From assembly GCA_021513715.1 (NCBI GenBank), contig CP084167.1:658117-722116 (forward strand): a stretch of DNA of 64,000 bases, read 5' to 3'. This document shows positions 1 to 64,000 of this stretch, piece after piece (the stretch's first letter is position 1; each line of letters begins with the position of its first letter). The notes under the pieces are model-generated. The model saw nothing but the letters and a program-made list of their open reading frames with translations. It was not told the DNA's origin and searched no databases. Position numbers and translations under genes: made by a program. The stretch comes from Candidatus Heimdallarchaeum endolithica (lineage in GTDB: Archaea > Asgardarchaeota > Heimdallarchaeia > Heimdallarchaeales > Heimdallarchaeaceae).

Positions 1-1539
1 AGTTGTTTCATTCCAATAATTACCATATATTCCATTATCAAAATAACTATTAGAAGAATAAAATGTGAATTTAGTATTATAAAAATTGTTTAGAAGAAAA
101 GTCGCGTTAGGATAATTTACTACTATATTAGAGTTAATAAAATTACAACCAAGTATAAGTGCATGTTCAAGAGAAGATGGAAAGTTCAAATTGTCATCTG
201 AAAAAGAAGAATTCGAGATTCTTAATTGTTTTAGTTTTGAAAAACCATAACCAAAAGGTACTCCCCTAAAAGTATACCCATTCTTCATAAAAGAACAATT
301 TTCTATAAATAAATTATTCCCCCATGCTATAATTCCCCAACTGTTTCCACTTATTATAGACGAAGTTATTTTCAATTTCGATGTTTCAGAAACAGAAACT
401 CCAACATCGCCATCTTTGATAATACTGTCAGTCAAAGTAATATTATTACTTTGATATACAGAGATCGGGCATGTAAAATCTTTAAGTATTACATTTTCGC
501 TATTAATTAGTACTAATTCTCCTTCAATAGTTGTTGATTCTATAAGAACATCTTTTTGTGATAAAACAAATCTTATATCTTTTCCATTTACTTTATTGTT
601 AATGGAATTAAAGTTAGTAAAATCTCCACCAAAGACTCGAATGGTCTCATTAAACAGTTCATTTTCGTGCAGATATAAATTCGAACCCCCATAAATCTCA
701 AAACCACAAGAGTTTCTATATAATTTATTTCCAAAAATACTAATATTATTTCCATCCCAAATTTCAATACTCCACCTACCATCATAGATATAATTGTAAG
801 ACACTTGTGAATCTTGAAGATTACCAAAGAGAGAAATTGCATCACCAAAATTGTTAAAAGTATTAGAAGATATAACACAATTTGTTCCACTTCCTAGTTT
901 AAGTCCAGAATATGAATAACTATAAGCTGTAAAAACATTATTTGTTATAAATAATCTATCAACACTGCAATCTACACGAATAGCAGCATAATATTCGTTA
1001 TTATTACCATCACTAATGAAACTATTATTTGTAATAGTAATTCCACTTAATACTTCACTTGAATAAAGACGAATTGCTATGAAATAATTAGTAAAAGTAG
1101 TATTTCTTATTAAAGCTGAATCTGTTTGGATTACTAGTCCATGCGTAAGCTTAGTGAAGTCAGATGTTCTATAGCCCAAATCACTTAAGTAACTATTTTC
1201 GATTCTAATTTCTGAGCCTTTTTCAGCGATAATAACATATTTAAGTGTTGGATCAATTGATTTGATTGTGGAATTATTAATATACAAATGACCACCTGAT
1301 TCAACGTGAATACTATATTGTCCATTATCTGTCAAGTTAAAAGAAAGAATAGAATTGTAAATATAACATTCTTCTCCATCTTGAATAACAATATCATTAT
1401 CAAGAAGTATAGACGTATTAACATAGTCAGTTAATTGATAGGAAGGAAATGTATCATCATTAATGAATCCTAAAACATCTTGATTTGAGGAAATCCTTTT
1501 ATTTGGATTACTTGTTCTGATAATTAATACAACCAACAT
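1..1539 (-). CDS. Secreted right-handed beta-helix repeat protein (NosD/CASH-like), 3' end beyond window start
   Basis: Open minus-strand frame reads from ATG at 1539 through position 1 with no stop; N-terminal hydrophobic segment (MLVVLIIRTS); repeated N-x-F/I-x-x-N-x-x-G-I motifs typical of parallel beta-helix repeats. Not in ORF track because it has no stop inside the window. Alternative TTG start at 1584. Confidence 0.6.
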   Translation of the reverse strand, partial: MLVVLIIRTSNPNKRISSNQDVLGFINDDTFPSYQLTDYVNTSILLDNDIVIQDGEECYIYNSILSFNLTDNGQYSIHVESGGHLYINNSTIKSIDPTLKYVIIAEKGSEIRIENSYLSDLGYRTSDFTKLTHGLVIQTDSALIRNTTFTNYFIAIRLYSSEVLSGITITNNSFISDGNNNEYYAAIRVDCSVDRLFITNNVFTAYSYSYSGLKLGSGTNCVISSNTFNNFGDAISLFGNLQDSQVSYNYIYDGRWSIEIWDGNNISIFGNKLYRNSCGFEIYGGSNLYLHENELFNETIRVFGGDFTNFNSINNKVNGKDIRFVLSQKDVLIESTTIEGELVLINSENVILKDFTCPISVYQSNNITLTDSIIKDGDVGVSVSETSKLKITSSIISGNSWGIIAWGNNLFIENCSFMKNGYTFRGVPFGYGFSKLKQLRISNSSFSDDNLNFPSSLEHALILGCNFINSNIVVNYPNATFLLNNFYNTKFTFYSSNSYFDNGIYGNYWNETT

Positions 1540-1960
1540 TAGAAGTAATATTGATCTAACAAGATTCTTATTAAATCTAATCAAATAAACACCAAATTTT
1601 TAACTAATTTTTTTCTTTAAAAAGATTATCTAAGTATCACTAGCAATCATAAAAACATGACTTTTATAAAACTTATTTTTATAAGTAATAATGTTTTGCT
1701 AATTATATACAGATTTAGTTTTGAAATTTATTTGTTTGACAATGATATAGTAATTCAGCAAAAGTAACTTTCACCGCTATATAATAAACTTAATTCCCGA
1801 TATTTTATTGGTGCTAAAGACTATAGTTACCAAATAAAGAAAAACATATGTTTTTACTTTTGTTCAACAAATAATTTTATATTGGGTTATAACCCATAAT
1901 CCTCTAGAAGTCTAAAACGAGAAAAAAGAGGCGATAAAAATAGGATATGGTTCAGGAAGA

Positions 1961-2362
1961 ATGCGTGGTGGAGGGAGAGGAAGGGGAGGAGGATTTGGAT
2001 TAGGAGCAGGAGGAGCCTGTATTTGTCCAGTGTGTGGTACAAAAGCTGCTCATGCAAGAGGGGTACCTTGTTTTCAATCTCGATGCCCACAATGTGGAGC
2101 ACCAATGACTAGAGCAGAAGCTTATGCCGGTCCCCAACCACAGTATAGTAAAAACGTACAAGAAGAGAAAGAATACAAATTTACTACAGCAGCAAAACCA
2201 CATATAGATCAATCTAGATGTAAGGGGTGTGCTTTATGCATAAATAGTTGTCCTTTTAATGTTATTAGAATGGAAAATGGTCATGCAATTATTGATTCTT
2301 CACGCTGCAGAAGTTGCGGAGTATGTATTTCTTCTTGTCCTGAAGGAGCAATAGTTTATTAG
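1961..2362 (+). CDS. Ferredoxin, 2x[4Fe-4S], with Gly/Arg-rich N-terminus and Cys4 zinc-ribbon-like motif
   Basis: C-terminal CKGCALCINSCP and CRSCGVCISSCP motifs; N-terminal GGGRGRGGGFG followed by CxCPVC...CPQC. Confidence 0.75.
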   Translation: MRGGGRGRGGGFGLGAGGACICPVCGTKAAHARGVPCFQSRCPQCGAPMTRAEAYAGPQPQYSKNVQEEKEYKFTTAAKPHIDQSRCKGCALCINSCPFNVIRMENGHAIIDSSRCRSCGVCISSCPEGAIVY

Positions 2363-2404
2363 AAAATGTAGAAAAAAATTAAAAATAGTTGAAAAAAATT
2401 CTTT

Positions 2405-2782
2405 TTATATTTTTAGTGGTTCAATGATTATACTATCTTTATCAAAAGTTGCCAAGTAAAAGTCTTCTGTTAAAATGAGACAACCAGTTGGACAAATATC
2501 TTGACATAATGCACAGAAGCAGCACTTTCCTAAATCTATTTGTGGATAAGTTTTTGGGTATTTTTCTTTATATTCTTTTTTTACTTCTACCATCTTTATT
2601 GCTTTATTTAAGCATATTTTGGCACATGATCCACAAGAGATGCAGTTATCGATGTCAAACTTATGTTTTGCTCTCTCTCTTTCTGGTATCTCTACTTTCT
2701 CCATTGGAAAAAGAACAGTCATTGGTCTTTTGAACAGATTCTTGAATATTTCTGAAATAACACTTAGTTTCATTGTTATCAC
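2405..2782 (-). CDS. NuoI-like 2x[4Fe-4S] subunit of a complex-I-like module
   Basis: Two Cys clusters CISCGSCAKIC and CCFCALCQDICP; last gene of the B-C-D-I operon, 2 nt after NuoD-like gene. Confidence 0.75.
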   Translation of the reverse strand: MITMKLSVISEIFKNLFKRPMTVLFPMEKVEIPERERAKHKFDIDNCISCGSCAKICLNKAIKMVEVKKEYKEKYPKTYPQIDLGKCCFCALCQDICPTGCLILTEDFYLATFDKDSIIIEPLKI

Positions 2783-2783
2783 C

Positions 2784-3896
2784 TCATCTATCTACATCAG
2801 CAGGACATTGGTTTAAACTCCAATAAATAGCAGGGACGTCAGCATAATAAGAATCAGTAAGTAAATGCTTTAAAATAGGTATCATATGAGTAAAAGAAGG
2901 ACCTCTGATCTTAACTCTATAAGGAGTCTTTTTTCCTGTAGCAATCATATAAATAGCGCCTTCTCCTCTTGATAGTTCATTACGTGTATAGGTTTCTCCT
3001 TTAGCTTTGCGGAAGTGAACAATAGGTTTCATATTAGGCGTTTTTACTTCCCCTTTTGGCATTCTGTCAATTGCTTGCTTAACTATCTTCTTGCTTTCTT
3101 CTATTTCTTGCATAGCTATCAAATATCTTGAATAAGCATCTCCTTCATCAAGAACTGGAATTTCAAACTCCAATTCATCATAAATTTCATAAGGATCATC
3201 TCTTCTAACATCTGAAGCAACCCCGCTAGCCCTTAAAATAGGTCCTGTTGCACCTAGTTTAATAGCTTCTTCTTTCGTTAACACTCCTACTTCTTTGAAT
3301 CTTTCCAACCATGCAGGATTTTCTTTTTTTGCGAATTTATGCATATAGTCAATCTTTTCAAATAAAGTAAGAATCTTTTTTTCTGCTTTCTCTGGTAAAT
3401 CTTTTCTTACTCCTCCAGGGCAGATATATCCAGCTGGATAAAGTCTTCCTCCAGTAATATAATCGAACACATCTAGCATATAGTCTCTGTATCCCATTGC
3501 AACATTAAATCCAGTAGTAAATCCTGTTCCCATTGACATCACAGCGTACCATATAAAGTGCGATTGTATTCTTGACAGTTCTGCAAGTATAACTCTGATG
3601 TATTTAGCTCTTTCTGGGATATCATAACCCATTAAAGTATCAACAGCTTCTGCATGGAGAAGATTCCACTGAAGAGGTTCTAAAACACATATTCTATCTG
3701 ATAATACGGAGTTTTGCATAGGTTCTCTATATTCCATTAACTTTTCAAAACCTCTATGTAAATATCCTGGATCTACTACAGCTTTCATCACTCTTTCTCC
3801 ACGAAGTTGAACTCTCACTGAAAAGTTTCCTGAACCAGGGTGAGCTGGTCCAAAGTACATTTCAAAATCTCCTTGTTTTTCTTCTATTTCAGTCAT
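2784..3896 (-). CDS. NuoD-like 49-kDa subunit (complex I / group 4 hydrogenase large-subunit fold, no NiFe-ligand Cys pairs)
   Basis: N-terminal FGPAHPGSGNF and C-terminal ...CPADVDR resemble NuoD; the N- and C-terminal CxxC pairs of [NiFe] hydrogenase large subunits are absent. Confidence 0.8.
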   Translation of the reverse strand: MTEIEEKQGDFEMYFGPAHPGSGNFSVRVQLRGERVMKAVVDPGYLHRGFEKLMEYREPMQNSVLSDRICVLEPLQWNLLHAEAVDTLMGYDIPERAKYIRVILAELSRIQSHFIWYAVMSMGTGFTTGFNVAMGYRDYMLDVFDYITGGRLYPAGYICPGGVRKDLPEKAEKKILTLFEKIDYMHKFAKKENPAWLERFKEVGVLTKEEAIKLGATGPILRASGVASDVRRDDPYEIYDELEFEIPVLDEGDAYSRYLIAMQEIEESKKIVKQAIDRMPKGEVKTPNMKPIVHFRKAKGETYTRNELSRGEGAIYMIATGKKTPYRVKIRGPSFTHMIPILKHLLTDSYYADVPAIYWSLNQCPADVDR

Positions 3897-4438
3897 TTTT
3901 TCACCTCAAAATAATTATCTTCTCTGGGATTACTTTCATTATAATATTCTTGTTGTACATATTTTCGCCAGTCGAAGTCCTTTCTAAACGGAGGAGGGCC
4001 ATCCCAGTCTTCCAACATTAGTGGAGTAAGATTAATGTTTCCTTTAAAAATCACGCCATAAAACTCATGGCATTCTCTTTCACATAATTCTGCATTTTTA
4101 CTCCATAGAGAAGTAACAGAAGATATTGTAGGATTTTCTCTATTTATCCTTGCTTTTATCGTTAAAAGCATTTTTTCTTTATAGGACCATAAATGGTAAG
4201 CAATTTCAAAATTATTCTTTTCAATCCAATCTGTAACACTTATTGTAGAAAGATGTTCAAAACCCATATCATAAGCAATCGAACAAGCATCTACTATTTC
4301 TTTAGGTTCAATAGATACCCAAAGTCTTTTTTTTCTTTGGATATTAACCTTCTTGTTTAATTTCTTACTTAAAGCCGTTACAATTTTTTCTTCTTTATAA
4401 TTATTCTTCTCTTTCTCTACTACACTCATTTTACTCAC
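3893..4438 (-). CDS. NuoC-like 30-kDa subunit
   Basis: ERECHEFYGVIFKGN signature; 4-bp overlap with NuoD-like and NuoB-like genes. Confidence 0.75.
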   Translation of the reverse strand: MSKMSVVEKEKNNYKEEKIVTALSKKLNKKVNIQRKKRLWVSIEPKEIVDACSIAYDMGFEHLSTISVTDWIEKNNFEIAYHLWSYKEKMLLTIKARINRENPTISSVTSLWSKNAELCERECHEFYGVIFKGNINLTPLMLEDWDGPPPFRKDFDWRKYVQQEYYNESNPREDNYFEVKK

Positions 4439-4875
4439 TCATCCGGCATTCCATGAACATGTTGAACTATTTTGAAAACAGCATCAAAAACAGCTTCAGG
4501 TCTGGGAGGACAACCAGGAATATACATGGTTACAGGAAGATAATCTTCAAGCTTCTTAACAGTGTTATATGAATCCCAATACATCCCACCTGTTATTGGA
4601 CATGAACCCAATGCTAAGACAAACTTTGGATCAGGCATTTGCTCATAAATCTTTTGTGCTCTCTTCATTGATTTTGGTGTCTGAAAACCAGCAATAAACA
4701 ACACATCAGCCTTTCTTGGTGAATTAACTGTTATCATTCCAAAACGTTCCATATCCCACCTTGAACCTACAACTGGGACAAGTTCAGTAAATCCACAAGA
4801 GTTAAACCAATTAAAAACCCAAATAGCTTTTACAAAATATTTCATCACAGTTTTCTTCTTAACCATCCTTTCCAC
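4435..4875 (-). CDS. NuoB-like 20-kDa subunit (hydrogenase small-subunit fold)
   Basis: GSCPITGG and GCPPRPE motifs; first motif is SC rather than the usual CC. Confidence 0.8.
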   Translation of the reverse strand: MERMVKKKTVMKYFVKAIWVFNWFNSCGFTELVPVVGSRWDMERFGMITVNSPRKADVLFIAGFQTPKSMKRAQKIYEQMPDPKFVLALGSCPITGGMYWDSYNTVKKLEDYLPVTMYIPGCPPRPEAVFDAVFKIVQHVHGMPDE

Positions 4876-5274
4876 TTTCTTCTCTTTTGTTTAGAAACAC
4901 AATACACAAATTCTTGCTATAATTATTTAAAAAAAAATCTACTTACATATATCTTTTAGGGTAAGGATTTAATCGTTTTGCTATACTTACAAGCCCAAAA
5001 ATGATAAAATAGGTCAATGACTTTTCGGATAACCGAACATTAATCAGTATAAACACCTGTCTAATCGTGTGAATAATTACGCACATGTTCAAAATGGTGA
5101 ATAACTGCGAATTAATTAACAATATATGTGTTTAAGAAAAAGCACATCTGCATTTAAGAATAGAAATTAATCAAACTATTAAATCTAAGAATTTGAGGAA
5201 ATAGATAAAAAAGTAAAAAAAAAGGAAAATAAAGAGACATCTACATTTATAACTTATAATACTCAAATAAATAA

Positions 5275-5400
5275 AAAAATTGTTATAAATGTGAAGGAAA
5301 ATTTGGTTAAGGTGTTCAGGAAAATAAACATTTGTAACGTGGTTCCCGTATGGGTAAGTTAATAACGTACAATCTGTTCTCCAATAAGCAAATAAATTTT
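5275..5400 (-). pseudogene. C-terminal fragment of an alpha/beta-hydrolase paralog
   Basis: Minus-strand translation ENLFAYWRTDCTLLTYPYGNHVTNVYFPEHLNQIFL aligns with the C-terminus of the esterase at 12161-13915 (ETYLNYGRKDCALLTFPYGSHAADIYFPGHFNQIFL); no upstream body or start. Confidence 0.5.
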
Positions 5401-5459
5401 CTTATCAAATCTTTTAAACTGTTAAATAAAAGAAAGAAGAAAAAAAAAGAGTGTAAAAA

Positions 5460-6020
5460 CTATTTTGATAATAGCTCAATAAAATTAGAAACAAATTTTT
5501 CGACTTTTTCCCAATCTCGTAAATCGATTACTTTATTCTTTGTATCATCATATTGTTTGGAAATAATTTCGACCATCTTTTTATCTAACCAGGTCATTTT
5601 GCTTTCAGGAGACAAATCAAGTTTTCCTCCAAATGCTTCAACTAAATTAAAGTTTAATCCGTATTTTTGTAGTCTAGAGAATATATATTCATTCTTTATG
5701 CTCTCATATTTCTCAGGATCTGCTGCAAAGGCAGAAGAAACAAAAAAAGCTTTAATTCCAATGTATTTTTTTAATGCTTCCTTTTCGTTTTTTACGAATT
5801 TTTTCACACTTTTTACCCACATAGACATCTTAATTCCAGTTCCAATAATAAGACCAGAATAATTGTTTATTTTTGGAAGTTCTTGTTTTTGAATTTGACC
5901 TAAGTCAATAATTTCAACATAAAAGTTATTTTTTTCCAATAATTCTTTAATTCTTTTAGTTACCTCTTCTTTGGCACCGTATCTAGAGCCAAAGACAATT
6001 AAAATTTTTTTATCATTCAT
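5460..6020 (-). CDS. Flavodoxin-like protein
   Basis: N-terminal KILIVFGSRYGAKEE flavodoxin-type FMN-binding loop; about 186 aa. Confidence 0.6.
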   Translation of the reverse strand: MNDKKILIVFGSRYGAKEEVTKRIKELLEKNNFYVEIIDLGQIQKQELPKINNYSGLIIGTGIKMSMWVKSVKKFVKNEKEALKKYIGIKAFFVSSAFAADPEKYESIKNEYIFSRLQKYGLNFNLVEAFGGKLDLSPESKMTWLDKKMVEIISKQYDDTKNKVIDLRDWEKVEKFVSNFIELLSK

Positions 6021-6097
6021 AAAAAAAGCAATGCTTGGTTATATTAAAATCTAGTGAAATATAATAATTGAAGAAAATTGTAAAAAAAAGAAAAAAA

Positions 6098-7777
6098 TTA
6101 TAATCTAATTCCGAATGTGGATAATTTCACACTAAACAAGAAAACAAAGAATACAATTGACCACACAGATCCTATAATACTGAGAATCAAAGCTTTTTTG
6201 TTTATTCCATTTTTCATTTCTGTTTTTTGAGCTTCTTTTGAAATAAAGTAAGAAATAAGAGAAAATGGAAAGATAAATAAACCTATTTTCGAAAGTTTAA
6301 GTGCAAAACTCGATTCAGTATGTTTTTCTCTATTGTTTCTATTAAGATCTACCCAGTCGACATTGTAAAAGTTCCCTTGAACATTCAATATATCTTTCTT
6401 CCACCACCTTTTTTCTGTTTCTTGTTTAGGTTCCTTTATGAAAAGATTGCGTAGAAAAACAATTATCCACTTCATGCTACCAAAATAGCCTATTTTCTCC
6501 CAGAAATAAGTCAAAACGTGGTAAAAAGCAAGCGACAATATTATCACAATAATTGTTCCACTCCAAGGAAGTCTTACATATGTGTCAGTCATTACTAAGC
6601 TAACAATAAAGTAGAACAAATTGTAGAAGTATTGCATGTTGTAAATAGTAAAAGGAATAAAACCTAATCGTCTAATGAATTTAGTGTGGTTAGCAAAAAT
6701 AGCACCTTTTCCTCTGAATTCAACTATTCGAAACATTACAGAGATTAAACAAAAGGAAAAACCATTTAAACTCAAAAATTGGAAAAGCCATCCAACTACT
6801 GGAACACCATTCTCTGTTGTCCAATATCTATGTTCACTTATATGTAAATACAAGTTTAGCCCTGCATCCATTCCTTGATTATTGATAACTAAGAATACGT
6901 TTAGAAAGACACCTATTATTCCAATAACAAACATTGCAATACTTATGAAAAAGAACTTTTTTAGAAAAGAAAGTTTAATTTTCTCTTCTTTTTGAGAGAT
7001 ATAAATTCCAAAAATACTCCCAGCGAAACTTGCAGTTAAATAAGGAAAGACTGGTTCCCACATTGCAGCTAATGGACCAAGGAAAAAGCGTAAAACAAAC
7101 TGTCCGAAGGAAGTTATACCAATTACACCAAATTCTACATTTTTTCCTGTAGCAGGATCAATAGCATAGGGATAACCAGGAACTAATTTATCTGATATAA
7201 ACCACATTAGAGGAGTAAAAGCAAGAGCTAACACAGCAAATAAGCTATAGAAAATAATTAAAGTAGAAGGCTTTCTCCATTTTTCGTTTCGTATAAGAAG
7301 CGCATGAACGATACCATTTATAATAATGCACCACGCAATTGTATGAACAGTCTCAAAAAATAAGAAACGCCATAAGGCTTGATCATATGTTCCTGCTTTT
7401 AAGTTGTTTAAATGAAGAAAAACTTCACCAATTGTTCCGTGATAACCTAAAATAGATTCAGATAACATCGCAAAAAAGAGAAGAAAAGAACCAGTAATTA
7501 CTTGACGAAGCATAATCTGTTTCCAATTATCCCCTCTTGCTAATTGTCTTTGCATAGAAATCATATTTCCTATAGCTGAAATAATTAGAAAAAGACCTGC
7601 AAGTCCGCCTAGAAAAGGAAGAACAACCAGTAATAAAACTTGAAATAAAGGTAATTGATCTAATTTAGCAACTAAGGAATCAATATCAAGGGTATCACTT
7701 ATTATATGAAGCACAATCATAAGAAAGATAGATATTCCTCTCAAGAAATCAATAGTAAAAAATCGTTTTTTAATCAT
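6098..7777 (-). CDS. Polytopic membrane protein, acyltransferase-3/DUF1624-like
   Basis: RFFTIDFLRGISIFLMIVLHI N-terminal motif; many predicted TM helices. Start taken at internal ATG 7777 rather than the track start 7894, which lies beyond a 14-nt homopolymer. Confidence 0.45.
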   Translation of the reverse strand: MIKKRFFTIDFLRGISIFLMIVLHIISDTLDIDSLVAKLDQLPLFQVLLLVVLPFLGGLAGLFLIISAIGNMISMQRQLARGDNWKQIMLRQVITGSFLLFFAMLSESILGYHGTIGEVFLHLNNLKAGTYDQALWRFLFFETVHTIAWCIIINGIVHALLIRNEKWRKPSTLIIFYSLFAVLALAFTPLMWFISDKLVPGYPYAIDPATGKNVEFGVIGITSFGQFVLRFFLGPLAAMWEPVFPYLTASFAGSIFGIYISQKEEKIKLSFLKKFFFISIAMFVIGIIGVFLNVFLVINNQGMDAGLNLYLHISEHRYWTTENGVPVVGWLFQFLSLNGFSFCLISVMFRIVEFRGKGAIFANHTKFIRRLGFIPFTIYNMQYFYNLFYFIVSLVMTDTYVRLPWSGTIIVIILSLAFYHVLTYFWEKIGYFGSMKWIIVFLRNLFIKEPKQETEKRWWKKDILNVQGNFYNVDWVDLNRNNREKHTESSFALKLSKIGLFIFPFSLISYFISKEAQKTEMKNGINKKALILSIIGSVWSIVFFVFLFSVKLSTFGIRL

Positions 7778-8203
7778 TAAACAAAAAAAAAAAAAATCTT
7801 TGTTAAAAGTTTTTCCTAATGCTGAAAAAGCGTTTAACTGCAATAAAAAAGTAAAAATTTGTTGGAAATTTAGGTTGTGAATAAATAGTATCATAGAAAT
7901 GAAAAATCAGATTAAAACCATCACTCCCAAGAAAAGATTAAATTTTGGAGTTAGAATCAAAAAGTCATTATAACAAGAAAAAGGATTTTTTGGGATTTAC
8001 TAATTATTATCATCAACTTTGTTTTTGTAAGATTATACTCTTTCTACTGTTATTTTAAAAGCTTATCCAATAAAGTGTAAAAACAGTTCTTGTTAGTGAA
8101 TTTGTTAATAAGAAACAAATAAATGCTCTTTTTTTTCATTAATCACTAATATTCAATTTTAAAATGTTGAAAAATGGAAAAAAAAGGTAAGAATCAGCTT
8201 TTA

Positions 8204-10579
8204 TTATTCTATTTCTTCTTTTGTAACTTTGGGCATTTTCTTTGGCCACCAGTTCCATTTCTGAGCTAATGACATTATTGCTGGAACCAATATTGTTCTA
8301 ATAAAGAAAGTGTCAACTAATACTGAAATACACAAGATAAAACCTATTTGATTCAATATCATCTCTGAGCTAATTAACAACCCTGAGAAGGCTATTGCCA
8401 TTATTATTCCTGCAGCTGTAATTATTGTTCCTGTTTTTTCTACTCCTTTTATTATTGCTGATCTATCAGAATAACCTTTTTTCCTATATTCGCTTATCCT
8501 ACTTAGAAGGAATATATCATAATCAAGTCCTAAACCCAGAACTATTGAAAAGCTAATTATAGGAACAATCCAGTAAAGAGAGTTCACCCCATTTAATACA
8601 TTTGGGAATAACCAGTCTAACACATTTTGCTCAAAAACAAGAACTGCTAAACCAAAAATCCAACTTAAGGTTAAGCCTATTGTTATTAGCAATCTCAAGG
8701 GAATAAAGAGTGAACGAAACATAATTACTATTAGAACGTATACAATCAAAACTACTGTTAAGATCATATAAGGAAAAAGGCTTATTGTTGTTTCTAGGGA
8801 ATCAATCCAAAATATTGCTCCTCCGGCAAGAAAGATCTTATATCCAAACTCTTCTTCAAAATCCTCCATTAATTCTCTTGTGTGTTTCACCCAATCCAGA
8901 GCTTCTTTTCCTTGAGGGTCAAAAGGAGTAATGATTTCAAAGAGTGCAGAAGAATTGTCTGATGTAGCATAATTAATCCACATTTGTTTATAAAGAACAG
9001 AATCACCATCTGATACTGATGGATTCAAAAGCATAGAGGCATAAAACCAAGGAATTGCTTGACCATTCAACCAAGATATACCAGTAATAGATTCATTCGT
9101 CAACATCGTTTCTTGAGATAGATTTGCAATGATCTTCTGACTATTAGTAAAAAAATCTGGTGTTCTTACTCCATTAGTTTCATTAGTTTGAAAAATTAAA
9201 TAATAGGGAAGTAACTGACCAGCTTTAAAATCGTCCTCTAAAAGAGCATAAGCATCCCATGTTTGAGTATTTCTAGGTAAAAGATGTTTGTTCTCCAAAC
9301 TAAGATCCATTTTCATTACATTTATAGATATTGGAATAGCAATAACTAAAACTAGTAAAATTATTGCAATTGCATATTTTTGAGAAAACTTTGTAATAGT
9401 GACCCAATTTATTTTCTTTTTTATTTTTTTGATATTTTGTTTAATTCTCTTATTTTTTCCATTATTCTGCATTTTCTCGATTTTCTTTTCTATTTTCTTG
9501 ATATATTTTTCATTATAGAAGAATTTACCAAAAGTAAGCAATGCTGCAGGAGTAAAAGTCAGATTTGTAAACAAAGTAACAACCACAGTAACGCCAGCTG
9601 ATAATCCCAAAGAAGCAATAGCATTAACAGGAAAGAACATCAATCCTAGAAAACATACTGCAAGAGTTAAACCAGAAACAAGTATTGTATGACCGGAATG
9701 CTCATTCATTAATGAAACAGCAGTATAATTATCTTTACCCTTTTCTACTTCTTCTCTATATCTCGTAAGTAAAAACAAACTATAGTCAATAGATATTGCT
9801 ATGACTAAAGACATCACAATACTCGGAGCAAAGGAAAGAATAGTATATATGTATGTAAATCCGTAAAGAATAAGAAAAGTTGTAAAAATACTAATTGCAA
9901 TGCTAACTAAAGGAAGAATCATAAGTTTAAGTCTTCTAATAACCAACGCTAAAACAATTAGAGCTATAGGTAAAATAAATGAATCCATTCGTTTTAAATT
10001 ATCTATAATTGCAATACTAAAATCTCTGTCCATTACAGCTAATCCTGTAAGAAATATTGTGTATTCTTCATGATTCAAATTTATTTCAGAAACAGTCTCT
10101 TCTACATAATCAATAAGATCAGCTTCCACTTTCTTATCTTCTACTTCATAAATAACAATAATCAATGTTGAAGTTAAATTCTCTGAAACAAATGATTGTG
10201 CTATATCAGATTGATTAATAGCTTGTAGACCATAATAACTGTAAACACCCTTAATTATTTGACTATCCTCAAATTTATCCAATTTATCCATTAGAGCAAA
10301 AGTATAATTTTGAACCTCTGTATTGAGAATAGACCTATTACTCTCTGATTTAATAATAATAATCAAACTTGTACTATTCGCTCTTTCAGGGAATTCTTGC
10401 TCTAAAAACTGTTGAGCCTTATATCCATCAGTATATAGCGGAGGTTCAACCACATTTTCTGTCCTATCAAAAAAATTAAACCCAAATGTTATCCCCAAAA
10501 CAAGTATAATTATCCAAAATACTAGTATTGGTATTTTAAATTTCTTTATGTATTTGTTATATATATCAACAATCCCCAT
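8204..10579 (-). CDS. MMPL-family (RND superfamily) membrane transporter
   Basis: Two repeated halves each with a TM bundle and a large loop domain; motifs LLTRYREEV and LSRISEYRKKG. Start taken at ATG 10579 (MGIVDIYNKY) rather than track start 10675. Confidence 0.7.
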   Translation of the reverse strand: MGIVDIYNKYIKKFKIPILVFWIIILVLGITFGFNFFDRTENVVEPPLYTDGYKAQQFLEQEFPERANSTSLIIIIKSESNRSILNTEVQNYTFALMDKLDKFEDSQIIKGVYSYYGLQAINQSDIAQSFVSENLTSTLIIVIYEVEDKKVEADLIDYVEETVSEINLNHEEYTIFLTGLAVMDRDFSIAIIDNLKRMDSFILPIALIVLALVIRRLKLMILPLVSIAISIFTTFLILYGFTYIYTILSFAPSIVMSLVIAISIDYSLFLLTRYREEVEKGKDNYTAVSLMNEHSGHTILVSGLTLAVCFLGLMFFPVNAIASLGLSAGVTVVVTLFTNLTFTPAALLTFGKFFYNEKYIKKIEKKIEKMQNNGKNKRIKQNIKKIKKKINWVTITKFSQKYAIAIILLVLVIAIPISINVMKMDLSLENKHLLPRNTQTWDAYALLEDDFKAGQLLPYYLIFQTNETNGVRTPDFFTNSQKIIANLSQETMLTNESITGISWLNGQAIPWFYASMLLNPSVSDGDSVLYKQMWINYATSDNSSALFEIITPFDPQGKEALDWVKHTRELMEDFEEEFGYKIFLAGGAIFWIDSLETTISLFPYMILTVVLIVYVLIVIMFRSLFIPLRLLITIGLTLSWIFGLAVLVFEQNVLDWLFPNVLNGVNSLYWIVPIISFSIVLGLGLDYDIFLLSRISEYRKKGYSDRSAIIKGVEKTGTIITAAGIIMAIAFSGLLISSEMILNQIGFILCISVLVDTFFIRTILVPAIMSLAQKWNWWPKKMPKVTKEEIE

Positions 10580-10649
10580 TTCAACCACCCAAAATATGTT
10601 TATTGTATTGGCAATTTTTATTGTCGGCACTCTAAACATAACAACACCC

Positions 10650-10657
10650 TTATATAA
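10650..10657 (+). promoter_or_regulatory. Candidate archaeal TATA box for the TetR-like gene
   Basis: TTATATAA about 30 nt upstream of the ATG at 10687, inside the 107-bp divergent intergenic region. Confidence 0.3.
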
Positions 10658-10686
10658 ACATAACCTTAAAACCATTCAGAAGAGAA

Positions 10687-11376
10687 ATGAATAATGGTTT
10701 CAGGATGAGAAAAGATCAAAGAAAAGAGTTGATTAAGCGAGTAACGATACAAAAAATGATTGAAGTGGGTATAGAAAATGTAAGTATGAAATCAATAGCT
10801 GAAGAAGCAAAGATATCAGACACATTACTTTATCGCTATTATCCCAGTAAATATGTGATTTTGTATGACTTTTTTCTGCATGAATTTGATAGAATTGATG
10901 ATAGGATTGAAGAAATCTTTGAAACAATAAAAATAATGATTACTGATCTTTATCAATCAATACCAATTTTAGTTAAAATATTGAAAAAATTGCTAAAAGA
11001 ATTCAAGTATGGGTTATTATTATTGATAAATGAAGAAGAAAAATTGTTTACTTACTTAGAAGAAGGAAGAAAAATTTGGGAAGAGAAAGGAGAGAAAGTC
11101 CCCACTCTTTCTGTAGAATACTTTCTAAATAAACAAGCAGTAGAAGTTATTGCAGAGTATTTTTCCAGATGTAAAAAAGACGGATTCTTCAAAGAATCAA
11201 TAGACCCAAAAGTTGCTTCAATGATGCTTATTACAATAATCTGGCAAACAATAATAAAAAGACCATACAAGTTCTTAGAACCAGAGATGACTGAAGAAGA
11301 ATACGACAAATTGCTTGATGGACAAATAGATATAATAATCAAGGCTTTGACTCCAAAGTCTAAAAGTGAAAAATAG
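10687..11376 (+). CDS. TetR-family transcriptional regulator
   Basis: N-terminal HTH (MSMKSIAEEAKISDTLLYRYYPSKYVIL); divergent from the MMPL transporter, the classic regulator/efflux arrangement. Confidence 0.7.
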   Translation: MNNGFRMRKDQRKELIKRVTIQKMIEVGIENVSMKSIAEEAKISDTLLYRYYPSKYVILYDFFLHEFDRIDDRIEEIFETIKIMITDLYQSIPILVKILKKLLKEFKYGLLLLINEEEKLFTYLEEGRKIWEEKGEKVPTLSVEYFLNKQAVEVIAEYFSRCKKDGFFKESIDPKVASMMLITIIWQTIIKRPYKFLEPEMTEEEYDKLLDGQIDIIIKALTPKSKSEK

Positions 11377-11420
11377 AATTAAAACTTAAGAAATAAAAAA
11401 GAAGTAGATCCATTATTAAG

Positions 11421-11837
11421 TTAATCTCTGATAAGTTCAATGAAATCGTTGGCAAATTTTTCTACTTTTTTCCAATCTCTGAAGTCAACAATATTGTTTT
11501 TCAAATCTGGTTCATAAACCCATTTTTCTGGAAATACAGGTTGAACATCATACATGCTGTAAAAGAGAATAGTAGGTCTAGTTTCATCTTGAATTATTTC
11601 CCCATAAACTATTGGATGACCAAATTCTCCTTTTGTTAAATCAACCAAATGAACGTTTTCTCCTCCTAAATGGACAATTTTTTTCATTAACATTTCCGTC
11701 ATTTTTTCTATTCCGTTTCCATCAGCGGATACGGAAGGTTGGCGGATAAATCGTCTAATTTCTTCAATATGTTTTGTTTCAAAATCTTCCCTTATTTTTG
11801 AGTAAATTTTCTCAATATTCAATTTAATCACAAACAA
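11421..11837 (-). pseudogene. Truncated M20-peptidase N-terminal fragment fused to a flavodoxin-type C-terminal tail
   Basis: N-terminal IRQPSVSADGNG...YSMYDVQPV resembles an M20/ArgE/DapE N-terminus, but the ORF is only 138 aa; last 20 aa (VDFRDWKKVEKFANDFIELIRD) match the flavodoxin C-terminus at 5460-5520. Confidence 0.45.
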
Positions 11838-12160
11838 GTCATATTGTTTATATAAATAGCTTTTAAGACTCTTTGCTAAAAGTACAACTATTTTATTCTA
11901 CTGTATTGGAGAAAAAGCTATCTTTGACTAAAAAAAACATATTTGTAAATTGAAATATGTGAGGTTATTGGCTTTTTTCTCTTATCTCCGTTCTTTATAC
12001 CAATATTATTAATATTTTCAATTATCTCAAAATTCGAAATATTAACACAGAAAACTTTTGCATAAGCTTTTTCATCGATTTGCTAAAATCAAAGATTTAT
12101 TTGTTGAAATATTATTTAAAAAAATAAAAAGAGAAAATAAAGGAATAAAAAAATAATATT

Positions 12161-13915
12161 TTAAGAATTATAAAGTATTAGGAAACGCTCCATGTAGTAA
12201 AGAAAAATTTGATTGAAATGTCCTGGAAAATAGATATCTGCAGCATGGCTTCCATATGGGAAAGTTAACAACGCACAATCTTTTCTTCCGTAATTTAAGT
12301 AAGTTTCTTTTATCAATTCTGATTCTTCTATTAACCTATCTTTCTCACCTTGAAAGATCAAACATGGAGGAGAATTTTGGTTAATTAATAAACTTGGGTT
12401 GACCCACTCTTCTTTACTTCTTGTTGCAAATTCATACTGAACATTATTTGCTGGATAATAAGGGATTAACCCTTTTATTGTTAGTTTATCTGAAAAAATA
12501 TTTGTATAATTTTCTGAAACTATAGATAACGCTGTTGCACAAGCGAGTTGACCTCCCGCTGATCCTCCTGAAATAAAAACAGAAGATAAGTTAGCTCCAT
12601 ATTTAGCAGCATTCTTTTCTAAATATAAAGTGAAATTTCCTATATGTCTCAACATATCATCGATTATAAAATCTCCATAGACATATTCGGGTCCTGATTG
12701 AAGAGAACCAAAGACTTGTGTATTATTATTTAAGCCATACTGGATATCAAAAACGATGTAGCCCTGAGCGGCTAGATATCTATTCATCATTTGAACATTC
12801 ATCATTCCTTTATCTCCAATAACCCATCCTCCACCATGGATTCTGATAATTGTAGCGTTTCTTCCTGGTAAATCATTTGTAGGTTTTTTTGGTAAATAAG
12901 CATCGAAGTAAAGTTTAATGTTTTTATCAACCAAATAATTACTTTCACTCCCATCAAAGAAAAGAACGTTAGATATTGTTTCGCATTCCGGATTACCAGT
13001 TCCTAGAAAATAACCAGTTAGCTGAAAAGGTGTTTCTAATAGATAATCTTCATAACCTGAATCTTCTATGATTTTTCTCCAATCACCGTCGAAATAAGAA
13101 TTGAACGCGTTACTAAATTCTTTGTCTGTAGAACTAATCGTAGAGGGAATATAGCCCATAGGAATAAAAGATATGGAACTAAATGCCAATCCTAAAACAA
13201 TAATAGTTGTAGCAGTGAATTTCATTTCGCTTATTTTTTTCTTTATTGTGTAAAGAAGGAAGAAAGTAGAATTGTAGATAACTATCCCCAGTATTAAAGC
13301 TCCTGGAATAAAAAAAACGTTCATGAAGAAAAAGAGCGTGTTTTGAATTCTTGGAGCAAAGAAGATTATTATAGCAAATAAACCCATAATCATACCAAAT
13401 AAAGCTTCTATTGTCAAGAGTATTTTCAAAAATTTGTAAAGGATCTTCTTTTTATTTGCTCTTACATCAACTTTGTTTCTGTTTTCCTCTTTCTTTTTTG
13501 AATCTAAAAAGAAAAACAGCAATATCACTAAGGGAATAAAAAAGAGGAGAATAAAGGTTAATAGAATGACTGAACTAAATAAAGCATTAACTACTTTATC
13601 GGGAGTGTAGCCTACAAAATTAATGAAAAAGAGAACAAGAACACTCAGATTTGTATATAGATAAAATATATAAGTTAATATCCTCACCCTTTTGAGCTCA
13701 GTTCCTTCTTTTTCTCTCACTTTGCCTATTAATGCAAAAAACAAACTGTTCAAGAAAATTGTGAGAATAATCAGTAAACCATTAATGTTCCAAACAAACA
13801 AATTTGAGGGAAAAATGAAATAAATTGTTCCTGTAATAATGTTAAGAAGATTTAAAGCAAATAAAACCGAACAAATATAGAAACTCAATGATTTCATAAA
13901 AAAATAAAATTTCAA
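12161..13915 (-). CDS. Membrane-anchored alpha/beta-hydrolase (hormone-sensitive-lipase-type esterase)
   Basis: N-terminal multi-TM region followed by HGGGW oxyanion-hole motif and GGSAGG nucleophile elbow. Confidence 0.7.
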   Translation of the reverse strand: MKFYFFMKSLSFYICSVLFALNLLNIITGTIYFIFPSNLFVWNINGLLIILTIFLNSLFFALIGKVREKEGTELKRVRILTYIFYLYTNLSVLVLFFINFVGYTPDKVVNALFSSVILLTFILLFFIPLVILLFFFLDSKKKEENRNKVDVRANKKKILYKFLKILLTIEALFGMIMGLFAIIIFFAPRIQNTLFFFMNVFFIPGALILGIVIYNSTFFLLYTIKKKISEMKFTATTIIVLGLAFSSISFIPMGYIPSTISSTDKEFSNAFNSYFDGDWRKIIEDSGYEDYLLETPFQLTGYFLGTGNPECETISNVLFFDGSESNYLVDKNIKLYFDAYLPKKPTNDLPGRNATIIRIHGGGWVIGDKGMMNVQMMNRYLAAQGYIVFDIQYGLNNNTQVFGSLQSGPEYVYGDFIIDDMLRHIGNFTLYLEKNAAKYGANLSSVFISGGSAGGQLACATALSIVSENYTNIFSDKLTIKGLIPYYPANNVQYEFATRSKEEWVNPSLLINQNSPPCLIFQGEKDRLIEESELIKETYLNYGRKDCALLTFPYGSHAADIYFPGHFNQIFLYYMERFLILYNS

Positions 13916-14121
13916 TCTATTTATTTATTTTTTGTGTGGAAAATAACAAAAACATTTATTTTCAAATAAATAAATTTGAAGGAAAATATCTGATTATTGG
14001 AAAATATTTATCAAACTTACAAAGCCAAAAATCATAAAAAAACATATTCAAATTCTCATAAATAATATTACACTATTTTTTATTTATGAATATTTAAATA
14101 TGTAAATAGCCGCAAATTTTT

Positions 14122-14466
14122 ATGGAAATCGGATATATTTACCTAATAATATTTGTTGTTTTCCTTGTTTTAGGGGTATTAACACATTTTGGTTATTTGA
14201 ACATAATAATTGAACGTTATTCTGCTTTTCAACATCTTATTAGAAAGAAGAACTTTAAAGTTGATAAAAAGAAGGTATCAAAGTACTATGAGACTCATTT
14301 CTATTTCTTTAGTGTTTTATTCCTTATTTCTGGCATAATAGCCCTAGTTAATTTCACCAATGCTACTCAAGTAGCTTTTTGGATAGTTATTGGTACAATT
14401 ATAATTGGTGTTTTGGCTTTTCTTTTCCTAAACATTTTGAAGAGATTTTTAATTTTTAAAGAATAA
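14122..14466 (+). CDS. Small hypothetical membrane protein
   Basis: 114-aa ORF with three hydrophobic segments; no recognisable motif. Confidence 0.35.
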   Translation: MEIGYIYLIIFVVFLVLGVLTHFGYLNIIIERYSAFQHLIRKKNFKVDKKKVSKYYETHFYFFSVLFLISGIIALVNFTNATQVAFWIVIGTIIIGVLAFLFLNILKRFLIFKE

Positions 14467-14526
14467 ACCTGTAATCTACCAATTATATTTTTTTTCCTAA
14501 AGACTATGTTGCAAACTTATTAGAAA

Positions 14527-14575
14527 TTTTTTCTACTTTTTTTCAATCTCTTAAGTCAATTATTTTGTTTTAATA
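14527..14575 (-). pseudogene. Orphan remnant of the flavodoxin-type C-terminal module
   Basis: Minus-strand KIIDLRD*KKVEK; nucleotide similarity to 5487-5540 and 11449-11500, with TGA where the other copies have TGG (Trp). Confidence 0.4.
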
Positions 14576-14786
14576 TTTTAATATTGTTTAGAAACTATTT
14601 CTGCAATTTCTTATTCCACCATCAACTTAAATCTTTATGAATACCGATTTGCTGGATAATAAGAAAATGGACAAAAGTAAAAAGAAGAAAACATTTTGAA
14701 GATTAAAAAGTAAACTAAGGAAACAGGAATGTTACCAAATTTTTATAACCAAAAAACGAATAGATGGAGTAAATTTCTAATTTTCA

Positions 14787-15161
14787 TTATTCTAAGTATG
14801 GAATCACACAAAGAAAAACAACTTTCTCGCTTCCAATATTTTTATACCCATGAGGTTCATTAGGTGGAACGTACAACACATCATTAGCTTTAACTTCTAT
14901 CTCTTCTTCTTCATTAAAGACCACACAAGTGCCTTGAAGAAAGTAGATTTCGTGTTCTTGAGGATGATGGTGTAAACCTATTTGTCCTTTTGATTCAATT
15001 TCGAACCTTCGCATGGCAAATCTTGGAGCTCCATCTTCTTTACTAATCAACCATCTAATTGTTGTACCAGTTGACCCATAATCATCAACATTCTTTTTTT
15101 CAACTTCTTCAAAATATTTCTTAATCATTTTATTCACAGTTACAATCAAGAATTCAACCAT
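14787..15161 (-). CDS. Cupin-domain protein
   Basis: GLHHHPQEHEIYFLQG ... YVPPNEPHGYKN cupin motifs. Confidence 0.65.
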   Translation of the reverse strand: MVEFLIVTVNKMIKKYFEEVEKKNVDDYGSTGTTIRWLISKEDGAPRFAMRRFEIESKGQIGLHHHPQEHEIYFLQGTCVVFNEEEEIEVKANDVLYVPPNEPHGYKNIGSEKVVFLCVIPYLE

Positions 15162-15386
15162 TTTTTAATTTTTCTCAAATTAATACTGTTTCAATTAATT
15201 TCAATATTCAAATAAAAAAGTAGGTCTGAAGATTGTTTATATCAAATAACTTTTTGGAATGTTGTTAAGCAATTCATTTTATAATTGAATGATATAAGCT
15301 TTATCACATAATTTTTATCAAAAAAATCACACATTAATAATTTTAAAATAGAAAAACCTTAAATTTACTTCGTTTATACATAATTT

Positions 15387-16172
15387 ATGGGAAAAGCTGA
15401 AAAAGATTATATTGATCAACTAGATGCCCAGTACAAACGTCAATCTGTATGGACAAAAGATTATAGAAATAGGATCTATCGTCAGATTGGGATTAAAGGA
15501 GCTAGAAGAGTACTTGAAGTTGGTTGTGGAACAGGAACAATAACCAAAGAAATACGTGAAAAAACTTCTGCCCAAATAACTGCAATAGATAGAGATCATT
15601 TAGTTATTGCCACTGCACAAGAAAATATTACAGATGTAGAATTTTATCGTATGAGCGTTGAAAAGATGTCTTTTCGAGACGAAACTTTTAATATTGTTTT
15701 GTGCAACTATTTCTTTATGTGGCTTGATAAACCTTTCAAGTCTCTTATGGAAATGGTTAGGGTTTGTAAAACAGGGGGATACATAGTCGCTCTTGCAGAA
15801 CCTGATTATGGAGGGTGGATAGAACACCCTGATTTTGGTTTAGGAAAGCAACACATTGAAGGAATTAAAAAACAAGGTGCGGACCCTTTTGTGGGAAGAA
15901 AAATTCTTTCTCTGTTTGAATCTGCAGGATTAGAAACAAATATCTCTGTTGTGGCAAATGTGTGGGAAAAGGAAAGGTTATTAGAACAAATCAAGAATGA
16001 GTGGAAACTTGTTTTAGAAACAGAACAGATAACTGATGAAGAGTACCAAGAGATAATGAAAAAAGAAGTAAAAACGATAGAAGAGAACATGAGAATGATT
16101 TTCTTACCTATATTTTCTGCGGTAGGCAAAAAAGTAAGATGTGTACAAGAACCAAAAACCACTTCTTCATAA
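15387..16172 (+). CDS. Class I SAM-dependent methyltransferase
   Basis: VLEVGCGTGT motif I. Confidence 0.7.
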   Translation: MGKAEKDYIDQLDAQYKRQSVWTKDYRNRIYRQIGIKGARRVLEVGCGTGTITKEIREKTSAQITAIDRDHLVIATAQENITDVEFYRMSVEKMSFRDETFNIVLCNYFFMWLDKPFKSLMEMVRVCKTGGYIVALAEPDYGGWIEHPDFGLGKQHIEGIKKQGADPFVGRKILSLFESAGLETNISVVANVWEKERLLEQIKNEWKLVLETEQITDEEYQEIMKKEVKTIEENMRMIFLPIFSAVGKKVRCVQEPKTTSS

Positions 16173-16251
16173 ATTCTTTTTTTTTCAAATCATATTTAAC
16201 TACAACTTGATTACAAAGGATTTTTTAATAATAAATATAATTAGAAGTTAA

Positions 16252-16941
16252 ATGGATAATATTTCACTATTCTTCTTAATTTTATTTGCTGTAGTGTCGA
16301 TTTTGCATATTATCGGAGAGTTTACAATTGATCTAAAGAACAAACGAAATACTATTTTGAACTCAATTACCAAACTTCTTATTATCCCATCGTTATTAGT
16401 TTTTTACATCATTTCAGTAATTTCAATATATCCCTTTATAGTCTCTGCTTTAGTTTCAGGGTTCTTGGGAGATTTATTTTTACTTTTACAAAGAATATAT
16501 AGAAAAGAACGATTCTTCTATTTAGGACTAGGTTCTTTTGGTCTTGGACATATTTTCTACACTTCTAACTTCATTATTTTATCTTCTTTCCACGATTTTA
16601 GATGCTATTCTATTTTTCTTACATTTCCATTTCTTTTAGCAGGAATAACAATAGCTAAAATTCTATTATCACATATTGAAAAGAAAAAAGAGAAGATTTC
16701 AGTAGTTATTTACATTTTACTAACAGTTATTCTAGGAATTGGTTCTTCCTTACTTTTGGCTTCAAGTTATCTAACAGGTGAGTTACTAATCTATATTGGA
16801 ACTATATTTTTTGCTATTTCAGATGGAATGAATGGATATTGCAGATTTGTTAAACAGATAAAATACAAAGAAACTATAATTATGAGCACTTATATTGTAG
16901 CTCAATTTTTAATTATTTATAATATTATAAAAATTGTTTGA
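16252..16941 (+). CDS. Hypothetical polytopic membrane protein
   Basis: 229 aa, about 7 hydrophobic helices; no confident family assignment. Confidence 0.4.
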   Translation: MDNISLFFLILFAVVSILHIIGEFTIDLKNKRNTILNSITKLLIIPSLLVFYIISVISIYPFIVSALVSGFLGDLFLLLQRIYRKERFFYLGLGSFGLGHIFYTSNFIILSSFHDFRCYSIFLTFPFLLAGITIAKILLSHIEKKKEKISVVIYILLTVILGIGSSLLLASSYLTGELLIYIGTIFFAISDGMNGYCRFVKQIKYKETIIMSTYIVAQFLIIYNIIKIV

Positions 16942-17432
16942 CAAAAATGAATATCTCTATTTAAAAATAATTATTATAATATTTACTACAAAAAATTGAA
17001 TTTAGGAATGAGTTAGAGAAAAGAAAGTATATTCGACTGGAAAAGAAAAAGGATCAAAATATTTTATAATAATAAGGAGTTTTTTCACTTTCTTTTTCTG
17101 ATTAACATTTCTGGTTCTCACAATTATCTATCTTGTGATTGTGAAAAACTTGAAAAATTCTATTCATAAAAACCTTTAGTAATAGAAACATAATGTACAA
17201 AAAGTTTATTGAAAATTCTTACAATAATATCAGTCTTTCTTTCGATATAGTCTACTTTATTTTCTTCACCTAATTTTTTGTTTACTTTCAAAAATAAAAA
17301 AATAGAAAAAAATAATTTTAAGTTATTAGAAAAAAAGTAATTGTTTCTTTGACTTATTACTTTTAATTAACCCTATCTTATTTTAATAATAACTTTATAT
17401 ATTAAAATCTTCTACCTACTAGAAATCACAAG

Positions 17433-18587
17433 GTGAAAAAGGTGTCAACCAAAAGTAATGAAAATCAAGTTGTATCCACTCAAACCAGTGAGAATACAAA
17501 CATTTTGCGTTTACCAGCAGAAAAGAAGTACGAAAAAGAGTTAGAGTTTCTTCATTCTATTGATAAAGGCAAGAAGCCAACAAATTGGTACCTTTCTCCT
17601 CAGATGTTACGAACTTTTATTTTGGGTTCAAATGAACACAATATGAAAATAGAAAAAAAGTTTTACGGCGATCAGAGTTTAGTAGAAAGAGCAATAGTTA
17701 CATTAGCGAGTGATAGGGGATTATTACTTATAGGTGATCCTGGTACAGGAAAATCTTGGTTAGCAGAACTTCTTGCAGCAGGAATAAGTAGAAATTCTAC
17801 TCTTGTTGTACAAGGGACTGCTGCTACTACAGAAGACCAAATAAAATACTCATGGAATATCGCTTCAGTAATAGCTTCTGGCCAATCTCTTGAAACTCTT
17901 ATTCCATCTCCAATAATGCAAGCTATGGAAAAAGGATGTATTGGACGTTTTGAGGAACTTACTCGTTGTACTTCAGATGTACAGGATTCTCTTATTTCTA
18001 TTCTTTCAGAAAAATATATTTCTATTCCTGAACTTTCTGAGCAAATTGTCCATGCAAAAGAAGGGTTCAATGTTATTGCAACTGCTAACAGTAGAGATAA
18101 AGGAGTAAATGATCTTTCCTCTGCATTAAAACGGAGATTCAATTTTGTAACAATACCGATAGTAACGGATACAAAAACTGAGAAAAACATAATCAACTTC
18201 CGAATCAAGGATCTAATGGAAAAGAAAGGTCTAAGTACATCAGTTCCACAACCACTAATTGATATTTTATTAGAAACTTTCAACGCTCTTCGAGATACAA
18301 ATAAATCAAAAAAGAATGAAAATGAAAGACTTGAATCTTCTCTCTCAACAGCAGAACAAATAGGTATCTTAGAAGATGCGCTCTTACAATCGATATTTTT
18401 CACGGAGTACACTCAAGAGCAAGCACTAGCTCGTTCAATAATTGGAGGTTTAACTAGACGTTTGCCTGAAGATCTTACGCTCATGAACAAGTTTTGGCAT
18501 TCTGTTGTCAAAGAAAAAAGTCAAAAGTCTGAAAACTGGAAAAAGTATTTCTCTGAAGGAAAGAAAACAATAAAGACTTTTACATGA
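17433..18587 (+). CDS. MoxR/AAA_5-like AAA+ ATPase (operon gene 1)
   Basis: Walker A GDPGTGKS, Walker B-like IGRFEEL, sensor ATANS, RRF arginine; GTG start. Confidence 0.7.
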   Translation: MKKVSTKSNENQVVSTQTSENTNILRLPAEKKYEKELEFLHSIDKGKKPTNWYLSPQMLRTFILGSNEHNMKIEKKFYGDQSLVERAIVTLASDRGLLLIGDPGTGKSWLAELLAAGISRNSTLVVQGTAATTEDQIKYSWNIASVIASGQSLETLIPSPIMQAMEKGCIGRFEELTRCTSDVQDSLISILSEKYISIPELSEQIVHAKEGFNVIATANSRDKGVNDLSSALKRRFNFVTIPIVTDTKTEKNIINFRIKDLMEKKGLSTSVPQPLIDILLETFNALRDTNKSKKNENERLESSLSTAEQIGILEDALLQSIFFTEYTQEQALARSIIGGLTRRLPEDLTLMNKFWHSVVKEKSQKSENWKKYFSEGKKTIKTFT

Positions 18588-18603
18588 ACAGAGGTAGGTA
18601 TTA

Positions 18604-21537
18604 ATGGCAACAAGTGGCTCCTCTTCAATTTCGGAACAACTTGATACAAATAAAAGTCTCTTAAAGCAACTGATAGAGGTGTCAAAGGAAATTGAGAAAG
18701 AAAAACAATCAAATTCTGTTGAAATTTTTTTAAAGACAATAATCAAAGATATCAAAAGAGTAGAAAATGAAACATTAGAGATTATTCCTGTTTCACATTA
18801 CTCTCTTTCTTCTGCTGTTCATGTATGGCAGAGATTATCAGAAAAAAAACCTAAGGTTATATTTCTTGAAGCACCAGAGGATTTTGAGAGAGAATTGGAA
18901 AATATAAAATATTGCACCCCTCCTGTAGCTTTTCAAGGAATATTAGTCAAAACAGAAGAAATTGACCATGTGTTCTTGCCTATTAACTCTTATACAATCG
19001 TTTCAGAAGCTTCTGCAGAATATCAAGCAATAAAATATGCTTTTGAAAACCCAGGAACAGAGCTAATTTTTGTTGATGCTCCTTGTACTAATCGTGTAAA
19101 ATGGGAGCAAAAATATCTTGCAACTAAAAAATATAAAGCAAAAAAAGAAGAGATTAATGCTAATAACTACAATTTCATTATTGGAAACACGATTCCAACA
19201 AAAAAGGAATTTCTAATCACACTTCTTGAAAAAACAAATTTCGATGATTATAGTCTTTGGTGGGAACAAGTAGCTGAAAATGCACTTTTAGATCTCTCTT
19301 ATGATAATTATAGATATGTAATGGTTTTATTAGGGAGTGTTTTTCGTCGCTCTGGTTCTGATGATAAATTAGAAATAATTAGTTCTCTAAGAGATAAATT
19401 CATGTGGAATAAAATTAAAAGTGTGATAAATTCAAAAAAACTTCAACCAGAAGACTGTGTTTTTATTTGTGGAGCAGCACATGCAATTGCAACAGTTGAA
19501 GAATGGGGAATGAAAGGAATAAAGAAAAAAAATAGACGCAGTAGAAAATCAGAATGGAAATACGGAATAAATCAAGTCGACTACAATTTAATAGATCAAA
19601 TTGCTAATAAAACTCCTGGTTCCACTTCTGAAATACATGCGAAGTGGGATGCAATAAAGAGATCTGTTTACAAAAATAAAAAAGAAGAAATAACTTTAGA
19701 ACTAGACAAGTATAATCAAGCTGTTCATGATAAAATACTCACTTGGGCTTCTGAAACAGTGAAAAAAGCGAGAAAAGCAGGTTATATTACTAGCCCTGCA
19801 GACAGTATTGCAATTGTAGAGCTTACATACGCTCTTAAAGAAATTAGAAATAGAGCACGAATCACACCACGAGAATTTATTGATGCGGCAGTTACAAGTA
19901 TTCAAAAAAACGATTTATATCTTCAACCAGTAGAGGAACTAATTGATGAATACATATTTCCTAATGTTTTAGGAAAAGTAGGGTATAAAGCCTTGCCAAG
20001 CTTGGCAAAAGATGTTTTTGATCGACTTTCTATCTTAAAAATTTCAAGAGATTCAAACAGAGTTCAAAGAGTGCTATTAGATTTAGATAAACAACCAGAA
20101 CTCAAACCTGTTTCTGATTTACTCTGGATGTTAAAACACATGAATATTAATGTTGTTCCAATTGCTGGAAAAAAAACCCTTGGAAAACATATTAAACAAG
20201 AATCATGGGATTTATACATCTACAAAAACAAAAACCCTCTGATTTGGCTTTCATTAGAAGGAATATCAGTAGAAGAAGTTTTTCGTTCCCGAATAACGAA
20301 AAAAGTGAAAAAAGATCCTTCAATTTTATCTATTTTAGAAGCTATAAAATCGGTACTTACTTATTTGAATTATAAGGATATATTATTATTCACTCTCTCT
20401 AATTTACTATTTTCTAATCTTGAAGGTATAATATTTGAAGATCAAAAAAAACTATATTCTTTAACTTTAGAGCTTTTAAACTACTTAAGAACTCTCAAAG
20501 AAGGTATCCCAAAATGGTTTATCTATTACATTGTTAGTTCTTACAGACAATATTGTCAAGAGCTAGTTAAAGCAGCAGCAGATAACTCAATCTCTGCAGA
20601 ACAGTTTTCCATGATTTTCTCTTTCATTTTCAAAATCGAAGGAATAGCCCTAACAGAAGGAGCAAGTAGAGAAGAATTAGAAATAGCAATCAAACTAACT
20701 CTTGACTTGGATGAAATTCCTGAAAATAAGAAAATTATAGCTTTAGCTGCTAATAGTTTGCTTAAGCAAGAAAATGAAAAAGAACTAAGACAAATTATAT
20801 CAAAGGTCTTCTGGAATCCACAAATTATTCAATCAGCTTCAGAAATTGTTTTAGCTTTAGTATATTCTTCAAATTTTGCTCCCAACCTAATATTTCTTTT
20901 TATAGAATTCTTAGACCAATGTTTTCGAAGATTGAGCGATAATCTTATCTCTCAGTGGTTACCACTATTGACTTCACAAATGAAAAAGTTAGATCAAAAC
21001 TATGTTATACAAATCGCTCAAATAGTCAAGAGGTATTATAATCGAGATCTCAAACAAATTGAAGTAATGAATGTTTGGTACGATGAAAGTTTATATGCCA
21101 CGATAACAGACAGAAGAGAAAGAGAAACAGAGATAGCAATTGAAACTGAAAATATTATTATATCTACTAACTTTATTCATAATTTTATTTATGCTTTTCC
21201 AGAAACACTTAACCAACTTTGCTTACTATTAGGTTTTGAACAAATAAAACAATTTCCACTATTTAGTCAATCAACTACTTCAATTAGTTCAATTGAAAAA
21301 ACAGTAGAAAAAGAGATTCCACTTATTACAAGAATTCTAATTAAGAATCCTGCAACAATAATCAATATTAAAAAAATTTTTGAGATAAAAAAAGAGTTCA
21401 CTATCACTAAACAAGATTTGGAAAAATCTAATAAAATTGACAAAGAAAAAGAAGATCTAAAGACATGTGACTCTCCATTTTCTATTTTAAAATCTCATTC
21501 TCAAACCCTTGAGAAAACTAGTGAATTATTAAGGTGA
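18604..21537 (+). CDS. Large uncharacterised protein, possibly DUF5682-like (operon gene 2)
   Basis: 977 aa; N-terminal IPVSHYS...VIFLEAPED...PPVAF resembles, from memory, the N-terminal motif of DUF5682-type proteins; otherwise alpha-helical with no catalytic motif recognised. Confidence 0.5.
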   Translation: MATSGSSSISEQLDTNKSLLKQLIEVSKEIEKEKQSNSVEIFLKTIIKDIKRVENETLEIIPVSHYSLSSAVHVWQRLSEKKPKVIFLEAPEDFERELENIKYCTPPVAFQGILVKTEEIDHVFLPINSYTIVSEASAEYQAIKYAFENPGTELIFVDAPCTNRVKWEQKYLATKKYKAKKEEINANNYNFIIGNTIPTKKEFLITLLEKTNFDDYSLWWEQVAENALLDLSYDNYRYVMVLLGSVFRRSGSDDKLEIISSLRDKFMWNKIKSVINSKKLQPEDCVFICGAAHAIATVEEWGMKGIKKKNRRSRKSEWKYGINQVDYNLIDQIANKTPGSTSEIHAKWDAIKRSVYKNKKEEITLELDKYNQAVHDKILTWASETVKKARKAGYITSPADSIAIVELTYALKEIRNRARITPREFIDAAVTSIQKNDLYLQPVEELIDEYIFPNVLGKVGYKALPSLAKDVFDRLSILKISRDSNRVQRVLLDLDKQPELKPVSDLLWMLKHMNINVVPIAGKKTLGKHIKQESWDLYIYKNKNPLIWLSLEGISVEEVFRSRITKKVKKDPSILSILEAIKSVLTYLNYKDILLFTLSNLLFSNLEGIIFEDQKKLYSLTLELLNYLRTLKEGIPKWFIYYIVSSYRQYCQELVKAAADNSISAEQFSMIFSFIFKIEGIALTEGASREELEIAIKLTLDLDEIPENKKIIALAANSLLKQENEKELRQIISKVFWNPQIIQSASEIVLALVYSSNFAPNLIFLFIEFLDQCFRRLSDNLISQWLPLLTSQMKKLDQNYVIQIAQIVKRYYNRDLKQIEVMNVWYDESLYATITDRRERETEIAIETENIIISTNFIHNFIYAFPETLNQLCLLLGFEQIKQFPLFSQSTTSISSIEKTVEKEIPLITRILIKNPATIINIKKIFEIKKEFTITKQDLEKSNKIDKEKEDLKTCDSPFSILKSHSQTLEKTSELLR

Positions 21538-21544
21538 AAAAATA

Positions 21545-22024
21545 ATGGGTAATAAAATAATAGAAGAAAAAGAAGAAAAAAACAATTTTTATCTTTCTAT
21601 TATCCCTAGAAATACACCTCCTAGAAGAAATTATAAAATCAAAAAAGTCCCTTTTATGGAGTTTAGAGATAACAAAATTCAAGGAGTAGTTTCTAGCGGA
21701 AGTAGTTTTGAACGAGTATATGTTTGTGTTATAAATCTAGAAGACAAAACATTTACATGCCACACAAACAACAATCGTCCTTGTGGAGGACTAAGAGAAA
21801 GAATGTGTAGTCACATCAAAGCTCTACTTGATGTAGCACTACGCAATCAGGAAACTGAATTACTGTTTATGCAATACGATTTTGACTTTTTTGACCCTGA
21901 TGGAAGTAGACGCTATTCTGATGTTTTTACTCGCTTTCAAGAACAATTACATTTTCTAGAAATTAAAATGGATGAGAAAGAAAATTTTCCTGAAATGAAT
22001 TGGTTTGTAGGTGATTTATCATGA
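21545..22024 (+). CDS. SWIM-like zinc-finger protein (operon gene 3)
   Basis: FTCHTNNNRPCGGLRERMCSHIKALL fits the SWIM pattern with the usual second Cys replaced by His. Confidence 0.5.
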   Translation: MGNKIIEEKEEKNNFYLSIIPRNTPPRRNYKIKKVPFMEFRDNKIQGVVSSGSSFERVYVCVINLEDKTFTCHTNNNRPCGGLRERMCSHIKALLDVALRNQETELLFMQYDFDFFDPDGSRRYSDVFTRFQEQLHFLEIKMDEKENFPEMNWFVGDLS

Positions 22025-23331
22025 ACCAAATAATTATTGAAGAAAAGACTCTTGATGAAATAAGAAAAGTTCAATCTGTTTTGCAAGAACTTAGCGAGAT
22101 CTTCATGATAGGGCTAGGTAAACTTACCAAGAAAGAAAAAGAAATTTTCGATAAAGTTAATGAAGGTTTTTCGCATACTCCTCTCTCTGAAGTTCTTGCA
22201 AATAGTTTTTCCAAACTCAAAAACTCTGATTTTTCTGAAGATGTTATTACTCCCCTTGTTTATGCTATCTTATCTCTTCAAGGAGCAATATATGATGCTT
22301 TATTCACTACTGTAGGTGAAGAAAGAACATTTACAGAAATAGGTAAAGTAGAATATTACGATTTTTCACAAGAAAAAGCTGTTCTTATGGAAAATATAAG
22401 AAAATGGTTAATTAGCTTACTCATTAGCGGATTTAAAGATTTACAACTAGATAATATAGATTCGTTTTCCTCTGTGCTTGAAACAATTTCCTCATATCCT
22501 GAATTAACCCGATTAAATGTCTTGTTGCGAGGATTAATCTGCGATTTTAAATTTACACAGAATAAAAAAGAACTAAAAAAATATGCTATTCGATTTCTGG
22601 ATCTTTGGACAAAAAGTTATTTTCTCACTTTAATGGAAATAAAAACTAAAAATAAACGAATTGAAAATGCTAAATTCTATCCCATAGCCTATCAACACTT
22701 CATCCACGAACAATTCTTTGTAGGAATAATTAGAGGAATTGTACAAACAAAGGATAACAGTCTATTTGTTAATTTAGAATTTCCTAGTTTTGTATCACCT
22801 CTTATTCCATCAAAAGAGTTTTACAGCTTAATCTATAAAAACAATGAAGAACTTTTTACTGCTCTTAAGCAATCCAAGGTTGTGATTATTGAAGAAGCTT
22901 CTCTAAGTCCTCAAGGAGTAATGCACATAGAAAAATTTACAGTTTCTGATAAATCATTCAATATTAAAGAAGTTTATGAGAATACAAATAATTTCAAAGA
23001 TATCTATTTAATAAAAAAACCTTCTTTGGATAGACATCATGTACATTACTTTCTACCATTTTTTATCGAAGAAAAACTGCCAAAATTGAGTACCACAGAG
23101 GACACTAAAATTAAATTTAGAAACAATAAATTCAAAAAAAATTCAAAACATTTTAAAAAACCTAAATTTGTTGAACTTCGTTACGATAACGATTTCTATT
23201 GGAATATAATTCAATTTTATTTACCAAAGTTTCCAGAAGAAATTTTGTATTTTGAAACAAAAAATATCAAAATTAAAACAGAAACTTATGAGCTTATGAA
23301 AGAAAAAAGTAGTAAAATACTTAGGAAGTGA
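22021..23331 (+). CDS. Uncharacterised protein (operon gene 4)
   Basis: 436 aa; 4-bp overlap with the SWIM gene; no motif recognised. Confidence 0.5.
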   Translation: MNQIIIEEKTLDEIRKVQSVLQELSEIFMIGLGKLTKKEKEIFDKVNEGFSHTPLSEVLANSFSKLKNSDFSEDVITPLVYAILSLQGAIYDALFTTVGEERTFTEIGKVEYYDFSQEKAVLMENIRKWLISLLISGFKDLQLDNIDSFSSVLETISSYPELTRLNVLLRGLICDFKFTQNKKELKKYAIRFLDLWTKSYFLTLMEIKTKNKRIENAKFYPIAYQHFIHEQFFVGIIRGIVQTKDNSLFVNLEFPSFVSPLIPSKEFYSLIYKNNEELFTALKQSKVVIIEEASLSPQGVMHIEKFTVSDKSFNIKEVYENTNNFKDIYLIKKPSLDRHHVHYFLPFFIEEKLPKLSTTEDTKIKFRNNKFKKNSKHFKKPKFVELRYDNDFYWNIIQFYLPKFPEEILYFETKNIKIKTETYELMKEKSSKILRK

Positions 23332-23335
23332 ATAA

Positions 23336-24946
23336 ATGTCTTTAAAGAGCCATAATATAAAAGCTGCAACATATTGGAATACACTATTAAGTTCGATTAA
23401 CAGCAAAAATAAATTAGAAAATATTATCCCTAAACTTTGCAAAGAAAACGGGCTTCCTCAAAACTTTCTAGAACAAAACTTTGATTTTAAAGATCTTACT
23501 CTTCCTGAAGAAAAACAATCAGAAGAAATTCAACAATTTCAAAAGCTTCTTGAAGAAAAACGAATAGATTTCAAGAATTCTTCTCTAAATCAAATTATTA
23601 AGCAAATTATGACGATGAGAGAAGAACAAAATCCAGAGGATAAAAAAACAAGTTCTTCCTCTTCCAACTTTACGAATCTTCAACGTCTTGTTTTTTCTAA
23701 AGTATTTCAAGAAATTTTTCAACCTGTACAAAAATCTAAAGTAACAGCAAATGATTTTTCAGAATGGAAAGAAAATAAACAACTTTGTCAAGAAGCATTC
23801 GAAGAAATTACTCAAATAGAAGTAGAATTAGAAAAACAAAAACATTCAAAGAAAGATTTGGAAACAACGATTGATGATATTTCACTTTCTGAAAAAGAAA
23901 AAGAAAAATTAACTGATGAATCACCTATTCCTCTAATTGAAGGAGAAAAAGCCAAAGTTTCATCTAAAAAAGGAAAAGGAAAACAAAAGTCTTTAGAGAA
24001 ATCACCTATTGGAGGAACAGAAAAAGGGCAAGGTTTTTTTGTCGATAGAAGAGAGTTGGAAGAAGTTTTTGATCTTATTGAGAATGAAATGATTTCAAAG
24101 ATGAAAATCATTGAATTATTACAAGACGATGAATTGGCAAAAAAAGTCAGTCCTTCAATAGGTATAGTTGAACAACTTCTTCATTTAAAAAAGAGTTTAC
24201 CTGCTTCTGCCATGACAAATGCTAAAATGATTATAAAAAAATATGTACGAGAAGTATCAGATCTATTTAAAACCAGATTTGATAAATCGATCAAAAAAGT
24301 ACCGAATCCTGATATTGTGCCAAAGAAAGTTTTTAGAAATCTAGATCTTCAAAGAACAATCTGGAAGAATTTGCCAAATTATGACATACAAGAAAGAAAA
24401 TTGTACGTAGACCGACTCTATTATCATCGTGCAGGAAAAAAAGAATTACCCTCTAAAGTAGTGATAGTAGTTGACCAAAGCGGTTCAATGGTAGAAGCAA
24501 TGGTACAAACTGTCATTCTTGCATCAATATTTGCTCAGTTACCTAAAGTAAATGTAGATTTGCTAGCTTTTGACACAAAAGTAATTGATCTAACAAAATA
24601 TGTTAATGATCCCTTAGAAGCTTTATTAAAAACTAATCTAGGAGGAGGAACATCAATAACTTATGCTTTAAAGGAAGCACAAAAGAAAATACAAAATCCA
24701 TCAAAAACAGCTCTAGTATTGATCACTGATTATTATGAAGGAGGAAACGCATATGAAAAACTGTTTAATACAATTAAAGATATCAAAGATAATGGAACGA
24801 AATTCATTTCTATTGCTTCTATGACAAGAAAAGGTTATGTCGACGTCAATAGTAATTTTGTACATGCGTTAAAGAAAGAAGGAATAGAGACAATTATGGG
24901 AAATTTCGACAGATTAATAGAGTTGTTAAGAAAATATCTGTTGTAA
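23336..24946 (+). CDS. vWA-domain protein with complete MIDAS motif (operon gene 5)
   Basis: C-terminal vWA fold with DQSGS ... GGGTS ... ITDYYEG; acidic/lysine-rich coiled N-terminal half. Confidence 0.7.
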   Translation: MSLKSHNIKAATYWNTLLSSINSKNKLENIIPKLCKENGLPQNFLEQNFDFKDLTLPEEKQSEEIQQFQKLLEEKRIDFKNSSLNQIIKQIMTMREEQNPEDKKTSSSSSNFTNLQRLVFSKVFQEIFQPVQKSKVTANDFSEWKENKQLCQEAFEEITQIEVELEKQKHSKKDLETTIDDISLSEKEKEKLTDESPIPLIEGEKAKVSSKKGKGKQKSLEKSPIGGTEKGQGFFVDRRELEEVFDLIENEMISKMKIIELLQDDELAKKVSPSIGIVEQLLHLKKSLPASAMTNAKMIIKKYVREVSDLFKTRFDKSIKKVPNPDIVPKKVFRNLDLQRTIWKNLPNYDIQERKLYVDRLYYHRAGKKELPSKVVIVVDQSGSMVEAMVQTVILASIFAQLPKVNVDLLAFDTKVIDLTKYVNDPLEALLKTNLGGGTSITYALKEAQKKIQNPSKTALVLITDYYEGGNAYEKLFNTIKDIKDNGTKFISIASMTRKGYVDVNSNFVHALKKEGIETIMGNFDRLIELLRKYLL

Positions 24947-25058
24947 ATTGAGTTTGCAAACGTTCTCTTTTTTTGTTCAATTTATAATAAAGAAAAATCA
25001 ATAACATTTCTTTTTTCATTCTAACAACTTTAAATAATACCTTTTTTCGCACAATTCT

Positions 25059-25433
25059 ATGAAAGATCTTGATGAATTTAAAAAATTCAGACAAAAAATG
25101 AATGAAAAAATCTTTTTCTATGGAAACAAGCAAATAAACAGATTTTTCTCTTTAGACTCTCAATCTTATCGCGAAGGAGCTTTAACTGAAAAAGTGAAAG
25201 AACTTTTAGGTTTAGCTACATCTACTGTTTTAAGATGTGAAGATTGTATTACATATCATATTATTCGTGCTGTTCAAGTTGGATGTTCAGACGAAGAGAT
25301 AATAGAAACACTAGAAATAGCTTTGATCGTTGGAGGTTCAATAGTTATACCTGAACTACGAAGAGCAGTATCTACGTTAGAAGAACTAAGAGAAAGACAA
25401 AAGAAAGGAATAAACATTGATGAACTTGTTTAA
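25059..25433 (+). CDS. Carboxymuconolactone decarboxylase (CMD/AhpD-like) family protein
   Basis: RCEDCITYH motif in a 124-aa helical protein. Confidence 0.6.
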   Translation: MKDLDEFKKFRQKMNEKIFFYGNKQINRFFSLDSQSYREGALTEKVKELLGLATSTVLRCEDCITYHIIRAVQVGCSDEEIIETLEIALIVGGSIVIPELRRAVSTLEELRERQKKGINIDELV

Positions 25434-25501
25434 TAATTTTCCATTTTTTGTCTAATTTCTTTTGTTAAAATTAAGAACAATACAAGTAATAGTAGCTTTA
25501 G

Positions 25502-26032
25502 TTAACTATAAGTTTTTAACTTATCTAACTCTTGATGTAACAAAGTTTTAGCTTCTAGATTTTTTGAATTGATTCTTAAAGCTTTTTGAAAACATCTAAT
25601 AGCTTCTTCTCCAGCAAGAACTTTACCCAGGCTTATCCAATCGCTCTCAGATTGGGGTTTTTGGTCACCTAACACGAATTTTAAACCTTCTTGAGGTTTA
25701 CCAAAATCAACAAAGACTACATGTTGTTGGATAAGTCCTGTAGATTGGACATTAGGTAATATTGTTTTCAGCAGTGTTTCTTTGTAAGTTGGCTCTTGAT
25801 GTTTCTTAGAAACTAACCAATACCACTCAGTGACTTCATCTTTTATCTTAGTAACTAGAATATGAGATTTGTATTTTACTTCAGTTTTGCATTTTGGGCA
25901 CTTGTAGACATTTATTTTTCCATTCAAGATCTGCTTTAATCTAAATGGTTCCTCGTTCAAATTTATAGATGAGCAAGCTCGAATTTCAAACTCTTTCGAG
26001 CAATTTGGACAAATGATAACCTCTTTTTCCAT
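25502..26032 (-). CDS. CpXC-like zinc-ribbon protein with helical C-terminus
   Basis: CPNC ... CPKC pairs at the N-terminus. Confidence 0.4.
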   Translation of the reverse strand: MEKEVIICPNCSKEFEIRACSSINLNEEPFRLKQILNGKINVYKCPKCKTEVKYKSHILVTKIKDEVTEWYWLVSKKHQEPTYKETLLKTILPNVQSTGLIQQHVVFVDFGKPQEGLKFVLGDQKPQSESDWISLGKVLAGEEAIRCFQKALRINSKNLEAKTLLHQELDKLKTYS

Positions 26033-26390
26033 TGAGCCCCCCTTTTTCAGACTCTAAATATAACATATATAGATTAAGTTTATAAATCTACTTATTTACA
26101 AAAAACCAGTTAGTTTATTGCAAAAATATGGCTTCTTAAGACTTATAGCAGCCATATTTTAAATTTGATATCTTTCTTTTGTCTATTTTTTCTTCGACAG
26201 AAAAAAAAAATGTCTATATTTTTCATAGACACATTTTTTTCTCACATTTTTTTCTCACATTTTTTTCAAAGAGTAATTACGCATTTGATTACCATTTTTG
26301 TATTTTAAATATGTATTAAGTTTTCTTGAAATAAAAAACAATATTTCTGTTACAGAAAAAATCTTTTTATACTGAAAAGTCTCTTTTAAA

Positions 26391-27020
26391 ATGAATTCAA
26401 TGATTCCGCGAACTTCAATGCTCAAACCTAAATTAATTAAGAAGATGATGGCAGAAAGCGAAAAAAAAATCAGAGTCGAAAAAGAATCTATTAATGCTAT
26501 TAATGTTTTTCCTGTTCCAGATGGAGATACAGGAGCTAATATGTATTTTACTATAAAGAAAATTGTTGAAGAAGTTCAAAATGTTACTGATGAAGAAAAA
26601 ATTCTTTCAGCTATCAACAGAGGAGCTTTTTTAGGTGCTAAAGGCAACTCTGGTGTAATCTATTCTCAATTTTTAATAGGTGTAGTTGAAAGTCTTGAAG
26701 AACAACAAAAAATAACTATCTCTTCTTTCTCTAAAGGATTTGCTCAAGGAGTAGAATATGCTTACGATGCAGTTATGAACCCTGTTGAAGGAACAATATT
26801 GACAGTGATTAGAAAAGTATCTGAAAAAGCAGCTGAAATAGCTGACAGAAATGAAGAAATTGGTTGGATAGAGTTTTTTGATGCTTTAATAGAAACAGCT
26901 TACAAGGCTCTAAAAGAAACACAAGATCAACTTGAAGTATTAAAAGATGCAGGAGTAGTAGATGCAGGTGCAAAAGGTTTTGTTCATATACTAGAATCAT
27001 GGAGAAAAGCTTTAGAGTAA
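26391..27020 (+). CDS. DAK2-domain protein (DhaL-like)
   Basis: DGDTGANM signature and GAKGNSG loop. Confidence 0.6.
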   Translation: MNSMIPRTSMLKPKLIKKMMAESEKKIRVEKESINAINVFPVPDGDTGANMYFTIKKIVEEVQNVTDEEKILSAINRGAFLGAKGNSGVIYSQFLIGVVESLEEQQKITISSFSKGFAQGVEYAYDAVMNPVEGTILTVIRKVSEKAAEIADRNEEIGWIEFFDALIETAYKALKETQDQLEVLKDAGVVDAGAKGFVHILESWRKALE

Positions 27021-27088
27021 CAAAATTTACTAAAATAATGTCTTTTTATTTAATTACCTTTAAATAATATTAACATCCTTTTTTTGAT

Positions 27089-28414
27089 ATGACTACTTCC
27101 GAGGAGTCAATACCAAGTGATAAATTTCTGAACATAGAAAAAAATAAGATAGCAAATGAAGAGATATATAAAGAAACAGATAAGGAAAAAGTAATTATAA
27201 CCCCCAAAACAATGAAAAAAAGGAGTAAATTAGATTTATATTACTTTAGCACTGAAATAATACTTATGATTGCAGGTATTGTTATACTATTTTTAGTTTC
27301 AATTAAACCTTCTCTTTTCTTTGAGCATGATTTGATAATAAATAGAGATGAGTATGGAACAGTAATTAGCACATATATGTATTTTGGTGATTTATCCCCA
27401 TTGGCATTAGGACTTACAGCTGTATGTTTGATGTTTCCTCTGTTAAACAACTATCTGTACATTTTTGTACTAGAAAGTGAAAAAAGGTTAAAAGCTTACA
27501 TAATTCGAGCTGCCATAAATGCAATAGCTTTTGCAGTAATACTAGCCATAAATGCAAATGGAATTTATTTTGACAATAATTATTCACTTGCTGTTTTTAT
27601 TGCTTTCTATACTCTTTTTGGGGACTTTTACTTAAGAACACTTTTATTATTTACAAGGAAGCAATCTAAAAGCATTTTATTCAGCAAACTAGAGTCAGCT
27701 TCACCAGCAGAAATAGAATGGAAAAAATACAACAAAATTTCAGGTTACCTAGCTTTAATTTTAGGAATATTCATGCTGCAATTTATCTGGTTGATTTACC
27801 ATCTTGTAATTAGGCCTGTAAAAATTAACAGAACTAAGGATCAACTAATCATTGAATTTTTGGAATTTGGTCAAGAGGTAAATTGTAGTAAAATTGCCCT
27901 AGAATTAGCTATATCATTGGAAGAAACAATTTATAGAATAAAGAGGCTAGTATTTAAAGAGCAAATAACTGGAGAGTTTACCCGTTATGGGTTTATTTTA
28001 CATGAGATAAAAAATCCAAAATGGTTCTCAAATAAAGTATCAGAGAAATACGAATTGTTTATGCTAACTGTGGAAATGTCGGAAAAAGAAAAGCATGTTA
28101 ACAGATTCTTTGATATTGCAGAAAGAAAAAAGATGAACGTAGACGAGTTAAGAAGAATTTTTAAGATAAAAGAAGACTATATTATAAGAGATTTCATTTT
28201 GTTACTACCTCCTAATACAGTTAAATTAAAACGGAATATAGTATCAGGAAAACAGTTTATACTCTTTAACTACGAGCTAATCTTAATGAAAAGAAAGCAA
28301 ATAAAAGAGAGCTTGCTCTATCATTTTGACGAAGTATTCAAACTGAAAATTGCTGATAAAACTCTTACAAAAACAAAAGCAAAAGCAAAAACAAAAGCAA
28401 AAGAAAAAAAATAA
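27089..28414 (+). CDS. Membrane protein with cytoplasmic winged-helix-like domain
   Basis: N-terminal TM helices; central region with HTH-like pattern; lysine-rich C-terminal tail. Confidence 0.4.
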   Translation: MTTSEESIPSDKFLNIEKNKIANEEIYKETDKEKVIITPKTMKKRSKLDLYYFSTEIILMIAGIVILFLVSIKPSLFFEHDLIINRDEYGTVISTYMYFGDLSPLALGLTAVCLMFPLLNNYLYIFVLESEKRLKAYIIRAAINAIAFAVILAINANGIYFDNNYSLAVFIAFYTLFGDFYLRTLLLFTRKQSKSILFSKLESASPAEIEWKKYNKISGYLALILGIFMLQFIWLIYHLVIRPVKINRTKDQLIIEFLEFGQEVNCSKIALELAISLEETIYRIKRLVFKEQITGEFTRYGFILHEIKNPKWFSNKVSEKYELFMLTVEMSEKEKHVNRFFDIAERKKMNVDELRRIFKIKEDYIIRDFILLLPPNTVKLKRNIVSGKQFILFNYELILMKRKQIKESLLYHFDEVFKLKIADKTLTKTKAKAKTKAKEKK

Positions 28415-28557
28415 TCTTTAGTTTTTTTTCTTCTTTTAATATCTCTCTTATATGCTTTACTTACTTATAATTGAACATTTAGTAAATTTGAACATTTTCT
28501 ACTACCCTTTGTGATTTTTAGAGAAAATTTATTTAGTAGCGTGACAATCAATTTTCT

Positions 28558-29628
28558 ATGATATGGCTTTCTTTATTTTATTCAATTCTCTCCTTGGTAA
28601 TCCTAATTGCTTTTCTTGCAGTTATTATTATAAAACAACTTGAACTTCGATGTACAGCTGTTTATTTTCTAATAATCGTTATTGTTTCAATTATTGGATG
28701 GGTTTTAGGAGATATGTTACAGATAGTTTTTAGTAGTTTGGAAAATAGAGGATTAGTGCTTATATTTTCTCGTTTAGCAACAATAAGTAGTATGATTGCT
28801 ATGATTAGTACAGTTTTATTTGCAAGAGTCTTAACTGCTAGACAAACATTAAACTCTACAACTGTAATTATTGCATTTGTTATGTTTAGTGCTGTTGTTG
28901 CACTAACTTTAAGCTCAAGCTATAGAGTAATTGACCCACCAAAGGAAGTTGAGTTTTATAAAACAGAAGCAGAACTCTTATGGGTTATATTAGACGGAGG
29001 TATGGTGATTTTTGCCGGTTCCATTTTCCTCTACTATCTTGTTAGACAAAGAAAAATAGTACAAAACAAGTATTTACCAGTTTTGACTTTAATGAGCGTG
29101 GGAGTAATCATTGCTTTCTACGTAAGTACCATCCTTTACACAATTTATGCAATATGGTTTATAGTTCCTTTATTGCATTTAGAACTAGTAAGTGCAAGTA
29201 TAGGGGCATTAATTATAGGAATCGCTATGATTAAAGGAGGAAAAGAAGCAATCTATTATTCTTCTAGAGTTTTTTCACTACATATTTTTGATGATGTGGG
29301 AATAAGCTACTATGCTAGTGTATTTCAGTCAGGATATATTGTGGATGAACAACTGATCTCAGGAATAGCCTCTGCGATTATAAGCTTTGCAAAAGAGCTA
29401 GTAGGAAAAGATGTTTTTCCAAGAGAAATAGATTTAGATGACTACTCACTCTTACTAGCTAAAAAAGAGAATACCATAATCCTAATTAGTGTTGAATACC
29501 CAACAGCTCACTTAAGACAAACTATGAACAATATTATTGAAAACTTTAGGATGGATATGAGTGATGATGAAATAGGGGAACTTGTTGAAAATTACATTTG
29601 TTTTGAACCAAGAAAACTAGTGCATTAA
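28558..29628 (+). CDS. Polytopic membrane protein with C-terminal roadblock/LC7-like domain
   Basis: About 7 TM helices, then a C-terminal domain (GISYYASVF...LISGIASAIISFAKELVGK...ILISVEY) that aligns with the C-terminus of the 53976-55976 protein and with MglB-type roadblock domains. Confidence 0.45.
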   Translation: MIWLSLFYSILSLVILIAFLAVIIIKQLELRCTAVYFLIIVIVSIIGWVLGDMLQIVFSSLENRGLVLIFSRLATISSMIAMISTVLFARVLTARQTLNSTTVIIAFVMFSAVVALTLSSSYRVIDPPKEVEFYKTEAELLWVILDGGMVIFAGSIFLYYLVRQRKIVQNKYLPVLTLMSVGVIIAFYVSTILYTIYAIWFIVPLLHLELVSASIGALIIGIAMIKGGKEAIYYSSRVFSLHIFDDVGISYYASVFQSGYIVDEQLISGIASAIISFAKELVGKDVFPREIDLDDYSLLLAKKENTIILISVEYPTAHLRQTMNNIIENFRMDMSDDEIGELVENYICFEPRKLVH

Positions 29629-29893
29629 AAGTCTATGCTTGTAAAACAATAGTAAGTTCCTTCAAACAACATTACTTCTTTTTTTTTAAACCATTCAAGT
29701 GGATAACAAATTTTTTGTTTAATGAACTTCAATAAAAATGAAGATAAAATTTTTCAAACTTTATTTAATTACAAAAAAAAGAAGGTTATTAATATCAAAA
29801 AAAGTCTTAAAAAGACCAAACTTGTAAGGTTATCATAAAAGCTAGTAAATTCAATTATAGTATGAAAAAGCAAGCAAAAATAGAGGATAAATA

Positions 29894-30340
29894 ATGAGTA
29901 CTAATTCAAAGTTAATTAAACTTTCAACAATTGTAGCATTAATCGGTTTTCTAATTTCTCTTTTCCTTTTGTATTCTGAAATAACAAATTCATTTTATTG
30001 TATAGTTGAAGAGCATTTTTTTGACTGTTCAAAAGTTAATAAGAGTTCTTATGCAAGTATTCTTGGCGTTCCAATAAGTCTTATAGGTGTTATCTACTAT
30101 TTGTCAATAATAATAGCAGCAATAATGATCAGTAAACAAATTAAGGATAAGATTTTGCTTGATTTTGTACTTCCTGTTGTTACAACTTTAGGATTATTCT
30201 TTTCAATTTATTTAACTTTAATAGAAGCGATTGTAATACAAAAATTCTGTGAATACTGTTTAGTTTCAGCAATATGTAGTACTTCCTTGGCCGTAATTTA
30301 CTTGATAAACCCCATTTCTAAACTCAAAGAAAAAAAATAG
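29894..30340 (+). CDS. VKOR-family (vitamin K epoxide reductase-like) membrane thiol oxidoreductase
   Basis: Loop Cys pair and CEYC motif in a TM helix; four hydrophobic segments. Confidence 0.5.
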   Translation: MSTNSKLIKLSTIVALIGFLISLFLLYSEITNSFYCIVEEHFFDCSKVNKSSYASILGVPISLIGVIYYLSIIIAAIMISKQIKDKILLDFVLPVVTTLGLFFSIYLTLIEAIVIQKFCEYCLVSAICSTSLAVIYLINPISKLKEKK

Positions 30341-30702
30341 AAAGTTAAACAATAACTAAAAATAATCTAGTAGAAATAATCAAAAACTTAAAATAAGCTA
30401 AAAATTTTTATTTATATGGCTGAAGCAATAATATATTTTTGTATTTCCGCTTCAGCCCTCCCTCCCTCAATTTTCCGTTATAATAATGCATTTACCCCCT
30501 ACTCTTTTAAATTTAGACTTAAGAATGTCTTTAAAGAATTTAAAATAAAAAAGATGAAATTTAGTTAAGTAATATTCCTTTTTTCTCTTTTATTTCACTC
30601 CAGATCATTTCATCTTCAAAAAATAATCAAGACTCATTTCCTCTTTTAAACCATCTAATAGAAAGAGGTCATTAAAATAGAAAAAGAAAAAAATAATTTA
30701 AC

Positions 30703-32802
30703 TTACAAAATAGGAATTAATCCTGCTCCACCATTGATGAGCATTAATATTCCCATGAAGATGGATGATGTAAGACTCATTACTACTAGTAGAGTGTTTA
30801 TTGATGGTCCTGCTGTATCTTTGAATGGATCACCTACTGTATCTCCAGTTATAGCAGATTTATGTGTATGTGTTCCTTTTCCTCCTAGGTTTCCGTCTTC
30901 TATCCATTTCTTTGCATTATCCCAAGCTCCTCCTGCATTACTCATAAATATAGCAAACACAAAACCAGAGAGTATTGATCCTGCTAGAAATGCACCTAAG
31001 GAAGCTACTCCAAAGAATATTCCTACAAGTAGTGGTAACAGAATTGATATTAAACTTGGTAGTATTAACTGTTTTAATGATCCTTTTGTTGCAATCGAGA
31101 TCGTTTTTGAGAAATCTGCTGGTTCTTCTCCTGTCAGAATCTTTGGATTTTCTTTAAACTGTCTTCTTATCTCATCAACCATTTTTGCTGCGTTTTTCTG
31201 TACTCCTAAAATCAGTACTGCACTAAACAATGCTGGAGCCATAACTCCAAAGAATGCACCTATTAACACATTTACTGATAGCAAGTTTATTCCACTTTCT
31301 ATTATTCCAGCTTCTTGAGCATATGAGAACATTAGTGCTACAACAGCTAGATTTGCAGCTCCAATTGCAAAACCTTTGGTAATTGCTTTGGCTGTGTTTC
31401 CTGCAGAGTCTAATCTATCAGCAATGCGAATAGTTTCTTCTCCTAAACCACCTTGTTCAGCGATAGCTCTTGAATTGTCTACAATTGGGCCATAGGCATC
31501 ATTTGAAACAATAGTTCCTACAATAGCTAACATTCCTACTGCAGCCATTGCTACTCCAAATTGAGCATCAAGTAAGTAAGCTAAAAACATAGCTATAATT
31601 ATGCCTACTCCTGGAGGAACAACACTTATAAGACCATAGGAAAATCCAGAAAGGATTACTAGTGCATCTCCTTCTTCTGCTGCTTTAGCGATGTTTCTTG
31701 TTGGTGGAAGATCATCCCTAGTAAAGTAGTCACTTGTCCAACCAATGACAATTCCGCTAGCAAGACCTAAGATAACAGCAAAGTAATTTCTCCACAGACG
31801 ACTGATCTCTCCTTCAGTTAATGATTTATTCAAAGTCATTAACCAGACAATTAAAGCACCTAATGCTGCAAATATTAAAGTCGCAAGATAAGTTCCAAGA
31901 TTTAAAGAACGCCCAGGATTATCAGAACTTATGAGTTTAATTATAAATATTCCAATCAATGAAGCAATAAGACCTATTCCAGAGAGAACAAGAGGATAAA
32001 CAATAAAAGTTTCTTTAGCAGCAGTTAATATTAGTGAATTTGCCAGAATCATTGCAGCAACAATTGAAGCAACATAAGAGTCAAATAGATCAGAACCCAT
32101 TCCTGCTAAATCTCCTACATTGTCGCCTACATTATCAGCAATTGTAGCAGGATTTCTTACATCATCTTCAGGTAGATCAAACTCACTTTTTCCTACTAAA
32201 TCTGCTCCCACATCAGCTGTTTTAGTATATATTCCTCCTCCACATTTCATGAATAGAGCGATTGTACTAGCTCCAAAACTGAAACCCAGTACTACATAAG
32301 GTGATTGGAATATCCAGTACAAACCTGAAACACCTATTAGCGCAGCTCCTACTACAGCCAATCCCATCACAGCTCCACCAAAGAAAGCAATGTCAAAACC
32401 TTTCTTTGTTCCTACAGTACAACCTTGCGCAGCTCTTGTATTTGCTTTGACTCCAACCATCATTCCTAACCAACCAGCGATCATGCTTGCTGCAGAACCT
32501 ATAAGGTAAGCTATCGCTTGTTCCCAATTCAGATCTCCAGAAACTACAGGTACTTTATGGTTAGTCATATCTGAAGGTAAGAATAGTAGGATTACTAAGA
32601 ATAGTATAAATACAAAGATGCTAAGCACTGTGTATTGAACCTTCAAGTAAGTTTCTGCCCCTTTTTCTATATAGCCTGAAACTTCTTGCATTTTTTCATT
32701 TCCAGGGTCTTCTTTCATAACTAAGAAAGCGAAGAAAACCGCCATTCCTATCGAAATTACACCTGCTATCAGCGATACAAGTAAAATTAACGGTACAGCC
32801 AT
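30703..32802 (-). CDS. hppA: Membrane-bound H+/Na+-translocating pyrophosphatase
   Basis: 699 aa with GGG(I)YTKTADVGADLVGK and DNVGDNVGD signature motifs; 15-16 TM helices. Confidence 0.9.
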   Translation of the reverse strand: MAVPLILLVSLIAGVISIGMAVFFAFLVMKEDPGNEKMQEVSGYIEKGAETYLKVQYTVLSIFVFILFLVILLFLPSDMTNHKVPVVSGDLNWEQAIAYLIGSAASMIAGWLGMMVGVKANTRAAQGCTVGTKKGFDIAFFGGAVMGLAVVGAALIGVSGLYWIFQSPYVVLGFSFGASTIALFMKCGGGIYTKTADVGADLVGKSEFDLPEDDVRNPATIADNVGDNVGDLAGMGSDLFDSYVASIVAAMILANSLILTAAKETFIVYPLVLSGIGLIASLIGIFIIKLISSDNPGRSLNLGTYLATLIFAALGALIVWLMTLNKSLTEGEISRLWRNYFAVILGLASGIVIGWTSDYFTRDDLPPTRNIAKAAEEGDALVILSGFSYGLISVVPPGVGIIIAMFLAYLLDAQFGVAMAAVGMLAIVGTIVSNDAYGPIVDNSRAIAEQGGLGEETIRIADRLDSAGNTAKAITKGFAIGAANLAVVALMFSYAQEAGIIESGINLLSVNVLIGAFFGVMAPALFSAVLILGVQKNAAKMVDEIRRQFKENPKILTGEEPADFSKTISIATKGSLKQLILPSLISILLPLLVGIFFGVASLGAFLAGSILSGFVFAIFMSNAGGAWDNAKKWIEDGNLGGKGTHTHKSAITGDTVGDPFKDTAGPSINTLLVVMSLTSSIFMGILMLINGGAGLIPIL

Positions 32803-32949
32803 TTTTTTATACTCCTATTTTTTTCTTCTTTTCCGTATCATACACCCGTATTTAAAATTTGTGCAAATTAAAGTTAATAAGTTTAACAATTTTTTTAATA
32901 AAATAATTTATGTTAAATAGTTCAACGATGAAGAAAAATGAGTTTAGGG

Positions 32950-33235
32950 CATACAAAAAGAAAAAATTCATTTCATTTTTTTTAACTCTCTTCCAAATAA
33001 AAATACAGTTAAGATTGTAGCCCCCAAAGCAAGTAAAAACAAATAAATTAAAGTTATTTCGAATGGAGAATTATCCAGAAATTAGCCAAAAGACCAAGGA
33101 AAGACAGCTGCTAATGTGTTGGGTATTGCAAACAAGAAACCAAGTGCTGTTGACCTATTTCCTGATGCACTTCTTCTCTTACATATCTTGTACTTGCTAC
33201 ACTACTAAAGTGTAAAAAGGCTATGAAAGCAAAAT
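32950..33235 (-). pseudogene. C-terminal fragment of an MFS-transporter paralog
   Basis: Minus-strand RSTALGFLFAIPNTLAAVFPWSFG* matches the MFS protein at 35968-37221 (KSRSTALGFLFAIPNTLAAIFPWSFGY); in-frame TAA and an upstream frameshift. Confidence 0.5.
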
Positions 33236-33237
33236 AA

Positions 33238-33660
33238 AATATTATTATTCCACATGTTCGAGAAGGTAAAGGAAAAGGAAAAAGTACTCGTAAGTTTCGC
33301 AGGAAACTTCATCAGTGGAACTTTTCTCTTGTCCTTGCTCTTCTCCGTCGGACACTAATATTAAGAGGTTTTGACCCTCATCGAATATTAACAATAGAAG
33401 AAAGAGGGACATCTTCTCACTGTGCTCGTTACGGGAAGAAAGTTATCCGTCCAGTAAGAGGTTTAGTTCATTGTTCTTCTTGCAATTACACTTTCCACTC
33501 TGACCTCACAGGGGCAATAAATATCGCTCGTAAGTTCCTTGGGGCTCTTTTCCGTCCTCGAGGAACAACTATCACTGATTACCTCACTGGTCAAAGGTTC
33601 AGTTCTACCCATTTCACTGTTTGCCGAGGGCTCAGCCATTGGTTGCAGTCCCAGTAGATG
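33238..33660 (+). pseudogene. 5'-truncated TnpB-like nuclease gene (zinc finger plus RuvC-III)
   Basis: No start codon; translation ...IRPVRGLVHCSSCNYTFHSDLTGAINIARKFLGALFRPRGTTITDYLTGQRF... aligns with the C-terminal ~120 aa of the intact gene at 51095-52609. Confidence 0.65.
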
Positions 33661-33720
33661 AAAAAGGACTTAACTAATTCTATCCTCTTATATTTGAGGT
33701 TTAGTTCTTTCTTTTTTGTC

Positions 33721-33800
33721 TCTCGTGGAGTGAAGAAAGATAGAAAGAAAAACTTTCTTTTCTTCTTTATGATTCCCACGATTCGTGTATGATGTCTGTC
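33721..33800 (+). ncRNA. Degenerate copy of the TnpB-associated structured 3' element
   Basis: CTCGTGGAGTGAAGA...hairpin...CTTTATGATTCCCACGATTC matches 52649-52710; the inner stem differs in sequence but stays complementary. Confidence 0.35.
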
Positions 33801-34017
33801 TCAACTCTTCATAGCATTGTATGACTTGGTTGAGTTCAAGAGATTAAACTTTTACTTGTTTTTTCTCTTGCAAGACAGAGTGCGAAAAACTTTACGTAAA
33901 AAAGTAAATCATGACAAAATACTGCATCTTCTGGTGTTTTTGATCCACATTTTGTACAATATTTCATAAACATTCACCCATATTACTACCATAGTAGTAA
34001 TACTATCTTATATAAAT

Positions 34018-34572
34018 CTATTCAAATCTTTTAGAAGTGAAAGTGAACACATGTTGAATAAAGGATTTGGGGGTGAACCCTCTCCTAAAGTAAAGAATTG
34101 AAAGAAATACTAAACTTAAGAAACCTCCAATTTCATTATAATAGACATAAGGTTGTAAAAGAAACTGAAAGTATGTTTGTGTTTTTGGTTGAAAAGTATA
34201 GTTTACAAAGGGGAAAAACCAAGGAATAAATCCTGCTGTATCTAAAATGATATGCATTATCCAACCCAGAATCAATGCAGAATAAACAGTGGGTTTTTTC
34301 CTGAAAACAACTATGAATAAAATGAACATCAGTATAGCAAATGGAATTGAATGACCAATGTATCTTCCATAACCTGTTATAGGCTCTGAAATGAGTTTAT
34401 CAATAATATCTGGTCCAAGAGCTCCAATTATTAGGGGAATAAAAGCAAAATGAACTATCCCCCAACTATCTGTAGGTTCTAAATTTTTCTTTTTTAGAAG
34501 TAACCAATAATAAAGATGAGCTATAATTTCTGCTGTTAATAATGTGTATCCAATGTGGGCAATTAAGAACAT
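34018..34572 (-). CDS. Membrane-bound metal-dependent hydrolase-like protein (DUF457/YdjM-like)
   Basis: GALGPDIIDK and conserved His residues across TM helices. Confidence 0.45.
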   Translation of the reverse strand: MFLIAHIGYTLLTAEIIAHLYYWLLLKKKNLEPTDSWGIVHFAFIPLIIGALGPDIIDKLISEPITGYGRYIGHSIPFAILMFILFIVVFRKKPTVYSALILGWIMHIILDTAGFIPWFFPFVNYTFQPKTQTYFQFLLQPYVYYNEIGGFLSLVFLSILYFRRGFTPKSFIQHVFTFTSKRFE

Positions 34573-34604
34573 TCAAATCTTTTCTCCGAGTTGAGTTATA
34601 GTTT

Positions 34605-35171
34605 CTATTTTTTTGCTTTATGATGTTTATAAATATTTTTAGTTAATGCATCAAGTAATTGAGTTAACCCTTTACCTGAAATTGCTGAGACTTCAAAGAA
34701 TTCATTGTTAATGTTCTCTCTAGCTGATGTACGGTTTAATCTAAGACAAAAAGCTTGTGCGTCTATAGGATTTAATGTTCTATTTCTTACATTAGGGTTA
34801 TTTCGAAGATCAATTTTATTTCCTACTAGAACTATTGGAATCTTCCCTTTTCTATTGTAATTGATCAATTGCTCTAACCAGAATGTTACTCTTCTAAATG
34901 TCTCTGCTTTTGTAATATCAAAAACTATAAACGCTCCATCAGCTCCTAAATACCATTTAGTTCTTTGAGGAGAGGATAATAGTTCTCTTGCAGGTAAATC
35001 ATAAAGGTCAAAAGCTACTTCTTCTCCTTGTATTGTGCGAAAAACTTTTACAATCTCCGCTTTTAGAGAAGGAACCTTCTCTTTATTTTTTTCATTTTGA
35101 ACTATTTTCTTAAATAAAGTAGTTTTACCTACGCTGTTATCACCTATAAAAAGAATCTTAAATGTGAGCAT
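34605..35171 (-). CDS. Divergent Ras-superfamily small GTPase
   Basis: G1 GDNSVGKTT, G4 GNKIDL, G5 SAISG; G3 is YDLPARE, lacking the Gly and Gln of DxxGQ. Confidence 0.7.
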   Translation of the reverse strand: MLTFKILFIGDNSVGKTTLFKKIVQNEKNKEKVPSLKAEIVKVFRTIQGEEVAFDLYDLPARELLSSPQRTKWYLGADGAFIVFDITKAETFRRVTFWLEQLINYNRKGKIPIVLVGNKIDLRNNPNVRNRTLNPIDAQAFCLRLNRTSARENINNEFFEVSAISGKGLTQLLDALTKNIYKHHKAKK

Positions 35172-35257
35172 TGTTTTTCCTCAGAAACATTCATTTATTA
35201 GTATATACTTAAAAGAATCACTTAAAGTATAAAAAATTAATGTATTAGCTACTTTAC

Positions 35258-35827
35258 TTACTTTTGATTTGATTTATCTCTGATACTTCTTCCAAGAATT
35301 TCAAAGGCTCTATCGATATTTAATCCAGTCTTTGCGCTTGTTTCTAAACAATAATTAATTACACCATACCTCTGTGTACGAAGATTTAGTTCAGTAACAT
35401 ACTTTTGAACTTGTTTGAACTTAACACTCTTTCTATCTCTTAAATCACTTTTATTTGCAAGAACGACAACAGGTACCACTCCTGAACCGTTGAATTTGTA
35501 AAGTTCATTTAACCACATTGGTAGATTTTGAAAAGAAGAAGGACGAGTTATATCAAAGACAAGTAAGGCACCTTGTGCTCCTTTATAAAAACGTGCTCTA
35601 ACTTGCTCAAACATCTGTTGTCCTGCAAGATCCCAAATTTGAAATTTCCACTTCTCATTAGGAATGATTTCTTTGTCTATTGTTGAAAAATCTGCCCCAA
35701 GTGTCATAAGATGACTGGTATTAAATCCGTATCCCATATATTGCATTCTAATAGAAGTTTTTCCTACTGCACCATCACCAATAAGAACGATTTTGAAAAT
35801 AAACAGTTTTTCTGTCATGAAGTTCAA
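35258..35827 (-). CDS. Ras/Rab-like small GTPase
   Basis: G1 GDGAVGKTS, switch I TLGADF, G3 WDLAGQQ, G4 NKSD, G5 ETSAK. Confidence 0.8.
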   Translation of the reverse strand: MNFMTEKLFIFKIVLIGDGAVGKTSIRMQYMGYGFNTSHLMTLGADFSTIDKEIIPNEKWKFQIWDLAGQQMFEQVRARFYKGAQGALLVFDITRPSSFQNLPMWLNELYKFNGSGVVPVVVLANKSDLRDRKSVKFKQVQKYVTELNLRTQRYGVINYCLETSAKTGLNIDRAFEILGRSIRDKSNQK

Positions 35828-35967
35828 CCAATATCTCTGTTAATCTTTTTTTCCTAATATATTCTCCTTATTCCATGTTTAAATTTTTTTATCTAGGAAA
35901 CTTCGTTCAAAAAAAAGTTTAAAAATAACATTTAAAAATAAACATCAAAAAGAGCAGAAGAGAAAGA

Positions 35968-37221
35968 ATGTCGAGGATACATAGTAAAAATCCTATTGCT
36001 TCATTAAGTATTTTGATTTTTGGTCATTTTCTCAACCATTTCTATGCTTATGTGTTTGGTGCAGCAATGTTTGTGATAAGAAATGATATAGTTATGAACA
36101 ATAAACAAATTGGATTATTAGCAACTATTCAAATGGTAGTTTTTGCACTTTGCACTTTTATTGTAGGAGTGTTGGGAGATAAATGGTTAGCAAGTAAAAA
36201 ACTGTTTGTACCCGTAGGTATTTTCTTTATGGCACTACATCTGATAGTTGCATCAATAGCTCAAAGATATATCGTTCTTGCAATTGCAGCAGCGATTGTA
36301 GGTTTTGGTGCTTCTTTTTATCATCCTGTAGCCTATGCAGCAATAGCAGATCTCTATGAAGATAAAAAAGGATTGACTATGGCTCTAAATGCTGCTTTAG
36401 GAATGATTGGAACAGCTCTTACACCAGGAATAATTGCTTCATTTAGCGAGTGGATTGGATGGAGAAAATTCTTTCTATACTTTGGTCTGGGCGCAATAGT
36501 TTTAACTTTTCTAATGTTTATAGGATTTAATAGACTAATAGACTATAGCTTTGAAAAAGAAGAATTAGAACAAATAGAAAAAAGAAGAAATTCAATGACA
36601 ATGAAAGAAAGAATAATCTATTGGCTAAAATTTGAATTTCTAGCTATTCTAACTTTAGCTGTAATAACATGCTTGGCCTATTCTTCGCTTAGATCTGGCT
36701 TATACAAAATAGTGACACAGTTTTTAAGTATTATATTTGTAGATTACTATGATTATAACATATTAAATGCTGGTTGGTTATCATCAGTAATGCTGATAAT
36801 AGGTGGATTAACTGCCATTTTTGGAGGAATATTGAGCGATAAGAAAAATACTCCGTTAACTATGTTTATTTCTTTATTTGGTTCTACAATATCGATTTTG
36901 CTTATTTTTCTATTAGGCAAAAATACAGGAACTTGGGGAATAATAATTCTTTATTTTTCATTTATAGCTTTCTTACACTTCAGTAGTGCTGCAAGTACAA
37001 AATTTGTAACAGAGGAAGTACATCAAAAAAGTAGATCTACAGCTCTCGGTTTCTTGTTTGCGATTCCTAATACACTTGCAGCTATATTTCCTTGGTCATT
37101 TGGATACTTTATGGATAACTCACCGTTTGATATAACACTAATCTATCTGTTCTTCATTGCCTTAGTTGCAACAATGTTAACAATTATATTATTTGCGCGA
37201 GAGCTAAAAAAGAAAAAATAA
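35968..37221 (+). CDS. MFS transporter
   Basis: 12 predicted TM helices in two 6-helix halves. Confidence 0.7.
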   Translation: MSRIHSKNPIASLSILIFGHFLNHFYAYVFGAAMFVIRNDIVMNNKQIGLLATIQMVVFALCTFIVGVLGDKWLASKKLFVPVGIFFMALHLIVASIAQRYIVLAIAAAIVGFGASFYHPVAYAAIADLYEDKKGLTMALNAALGMIGTALTPGIIASFSEWIGWRKFFLYFGLGAIVLTFLMFIGFNRLIDYSFEKEELEQIEKRRNSMTMKERIIYWLKFEFLAILTLAVITCLAYSSLRSGLYKIVTQFLSIIFVDYYDYNILNAGWLSSVMLIIGGLTAIFGGILSDKKNTPLTMFISLFGSTISILLIFLLGKNTGTWGIIILYFSFIAFLHFSSAASTKFVTEEVHQKSRSTALGFLFAIPNTLAAIFPWSFGYFMDNSPFDITLIYLFFIALVATMLTIILFARELKKKK

Positions 37222-37355
37222 TGTGAATTTCGAATTACTTTTATTTTTTTTTATAATAATAATATTCAACCAAGCTGTCTTATTTCTATGTTGAATAAAA
37301 CAAAAAAGACTAATAAAAAAGAATATTAGTAAAAAAAGAAGAAAAATTAAGCTAA

Positions 37356-40300
37356 CTATAATTTTCCTTCATTTGAGCGCTCAAAAGATGAGAATTCATT
37401 AAGAAGGCGGTCAATAGCTTCTGTGATTTCTTCTTTACTACCTGATGCAAAAGTGAAAATAACCATTTCTCCATCTATCACAAGGAGATCTTCAGGAAGG
37501 GTAACTAACCATCTATACAATGCCCCACGATTAGTGAATTCTAATGCATCCACTAAATCTTGAATAGACACTTTTTTAGCTCTTTTTGCTAGTCCTCCTA
37601 AAGTATTTCTTCTTTTAATAGACATTTGCCATTCAGCAAAAGAATCAAATCCTTCATTTAACGCTTGTTGATATGTAGGATAATCTGGAAAACCATTTTT
37701 ACTTGCTTTGCTTGCAGAAGTAAAATCAGGAGCTTTCATTTTCTTAACAAAAATTAACCCATTTTTATTTTCAGCGCCTAGTTTTTGAGCTTCTTCATAT
37801 TCTTCATAATTAGAAAAACCACCATCTTTTATCTTTTTAGCAATATCATAACTAGGAGCCCCTAACTTCTTCGTTAGTTCAAATCTTTCTTTATTTTCAG
37901 CGCCTAGTTTTTGAGCTTCTTCATATTCTTCATAATTAGAAAAACCACCATCTTTTATCTTTTTAGCAATATCATAACTAGGAGCATTAGTTTGTAAAAT
38001 TTCTAAATTCATTTTTCTTTTATTTAAACGGTAGCGAATGAAAAATACCAAGCCAACTATAAATAATAAAAATAATGATCCGATAGGAATAATGTAAAAT
38101 TTTAAAGGGTTAGAACTTGATTTTAAGGGATTTGTATTAAATATTAACTCTATTTTATCGGAAAATCCATCGTTGTCTGTGTCTGTGTCTGTAGGGTCAG
38201 TATAATAAGTATTTACTTCTTCTTCATCAGTTAACCCATCGTTGTCTGTGTCTGTGTCTGTAGGGTCAGTATAATAAGTATATTCTTCTATGTTAGTTAG
38301 CCCATCATTATCATCATCTTCGTTTGCGTTACTTGTTAATGGGTCTAAATTGTAAAGTACTTCCCACCCATCTGGCATTCCATCATTGTCTGTGTCTGTG
38401 TCTGTAGGGTCAGTATAATAAGTATATTCTTCTATGTTAGTTAGCCCATCATTATCATCATCTTCGTTTGCGTTACTTGTTAATGGGTCTAAATTATAAA
38501 GTACTTCCCATCCATCTGGCATTCCATCATTGTCTGTGTCTGTGTCTGTAGGGTCAGTATAATAAGTATATTCTTCTATGTTAGTTAGCCCATCATTATC
38601 ATCATCTTCGTTTGCGTTACTTGTTAATGGGTCTAAATTATAAAGTACTTCCCATCCATCTGGCATTCCATCATTGTCTGTGTCTGTGTCTGTAGGGTCA
38701 GTATAATAAGTATATTCTTCTATGTTAGTTAGCCCATCATTATCATCATCTTCGTTTGCGTTACTTGTTAATGGGTCTAAATTGTAAAGTACTTCCCATC
38801 CATCTGGCATTCCATCATTGTCTGTGTCTGTGTCTGTAGGGTCAGTATAATAAGTATATTCTTCTATGTTAGTTAGCCCATCATTATCATCATCTTCGTT
38901 TGCGTTACTTGTTAATGGGTCTAAATTGTAAAGTACTTCCCATCCATCTGACATTCCATCTTCATCAGTATCAGCTTTTTTGGGATTTGTACCTAAGTAA
39001 TCTTCCAAAAAGGAGGATAAACTATCATTGTCAGGGTCTACATCTGCTAAATTATTTGTTCTGGAAAAGTTTCCTGTTCCACTTAAACCCTGCCAAAAAA
39101 CATTAATACCTGAAGGTTCAAATTCTAAAGCATAAATACTATAGTCAAAACTGCCTATTAATAAATCTAGTTTTCCATCCCCATTTATATCTGCGATAGC
39201 AGGAGAAGAGTCGATATCTCCACCTGTTGTGTATGACCATATTACTGTCCCATTTTGCCCATTAAGAACATAAATCCTGTCATCTTTACTTCCTATTATT
39301 ACATCTAGTTTTCTATCCCCATTTATATCTGCGATAGCAGGAGAAGAGTCGATATCTCCACCTGTTGTGTATGACCATATTACTGTCCCATTTTGCCCAT
39401 TAAGAACATAAATCCTGTCATCTCTACTTCCTATTATTACATCTAGTTTTCTATCTCCATTTATATCTGCGATAGCAGGTGAAGAGTAAATAACTCCACC
39501 TGTTGTGTATGACCATATTACTGTCCCATTTTCCCCATTAAGAGCATAGACTAAGCTATCATAACTTCCTATTATTACATCTAGTTTTCCATCCCCATTT
39601 ATATCTGCGATAGCAGGAGAAGCGCAGATATCATATCCTGTTATATATGACCATATTACTGTCCCATTTTCCCCATTAAGAACATAAATCCTGTCATCTC
39701 TACTTCCTATTATTACATCTAGTTTTCCATCCCCATTTATATCTGCGATAGCAGGAGAAGAGTCGATATCTCCACCTGTTGTGTATGACCATATTACTGT
39801 CCCATTTTGCCCATTAAGAACATAAATCCTGTCATCTTTACTTCCTATTATTACATCTAGTTTTCCATCCCCATTTATATCTGCGATAGCAGGAGAAGAG
39901 TCGATATCATATCCTGTTGTGTATGACCATATTACTGTCCCATTTTCCCCATTAAGAACATAAATCCTGTCATCTCTACTTCCTATTATTACATCTAGTT
40001 TTCCATCCCCATTTATATCTGCGATAGCAGGAGAAGAGTGAATAGCAGCACCTGTTGTGTATGACCATTCTAATAAACCAAATTTTCCTATAACATATAT
40101 TGTATTATCAACGCTACCTACAATTACTTCTGTAACTCCATCATTGTCTATATCCGCTGCAGAACATGAAGAAACAATATAATTGTTAGTTTTGTAGTAC
40201 CAAAGTCGATTAGAAGTCAATGAATTTACCGAACTAGAGAGAGATATCTGCTGTTCTGATAATGGTAAGGAATAACTAAAACTTGGTAAATAAAATGAAT

Positions 40301-40481
40301 CTGTGGACTGTTTAACTGAGGTCAAATTATCTTGTGAATTTGTTGTTGTAATATCTTGATAATTTGATAACACTAATAATACAATAAGCGTTGTAGATAA
40401 AATTATTCTCTTTTTTATAATAAAATTGAATAGCTCATCAAAAATATGACGCCATATTTCATTTTTTTTTGAATTAATCAT
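37356..40481 (-). CDS. Large surface-anchored repeat protein: beta-propeller (FG-GAP/PQQ-like) blades plus thrombospondin-type-3-like calcium-binding repeats
   Basis: N-terminal signal/anchor; 8 copies of YTTGGDIDSSPAIADINGDGKLDVIIGS..DDRIYVLNGENGTVIWS; 5 copies of DTDTDNDGMPDGWEVLYNLDPLTSNANEDDDNDGLTNIEEYTYYTDPT; TM helix; cytoplasmic tail with a duplicated 32-aa unit. Confidence 0.75.
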   Translation of the reverse strand: MINSKKNEIWRHIFDELFNFIIKKRIILSTTLIVLLVLSNYQDITTTNSQDNLTSVKQSTDSFYLPSFSYSLPLSEQQISLSSSVNSLTSNRLWYYKTNNYIVSSCSAADIDNDGVTEVIVGSVDNTIYVIGKFGLLEWSYTTGAAIHSSPAIADINGDGKLDVIIGSRDDRIYVLNGENGTVIWSYTTGYDIDSSPAIADINGDGKLDVIIGSKDDRIYVLNGQNGTVIWSYTTGGDIDSSPAIADINGDGKLDVIIGSRDDRIYVLNGENGTVIWSYITGYDICASPAIADINGDGKLDVIIGSYDSLVYALNGENGTVIWSYTTGGVIYSSPAIADINGDRKLDVIIGSRDDRIYVLNGQNGTVIWSYTTGGDIDSSPAIADINGDRKLDVIIGSKDDRIYVLNGQNGTVIWSYTTGGDIDSSPAIADINGDGKLDLLIGSFDYSIYALEFEPSGINVFWQGLSGTGNFSRTNNLADVDPDNDSLSSFLEDYLGTNPKKADTDEDGMSDGWEVLYNLDPLTSNANEDDDNDGLTNIEEYTYYTDPTDTDTDNDGMPDGWEVLYNLDPLTSNANEDDDNDGLTNIEEYTYYTDPTDTDTDNDGMPDGWEVLYNLDPLTSNANEDDDNDGLTNIEEYTYYTDPTDTDTDNDGMPDGWEVLYNLDPLTSNANEDDDNDGLTNIEEYTYYTDPTDTDTDNDGMPDGWEVLYNLDPLTSNANEDDDNDGLTNIEEYTYYTDPTDTDTDNDGLTDEEEVNTYYTDPTDTDTDNDGFSDKIELIFNTNPLKSSSNPLKFYIIPIGSLFLLFIVGLVFFIRYRLNKRKMNLEILQTNAPSYDIAKKIKDGGFSNYEEYEEAQKLGAENKERFELTKKLGAPSYDIAKKIKDGGFSNYEEYEEAQKLGAENKNGLIFVKKMKAPDFTSASKASKNGFPDYPTYQQALNEGFDSFAEWQMSIKRRNTLGGLAKRAKKVSIQDLVDALEFTNRGALYRWLVTLPEDLLVIDGEMVIFTFASGSKEEITEAIDRLLNEFSSFERSNEGKL
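38150..38960 (-). repeat. Intragenic tandem repeat, 144-bp unit, about 5.5 near-identical copies
   Basis: Unit recurs at 38371, 38515, 38659, 38803, 38947 (period exactly 144 bp); encodes the 48-aa Asp-rich repeat. Confidence 0.85.
39100..40080 (-). repeat. Intragenic tandem repeat, 138-bp unit, 7-8 near-identical copies
   Basis: ATCTGCGATAGCAGG recurs at 39189, 39327, 39465, 39603, 39741, 39879, 40017 (period exactly 138 bp); encodes the 46-aa propeller blade. Confidence 0.85.
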
Positions 40482-40596
40482 ATTTATAACCTTTACATTT
40501 ATATATTACAGATTCTCTGTTAAGAACTGCTTATTTATAAGTTGTAAATAATAAAGTGAAAACAAATATAAATAATTTACTTAATTTTTTCTCGGT

Positions 40597-40700
40597 TCTT
40601 TGTTCACTCAATAGACTTGGATTACACTTTTGGGCACTAGAGAAACATAGGGGTGATTCATAAATTTTTCTCCAGGAGTAAGGAGGTTAAGAGACTAATG
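40597..40700 (-). pseudogene. 3'-terminal fragment of an IS481-like transposase gene
   Basis: Reverse complement of 40621-40700 is near-identical to 44540-44627 (…TPGERFMNHPYVSLVPKSVTQVY*). Confidence 0.6.
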
Positions 40701-40729
40701 AGGTCAACTAAAATTGTAGTAAAAAAGTA

Positions 40730-41270
40730 AATCATGTCTAAAAAGTCTATTTCTTGACTTACACTGCCTGAAGGAGCAAAAGGTAATTGTAGCAGATTAG
40801 AGGACTGTAGAAAGTATTAAGGACACAAGAAGGTAAACGATCAAGGATAGGGGAAGAGAGATTTTGAGGAAACCGAAAACATGTTCAACACTACTACGAT
40901 ATTCAGGGTGATGATTATAGTTATTGAGACCAGAATAAAGACGATGAGCATGGTCTTATCCCTATTATTTATCCTAAAACTAACGCTCGTTATTCTGGTT
41001 ATCCACCATTTGTATCTATAGTCCATGAGTTGAAATTTTACGTAATTTCTTCAGGACTCTCCCCAACCAATCAACAAACTTAGCGAAAGTTGTGAAGACT
41101 GGCTTAAGAGAACATGAAAGACACAGTCTTAATTAAGTTCTCTAAGGGGTTCATCTCCTTATCCCGGGCACTCATAACTCCCAAAGGGAAGACCGGGTGT
41201 CGTAGGAGTGAAACCTACGTCTTTAAGCATATAGCTCAAGACACTAGATAAATTAGAATTAAATATATAA
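40730..41270 (-). pseudogene. 5'-truncated, indel-bearing copy of the IS4/IS5-like DDE transposase gene
   Basis: Minus-strand AHRLYSGLNNYNHHPEYRSSVEHVFGFLKISLP... aligns with the C-terminal half of the transposase at 48491-49435; degenerate right inverted repeat at about 40729-40747. Confidence 0.6.
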
Positions 41271-41286
41271 AGATAGCTGAAAAGTT

Positions 41287-41892
41287 GTGACACTCCCTAA
41301 TATCGTGTATGTATTCTTTATTTTTGCAAATGTGTTTCAGGTTGTTATTGGTCTGATAACTCCACAAACTAAAAATTTAGTTTATTACGTAAAAAAGTAT
41401 CTCATGGACATAGTAGGTCCTACAGCTGAAATTAATGAATTAAGTGTTATTACAAAAACAGGTGATATTAGTGTTAATTCACACACTACTGAAAATGTTA
41501 CAATTAACAACATTATGCTTATTTCAACTACAGGTATTATTCATTTTAGTTTAAGTGATGAAGGAATAAATTATATAAGCAATGCTCTTTCAACCACTAC
41601 TACAGGAAAGATAGAGTTCGATTTTGGAAATAATTGCACTTACAACGGAACAGAAATTAACCTTTCAACAACAACAGGAAAAATAGTTGTTTATTGTACA
41701 AATATGAATTACTTAGTCAATGTATCGTGGTTAATTTCTACAACTACTGGTTCTGTTTATGCAAATATTACTCAAGATTTTATTATTGAAAATCAATTAC
41801 AAGTTTCGTTTTTCATTACAGTAAATACTGGTTCAATAGAAGTATTAACTACTTTTCATGAAGAGCTTTTTTGTACATTTTTGTCAAATTAA
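41287..41892 (+). CDS. Hypothetical protein with STTTGKI repeats (DUF4097/adhesin-like)
   Basis: Three to four repeats of STTTG(K/S)I in a beta-rich sequence; GTG start, so the true start is uncertain. Confidence 0.35.
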   Translation: MTLPNIVYVFFIFANVFQVVIGLITPQTKNLVYYVKKYLMDIVGPTAEINELSVITKTGDISVNSHTTENVTINNIMLISTTGIIHFSLSDEGINYISNALSTTTTGKIEFDFGNNCTYNGTEINLSTTTGKIVVYCTNMNYLVNVSWLISTTTGSVYANITQDFIIENQLQVSFFITVNTGSIEVLTTFHEELFCTFLSN

Positions 41893-42430
41893 AAAATTGG
41901 TGTTTAAATAGTGAAAAGACATTATTAATGTAGAGAGTGAAAAAAAAAGATAGATGTTAAGAAAAATACTTACTCTCTAAGCTGGCACGGCGTGTCAGGA
42001 TAAAAAAAACATGCGCATAAAGAAAGAAATCAAAGAAAATTTGAATACGACTTAACTTTCCCGTGTGAGAGGATTTATTCATCCAGTTTCCACGGTGGAG
42101 GAGTGCTCAACCTTCTCCTCTGGCTCAATGAGTGTTTAGATCTCCCTCCTAGACAGATCTTTCCGAGAGCAAGATTGGCGTACAAAAATATTGTACAAAA
42201 ATTAAGTTGATGAAGATATAGGCTACCTTTTTGAAGCAAATACAGCTACAGGTACAATAAGCATTCCTAGTCAATCAACAAACTATGATACAGCTCTTAA
42301 CAAATACTATTTCTCTCTGCACACCAGTACTGGAGACATAAAAGCAGAGGTATAATCTACTACTTCTTTTTTTTGTTTTTTCTTTTCTAACTTACAATAA
42401 ATTAAAAAATGAACAAATAATTTTTTTTCT

Positions 42431-43576
42431 ATGAACGAAAAATACATCGATCAAATCAGAGCAAATTCTCCGACTTTAAATCAAGTAACTTTTTTAAATC
42501 ATGCAAGTACAGCACCCTTACACGGTAGAACACAGCAAGCGTTTCATGATTATTTGAATCAGTGGTCTAAGTATGATTTTGCTGAATCCAAAGAAAAGAG
42601 TCAACTAGCTCGTGAGGAATTTGCTAAACTAATTGGTGCTTCAAAGGAAGAAATACTTTTTACTTCTGATGTTACTCAAGGTACCAATCTTGCCGTTCAT
42701 ATGTTAGATTATGATGAAAAAAGTAACATTGTATGTTATTGGAATGATTATGCAGGACAAGTACATAGTGCTCTTTTCTTAAATAAAAAGAAAAAAATAG
42801 AATATCGTCCAGTCCCAGATCGTGAAGGTTACATTTATCCTGATGACTTTGCTGAAAAAATAGATAAGAATACTAAAATTGTTCTTTTGTCTCATGTTCA
42901 ATGGATTACTGGGTTTAAATCTGATATCAAAGAAATAACTAAAATTGCTCATGAAAATGGTGCCATGATTCTTGTAGATGTTATTCAGAGTTCAGGTGTG
43001 CTCGAGATTGATGTTAAAGACTGGGATGTTGATTTTCTTACTTCAGGAGTAGCTAAATGGCTTTTAGGACCAAATCAAGCAGGTTTCTTTTACATGAAAA
43101 AAAAGTTAATTGATGAATACGATCCACCTTTACCTGGTTACCAAGGAGCTGATTACGGCTCGATTGACTCACCTTATTGGAATGTTAAACAGATAGAATA
43201 TAGAGAAGGTATTGACAAGTTTCAAATTGCAAATATTGGACCAATGATGTATCAGATTGCATATGAAGGTATGAAAATAATCACTGAATATGGAATAAAA
43301 AAGGTGGAAAAAAGAGTTTTAGATTTAACTTCTTACCTTATCGAGAGAATTCAAGAACTTGGCAATTATGAGTTTTTAAGTCCTATTGAAGATAAATACA
43401 GAGCTGGAATTGTTAATTTCAAAGTTGAAAACAACATTGAGATAGCTAAAAAACTTTCTGAAGAAAAAGTAGTTGTTTCTTCAAGATATGGAGGAATCAG
43501 GATTAGTCCTCATTTTTATAATACCAAAGAAGACTTAGACAAATTTATAGAATTATTTAAGGCAATCAAAAAATAG
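42431..43576 (+). CDS. PLP-dependent class V aminotransferase / cysteine-desulfurase-fold enzyme
   Basis: SHVQWITGF ... ILVDVIQSSG ... SGVAKWLLGP with candidate PLP-binding Lys. Confidence 0.65.
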   Translation: MNEKYIDQIRANSPTLNQVTFLNHASTAPLHGRTQQAFHDYLNQWSKYDFAESKEKSQLAREEFAKLIGASKEEILFTSDVTQGTNLAVHMLDYDEKSNIVCYWNDYAGQVHSALFLNKKKKIEYRPVPDREGYIYPDDFAEKIDKNTKIVLLSHVQWITGFKSDIKEITKIAHENGAMILVDVIQSSGVLEIDVKDWDVDFLTSGVAKWLLGPNQAGFFYMKKKLIDEYDPPLPGYQGADYGSIDSPYWNVKQIEYREGIDKFQIANIGPMMYQIAYEGMKIITEYGIKKVEKRVLDLTSYLIERIQELGNYEFLSPIEDKYRAGIVNFKVENNIEIAKKLSEEKVVVSSRYGGIRISPHFYNTKEDLDKFIELFKAIKK

Positions 43577-43688
43577 ACTTAAATTCGCTCTATCTTACTT
43601 TTTTTGAACTCACTTATTTCTCTGTGTATACTCCACTCACATTGGTAACAAATAAATAGAAGTGGGTTACGTGGGTAAGTGATTAAAT

Positions 43689-44627
43689 ATGAATAAGACC
43701 GAACGTAACCTGGAGAAACTAAGAAAAATTGTAGTTAAAAAAGCTTTGGAAGGAGAGAAGATAAAAGAGATAGCTCACAAGTATATGGTGAGTAGGAAGT
43801 TTGTGTATAAGTGGTTGAAGAGGTTCAGAGAGAACCCTGAAGGAGAATGGTGGAAAGATAGATCCTCCAGACCAAAAACTATACACAGGAAAGTGGATGA
43901 GGAGTTAAAAGAGAGGATAAGGGAGTTAAGAATAAAACAAGGAATGAATGTGGAGAAGATAGCTTATTTGTTGAAGAGAGAAGGAAAAGCACTCTCTCAG
44001 ACGACAGTGACGAAAGTAATAAAAGAGTTAGGTCTTCCTTTATGGGTCAATAGAAAAAAGAGGAAGAGACCTCGATACAAGAGTTTTGAACGTCAAAAAC
44101 CTAACGAACTCTGGCAAATAGATGTGAAAGGACCATTCTGGGTAGAAGAACAGGGACAACATCTCCATCTCATAACCTTGATAGACGACCACTCACGATT
44201 CTGTCTGGGAGCTAAATTCCACCCTTTTGCACCAAAAAAAGAGCAGATAATAAATCTACTAGAGGAAGCAATAAAAGAGTACGGTTACCCCGAGTCTATC
44301 CTCACGGACAATGGAGCACTCTTCTCTTCCGTTAGAGGAGGAACAAGTACCTTCTCCCGTTGGTGTCAAACAGAAGGAATAAAACACATCAGAGCTAGAG
44401 TTTTTCACCCCGAAACATGTGGAAAAGTAGAAAGACTACATGGGACAATCATCCGTGAGATGGAAAGATTAGGTCTAAAATACTGCAACCCCGACCTCTC
44501 CTACTACCGCTCTTACTACAATTTTAGTCGTCCTCACCAATCTCTTAACTTCCTCACCCCAGGAGAAAGATTTATGAATCACCCCTATGTTTCTCTAGTA
44601 CCCAAAAGTGTAACCCAAGTCTATTGA
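43689..44627 (+). CDS. IS481-family-like transposase (HTH plus rve integrase core, DDE)
   Basis: N-terminal HTH; WQIDVKGPF...LIDDHSR...LTDNGALF...HPETCGKVER; GC content higher than flanking DNA. Confidence 0.75.
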   Translation: MNKTERNLEKLRKIVVKKALEGEKIKEIAHKYMVSRKFVYKWLKRFRENPEGEWWKDRSSRPKTIHRKVDEELKERIRELRIKQGMNVEKIAYLLKREGKALSQTTVTKVIKELGLPLWVNRKKRKRPRYKSFERQKPNELWQIDVKGPFWVEEQGQHLHLITLIDDHSRFCLGAKFHPFAPKKEQIINLLEEAIKEYGYPESILTDNGALFSSVRGGTSTFSRWCQTEGIKHIRARVFHPETCGKVERLHGTIIREMERLGLKYCNPDLSYYRSYYNFSRPHQSLNFLTPGERFMNHPYVSLVPKSVTQVY

Positions 44628-44722
44628 GTAAACACTCACTTATTTCTCTGCCTAAATTTTATATAGTAGTACCTTTTTATCCTCTTAATACAAATACATA
44701 TGACCAATACGGGTGATTTAAA

Positions 44723-47593
44723 TTGAAAAAAAAGAAACTTGTAGAGCCTGAGGAAGTAAAAGAAGAAGTTTATTGGCATGCGTTGAAAAAAGAAGAAATT
44801 TTTGAACGCTTAAATACTTCTGAGAATGGTCTTAGCTCTGAAGAAGTCACAAAAAGACACGAAATATACGGTTTAAATAAGATAATAATCAAAGAACGTT
44901 TTAAAATTCTAAAAATGATTATTGAACAATTTCAAGATTTCCTTGTACTGTTACTAGTTGTAGCTGGGACTATAAGTTTAGGTGTAGGTATTTCTTATTC
45001 TAGTCCTGGAAACATTTCTACTGAGATTTATGATGCAATAGCTATTTTTGCAATAGTATTTCTAAATGCAGGAATAGGATTTGCTCAAGACTATAAATCT
45101 AATCAAGCGTTAGAAAAGCTCAAAGAGTATTTTGAACAAGATGTTGTTACTATAAGAAATGGAAAGGAGTTTATTGTTCCTTCTTCAGACCTTGCTCCTG
45201 GGGATATTATAGTAATAGAAGCAGGAGATAAGGTTCCAGCGGATTGTAGAATATTGGAATTGAACAATTTGAAGATAGATGAAGCTCCTCTCACTGGAGA
45301 ATCAAAATCTATAACCAAAAACTTGGAACTTGTTAAAAAAGATGCGAGGATACATGATAGAAAAAATATGGTCTTTATGGGAACAACTTGTGTTTACGGA
45401 AGAGCTAAACTTGTAGTAGTTAAGATAGGAATGGAAACAGAGATGGGTGAAATCGCTAAGTTAACCCAAGTTAAAACAGAGATGACACCTTTACAAAAAT
45501 CTCTTGACAGATTTGGTAAAAGTCTAGGAGCAGTAATTCTGGCTTTATCTGCCGTTATAATGATAGTAGAAATTATTTCAGAGATTCATTTTTACGGTTC
45601 AGAAAAAACTGTTTTTGCGATCATTTTTGAAAGCTTTGAAACAGCGATTGCACTAGCTATTTCAGCTGTTCCAGAGGGATTAGCAGCAGCGATAGTAATC
45701 ACATTAGCTATAGGAGTATCACGTATGGCAAAAAAACGAACAATTGTTTCGAGATTACCTGCCGTTGAAACTTTAGGAAGTGTCAATTACATATGCTCTG
45801 ATAAGACTGGAACCTTAACAAGAAATGAGATGACTGTTAAAGAGATATGGACAGCTGATGATAAAAATATTGAAGTGGAGGGAAGTGGGTATCTAAAAGA
45901 GGGTAGATTTATGCAAGGAGAAAAAGAGTTTGAACCCTCAAAATCTCCTGCACTTATGAAAGTGCTAGAAATATCTTATCACTGTAATAACTCTTCTTTA
46001 ATAAGAAATGGTAATTCCATACAAGTTAGAGGAGACCCCACTGAAGCAGCTCTTTTGGTTGTAGCAGAGAAAGGTGGATTAACTGAAGCTGACAAAAAGG
46101 AAAGAATCCACGAATTGTTCTTTGATAGCGATAGAAAAAGAATGACCACAATTCACAGAGATGGAGATAAAAATATCGCTTTAATGAAAGGTTCTCCTCC
46201 TATTGTTTTACAAAGGTGTAAATACATACTAGTCAATGGAAAAGTTGAACCATTAACTGCAGAGAAACAAAAAACTATAGAAGAAGCAAATATAAATATG
46301 TCATCAAAAGCTCTTCGAGTTCTTGCTATGGCTTACCGTGAAGTTCCTGAAGAATTTGATAGAGATGACTATGACTCTATAGAAGTAGATATGATTTTTG
46401 TAGGATTAACAGGAATGATAGACCCTGCAAGACCTAATGTAAAAGAAGCAATTCAAGAATGTAAAGATGCTGGAATAACTACAATAATGATTACTGGAGA
46501 TCAAAAAGAAACAGCTGTAGCTGTAGCTAAAGAGATTGGAATTCTCACATCTGAAGAAGATCTTGTCGTAAATGGTGAAGAATTAGATTTAATGACTGAA
46601 GAAGAGTTAATAGAAAAAATAGAGAAAATAAAAGTTTACAGCAGAATGAGCCCCAAAGATAAGTACAGAGTTGTTGAAACTTTACAAAAACTGGATAACT
46701 TTGTAGCTGTAACTGGAGATGGAGTTAATGATGCACCAGCACTAAAGAAAGCAGATATAGGTGTAGCCATGGGTATTACTGGAACAGATGTTACTAAAGA
46801 AGTTGCAGATATGGTTATTACAGATGATGCTTTTAATACGATAGTCGATGCAGTAGAAGAGGGACGTAATATCTTTGCTAATATGAAGAGATTTATCAGA
46901 TATACTCTAAGTAGTAATTTTGACGAACTATTTGCAGTATTGCTTATTACCTCATGGTTAGGAGTTTTACCTTTTACTCCCCTACAGATTCTATTCCTTA
47001 ACTTGCTAACAGACGCATTACCAGCTTTAAGTTTATCTTTTGAGCCATATGATCCTAAGTTAATGAAAAAACCTCCAAGAGGAAAGCATGATTCATTCCT
47101 TCGAGAAATGTATTCTTTTGCAGCGATATCAGGTATAGTTGCTTTCTTTGCTTCTGTTTCAATGTTCTTGCTGGTTTATAACCATTTGGGACCACAAAAA
47201 TTCGGTTCGATAAGTATTCCAGAGAATAAAGAACAAATAGTAGCATATGCACAATTTATGGCTTTCATTGTAACCCTTACATTTGAGCTAGTTTTTGTAT
47301 TCATTGCAAGAAATGATAATGATGTTAAAGTATATGAAACTAATCCTTTCAAGAATATGATGCTTATCTGGGCAGTTCTTAGTTCATTTGTATTACTTGG
47401 ACTAGTAATTTTTGTTCCTGTCCTTCAACAAATATTTACATCATTCAACAACTACTACTACGTTCCTGATATAGTTGATTGGGGATGGATCTTACTTTTC
47501 ACAGTAGGATTTAATATTCTAATTGAACTTTTCAGAGAACTCATGATGACTAAAAGAATGAAGAAATTTGCTCACAAAATTGGGTTTGCTTAA
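44723..47593 (+). CDS. P2-type cation-transporting P-type ATPase
   Basis: DKTGTLT phosphorylation site, PEGL in TM4, TGDGVNDAPALKKADIGVAMG hinge; 956 aa. Start appears to be TTG at 44723; the first in-frame ATG is 65 codons downstream. Confidence 0.85.
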   Translation: MKKKKLVEPEEVKEEVYWHALKKEEIFERLNTSENGLSSEEVTKRHEIYGLNKIIIKERFKILKMIIEQFQDFLVLLLVVAGTISLGVGISYSSPGNISTEIYDAIAIFAIVFLNAGIGFAQDYKSNQALEKLKEYFEQDVVTIRNGKEFIVPSSDLAPGDIIVIEAGDKVPADCRILELNNLKIDEAPLTGESKSITKNLELVKKDARIHDRKNMVFMGTTCVYGRAKLVVVKIGMETEMGEIAKLTQVKTEMTPLQKSLDRFGKSLGAVILALSAVIMIVEIISEIHFYGSEKTVFAIIFESFETAIALAISAVPEGLAAAIVITLAIGVSRMAKKRTIVSRLPAVETLGSVNYICSDKTGTLTRNEMTVKEIWTADDKNIEVEGSGYLKEGRFMQGEKEFEPSKSPALMKVLEISYHCNNSSLIRNGNSIQVRGDPTEAALLVVAEKGGLTEADKKERIHELFFDSDRKRMTTIHRDGDKNIALMKGSPPIVLQRCKYILVNGKVEPLTAEKQKTIEEANINMSSKALRVLAMAYREVPEEFDRDDYDSIEVDMIFVGLTGMIDPARPNVKEAIQECKDAGITTIMITGDQKETAVAVAKEIGILTSEEDLVVNGEELDLMTEEELIEKIEKIKVYSRMSPKDKYRVVETLQKLDNFVAVTGDGVNDAPALKKADIGVAMGITGTDVTKEVADMVITDDAFNTIVDAVEEGRNIFANMKRFIRYTLSSNFDELFAVLLITSWLGVLPFTPLQILFLNLLTDALPALSLSFEPYDPKLMKKPPRGKHDSFLREMYSFAAISGIVAFFASVSMFLLVYNHLGPQKFGSISIPENKEQIVAYAQFMAFIVTLTFELVFVFIARNDNDVKVYETNPFKNMMLIWAVLSSFVLLGLVIFVPVLQQIFTSFNNYYYVPDIVDWGWILLFTVGFNILIELFRELMMTKRMKKFAHKIGFA

Positions 47594-47711
47594 TTTTTTT
47601 TTCATTTTATTTTGTTATTTTTCTATTAATAAATGGTTTAATGCTATTCAATAATGTAAAAAAGAAAGACTTAGTTGATTAAACTTTGTCTCACTATTAA
47701 TCCCATTTATC

Positions 47712-48296
47712 TTATTTGTCAAATAGTATTTTGATTTTATCATCTATTTCTTTAGCTTCTTGTTTTTTTCCCATTTGTGATAAAACTCTAGAAAGTAATG
47801 ATAAAATTTCCTTAGAACTTGGATTTATTTCAATTGCTTTCTTTAACAAATCTTCTGCTTCCTCCAACTTGTTTTTTTCAGCTTTTAGTTTAGCTAATTC
47901 AAAAAGAGCAGAACTATTAGTACTATCACTTTCTATTGCTTTAGTAAAAGCATTCTCTGCTTGTTCAATATTATCAAGTTTCAAGTAACACACGCCCAAA
48001 TTAAACCAAGTTATAGTGTCAGAATTGTTAATAGCTAACGCCTTATTGTAAAGTTCTAATGCTTTTTCTAAATCACCTTTTTTTTCTGTTAAAACACCTA
48101 AGTTGGTTAAACATTGAACATAATTTGGGTCATACTCCAACGCAGTCTTATATGCATTAATGGCTTCATCTATTTCTCCTTTTGACTCAAGAATCGCGCC
48201 TAGATTAAACCAACCAAAAGGGTCTGATGGATTTTCCCTTATATATTCTTTAAGATCTTCTATTATTTCAGATATTTCTTCACCCATTTTTATCAC
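47712..48296 (-). CDS. TPR-repeat protein
   Basis: Five to six canonical 34-aa TPR units (W-LG-Y-A-F-A-P pattern). Confidence 0.7.
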   Translation of the reverse strand: MIKMGEEISEIIEDLKEYIRENPSDPFGWFNLGAILESKGEIDEAINAYKTALEYDPNYVQCLTNLGVLTEKKGDLEKALELYNKALAINNSDTITWFNLGVCYLKLDNIEQAENAFTKAIESDSTNSSALFELAKLKAEKNKLEEAEDLLKKAIEINPSSKEILSLLSRVLSQMGKKQEAKEIDDKIKILFDK

Positions 48297-48460
48297 TGTA
48301 ATTATTGAACTAGAATCATTCCTTTTTTTCTTTTATATATTTTGCCTAAATAAATTTAAGAAGTAGCATTATAGTAAGATTTTTTTTTAAAATATTACCT
48401 TTTTTTTTAATGAACAATACATTTACAATAACAATTAAATATCAAATGTAATTCTAGTAT

Positions 48461-49464
48461 AAGCATGTCCAAAAATTAATTTTTATTAATGTGGGGGTTT
48501 ATGTCGGAAGTATGAATTTCTTTCAGATCATAGACCCCCACAAAGCAAGAGAATTCATAATCATTAATGAACCTTTCCTTAAGAAACTGGTGAAAGAGGA
48601 ACCGAGAGAAAGCAAGAGAGGGAGAAAGAGAATAGCAGAAAGATGGGTGATACTGGCTTTAGCAATCATTGCTAGAATAGAAGGGATAGCTTGGAGGAAG
48701 TTAGAGGAAAAGTTGTCTTTATGCGATTTTTTGATAGAAGAGGGGTGGATGAAGAAGATTCCTTCTAAATCTACTTTTCATGCAGTGTGGAGAGCGACAG
48801 AAAGTAAAATCTTAGAGCAGTGGATAATAGATTTAGGTAGGGAAATAGTGAGGAAAAAAGGCTTGAAAGCTATGGCAGTGGATAGTTCAGGGTTTAAAAT
48901 CCGTCAAGCTTCTGTTTGGCGTTTTCTCAAATGGTCAAGAGGGACACTAAAGAAAACCTCTAAACTTTTCTGGAAGATACACCTTATAGTTGGTTTACCC
49001 TCTCGAGCTATAGTCTCTCTCGCTCATTCTGCTAGTAACACTCACGATAGTAAAGTCTTCGGTTTACTCTGGCAGAAACTTCCTTCTGCACTCTTGAGAC
49101 CTTTCTTGCGATTTTATGGAGACTGTGCCTACTGGACAGAAAATATCGTTGGACTTCTTAGCCAACATTCCTTTTTCCCTGTTATTCCCCCAAAAAGTAA
49201 TGCTCGTTATCCCTCTCCTCCTCCCCTCGGACCAATAGTTCAAGCTCATCGTCTCTACCCTGGTCTGTATCGTCGTAATCATCATCCCGAGTATCGTAGT
49301 AGTATTGAACACGTCTTTGGTCTCCTTAAACTCTCTCTTCCCCCAATCCTTGATCGTTTACCCTCCACCATCCTCTCTACCTTGTACAGTTCTCTTCTCT
49401 GTTACAACTACCTTTTACTCCTTCGGACCGTTTAGTTGGTGAAAAAGAATTTTTGGACATGCTT
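48461..49464 (+). mobile_element. IS4/IS5-family-like insertion sequence (1004 bp) with perfect 17-bp terminal inverted repeats
   Basis: Left IR AAGCATGTCCAAAAATT at 48461-48477; right IR is its exact reverse complement at 49448-49464; flanked by direct repeat TAGTAT at 48455-48460 and 49465-49470. Confidence 0.8.
48491..49435 (+). CDS. DDE transposase (IS4/IS5-like)
   Basis: AVDSSGF, YGDCAY and IEHVFG...K motifs; the ATG at 48512 may be the true start. Confidence 0.75.
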   Translation: MGVYVGSMNFFQIIDPHKAREFIIINEPFLKKLVKEEPRESKRGRKRIAERWVILALAIIARIEGIAWRKLEEKLSLCDFLIEEGWMKKIPSKSTFHAVWRATESKILEQWIIDLGREIVRKKGLKAMAVDSSGFKIRQASVWRFLKWSRGTLKKTSKLFWKIHLIVGLPSRAIVSLAHSASNTHDSKVFGLLWQKLPSALLRPFLRFYGDCAYWTENIVGLLSQHSFFPVIPPKSNARYPSPPPLGPIVQAHRLYPGLYRRNHHPEYRSSIEHVFGLLKLSLPPILDRLPSTILSTLYSSLLCYNYLLLLRTV

Positions 49465-49491
49465 TAGTATATTTGGGAAAAAGAGGTAAAA

Positions 49492-50838
49492 ATGACTCCA
49501 AAAGATTCTAAAAAACCTTCAGAACTAGAAAAAGCTATTTTAGAAGCAAAAGCAAAGTTACAAAATGTAGTTGCTAAAAAAGAAGGTAAATATATAAGAA
49601 AAACAGAGCTAGAGAATGCTATAAATGAAGCGTTAAAAAGCTTAAAGCCTGTTTCTGAAGAATTAATAAAGAAGAAAATAAAAACCAGTTCATTTAAAGA
49701 TGAACTAGTAAAGGCAAAGTCAGAACTAAAGCAAGTAAAACAAGAAAAAAAGAGAGTTACAAAAAACGATATGGAATTAGCTATTAAAGAAGCTATTAAA
49801 AATCTAAAACCATTAACTGAAAAAGGGAAAAAGCAAGTTTCTTCAAAAGGAGAATTAGAATTAGCTATTTTAGATGCTTTTTCAAAGCTAATTGAAGTTT
49901 CAGATGAACAGAAAAATTATGCTTTAACAAAGAAAGAACTAAAAATTATAATTAAGGATGCTAAAAATAGATTAAAGAAAGTACCAGAAAAAGAACTCAA
50001 ACATGCATTAACAAAGAAAGAACTAGAGCACGAGCTGAGAGACTTAAAAGGAAAACTAAAACCAGTCCCAGAACAAGTAAAAGTACCAGAACTTTCGATT
50101 AAACAACTTAGAACTGCCATTAAAGAAGCAAAAGTAAGATTAAAACCTGTTCCAGAGAATTTAAAGAGTATAAGTTCTATCTCAGTTGGTAGATCAATAA
50201 AAAAAGAAGGAGAAAAAATAAAAAGGAAACTATTGCCTATTCCAGGAGATGCTAAAACTTTCGAAATTCAGAACATAGAGCACATTAAACTCTTTTCTGC
50301 AGAAAGGTTGGATTTTAATAAATTCATTTCAAAACTAGAAAAACAAAAACAACAACCACTGCGTAAAATAATAATTAATCCAAAAACAAAGTTTTGTAAA
50401 ATAGAGTTAATGAACAAAGATAACCCTAATTCTCCGTATAACATTACAGGAGGAGGAGATATTTTAGAATTCACTTCAACTTACCGTTTCTTGTTTAAAC
50501 ATGGGTATATAAAAATAGAGAATAACTATCCCTTACTCTTTTCAGATAAACAATGGATTGTCTGGTATTTAAGAGAAAAAATAGAATTAACTTTCGTGGA
50601 CATAGCTTTTGCAATGAATGAAACAGTTAGAAACGTTAGAAACCTGTTTAATGAAGCTGAAAAAAGAATAAATCAAATATTAGATTTTGTTGTAGATGAA
50701 GAGCATTACCAATTAGTAGCAGCACATGCAATGAAAAGAAAAGGAGTACGTATCCAACAGATTGGAGATACTATAATTGAGCCTAAAATTACAGAAAAAT
50801 ATCTCATTGAACAACAACAACTAGAAGAATTAACTTAA
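49492..50838 (+). CDS. Lysine-rich repeat protein with C-terminal HTH-like segment
   Basis: At least six repeats of EL..AI.EA...LKPV in the N-terminal 250 aa; C-terminal LTFVDIAFAMNETVRNVRNLFNEAEKRI resembles a sigma-region-4/LuxR-type HTH. Confidence 0.45.
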   Translation: MTPKDSKKPSELEKAILEAKAKLQNVVAKKEGKYIRKTELENAINEALKSLKPVSEELIKKKIKTSSFKDELVKAKSELKQVKQEKKRVTKNDMELAIKEAIKNLKPLTEKGKKQVSSKGELELAILDAFSKLIEVSDEQKNYALTKKELKIIIKDAKNRLKKVPEKELKHALTKKELEHELRDLKGKLKPVPEQVKVPELSIKQLRTAIKEAKVRLKPVPENLKSISSISVGRSIKKEGEKIKRKLLPIPGDAKTFEIQNIEHIKLFSAERLDFNKFISKLEKQKQQPLRKIIINPKTKFCKIELMNKDNPNSPYNITGGGDILEFTSTYRFLFKHGYIKIENNYPLLFSDKQWIVWYLREKIELTFVDIAFAMNETVRNVRNLFNEAEKRINQILDFVVDEEHYQLVAAHAMKRKGVRIQQIGDTIIEPKITEKYLIEQQQLEELT

Positions 50839-51094
50839 ATTGAAGAACTTGAAAAGAAAGTAGAAATACCAAGAGAGTGGGTTATAAAAACAGCTTATAA
50901 AATAGAAACTCTGGAAGGAGGTTATTATCTATGGAAAGAGTTTCTAGGAGCATTAAACAAGGATTCTCTACTGATGATAGAAAACGACAGTTTACCCCAT
51001 GAAAAAATTTTTTGTATAAATTCTTTAGGTTTTTAAATAAATTGCTTAATTAATAAATAGAGAAAAGAAAGTGAAGAAGAAAAAGGATTAGAAA

Positions 51095-52609
51095 ATGGAG
51101 AAAATAGTGAGAACATTAAGAGTAAGAGTAAAAACAGAAAAATTAACGAAGTTCAAAAAAGATAGAATGAGAAAGATAACAGGAAGAGATACTAGAATAA
51201 TAGAAGAATATGTAAAAATAATAAGAAAAGAAGAAGAAAAAGTAATAAGAAAAATAAGCAAACAAGGAGAGATAAGACTAAAAGTGCATAAAGGCAAGTT
51301 AGATGAACTAACACTAACAACAACAAAGAAAACAAATAAGAAAAAAAGGACAGTTGTACCCTATGATCTCAAAAAAAAGTTTCCTAATTGTTCTCACGAT
51401 GAATTTCAAGAGTGTAGAGATGTAGCAGTACAACTTTATGAACAAGGATATAACAAAAAAAAGAACAAAAAAAGAAAAAAAGGATATATTTTACCACCAG
51501 TAAAACGAGCAAGAAAACAACTAATCAATAAAAATAGATTTATCATAAAACATTTGCCTAAAGGGAAAAACACTCTTTCTCGTTGGTGGGTAGGGATAAG
51601 AGACTCATTAGACACACAAAAAAGAAAAAAACGAACACATCGAAGACTATGGATACCACTAGAAATGAGTGAATATCACCAAAAAGAAATAAGAAAAGGA
51701 CAAGTAAAAAGTCTAGAATTAAAATATAACTCACAAAAAAACAGTTGGTGGGTAAATTTTCAGATAACAATTATTCCTCAAGCAGATCTCTACAAGAAAA
51801 AAAAAGTTGACTCTTCTCTTCTTCCTCCAGCTGTGCTGGGAATAGATCTGGGAGAAAAAATACCTGGAGCAGGAGTGTTATTAACATCAACAGGTAAAAT
51901 ATCTCCCAATCATATTTTCTTCTGGAAAATGAAAGAATGGAAAAAAAGGAAGTATATCTATCAACAGAAAATAAGAAGATTGCAACGAAAACTTGCAAAA
52001 AAGAAGAATACATGTAAAGACAAAAGAAGCAATAAAGGATATCAAACATTAAAAAAATTAAGAAAAAGATATCAGACGCTCTCTCATGCTTATTTATATG
52101 CTTTTATCAATGAGTTGTGGAAAGATATTGTTGAACTTACACAGGATTATAATTTAGTCGTTGTTGTTGGTTACCCCAAGGGAGTACACTCGAAATTAAG
52201 AAAAAAAGTAATGAATCAAGACTACAGACCACAGAACTCTTCTACTCGTTTTACTCGTAAAAAGGTTCACCCGTGGAATTACTACCAAATAGTTACTCTT
52301 CTTCGACGAATGTGTCTTCTAAATGGGTTAGAACCCGAACGTATCCTCACCTTACAGGAATATCTTACCTCTTCTCTTTGCTCAAAATGTGGACGAAAGA
52401 CTATTCGACCTGTTAGAGGTCTTGTTTATTGTTCTCATTGTCATTATACTCTTCACTCTGACCTTACCGGTGCAATCAACATCGGGAAATTGTTTCTTCG
52501 TTTTCTTTTTCGCCCCCGAGCATCTACACTAGTTGATTATCTTACTGGACAACACTTTAGTCTCACCTTTTATACTTCCTTCAGGGGTCTCAACCAGTGG
52601 TTGAAATAG
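51095..52609 (+). CDS. tnpB: TnpB-like RuvC nuclease (IS200/IS605 OrfB, Cas12/Fanzor-related)
   Basis: RuvC-I LGIDLG, RuvC-II region around FINELW, zinc finger CSKCG...CSHCH, RuvC-III HSDLTGAINIG; lysine/arginine-rich N-terminal half. Confidence 0.8.
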   Translation: MEKIVRTLRVRVKTEKLTKFKKDRMRKITGRDTRIIEEYVKIIRKEEEKVIRKISKQGEIRLKVHKGKLDELTLTTTKKTNKKKRTVVPYDLKKKFPNCSHDEFQECRDVAVQLYEQGYNKKKNKKRKKGYILPPVKRARKQLINKNRFIIKHLPKGKNTLSRWWVGIRDSLDTQKRKKRTHRRLWIPLEMSEYHQKEIRKGQVKSLELKYNSQKNSWWVNFQITIIPQADLYKKKKVDSSLLPPAVLGIDLGEKIPGAGVLLTSTGKISPNHIFFWKMKEWKKRKYIYQQKIRRLQRKLAKKKNTCKDKRSNKGYQTLKKLRKRYQTLSHAYLYAFINELWKDIVELTQDYNLVVVVGYPKGVHSKLRKKVMNQDYRPQNSSTRFTRKKVHPWNYYQIVTLLRRMCLLNGLEPERILTLQEYLTSSLCSKCGRKTIRPVRGLVYCSHCHYTLHSDLTGAINIGKLFLRFLFRPRASTLVDYLTGQHFSLTFYTSFRGLNQWLK

Positions 52610-52775
52610 ACCTATGTACTATTATACCATAATGGTAGAATACTTAGTACTCGTGGAGTGAAGAGTTCTACTCTTCTTTATGCGTCCCACGATTCCTAGA
52701 TGATGTCAGTATGCTCAAACATCTGTTTCAGCGTTTGTATTCTTCCACTGACGTAGTAGGAGAAAATTGTACAAA
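52610..52775 (+). ncRNA. Candidate TnpB-associated guide-RNA scaffold (omega-RNA/reRNA-like) and element right end
   Basis: Immediately after the tnpB stop: near-palindrome TACCATAATGGTA (52625-52638), nested stems CGTGG...GAAGAG-loop-CTCTTC...CCACG (52649-52700), ending near palindromic TTGTACAA (52767-52774); core conserved with compensatory changes at 33721-33800. Confidence 0.4.
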
Positions 52776-53849
52776 AAATTAACTCATGAAGAAGAATACT
52801 TGATAAACGCTATAGGATTAGGAGGAGAAATAATACCTGACATCAAGAGCAATTTCAAAAAACTAATTGAAATATTCGCAGAAGCTCCTGACGATCTTGT
52901 AAAAATAGGAGATACAGCCTTTTTCATGGGTTATATGGATAATATTTATTCTAGCCAGTTTTGGACAATAAAAAACTTCGTTAAAGGAAACAAAAAAAAT
53001 TGGAAAAAAGATTTTATAAAAATAGCAATAAAAGCATATTCAAAAGCTCTAGATAATATTATTCCATCAGTTAACCCAGTAAAGTACGGTTTGCTAATAA
53101 ACGATTTAGGAGTATTTTACTTATTTCTGTCAGAATTAGAGCAAACTAAAAAACACACTATAGAAGCAATCAAAAATTTACTTGATGCAAAAAAAGCATT
53201 ACCTTTAGAGTTCTTTAAAACAAAACATAGTGATATTTGTTATAATTTAGGACTGGCTCATTTATTTTTGTCTAAAATAGAAGAAAAAGAAGAAAATATT
53301 AAACAAGCTATTCTAAACTTTAACGTTGCTCTGCAAGGAAGAACGTTAAGAATGTATCCATTGAAACATGCTATAACACAAGTCAATCTAGGAATTGTCT
53401 ACCAAAAATTAGCTGAAATCGAAGAAACCTCTTTAAATTGTACATTAAGTATAGAATCTTATAACAATGCTTTGAGATCCAACACTCTAGACGTCATGCC
53501 AACAGAAGCAGCGATGATATATAACAACATAGGTCTATCTTATTGCACTTTATCTGATGTACAGGAAACAGAATACAATATTTCACAAGCTTTAATTGTT
53601 TTAAATGATGCTTTGACCATCAGAAATGAAGCACAGTTTCCTGTTGAATATGCAATTACAACAAGTATTTTAGGAAAAGCTTATACAATTCTAGCAACAG
53701 TAAAAGAAAAAAAAGAATATTATGAAAAGGCAATATCAGCATTTAATAAAACAATTAAGATATTCATCAAGAAATATGAAGACTTCTACCAAGCAATAAT
53801 ACAAGAAAAAGAAAAAGTAGAAGAGAAACTAAAAGAAATAGCGCAATAA
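52767..53849 (+). CDS. TPR-like helical repeat protein
   Basis: Recurrent (N/Y)N(L/I)G..Y..L...E pattern every ~40 aa; start ambiguous (TTG at 52767, TTG at 52800 or a downstream ATG). Confidence 0.5.
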   Translation: MYKKLTHEEEYLINAIGLGGEIIPDIKSNFKKLIEIFAEAPDDLVKIGDTAFFMGYMDNIYSSQFWTIKNFVKGNKKNWKKDFIKIAIKAYSKALDNIIPSVNPVKYGLLINDLGVFYLFLSELEQTKKHTIEAIKNLLDAKKALPLEFFKTKHSDICYNLGLAHLFLSKIEEKEENIKQAILNFNVALQGRTLRMYPLKHAITQVNLGIVYQKLAEIEETSLNCTLSIESYNNALRSNTLDVMPTEAAMIYNNIGLSYCTLSDVQETEYNISQALIVLNDALTIRNEAQFPVEYAITTSILGKAYTILATVKEKKEYYEKAISAFNKTIKIFIKKYEDFYQAIIQEKEKVEEKLKEIAQ

Positions 53850-53975
53850 TTTTCTTTTTTTTAATTACTAAACCCTTCTAGAAAAATCATTTATCTTATT
53901 TGAATCCTACCTAATTTTCTATGTTAATTTTTACTTATATTTATAAATAAAAACATACTATATTTTATTGCTAAA

Positions 53976-55976
53976 ATGAAAAGTTTTTTACCAAAATTTG
54001 TTCTCAATGAAATTGATATATATTTAGAAGATTCTCAAAAGACTATTTTAGAAGAGAAAATAGAAAATATTGTTAGTAATGTTTCAGATTATGATTCAAT
54101 TGCTAAAGATGTTACTTCTTTTCTTTTAGAAATGGATATCAGTGATTTAACAATATATGACAAAATGCTTGTAATTACTTCTGTACTATTGAATTATTGG
54201 AAAAAAGATTATTCTTTTATTTTAAAAATTTATGAGAAGTTTCATTCTACAGACTTACCACTCAGTGTAAAAATTTGTTTTCTTCTAATTTTCCAAGAAT
54301 CTTTTGATTTAGACAATTTTAACTTTTGGAGAGAGGAAATAGAGGAACATATAGAAAATATAACTAATACTGCTGAAAAAGAATTTCTTAGCACTGCTAT
54401 TGAACAATTTGCTTCTAAGCTTGAGCAGAGACCCGAGGTTGGTTATCGTTCAATGAACCAGCTTATTCGTTCTCTTGAGGAGAATGAGCAAATCTCTTAT
54501 CAGTATCCTTTTGTTTTTGAAGCTTTAGAGCTTGAACTTATTCAGTATTCTAACATTTTAGCTGATGAAGTTTTTTCTGAAATCTGGGTAGAATCTGCTA
54601 GAAGAAGAGCTGAAGTAATGGAAAACTATGGTATGTTAGTTCAAGTCAACAGCCTTATTGCTAGTATTTTAGTTAAAGAGTATCATCTAGAAAAAGCTAA
54701 AGAAAAGATTGAAGAAGGGTTGGAGATCGCTAAGAAGATCAATTCACCTATTTTAGCTGCTCAGATTGAATTAAGCAATGCTTTACTATTGAAAATGGAA
54801 GGTAAATTGAATGAAGCTTTAAAGCTGTATGAAGAAATAGCCAAAGTCAAGAATCTTCCTCAAACTTTTCAATTGGATATTTATAGCAAAATAGGTGAGA
54901 TTTATCTTAACAAAGATGAGATAATTAAGGCTGAAGAATACTATCTTAAAGCTCACAAGATTAATAAGAAACTTAATTATTTCAATCCTCTTGTTGAAAT
55001 AGTTATAGGTTACATAAATTTGCTTTTGGAGAAAGATGAAGGAGAAGCTTTAGACAAAGGGCTGAAAATAGCAGAGGAACAGTTTGATTTTTCTTCAATC
55101 CCTTACTACTATTTTTACAAGGGTATTTATGAACAACAAAGGGTCAATCTGACCTTATCTATCGAATATCTTGAAAAAGCATTAAACTCTTTTGAGCACC
55201 AAAAGAACTTTGAAGGTATTGTTTATACTAATGGTGCATTAGCAGAGTCTTATCTTCAAATTTACAAACTCCTTCATGATGACAAATATTCTTCTCAATT
55301 TCTTTACTATATTGACAACCTTATTGAAATATTAAAGGAATTAAACAATCCTCTATATGTTGAAGCTATAAAGACTAAAGCTGGTTATTATTTGGATAAA
55401 GGTTTAATTAAAAATGCTGAAGATTTATTTATTGATGGAATAGAATTTGCTAAAATTCGCAGGTTAAAAGAGGAAGAAGAAGAATTAAAGGAATCACTTA
55501 CTAATAAAAAGAATTTATCGAAAATAACTTTAGAAGGAACACAAATTCTCTTTAGGAAAATCAGAATGTTTAGTTTTGGCAAACATAAAACTGTACCTAC
55601 TAAATTATACTTACTTTTAGTAATAAATGAAGCAGGTATTCCTCTTATTTCTCACTCATTTACTGAAGAGGAAATGATAGATAAGGTATTAGTTTCAGGT
55701 CTAATTTCAGCTATAATTAACTTTTCTTCTGAAGTTTTAGGAAAAGGAGAAGAAACACTGAGATCTATTAATCATGAAGGAAAAGCAGTTATTGTCGAAA
55801 AAAGAGGAAATGTGATGGGTATTTTAGTTGCTGAAGATGAAAATTTTGAGATGAGACTTGAACTTAGACAATTTCTACAGAGAGCTTTAGATAAACTGGT
55901 TTCTGAGCAACCTATTGTTAGAGAAAACGATAGTGAAATAATATCTATTATAGAAGAGGTTTTTGAGAAAAAATAA
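53976..55976 (+). CDS. TPR-like repeat protein with C-terminal roadblock/LC7-like domain
   Basis: Helical repeat body; last ~110 aa (LYLLLVINEAGIPLISH...LVSGLISAIINFSSEVLGKG...MGILVAEDEN) align with MglB/roadblock-type domains and with the C-terminus of the 28558-29628 protein. Confidence 0.5.
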   Translation: MKSFLPKFVLNEIDIYLEDSQKTILEEKIENIVSNVSDYDSIAKDVTSFLLEMDISDLTIYDKMLVITSVLLNYWKKDYSFILKIYEKFHSTDLPLSVKICFLLIFQESFDLDNFNFWREEIEEHIENITNTAEKEFLSTAIEQFASKLEQRPEVGYRSMNQLIRSLEENEQISYQYPFVFEALELELIQYSNILADEVFSEIWVESARRRAEVMENYGMLVQVNSLIASILVKEYHLEKAKEKIEEGLEIAKKINSPILAAQIELSNALLLKMEGKLNEALKLYEEIAKVKNLPQTFQLDIYSKIGEIYLNKDEIIKAEEYYLKAHKINKKLNYFNPLVEIVIGYINLLLEKDEGEALDKGLKIAEEQFDFSSIPYYYFYKGIYEQQRVNLTLSIEYLEKALNSFEHQKNFEGIVYTNGALAESYLQIYKLLHDDKYSSQFLYYIDNLIEILKELNNPLYVEAIKTKAGYYLDKGLIKNAEDLFIDGIEFAKIRRLKEEEEELKESLTNKKNLSKITLEGTQILFRKIRMFSFGKHKTVPTKLYLLLVINEAGIPLISHSFTEEEMIDKVLVSGLISAIINFSSEVLGKGEETLRSINHEGKAVIVEKRGNVMGILVAEDENFEMRLELRQFLQRALDKLVSEQPIVRENDSEIISIIEEVFEKK

Positions 55977-55982
55977 ATGAAA

Positions 55983-57953
55983 TTATGAAACTAGTGGTCT
56001 AATTTGGTATTTTAGACCTATAATTTTCATTATATCCACAGCATCTTCAATTGTGTTTGCTGATATTTCTAGTTCCTCAATAATTTGGTCTATATAGAGT
56101 ATTTCTACTGTACTCATTTTTTCTGTTTCAGGGAGAAGTCTTTCTAAAGCATTGTGATTGTTAATATCTAACTCATGTTCTATAGCATGTACATCGTTAA
56201 ATATTGGATGAGAAGCAAGAGGTTGAATACACACAACTTCCAAAACTTCTACTGATTTGTCAATTAAATCACAAAGTAAATCACACTCTTTTATCAAGTA
56301 TTGAGAAAAATAGTCATCTATTTTCTTTCTGGGAATGTATAGAATCTTTCTTAGAGAGCGCAAGATATAACCTATAGCTTTATCGAGTGTAGTAGTAAGT
56401 TTATAGAAATGGTAATCATCAGGAGCAGGTCTAACACTACTATACATTACCTGGGTGACTTTAAAAACAAGGTCATCAGCAAGCCTTTCCTCTTTTTTTG
56501 CTGCCATCATGAGTTTAATTGCTTGTTCTTTATCGCCATCCAAATATCTCTTAAATGATTGAGCTAACAAATGTATTGTTTTTTGAACTTTCTCTGCATG
56601 CTTTATAGAATGAGAGGCTTGTACCCATCCAGGTCTGGTTTCTATAGCTAAGATAGAAAAAGAAAAACCAAGAATGATTAATAGAGTTCCTGCAAACAAG
56701 AATGGAAATTTGAAAACATTACTGACTAAACTATCGCCTAAAAATTGTAGAACATCAATATTTACAACAAGACCAGCCAAACCAAGAACAATTAAAGGTC
56801 CAGTAAAGTAACCAGAATCTAAAGACGATCGATAAATACCTATACTTTTTTCTCTTTTTATTATAGGAACAACATCTTTTGTAATACTTGGAAGTGAAGG
56901 ATAATAAAGAGATGTTCCTAGTCCAGCAAGTAAAGTTAATAATACTACAACTCCAAAAAGGTCAGTAAAAACGATTAATATAATGCTTGTTCCTGCTAAT
57001 AAAAAACCAAGAATCATTGGTGTTTTTCTTCCTATTCTATCACTCAATTTTCCAGTAAAAGGCATCGTAGTTGACCAAGCTAAAGTAAAAACTGAAGTAG
57101 CTATTCCTATCTGGACATTAGAAAAACCATAAACAGTTGATAATAGTAGAGGAAAAATCAAAACCAGAATACTGTCAGTAATTCTAGATATGTGACCTCC
57201 TAAATTAGCCAATATTAAAGTTGGTACTCTAAAAATATTTTTTGTACTCCATCGACTTTCGACTTTTGTAGCGTCTAAAAGTACTGAATCTTTTGTTCCT
57301 GCAACTAAATCAGTTGTTTCTACTTTCTTAATAAATATGAAACCAAAAGCTAGAGCAATTCCTGCAATTATTAAAGCAAAAATAAAAGTCTCTGCAAACC
57401 CCAGGTTATTTGCTATTACACCTGCTAAGAAAGAACCAAGACTTGAACCTAAATAAACAGAGAATTCCATTGAACCAACAGAAAAAGCTGCTCCTTCATA
57501 TCCTGCTATATCAGTAAGAGCTGACATTGTAGAAGTAAAGAGTAAACCTAATCCTCCTCCAATAAATGCATTTCCAAGGGGTAAGGCCCACAAGTTTCTT
57601 GAAAAAGCTAAAGCAAAAGATCCACAAAGTACTAAAATCAATCCAATCCTAATTGTCCACTTTCGTTGATATTTACTACTTATTGTAGCACTAAAGAAAC
57701 CAGCTATTCCTTTAAAAAGCCCATAAGCTATAACTGCTGAGGAAATTTGGAGGAAAACAATGAAACTTCTTTGAAAATTTTCTTGTGATTCAAATAGAGG
57801 AAAATTTGTAAATGATTCTCCAAAAAGAGATAGTGAAGTTCTTTGTACTCCATAAGCAATACCAGCAAAAAGTAAAACTGTAATAATTGGTCCCCATTTA
57901 GAAATACTGCGTAAGAATGAGAAAGATTCTAGCTTTTTTTCTTTTAGTTCCAT
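55983..57953 (-). CDS. MFS transporter fused to a cytoplasmic PhoU/DUF47-like helical domain
   Basis: About 12 TM helices followed by ~230 aa of helical cytoplasmic domain. Start taken at ATG 57953 (MELKEKK) rather than track start 58118. Confidence 0.55.
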   Translation of the reverse strand: MELKEKKLESFSFLRSISKWGPIITVLLFAGIAYGVQRTSLSLFGESFTNFPLFESQENFQRSFIVFLQISSAVIAYGLFKGIAGFFSATISSKYQRKWTIRIGLILVLCGSFALAFSRNLWALPLGNAFIGGGLGLLFTSTMSALTDIAGYEGAAFSVGSMEFSVYLGSSLGSFLAGVIANNLGFAETFIFALIIAGIALAFGFIFIKKVETTDLVAGTKDSVLLDATKVESRWSTKNIFRVPTLILANLGGHISRITDSILVLIFPLLLSTVYGFSNVQIGIATSVFTLAWSTTMPFTGKLSDRIGRKTPMILGFLLAGTSIILIVFTDLFGVVVLLTLLAGLGTSLYYPSLPSITKDVVPIIKREKSIGIYRSSLDSGYFTGPLIVLGLAGLVVNIDVLQFLGDSLVSNVFKFPFLFAGTLLIILGFSFSILAIETRPGWVQASHSIKHAEKVQKTIHLLAQSFKRYLDGDKEQAIKLMMAAKKEERLADDLVFKVTQVMYSSVRPAPDDYHFYKLTTTLDKAIGYILRSLRKILYIPRKKIDDYFSQYLIKECDLLCDLIDKSVEVLEVVCIQPLASHPIFNDVHAIEHELDINNHNALERLLPETEKMSTVEILYIDQIIEELEISANTIEDAVDIMKIIGLKYQIRPLVS

Positions 57954-58058
57954 AAAATTATTCAGGAAAAATGAATAATAAAGGTTGTTATTTGAATTAA
58001 ATAAAGTACACAATATTACAATAAATTTAAATTTACCCAAGAGTTTGCCAAACAGAAA

Positions 58059-58886
58059 ATGATTAAACAAAAGAAGAAAAAAGACTATTTTGTGAGAAAA
58101 TTCTCTCTTAGCAGACAAATTCTGGCTGATTATAATGATGTTGCAGCTACTTTTCCTAGAGTTAGAGGGCAGTTAGAATATGACATAACAAACGCAAAAA
58201 GAAGAATAGAAGAAATAAAAAAAATAGATAAGTATGATGTTTCTTACACTGCTTGGATTGCAAAATGTATTAGCAGAGCAGTAAAGGAAGATTTAAGGTT
58301 TAATTCCTATAGAAAAGGTAGAAAGATAATCGTTTTCAAAACTGTAGATATTAGTATAATCGTAGAGATTACAACTAAAGAAGGAAAAAAAGTACCTTTT
58401 AATTATGTTATTAGAGACGTAGAAAATAAGAGTGTAAAAGAAATTACAGAAGAAATTCGTGCAGTACAAAAAAGAAAAATAGAAGAAACTGAACAACTAA
58501 CAAGAGATAGTTCAAGTAATTTTTCTTCTCTCTACTTGTTGATTCCACGCTTTATAAGAAAAATGGTAATTAAATCAATATTGAAAAACCCATTTAAACT
58601 AAGAAAACTAATAGGAACTGTAGGAATAACTTCTTTAGGGATGTTTGTTCAAAATTTTGCAGGATGGGCGATTCCTTTTGCTGATAAGACCTTAAATGTA
58701 GCAGTTGGAGGCATGAAGAATTCTGTAGAACTAGTAGAAGGAGAATTAAAAGAAAAAACACTACTGTGTGTAACCTTTCTTGTTGATCATAATCTTATAG
58801 ATGGAGCCCCAATAGCTAGATTTGTTGCTAGGGTGGGAAATTTAATGAAAGATGCTTCTTTTCTTGAAGATATAAATAAACCCTAA
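58059..58886 (+). CDS. Stand-alone 2-oxoacid-dehydrogenase E2-type acyltransferase catalytic-domain protein
   Basis: C-terminal VDHNLIDGAPIARF matches the DHRxxDG active-site motif of E2/CAT-fold acyltransferases; no lipoyl domain. Confidence 0.5.
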   Translation: MIKQKKKKDYFVRKFSLSRQILADYNDVAATFPRVRGQLEYDITNAKRRIEEIKKIDKYDVSYTAWIAKCISRAVKEDLRFNSYRKGRKIIVFKTVDISIIVEITTKEGKKVPFNYVIRDVENKSVKEITEEIRAVQKRKIEETEQLTRDSSSNFSSLYLLIPRFIRKMVIKSILKNPFKLRKLIGTVGITSLGMFVQNFAGWAIPFADKTLNVAVGGMKNSVELVEGELKEKTLLCVTFLVDHNLIDGAPIARFVARVGNLMKDASFLEDINKP

Positions 58887-59088
58887 CTTCAATTGATAAT
58901 ATATTAAATCTATTCTTTTCTCTTCTTTTTCATTTTTGTTCTTCATTTAGGACTTCTTCAGCTAATTGATTTTCTTAAAAACTAAGATTTTCATCTTATT
59001 TTTTTAACGTCAAGTATTTGTAAAAAAGAAACTTTAATATAATGATTACTGGATAAAGTTACAATAACAAACTTGTTAGGAGAACATA

Positions 59089-59766
59089 ATGAATAAAAAG
59101 TACGAAGACGTTTTACATTTCAATCAGAAACAAATAATGGTTTTAAACGAGAAACAGACAGAATTAATTCGAGACCCCCAATATTCTCCAATAACAAGAG
59201 TTCTTCGTTCTGGCCCATTAACTGTTCAAGAAATAACAGAAGAATATAACAAACTTATTCTATTGAATTGTCAAATCGATACAGAAAATAATGGTGATTT
59301 TGAGAAATTAAAAAGGTCTGAGAAATCTATATACAGATATCTTCGTGATCTTGAAGAATCAGGATTAGTAACAGTAGCAGGTCAAAGAGTTATTTTTGGT
59401 CAAACTGCTACACAAAAACTATGGTCGAGAACAGCTAAAATTTTTGTTTTTAAAACACAAACAGTAAATTTCTGGAAAACAGAAGAAGGATTAAAATTTG
59501 CAGAGAAAATTAATGATTTATTGCATATTATTTTTGAAGATTATGATAAAGAGTGCAAATATACTCAAGAATTATTAATAAAATTGAATAAAATAGCTGA
59601 AGAATCTATTTTAGAGATTTTTACTAAAAATCCAGAAAGAATCGATGAAATAATTGGAAGTTGTGATTTCGAAGATCTGAATCATATTCTCAAAGAACTT
59701 CATCTATTAATTTTATTGTTGAAAAAAGATGAGGTTGAAGCTTTGTTACAAAGTTGTTTTGATTAA
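59089..59766 (+). CDS. Hypothetical protein with winged-helix-like segment
   Basis: 225 aa; IYRYLRDLEESGLVTVAGQRVIF resembles a wHTH recognition helix and wing. Confidence 0.35.
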   Translation: MNKKYEDVLHFNQKQIMVLNEKQTELIRDPQYSPITRVLRSGPLTVQEITEEYNKLILLNCQIDTENNGDFEKLKRSEKSIYRYLRDLEESGLVTVAGQRVIFGQTATQKLWSRTAKIFVFKTQTVNFWKTEEGLKFAEKINDLLHIIFEDYDKECKYTQELLIKLNKIAEESILEIFTKNPERIDEIIGSCDFEDLNHILKELHLLILLLKKDEVEALLQSCFD

Positions 59767-59777
59767 TTTAAACGATT

Positions 59778-62000
59778 TTAACCTAGAACAAGTTCTTTTT
59801 TTGGTTTTGATTTTTGTTTAACCTTTTTTACTTCAATAGTTTTTTTCTCTGCTTTATTATCTTTTTTTTCTTTCAAATCTTCTCTTTCTTTATTTAGGAC
59901 TGGTTTTACTGTTTCTTCCTTTTCTTTAACAACGGAAACTTCTTCTTTTTTTGTTTTACATTCTTCTTCTGTCTGTATTTTCTTTATTTTAGTTTCTTTT
60001 TTATCAAGAACAAGCTTTTCTGATTTTTTCTCTTTTTCAAGGTCTTTTGTTTTTATTAATTCTTTCTTTTCTTTAGCCTTTAAGACTTCTTTCTCCATTT
60101 CTTTCTTTTCTTTTTTCTTAACTTTTTTTTCTACCTCTTCAACTACCCTAATATGCATTTTTTCTTTTACTTTTTGATAGAGTTTAGTTGACCAAGGTAA
60201 TGCCTTTTGAATTGAAACACTAGAGAGAGAACGAAGTATTTCTGTAACAAATTTTTTTTGTATTTCTTTATTTCCTGCAAGCTTGTTATATGCATTTAGT
60301 AAAACTGAATAAATATATTCTTCATCATCATAAAGAAACAAAATATCTCTAATAACATTTGAAAGATTTTCGTTTTTTTCAAATTGAAAAATATTTTTAC
60401 AAATTATATCCTCAAAAGATTTTTTAAGAGCTAAACGGTTTGTTTTCTCTGTTTTTAGATCAAAGCATAATTGAATGCTTTCTATAGTTAAATCTTGTAA
60501 TGAATTCGAAATGAATCCTTTTTTTTGACTTAAAACAGAGTTAACAGCATTCAGGAAGTTTGAACTTAAAGTTTCTGAACTAATCGACATTAATTCATTT
60601 CTTTGTTTGTTAAAAACTAATTCACTTTTTAAATTCTGTAGTATTACTATTACTTCTTCTACATCAAAGTTTTTTGCTATTTTGCTCTTAATTGATTCTT
60701 CTGAAAAAAATAGTGAATATTGATAAAATTTTTCGCTTAACTCTAGCAATTTAGAATCTTGATTTTTGTTCATATCTTTTAGATTCATTGAAATAGCTAC
60801 TAACAATCCTTGAATAGTTTTTTCTGTTTTTTTCTTTTCTTCATCTTTTGAAACTTGAAGCTTTAGTAGCATAACAATTAGCTTTTTAATTTGTAAAACT
60901 ACTAGCTCTTTCTCCTCTAATGATAAATCTGACAACTCTGTATCTACTGCAATTAATGATTTGTCTAACAATAAGTTTAAGTTTTCCTTTGTTTTTGAAC
61001 TAACTTGATTTTCCTTATCTAAAGTATGAAAATAAGCAAAAACACTTATTGAAAATAAATCTACTTTTTCTTCTAGTCTATTCAGGAAAACTTCAAAGTT
61101 GTTTATTATTTTTTCTAATTTTTCTTCAGGTTTATCTTGTTGTTCTAAACCTATTTTAAAACTATTTAAGTAATCCTTAGAGCATTTTGAAGAAAAAACA
61201 TACATAATAGTTGGATAAAAAGTAAGATATCTAAGTAGATCTTTCTTAACCATCCTAATATCAAAAAAATATTCAGATTTACTCATAGAAAGTGAAAAAT
61301 TGGTAAGAAATTGTGCTTTTTCTATAGGTAAAAATCTTAAAAGATCATTTTCTAGATGCTCAAATCGTATAAGTTTTCTTCCACAAGAAGGACATTTATC
61401 TTCGATTGTTATTTTTTGTCCACAGATTGAACATAAAACAGTCTTTTTTCTTAATTGCACTCCACATTGATTACAATAATTACTGTCTGGATGATTAGAA
61501 GAACCACAATTTAAACATTTAACAACTTTAAAGGCTGGTTTTTCTTTTTGTTCAAAATGTTGCTCTTTCTGCATTTGTTCATTACTATTACTTATCTTTA
61601 GAATGCTAAATTTTAATCCACAATATTTACAAAAGCGAGCATTGGGAGGGTTAACAGTCCCACAGTTCGAGCATATCAATACGTTTGGTTCAGTTTTTTT
61701 CTCACCTATCTTTGCTCCACATTGTGTACAAAAAACAGCGTTGATTTTTTGTTTTGACCTACAAGAAGGGCACTCTTTTGTTTGTAAAACAGCTATATTA
61801 TTTGTGTTTCTTTCGTTTTTAAAATTAAAACCACATTTAGAGCAAAACAGAGCCTCTTTACGAACATATTTCTGACAAATAGGACATTGTTTAAGAAGTG
61901 TATATTCAGAAGGAATGTCAATCTTATGTCCACAATGAGTACAATAAGAAACTTCTTGTTTATTGAGCAACCCACAACTATTACACATCTTTTTTATCAT
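59778..62000 (-). CDS. Multi-zinc-ribbon protein with long helical body and Lys/Glu-rich tail
   Basis: At least ten CxxC pairs arranged as five double-zinc-ribbon units in the N-terminal 215 aa; C-terminal ~110 aa low-complexity K/E-rich. Confidence 0.5.
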   Translation of the reverse strand: MIKKMCNSCGLLNKQEVSYCTHCGHKIDIPSEYTLLKQCPICQKYVRKEALFCSKCGFNFKNERNTNNIAVLQTKECPSCRSKQKINAVFCTQCGAKIGEKKTEPNVLICSNCGTVNPPNARFCKYCGLKFSILKISNSNEQMQKEQHFEQKEKPAFKVVKCLNCGSSNHPDSNYCNQCGVQLRKKTVLCSICGQKITIEDKCPSCGRKLIRFEHLENDLLRFLPIEKAQFLTNFSLSMSKSEYFFDIRMVKKDLLRYLTFYPTIMYVFSSKCSKDYLNSFKIGLEQQDKPEEKLEKIINNFEVFLNRLEEKVDLFSISVFAYFHTLDKENQVSSKTKENLNLLLDKSLIAVDTELSDLSLEEKELVVLQIKKLIVMLLKLQVSKDEEKKKTEKTIQGLLVAISMNLKDMNKNQDSKLLELSEKFYQYSLFFSEESIKSKIAKNFDVEEVIVILQNLKSELVFNKQRNELMSISSETLSSNFLNAVNSVLSQKKGFISNSLQDLTIESIQLCFDLKTEKTNRLALKKSFEDIICKNIFQFEKNENLSNVIRDILFLYDDEEYIYSVLLNAYNKLAGNKEIQKKFVTEILRSLSSVSIQKALPWSTKLYQKVKEKMHIRVVEEVEKKVKKKEKKEMEKEVLKAKEKKELIKTKDLEKEKKSEKLVLDKKETKIKKIQTEEECKTKKEEVSVVKEKEETVKPVLNKEREDLKEKKDNKAEKKTIEVKKVKQKSKPKKELVLG

Positions 62001-62168
62001 ATAGACCCAGCACTAATTTCTATTTAGAATAAAACATGCAAGTATATATAACTAGTTTTTTTATAATTATTCAAAAATTAAAATTCTTATTGTACAGCTG
62101 TTTGTACAGTCCTTTTTTCTCTCTGTACAAAGTCTTTATATAAATACAATGAAAATCCAAGACAAAAT

Positions 62169-64000
62169 ATGAAAAATAGAATTGAAACAAAAAATAGAAA
62201 TTTCATTTTGATTTTGGTAATGATATTTTTACTCAGTTTTTCAAGTGAACACATTTTAGTTAGCGCATCAATTACTATTTACTCAGAAAGCAATATACAC
62301 TTCTCTGATGAAACTGCGGAAATCATAATAAATTCAGATGATGATTTTGTAAAATATGGATTTCCTGGTAATGGTTCAGTAGATAATCCATATATTATAA
62401 GCAATTTAACTCTCAACACTTCGAAAATGTACGGTTTTGTTATTACTAACATAAGCTCTTATTTTATCATTGAAAACTGTTTTATTAGATCTGCACATTA
62501 TGGAATATTTATTGGTCATATTAAAGGAAATCATACAATTATTAGAAATAATACCTTTTATAAAAATCCAGTAGCTATTGAAATCTCTCACGTACCTGGT
62601 ATTTCTATTATAAACAACACTTTCAATGAAAATATAGATTTTGGAATATTTATTGAATACTCTCCCAATTCTACTATTAGCTCGAATAATTTCTACAAAA
62701 ACGGTGTTGGTTATACAGGAAATGGTTTGATAATCAAAAGTTCTAAAGATTCAATTATATTAAACAACTCATTTGTTAGTGATGGTCTGGCTATTGATCC
62801 TTCTAATTCAGGAAATGAATTAAATTTATTCAATAATACTGTTAATAATAAAGAAATAGGTTACTTTTTAAGAAAAAACAACTTGAATATAGATCAATCT
62901 GTTTATGGCCAAATAATTATTACAGATTGTTATAATGTTAGTATTTCAAATCAACAAATTTCAGAAACAGATGTAGCTATTTCTATTTATTATTCAACTA
63001 ATGTATACATTTCTAACAATAATCTTAAGGTTAATGACAAGGGTATTTTCCTATTTCAAACATATAATTTTACAATAGAAGGCAATTCACTTGAAAATAA
63101 CTCTTTGTATGGTTTAGGAATTAATGATTGTACTAAATTTAACATTATAAATAATGATATTATCAAAAATAGAAAAGGAATAGAACTTTTTATCATCGAT
63201 GGATTTCTAAGTTCCAATATTACTAAAAATAGAATCAAAGAGAATTTAGAACAAGGAATAGCATTAAGTAGTGTAAATAAGGTAAACATAAGCGAGAATG
63301 TCATATTTAAGAACTTAGTTGGATTATATGCCTATTATTCTTCTGATGTTTATATAGTTTCAAATTATTTTGAGTCTAATTCACTCTATGCGATAATTTT
63401 AATGGATAGTACAAGTGAATTCCATATTTACTATAACTATTTTACAGCAAATAACTATGAAAACGAAAATGAAAGCCAATGTTTAGATGATGGCATAGAC
63501 AACCTTTGGTACAATCCTGAAACAAAGAAAGGGAATTATTGGTCAGACCTTTATCATGAAAAAGAATACATAATAGATGGTTTTGCAGAAAGTGTAGATC
63601 AATATCCAATAGACCTATTTATTATAGATTACCCCAATTTATTTAGTTGGAAACGTATAACAATTTTTCTTTTAGTTACAGTGGCCCTTATAGGAGGAGG
63701 AATTTATTTCTTAAGTAGAATAATTAAAAGAAACAATTCTTATCTTTCTGACAAAAAGAAAGAATCAAAGAATGAGGAAAAATTGATTTATGATCCTAAA
63801 AAAGAAAAAAAAGATAAGCACTTAAGTTCTCCAACTGCTACTTTGAATAAGCAAATCAAAAAACATTTAGCAAAGAGCTTTTCTAAATGGTTTATAGTGG
63901 GTTCATTTTCTGTTCTTCTCATCAGTTCTGGTTTTCTCGCATACAAAATTTCTGTTTCTCCTGATAACAATAATTCTAATATTATCGTAAATTATGCACA
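62169..64000 (+). CDS. Secreted right-handed beta-helix repeat protein with C-terminal TM anchor, 3' end beyond window
   Basis: ATG at 62169, open frame to the window end; signal-like N-terminus; repeated N-N-x-F/I-x-x-N beta-helix units; TM helix (ITIFLLVTVALIGGGIYFL) followed by a Lys-rich segment. Confidence 0.6.
   Translation, partial: MKNRIETKNRNFILILVMIFLLSFSSEHILVSASITIYSESNIHFSDETAEIIINSDDDFVKYGFPGNGSVDNPYIISNLTLNTSKMYGFVITNISSYFIIENCFIRSAHYGIFIGHIKGNHTIIRNNTFYKNPVAIEISHVPGISIINNTFNENIDFGIFIEYSPNSTISSNNFYKNGVGYTGNGLIIKSSKDSIILNNSFVSDGLAIDPSNSGNELNLFNNTVNNKEIGYFLRKNNLNIDQSVYGQIIITDCYNVSISNQQISETDVAISIYYSTNVYISNNNLKVNDKGIFLFQTYNFTIEGNSLENNSLYGLGINDCTKFNIINNDIIKNRKGIELFIIDGFLSSNITKNRIKENLEQGIALSSVNKVNISENVIFKNLVGLYAYYSSDVYIVSNYFESNSLYAIILMDSTSEFHIYYNYFTANNYENENESQCLDDGIDNLWYNPETKKGNYWSDLYHEKEYIIDGFAESVDQYPIDLFIIDYPNLFSWKRITIFLLVTVALIGGGIYFLSRIIKRNNSYLSDKKKESKNEEKLIYDPKKEKKDKHLSSPTATLNKQIKKHLAKSFSKWFIVGSFSVLLISSGFLAYKISVSPDNNNSNIIVNYA

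Follow-up and report, generated by a model that had tools for sequence, protein, structure and literature searches.

A longin domain shared by a TPR protein and a seven-helix membrane protein of Candidatus Heimdallarchaeum endolithica

Introduction

Two proteins encoded within one stretch of an Asgard archaeal genome, one carrying TPR repeats and the other embedded in the membrane, end in similar sequence, which raises the question of what domain they share and what it may do on such different carriers. The window, by which we mean the whole 64,000-nucleotide stretch of DNA analysed here (G+C 30.5 %), belongs to the closed 3.33 Mb genome of the Asgard archaeon Candidatus Heimdallarchaeum endolithica, the source of both genes. 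Asgard archaea have many Rab-, Arf- and Rag-like GTPases, and two questions about them are which regulator serves which GTPase and how those free of a lipid anchor come to the membrane. The original prediction saw in the two C-termini a domain of the MglB/roadblock fold, tethered to the membrane in one protein and to TPR in the other, which would recruit the small GTPases of the window to different scaffolds.

A C-terminal domain common to two proteins of the window

Both ORFs were found as first described. The TPR-longin gene (53976..55976, + strand) encodes 666 amino acids identical to UJG44128.1, which carries the UniRef name 'MalT-like TPR region domain-containing protein', and the 7TM-longin gene (28558..29628, + strand) encodes 356 amino acids. 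By BLASTP, residues 542-627 of the TPR protein pair with residues 236-320 of the membrane protein (26 % identity and 59 % positives over 86 residues, E 2e-6), and the residue-by-residue likeness that had been noticed between the C-termini is present in this alignment, including GIP/GIS, L[VI]SG[LI].SAII.F and GK. Searches by phmmer with each longin against all 259 stop-to-stop ORFs of at least 50 aa in the window returned the other copy as the sole match (E 3.7e-8 and 7.2e-8). Because circularity had to be excluded, two control profiles were kept free of window sequences, one made from the TPR-longin C-termini of other Heimdall genomes and one from 7TM-longin homologs. The TPR-longin profile matched the C-terminus of the membrane protein (E 1.9e-9) and the 7TM-longin profile that of the TPR protein (E 1.9e-22), while alignment of the two profiles with each other by hhalign gave a probability of 98.9 % (E 1.9e-17).

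An identity of merely 26 % over 86 residues in a genome of 30.5 % G+C could be read as chance or as a composition effect of AT-rich DNA, but the probability of this is negligible given the cross-profile matches, the modelling of both copies to one fold and the 579 homologs described below, and the cross-profile matches together with the two models rule it out. On sequence grounds we regard the homology of the two C-termini as confirmed and far beyond chance. A third longin copy was not found in the window by the family profile, the next best match having an E-value of 0.3.

Assignment of the domain to the longin fold

We utilized AlphaFold2 to model the longin of the TPR protein from a family alignment of 50 (pLDDT 86.3, pTM 0.78) and the membrane protein at full length (pLDDT 83.2, pTM 0.77). 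Both models display the order b-b-a-b-b-b-a-a, with a sheet of five strands lying between helix a1 and helices a2/a3. In the TPR protein the modelled domain covers aa 544-664 (55605..55967, + strand), with strands at aa 544-551 (b1), 556-561 (b2), 597-600 (b3), 603-610 (b4) and 613-619 (b5) and helices at aa 570-588 (a1), 624-641 (a2) and 653-664 (a3). In the membrane protein it covers aa 238-347 (29269..29598, + strand), as placed by the full-length model and the cross-profile matches. The longin of the TPR protein is preceded by a basic/hydrophobic linker, TQILFRKIRMFSFGKHKTVPTK (55539..55604, + strand), which is conserved in the ortholog alignment and modelled as a short helix of low confidence (pLDDT 59-70). 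The domain had thus been placed nearly correctly from the sequence, except that positions 55540-55604, originally counted as part of it, are linker outside the structured domain.

Solved longin domains are a close structural match to the modelled domain. The best TM-scores obtained with Foldseek (0.62-0.70) belong to TRAPPC1/Bet5, and longins and roadblocks are mixed when matches are ordered by E-value. Longins matched better in the structure comparison than did MglB (11.3) or the Asgard roadblocks of solved structure (9.5-11.2), and the roadblock matches span 94-102 residues as against 109-123 for longins. Profile comparisons point the same way. When 50 diverse domain segments of the family were scanned singly against Pfam, Fuz_longin_1 matched 21 of the 50 at E ≤ 1 and seven at E ≤ 1e-3 (best 2.8e-9), Sybindin and Intu_longin_1 matched six members each at E ≤ 1, and Robl_LC7 matched five at E ≤ 1 (best 0.0026) and none of the 50 at E ≤ 1e-3. 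Scanned alone against Fuz_longin_1 (cut-off 26.1 bits), one window longin scored 14.9 bits (E 0.031) and the other gave no match. The family profile searched against all PDB sequences placed human MON1A at the top (E 0.022), followed by TRAPP Bet5. MON1A and the family have three motifs in common: G-x-P-x-Y-S (AG.P.YS) at the first hairpin, G..A..SF in helix a1 and (L/I)RSI.(H/A).G in strand b3. Conservation within the family is strongest on helix a1 and strand b3, which are the usual pairing elements of the longin fold. An additional PDB search with a shallow alignment of nine sequences returned ribosomal P0 and designed proteins, all of which were spurious.

On the basis of topology, of the Pfam and PDB profile matches and of the structural matches, we assign the domain to the longins rather than to roadblock/MglB. 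A domain of the Roadblock/LC7/MglB type that serves, as MglB does in bacteria, as a platform for GAP or GEF activity is very improbable: the presence of LAMTOR subunits among the top Foldseek matches and the five permissive matches to Robl_LC7 are outweighed by the longin topology of both models, which possess the two C-terminal helices and have no N-terminal helix (TM7 of the membrane protein runs directly into b1), by the shorter and lower-scoring roadblock alignments and by the lack of any family member matching Robl_LC7 at the stricter threshold. The original prediction had named profile and Foldseek searches as its test, and these, once run, favoured longin over Robl_LC7. Its assignment of an MglB/roadblock fold consequently gives way to the longin order. 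Roadblock and longin domains belong to one superfamily (PMC10933270). As judged from sequence profiles and predicted structures, what the two C-termini have in common is a genuine longin of about 115 aa with the order b-b-a-b-b-b-a-a. Its nearest relative by sequence profile is the first longin domain of Mon1/Fuzzy/HPS1, and its nearest relatives by modelled structure are the TRAPP core longins (Trs23, Bet5, TRAPPC4) and Mon1.

Tandem arrays of TPR-longin genes

The 666-aa protein is composed of an N-terminal helical region, a MalT-like TPR region (about aa 205-500), the linker and the longin. Its own Pfam matches at aa 237-335 are sub-threshold (TPR_2 24.5 bits, TPR_MalT 20.4), and the profile of its orthologs matches solved TPR proteins in the PDB. 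Two paralogs found at related loci, p1 and p2, pass the threshold for TPR_12 (52.7 and 54.9 bits), and p2 also passes that for TPR_MalT (45.4 vs 45).

A scan for related loci, using close orthologs as the query and one genome per species, identified 14 TPR-longin loci in genomes named Heimdallarchaeota, with one named Promethearchaeati. At each of the 13 loci from outside Heimdallarchaeum, the ortholog of the window gene, which is 41-45 % identical to it along its whole length, stands last in a tandem array of TPR-longin genes that all lie on one strand. The array of three genes, p1-p2-p3, is complete at 10 Heimdall loci, two genes or one are visible in the records of three more, and the window gene corresponds to p3. 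With lengths of about 680, 700 and 675 aa, the paralogs have a mutual identity of just 21-25 %, and gaps of tens of bases separate their genes. The arrays are flanked by a gene for an Eco57I-like methylase, a gene for a 626-aa protein and a gene encoding an MFS transporter with a fused PhoU_div (DUF47) domain. The last of these, assigned by Pfam and located at 55983..58118 (- strand) in the window, is the convergent neighbour of the TPR-longin gene and is kept at nine of the 14 related loci as well as in the window. In the two Heimdallarchaeum genomes p1 and p2 are absent and an unrelated gene for an 856-aa TPR protein lies upstream. A further TPR-longin paralog is found there on the opposite strand, about 9 kb downstream and shortly beyond the end of the window. 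A 360-aa TPR ORF upstream was considered as a further paralog and rejected, being the C-terminal half of another TPR gene, which an IS element has interrupted. The p1-p2-p3 arrays fit hetero-oligomers built by longin pairing.

A longin fused to a seven-helix membrane module

The N-terminal part of the 356-aa protein (aa 2-233; 28561..29256, + strand) is modelled as a bundle of seven transmembrane helices, in which TM4 and TM5 are joined through a short beta-hairpin, and the longin begins four residues after TM7. Loops 1, 3 and 5 and the segment following TM7 are rich in Lys and Arg, from which the N-terminus is predicted to be outside and the longin inside. An LHLE motif located between TM6 and TM7 is a conceivable ligand site. 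The tethering of one copy to the membrane and of the other to TPR, as first proposed, is borne out by this model and by the TPR profile matches given above.

In the model the seven-helix bundle has the arrangement of GPCRs and the predicted N-out/C-in topology also agrees with theirs. Searches of the protein against Pfam and NCBIfam at E ≤ 10 gave nothing apart from a spurious NCBIfam match of a C-terminal fragment to VapB antitoxin (E 0.13). A profile search against PDB sequences aligned TM6-TM7 with TM6-TM7 of bovine rhodopsin at a marginal E-value of 0.05, the second kind of match being Trs23. NPxxY is not conserved in the rhodopsin alignment and no GPCR sequence motif was found in the 7TM module. 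We therefore describe the module as having a GPCR-like fold, on the strength of the model, and homology with GPCRs is not established; we withhold it because the model is a predicted one, seven-helix bundles are alike and no GPCR motif is conserved. The type of module found in the window protein is limited to a group of family members of about 360 aa. The ortholog in a related MAG contains three frameshifts, which suggests that the 7TM-longin gene may be dispensable.

Distribution of the family

Word-indexed homolog searches gave 5, 2 and 10 proteins, and the width of the family became visible when a profile was run exhaustively against 1.84 billion representative proteins, with 579 relatives at E ≤ 1e-3. 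Among the best 150 of these 579, the domain is C-terminal in 62 long soluble proteins, in 34 polytopic membrane proteins (17 with 4-8 predicted helices and 17 with at least nine) and in 19 other proteins of 210-450 aa, while 24 members are short and in 11 the domain is N-terminal. The N-terminal longins continue into winged-helix (wHTH) modules and in one case into V4R (Bet3-like). Members of this kind with 400-430 aa were considered as tri-longin proteins, and no further longin repeats were detected in them. Twenty clusters were looked up, and all 14 of those bearing a name are Asgard (Heimdallarchaeota/-aceae, Hodarchaeales, Promethearchaeota/Lokiarchaeia and Thorarchaeota), so that among members carrying a name the family is found only in Asgard archaea. 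The longin is a portable module in this family and is C-terminal in both window proteins. Public records leave the longin domain unannotated, listing its carriers as hypothetical proteins or TPR proteins.

Genomic context of the longin and GTPase genes

The window contains two small GTPase genes, which are treated here as context only: a Ras-superfamily GTPase of 188 aa (34605..35171, - strand; Pfam Ras 92 bits) and a Rab-like GTPase of 189 aa (35258..35827, - strand; Pfam Ras 139 bits). In the former DLPAR replaces DxxGQ and the catalytic glutamine is missing, and the latter has canonical G motifs. Neither protein ends in Cys, and both therefore lack a C-terminal prenylation motif of the CAAX or CC type. 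A membrane-fixed partner is one plausible route by which unprenylated GTPases reach the membrane, and a membrane-fixed longin could plausibly bring GTPases of the kind found in the window there.

The gene neighbourhoods give no support to the original proposal that the longins recruit the window's own GTPases, since conserved linkage is seen at the loci of neither gene. At none of the 14 TPR-longin loci is a small GTPase gene found in the 10 kb on either side of the TPR-longin gene. Close relatives of the 7TM-longin gene keep as neighbours the genes for Dak2, a membrane protein of 430-440 aa, VKOR and an H+-pyrophosphatase, and at the 7TM-longin locus of a genome related to the window the block MFS-GTPase-GTPase-YdjM is inverted. 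Distant 7TM-longin loci have no common neighbours and no operon structure with a GTPase gene; an unrelated GTPase gene lies 6 kb away in one pair of these loci and none in the other pair, and no conserved partner gene stands beside the 7TM-longin gene beyond its close relatives. Proximity to a GTPase gene is expected by chance now and then in genomes so rich in GTPases. The absence of linkage is in line with a published observation that the GTPase genes of Asgard archaea do not, as a rule, share operons with genes for roadblock or longin proteins (PMC10933270). No V4R/Bet3 match was found among the window ORFs scanned or adjoining either longin gene, no roadblock gene among the small window ORFs scanned, and no Rfam match in the window.

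Possible functions of the two longin proteins

The domains of longin and roadblock proteins dimerise and bind small GTPases. Dimers of both kinds are GTPase platforms, and many are encoded in Asgard genomes (PMC10933270; bioRxiv 10.1101/2020.10.19.343400). By analogy, the longin described here would pair with another longin as a homo- or heterodimer, and the dimer would act as a platform on which small GTPases of the Ras superfamily are bound and switched, with the N-terminal module setting place and partners. The 7TM bundle would keep the longin at the cytoplasmic side of the membrane and so set where switching occurs, while the TPR solenoid would set the partners with which it occurs. We lean towards this reading, at slightly better than even confidence. 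A GEF-like role would be more likely than a GAP-like one, because the nearest relatives (Mon1, Fuzzy and TRAPP Trs23/Bet5) are catalytic longins of Rab GEFs and because the features of GAP longins, an adjacent G-P motif in the b1-b2 loop and an arginine finger (PMC12290439), are not evident in the family, which has G-x-P instead of adjacent G-P and no conserved arginine.

It is possible, with a clearly lower probability than we attach to GTPase switching, that the longin is an assembly module only and has no GTPase client, pairing the TPR-longin paralogs with one another and perhaps with the membrane copy. The longins of SNAREs and of the sigma and mu subunits of adaptor complexes serve assembly in this way. 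Co-assembly is suggested by the tandem p1-p2-p3 arrays, by the absence of a conserved GTPase neighbour and by the concentration of conservation on the pairing elements a1 and b3, but the domain comes closest, in sequence as in structure, to the GEF longins of Mon1/Fuz and TRAPP and not to those of SNAREs or adaptors, and Asgard genomes are rich in small GTPases without assigned regulators (PMC10933270).

A bolder proposal, which we consider doubtful, is that the 7TM-longin protein acts as a receptor and exchange factor in one chain, a GPCR-like sensor whose cytoplasmic platform of the Mon1/TRAPP type would recruit non-lipidated Rab-like GTPases and activate them at the membrane. The TPR-longin paralogs would then serve as soluble partners or as interchangeable halves of the longin dimer and, in a stronger form of the proposal, the Asgard family would represent the archaeal stock that gave rise to LD1 of the eukaryotic tri-longin Rab GEFs. 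Improbable in our estimate is a sensor of small molecules resembling GAF, PAS or profilin domains, which would report its ligand to the TPR or 7TM module instead of binding proteins: such modules, the 7TM and MalT-like TPR types, are typical of sensory proteins and, according to the part of PMC11513930 that cites De Franceschi 2014, the longin and GAF folds are considered related. No GAF, PAS or profilin structure occurs among the top 60 structural matches.

The repeated fusion of this family to polytopic membrane modules and TPR scaffolds, with its likeness to the catalytic longins of Mon1-Ccz1 and TRAPP, makes its members concrete candidates for GEF platforms fixed to the membrane. Should the link to GTPases fail, the domain would still be correctly re-annotated and would add an example of the known shuffling of longins in Asgard archaea.

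Relation to known longin and receptor systems

The shuffling of longins in Asgard archaea is already known, and the window pair follows that pattern. What appears to be new is the Mon1/TRAPP-like family itself, its fusion to a GPCR-like 7TM module and to other polytopic modules, and the arrays of three TPR-longin genes; in the open-access literature we found no published description of the family, of its 7TM fusion or of the arrays.

In Roadblock/LC7/MglB domains (PF03259) the order is a-b-b-a-b-b-b, so that a helix opens the domain and a3 is lacking, whereas the window longins are ordered b-b-a-b-b-b-a-a, with both a2 and a3 and no N-terminal helix. The TRAPP core longins Trs23/TRAPPC4 and Bet5/TRAPPC1 (Sybindin) are small stand-alone subunits that assemble with Bet3-family proteins, whereas those of the window are fused to other modules. 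In tri-longin Rab GEFs a heterodimer of two paralogous LD1s catalyses nucleotide exchange on the Rab. Compared with LD1 of Mon1/Fuzzy/HPS1 (PF19036, Fuz_longin_1), the window proteins carry one longin each instead of three, placed C-terminal to TPR or 7TM, and their sequences fall below the Pfam cut-off; the three consecutive longins that are the hallmark of Mon1-Ccz1, Fuzzy-Inturned and BLOC-3 are absent from both.

Within Asgard archaea, 130 orthologous groups of the roadblock/longin superfamily have been described, and other published cases are longin-GTPase fusions, NPRL2-like longins on two-component modules, Vps28-adaptin-longin proteins and FLCN/SMCR8-like GAP longins (bioRxiv 10.1101/2020.10.19.343400; PMC10933270; PMC11188069; PMC12290439). 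The two window proteins show the same phylum-wide shuffling of the longin onto many modules that is seen in these catalogued multidomain proteins. Among eukaryotes, 7TM receptors and membrane sensors act on GTPase regulators, examples being GPCRs as GEFs for G-alpha and LYCHOS/GPR155, which acts on the longin-containing GATOR1. The likeness of the window's 7TM module to GPCRs lies at the level of the fold, on a predicted model and with no GPCR sequence motifs, and where these eukaryotic 7TM sensors and their targets are compared with the window protein, the coupling in the latter is a covalent fusion to the longin.

Genomic organization of the TPR-longin genes

We identified same-strand arrays of TPR-longin paralogs in 13 Heimdall loci outside the genus Heimdallarchaeum, with all three genes visible in 10 of these. 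Within the arrays, exemplified by the same-strand genes at 5726-11998 of one such locus (L010), neighbouring genes are separated by gaps of tens of bases or overlap. The two Heimdallarchaeum genomes are without the array and only the third gene is left at the locus, represented in the window by the TPR-longin gene at 53976-55976. In most Heimdall loci the TPR-longin gene has a conserved convergent neighbour, located at 55983-58118 in the window, whose product joins an MFS transporter to a PhoU_div (DUF47) domain. Downstream of the TPR-longin gene, at a distance of about 9 kb and just past the window end (about 65.1 kb), the minus strand encodes another TPR_MalT protein, of 595 amino acids, carrying the same longin domain (12343-13218 and 21480-21998 in the related loci L004 and L005, respectively).

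A further architecture of the longin family was found among the representative proteins P0050, P0133, P0147, P0085, P0144 and P0152, in which the longin domain is N-terminal and followed by two winged-helix modules. P0147, annotated by JGI as a MarR-type regulator, additionally contains a V4R (Bet3-like) domain.

The 7TM-longin gene and nearby GTPases

The 7TM-longin gene (28558-29628) has an ortholog at 9470-10538 of L001, a locus from a related Heimdallarchaeaceae MAG. Relative to the window the L001 gene contains three 1-nt indels, at window positions 28588/9, 28707/8 and 29081/2, and is called as two ORFs of 146 and 178 amino acids on contigs from three samples; the gene has either decayed into a pseudogene or been affected by a systematic error of assembly. 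Directly upstream of the window gene, on the same strand and separated from it by 144 nt, lies an ORF encoding a membrane protein of 441 amino acids (27089-28414) for which a Pfam search returned no match. Its place upstream of the 7TM-longin gene is kept in L001 and is not kept in more distant 7TM-longin loci.

A block consisting of YdjM, two tandem Ras-superfamily GTPases (34605-35171 and 35258-35827) and an MFS gene, spanning 32803-37221, is inverted with respect to L001. A 1.2-kb stretch (32803-34017) situated at the breakpoint is devoid of ORFs of at least 65 amino acids, and an Rfam search found no match in it. The GTPase at 34605-35171 lacks the catalytic glutamine, since DLPAR stands where the DxxGQ motif is expected. 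Both GTPases have short basic tails and neither ends in a cysteine.

Mobile elements and the split TPR gene

Upstream of the TPR-longin gene, a TPR gene at 49492-53849 is interrupted by an insertion of approximately 1.75 kb (about 51034-52778), which contains a TnpB/Cas12f-like ORF (51095-52609; Pfam Cas12f1-like_TNB and OrfB_IS605) and has some 40 nt of matching target sequence at both flanks. The N-terminal half of the split gene also ends prematurely, with a stop at 50838. Two further transposase genes, encoding an rve integrase with an HTH (43689-44627) and a DDE_Tnp_1 protein (48491-49435), sit between the split TPR gene and the gene for a P-type ATPase, so that mobile elements are abundant in this part of the genome. 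In Ca. Heimdallarchaeum aukensis, by contrast, the counterpart of the split TPR gene is intact and encodes a protein of 856 amino acids.
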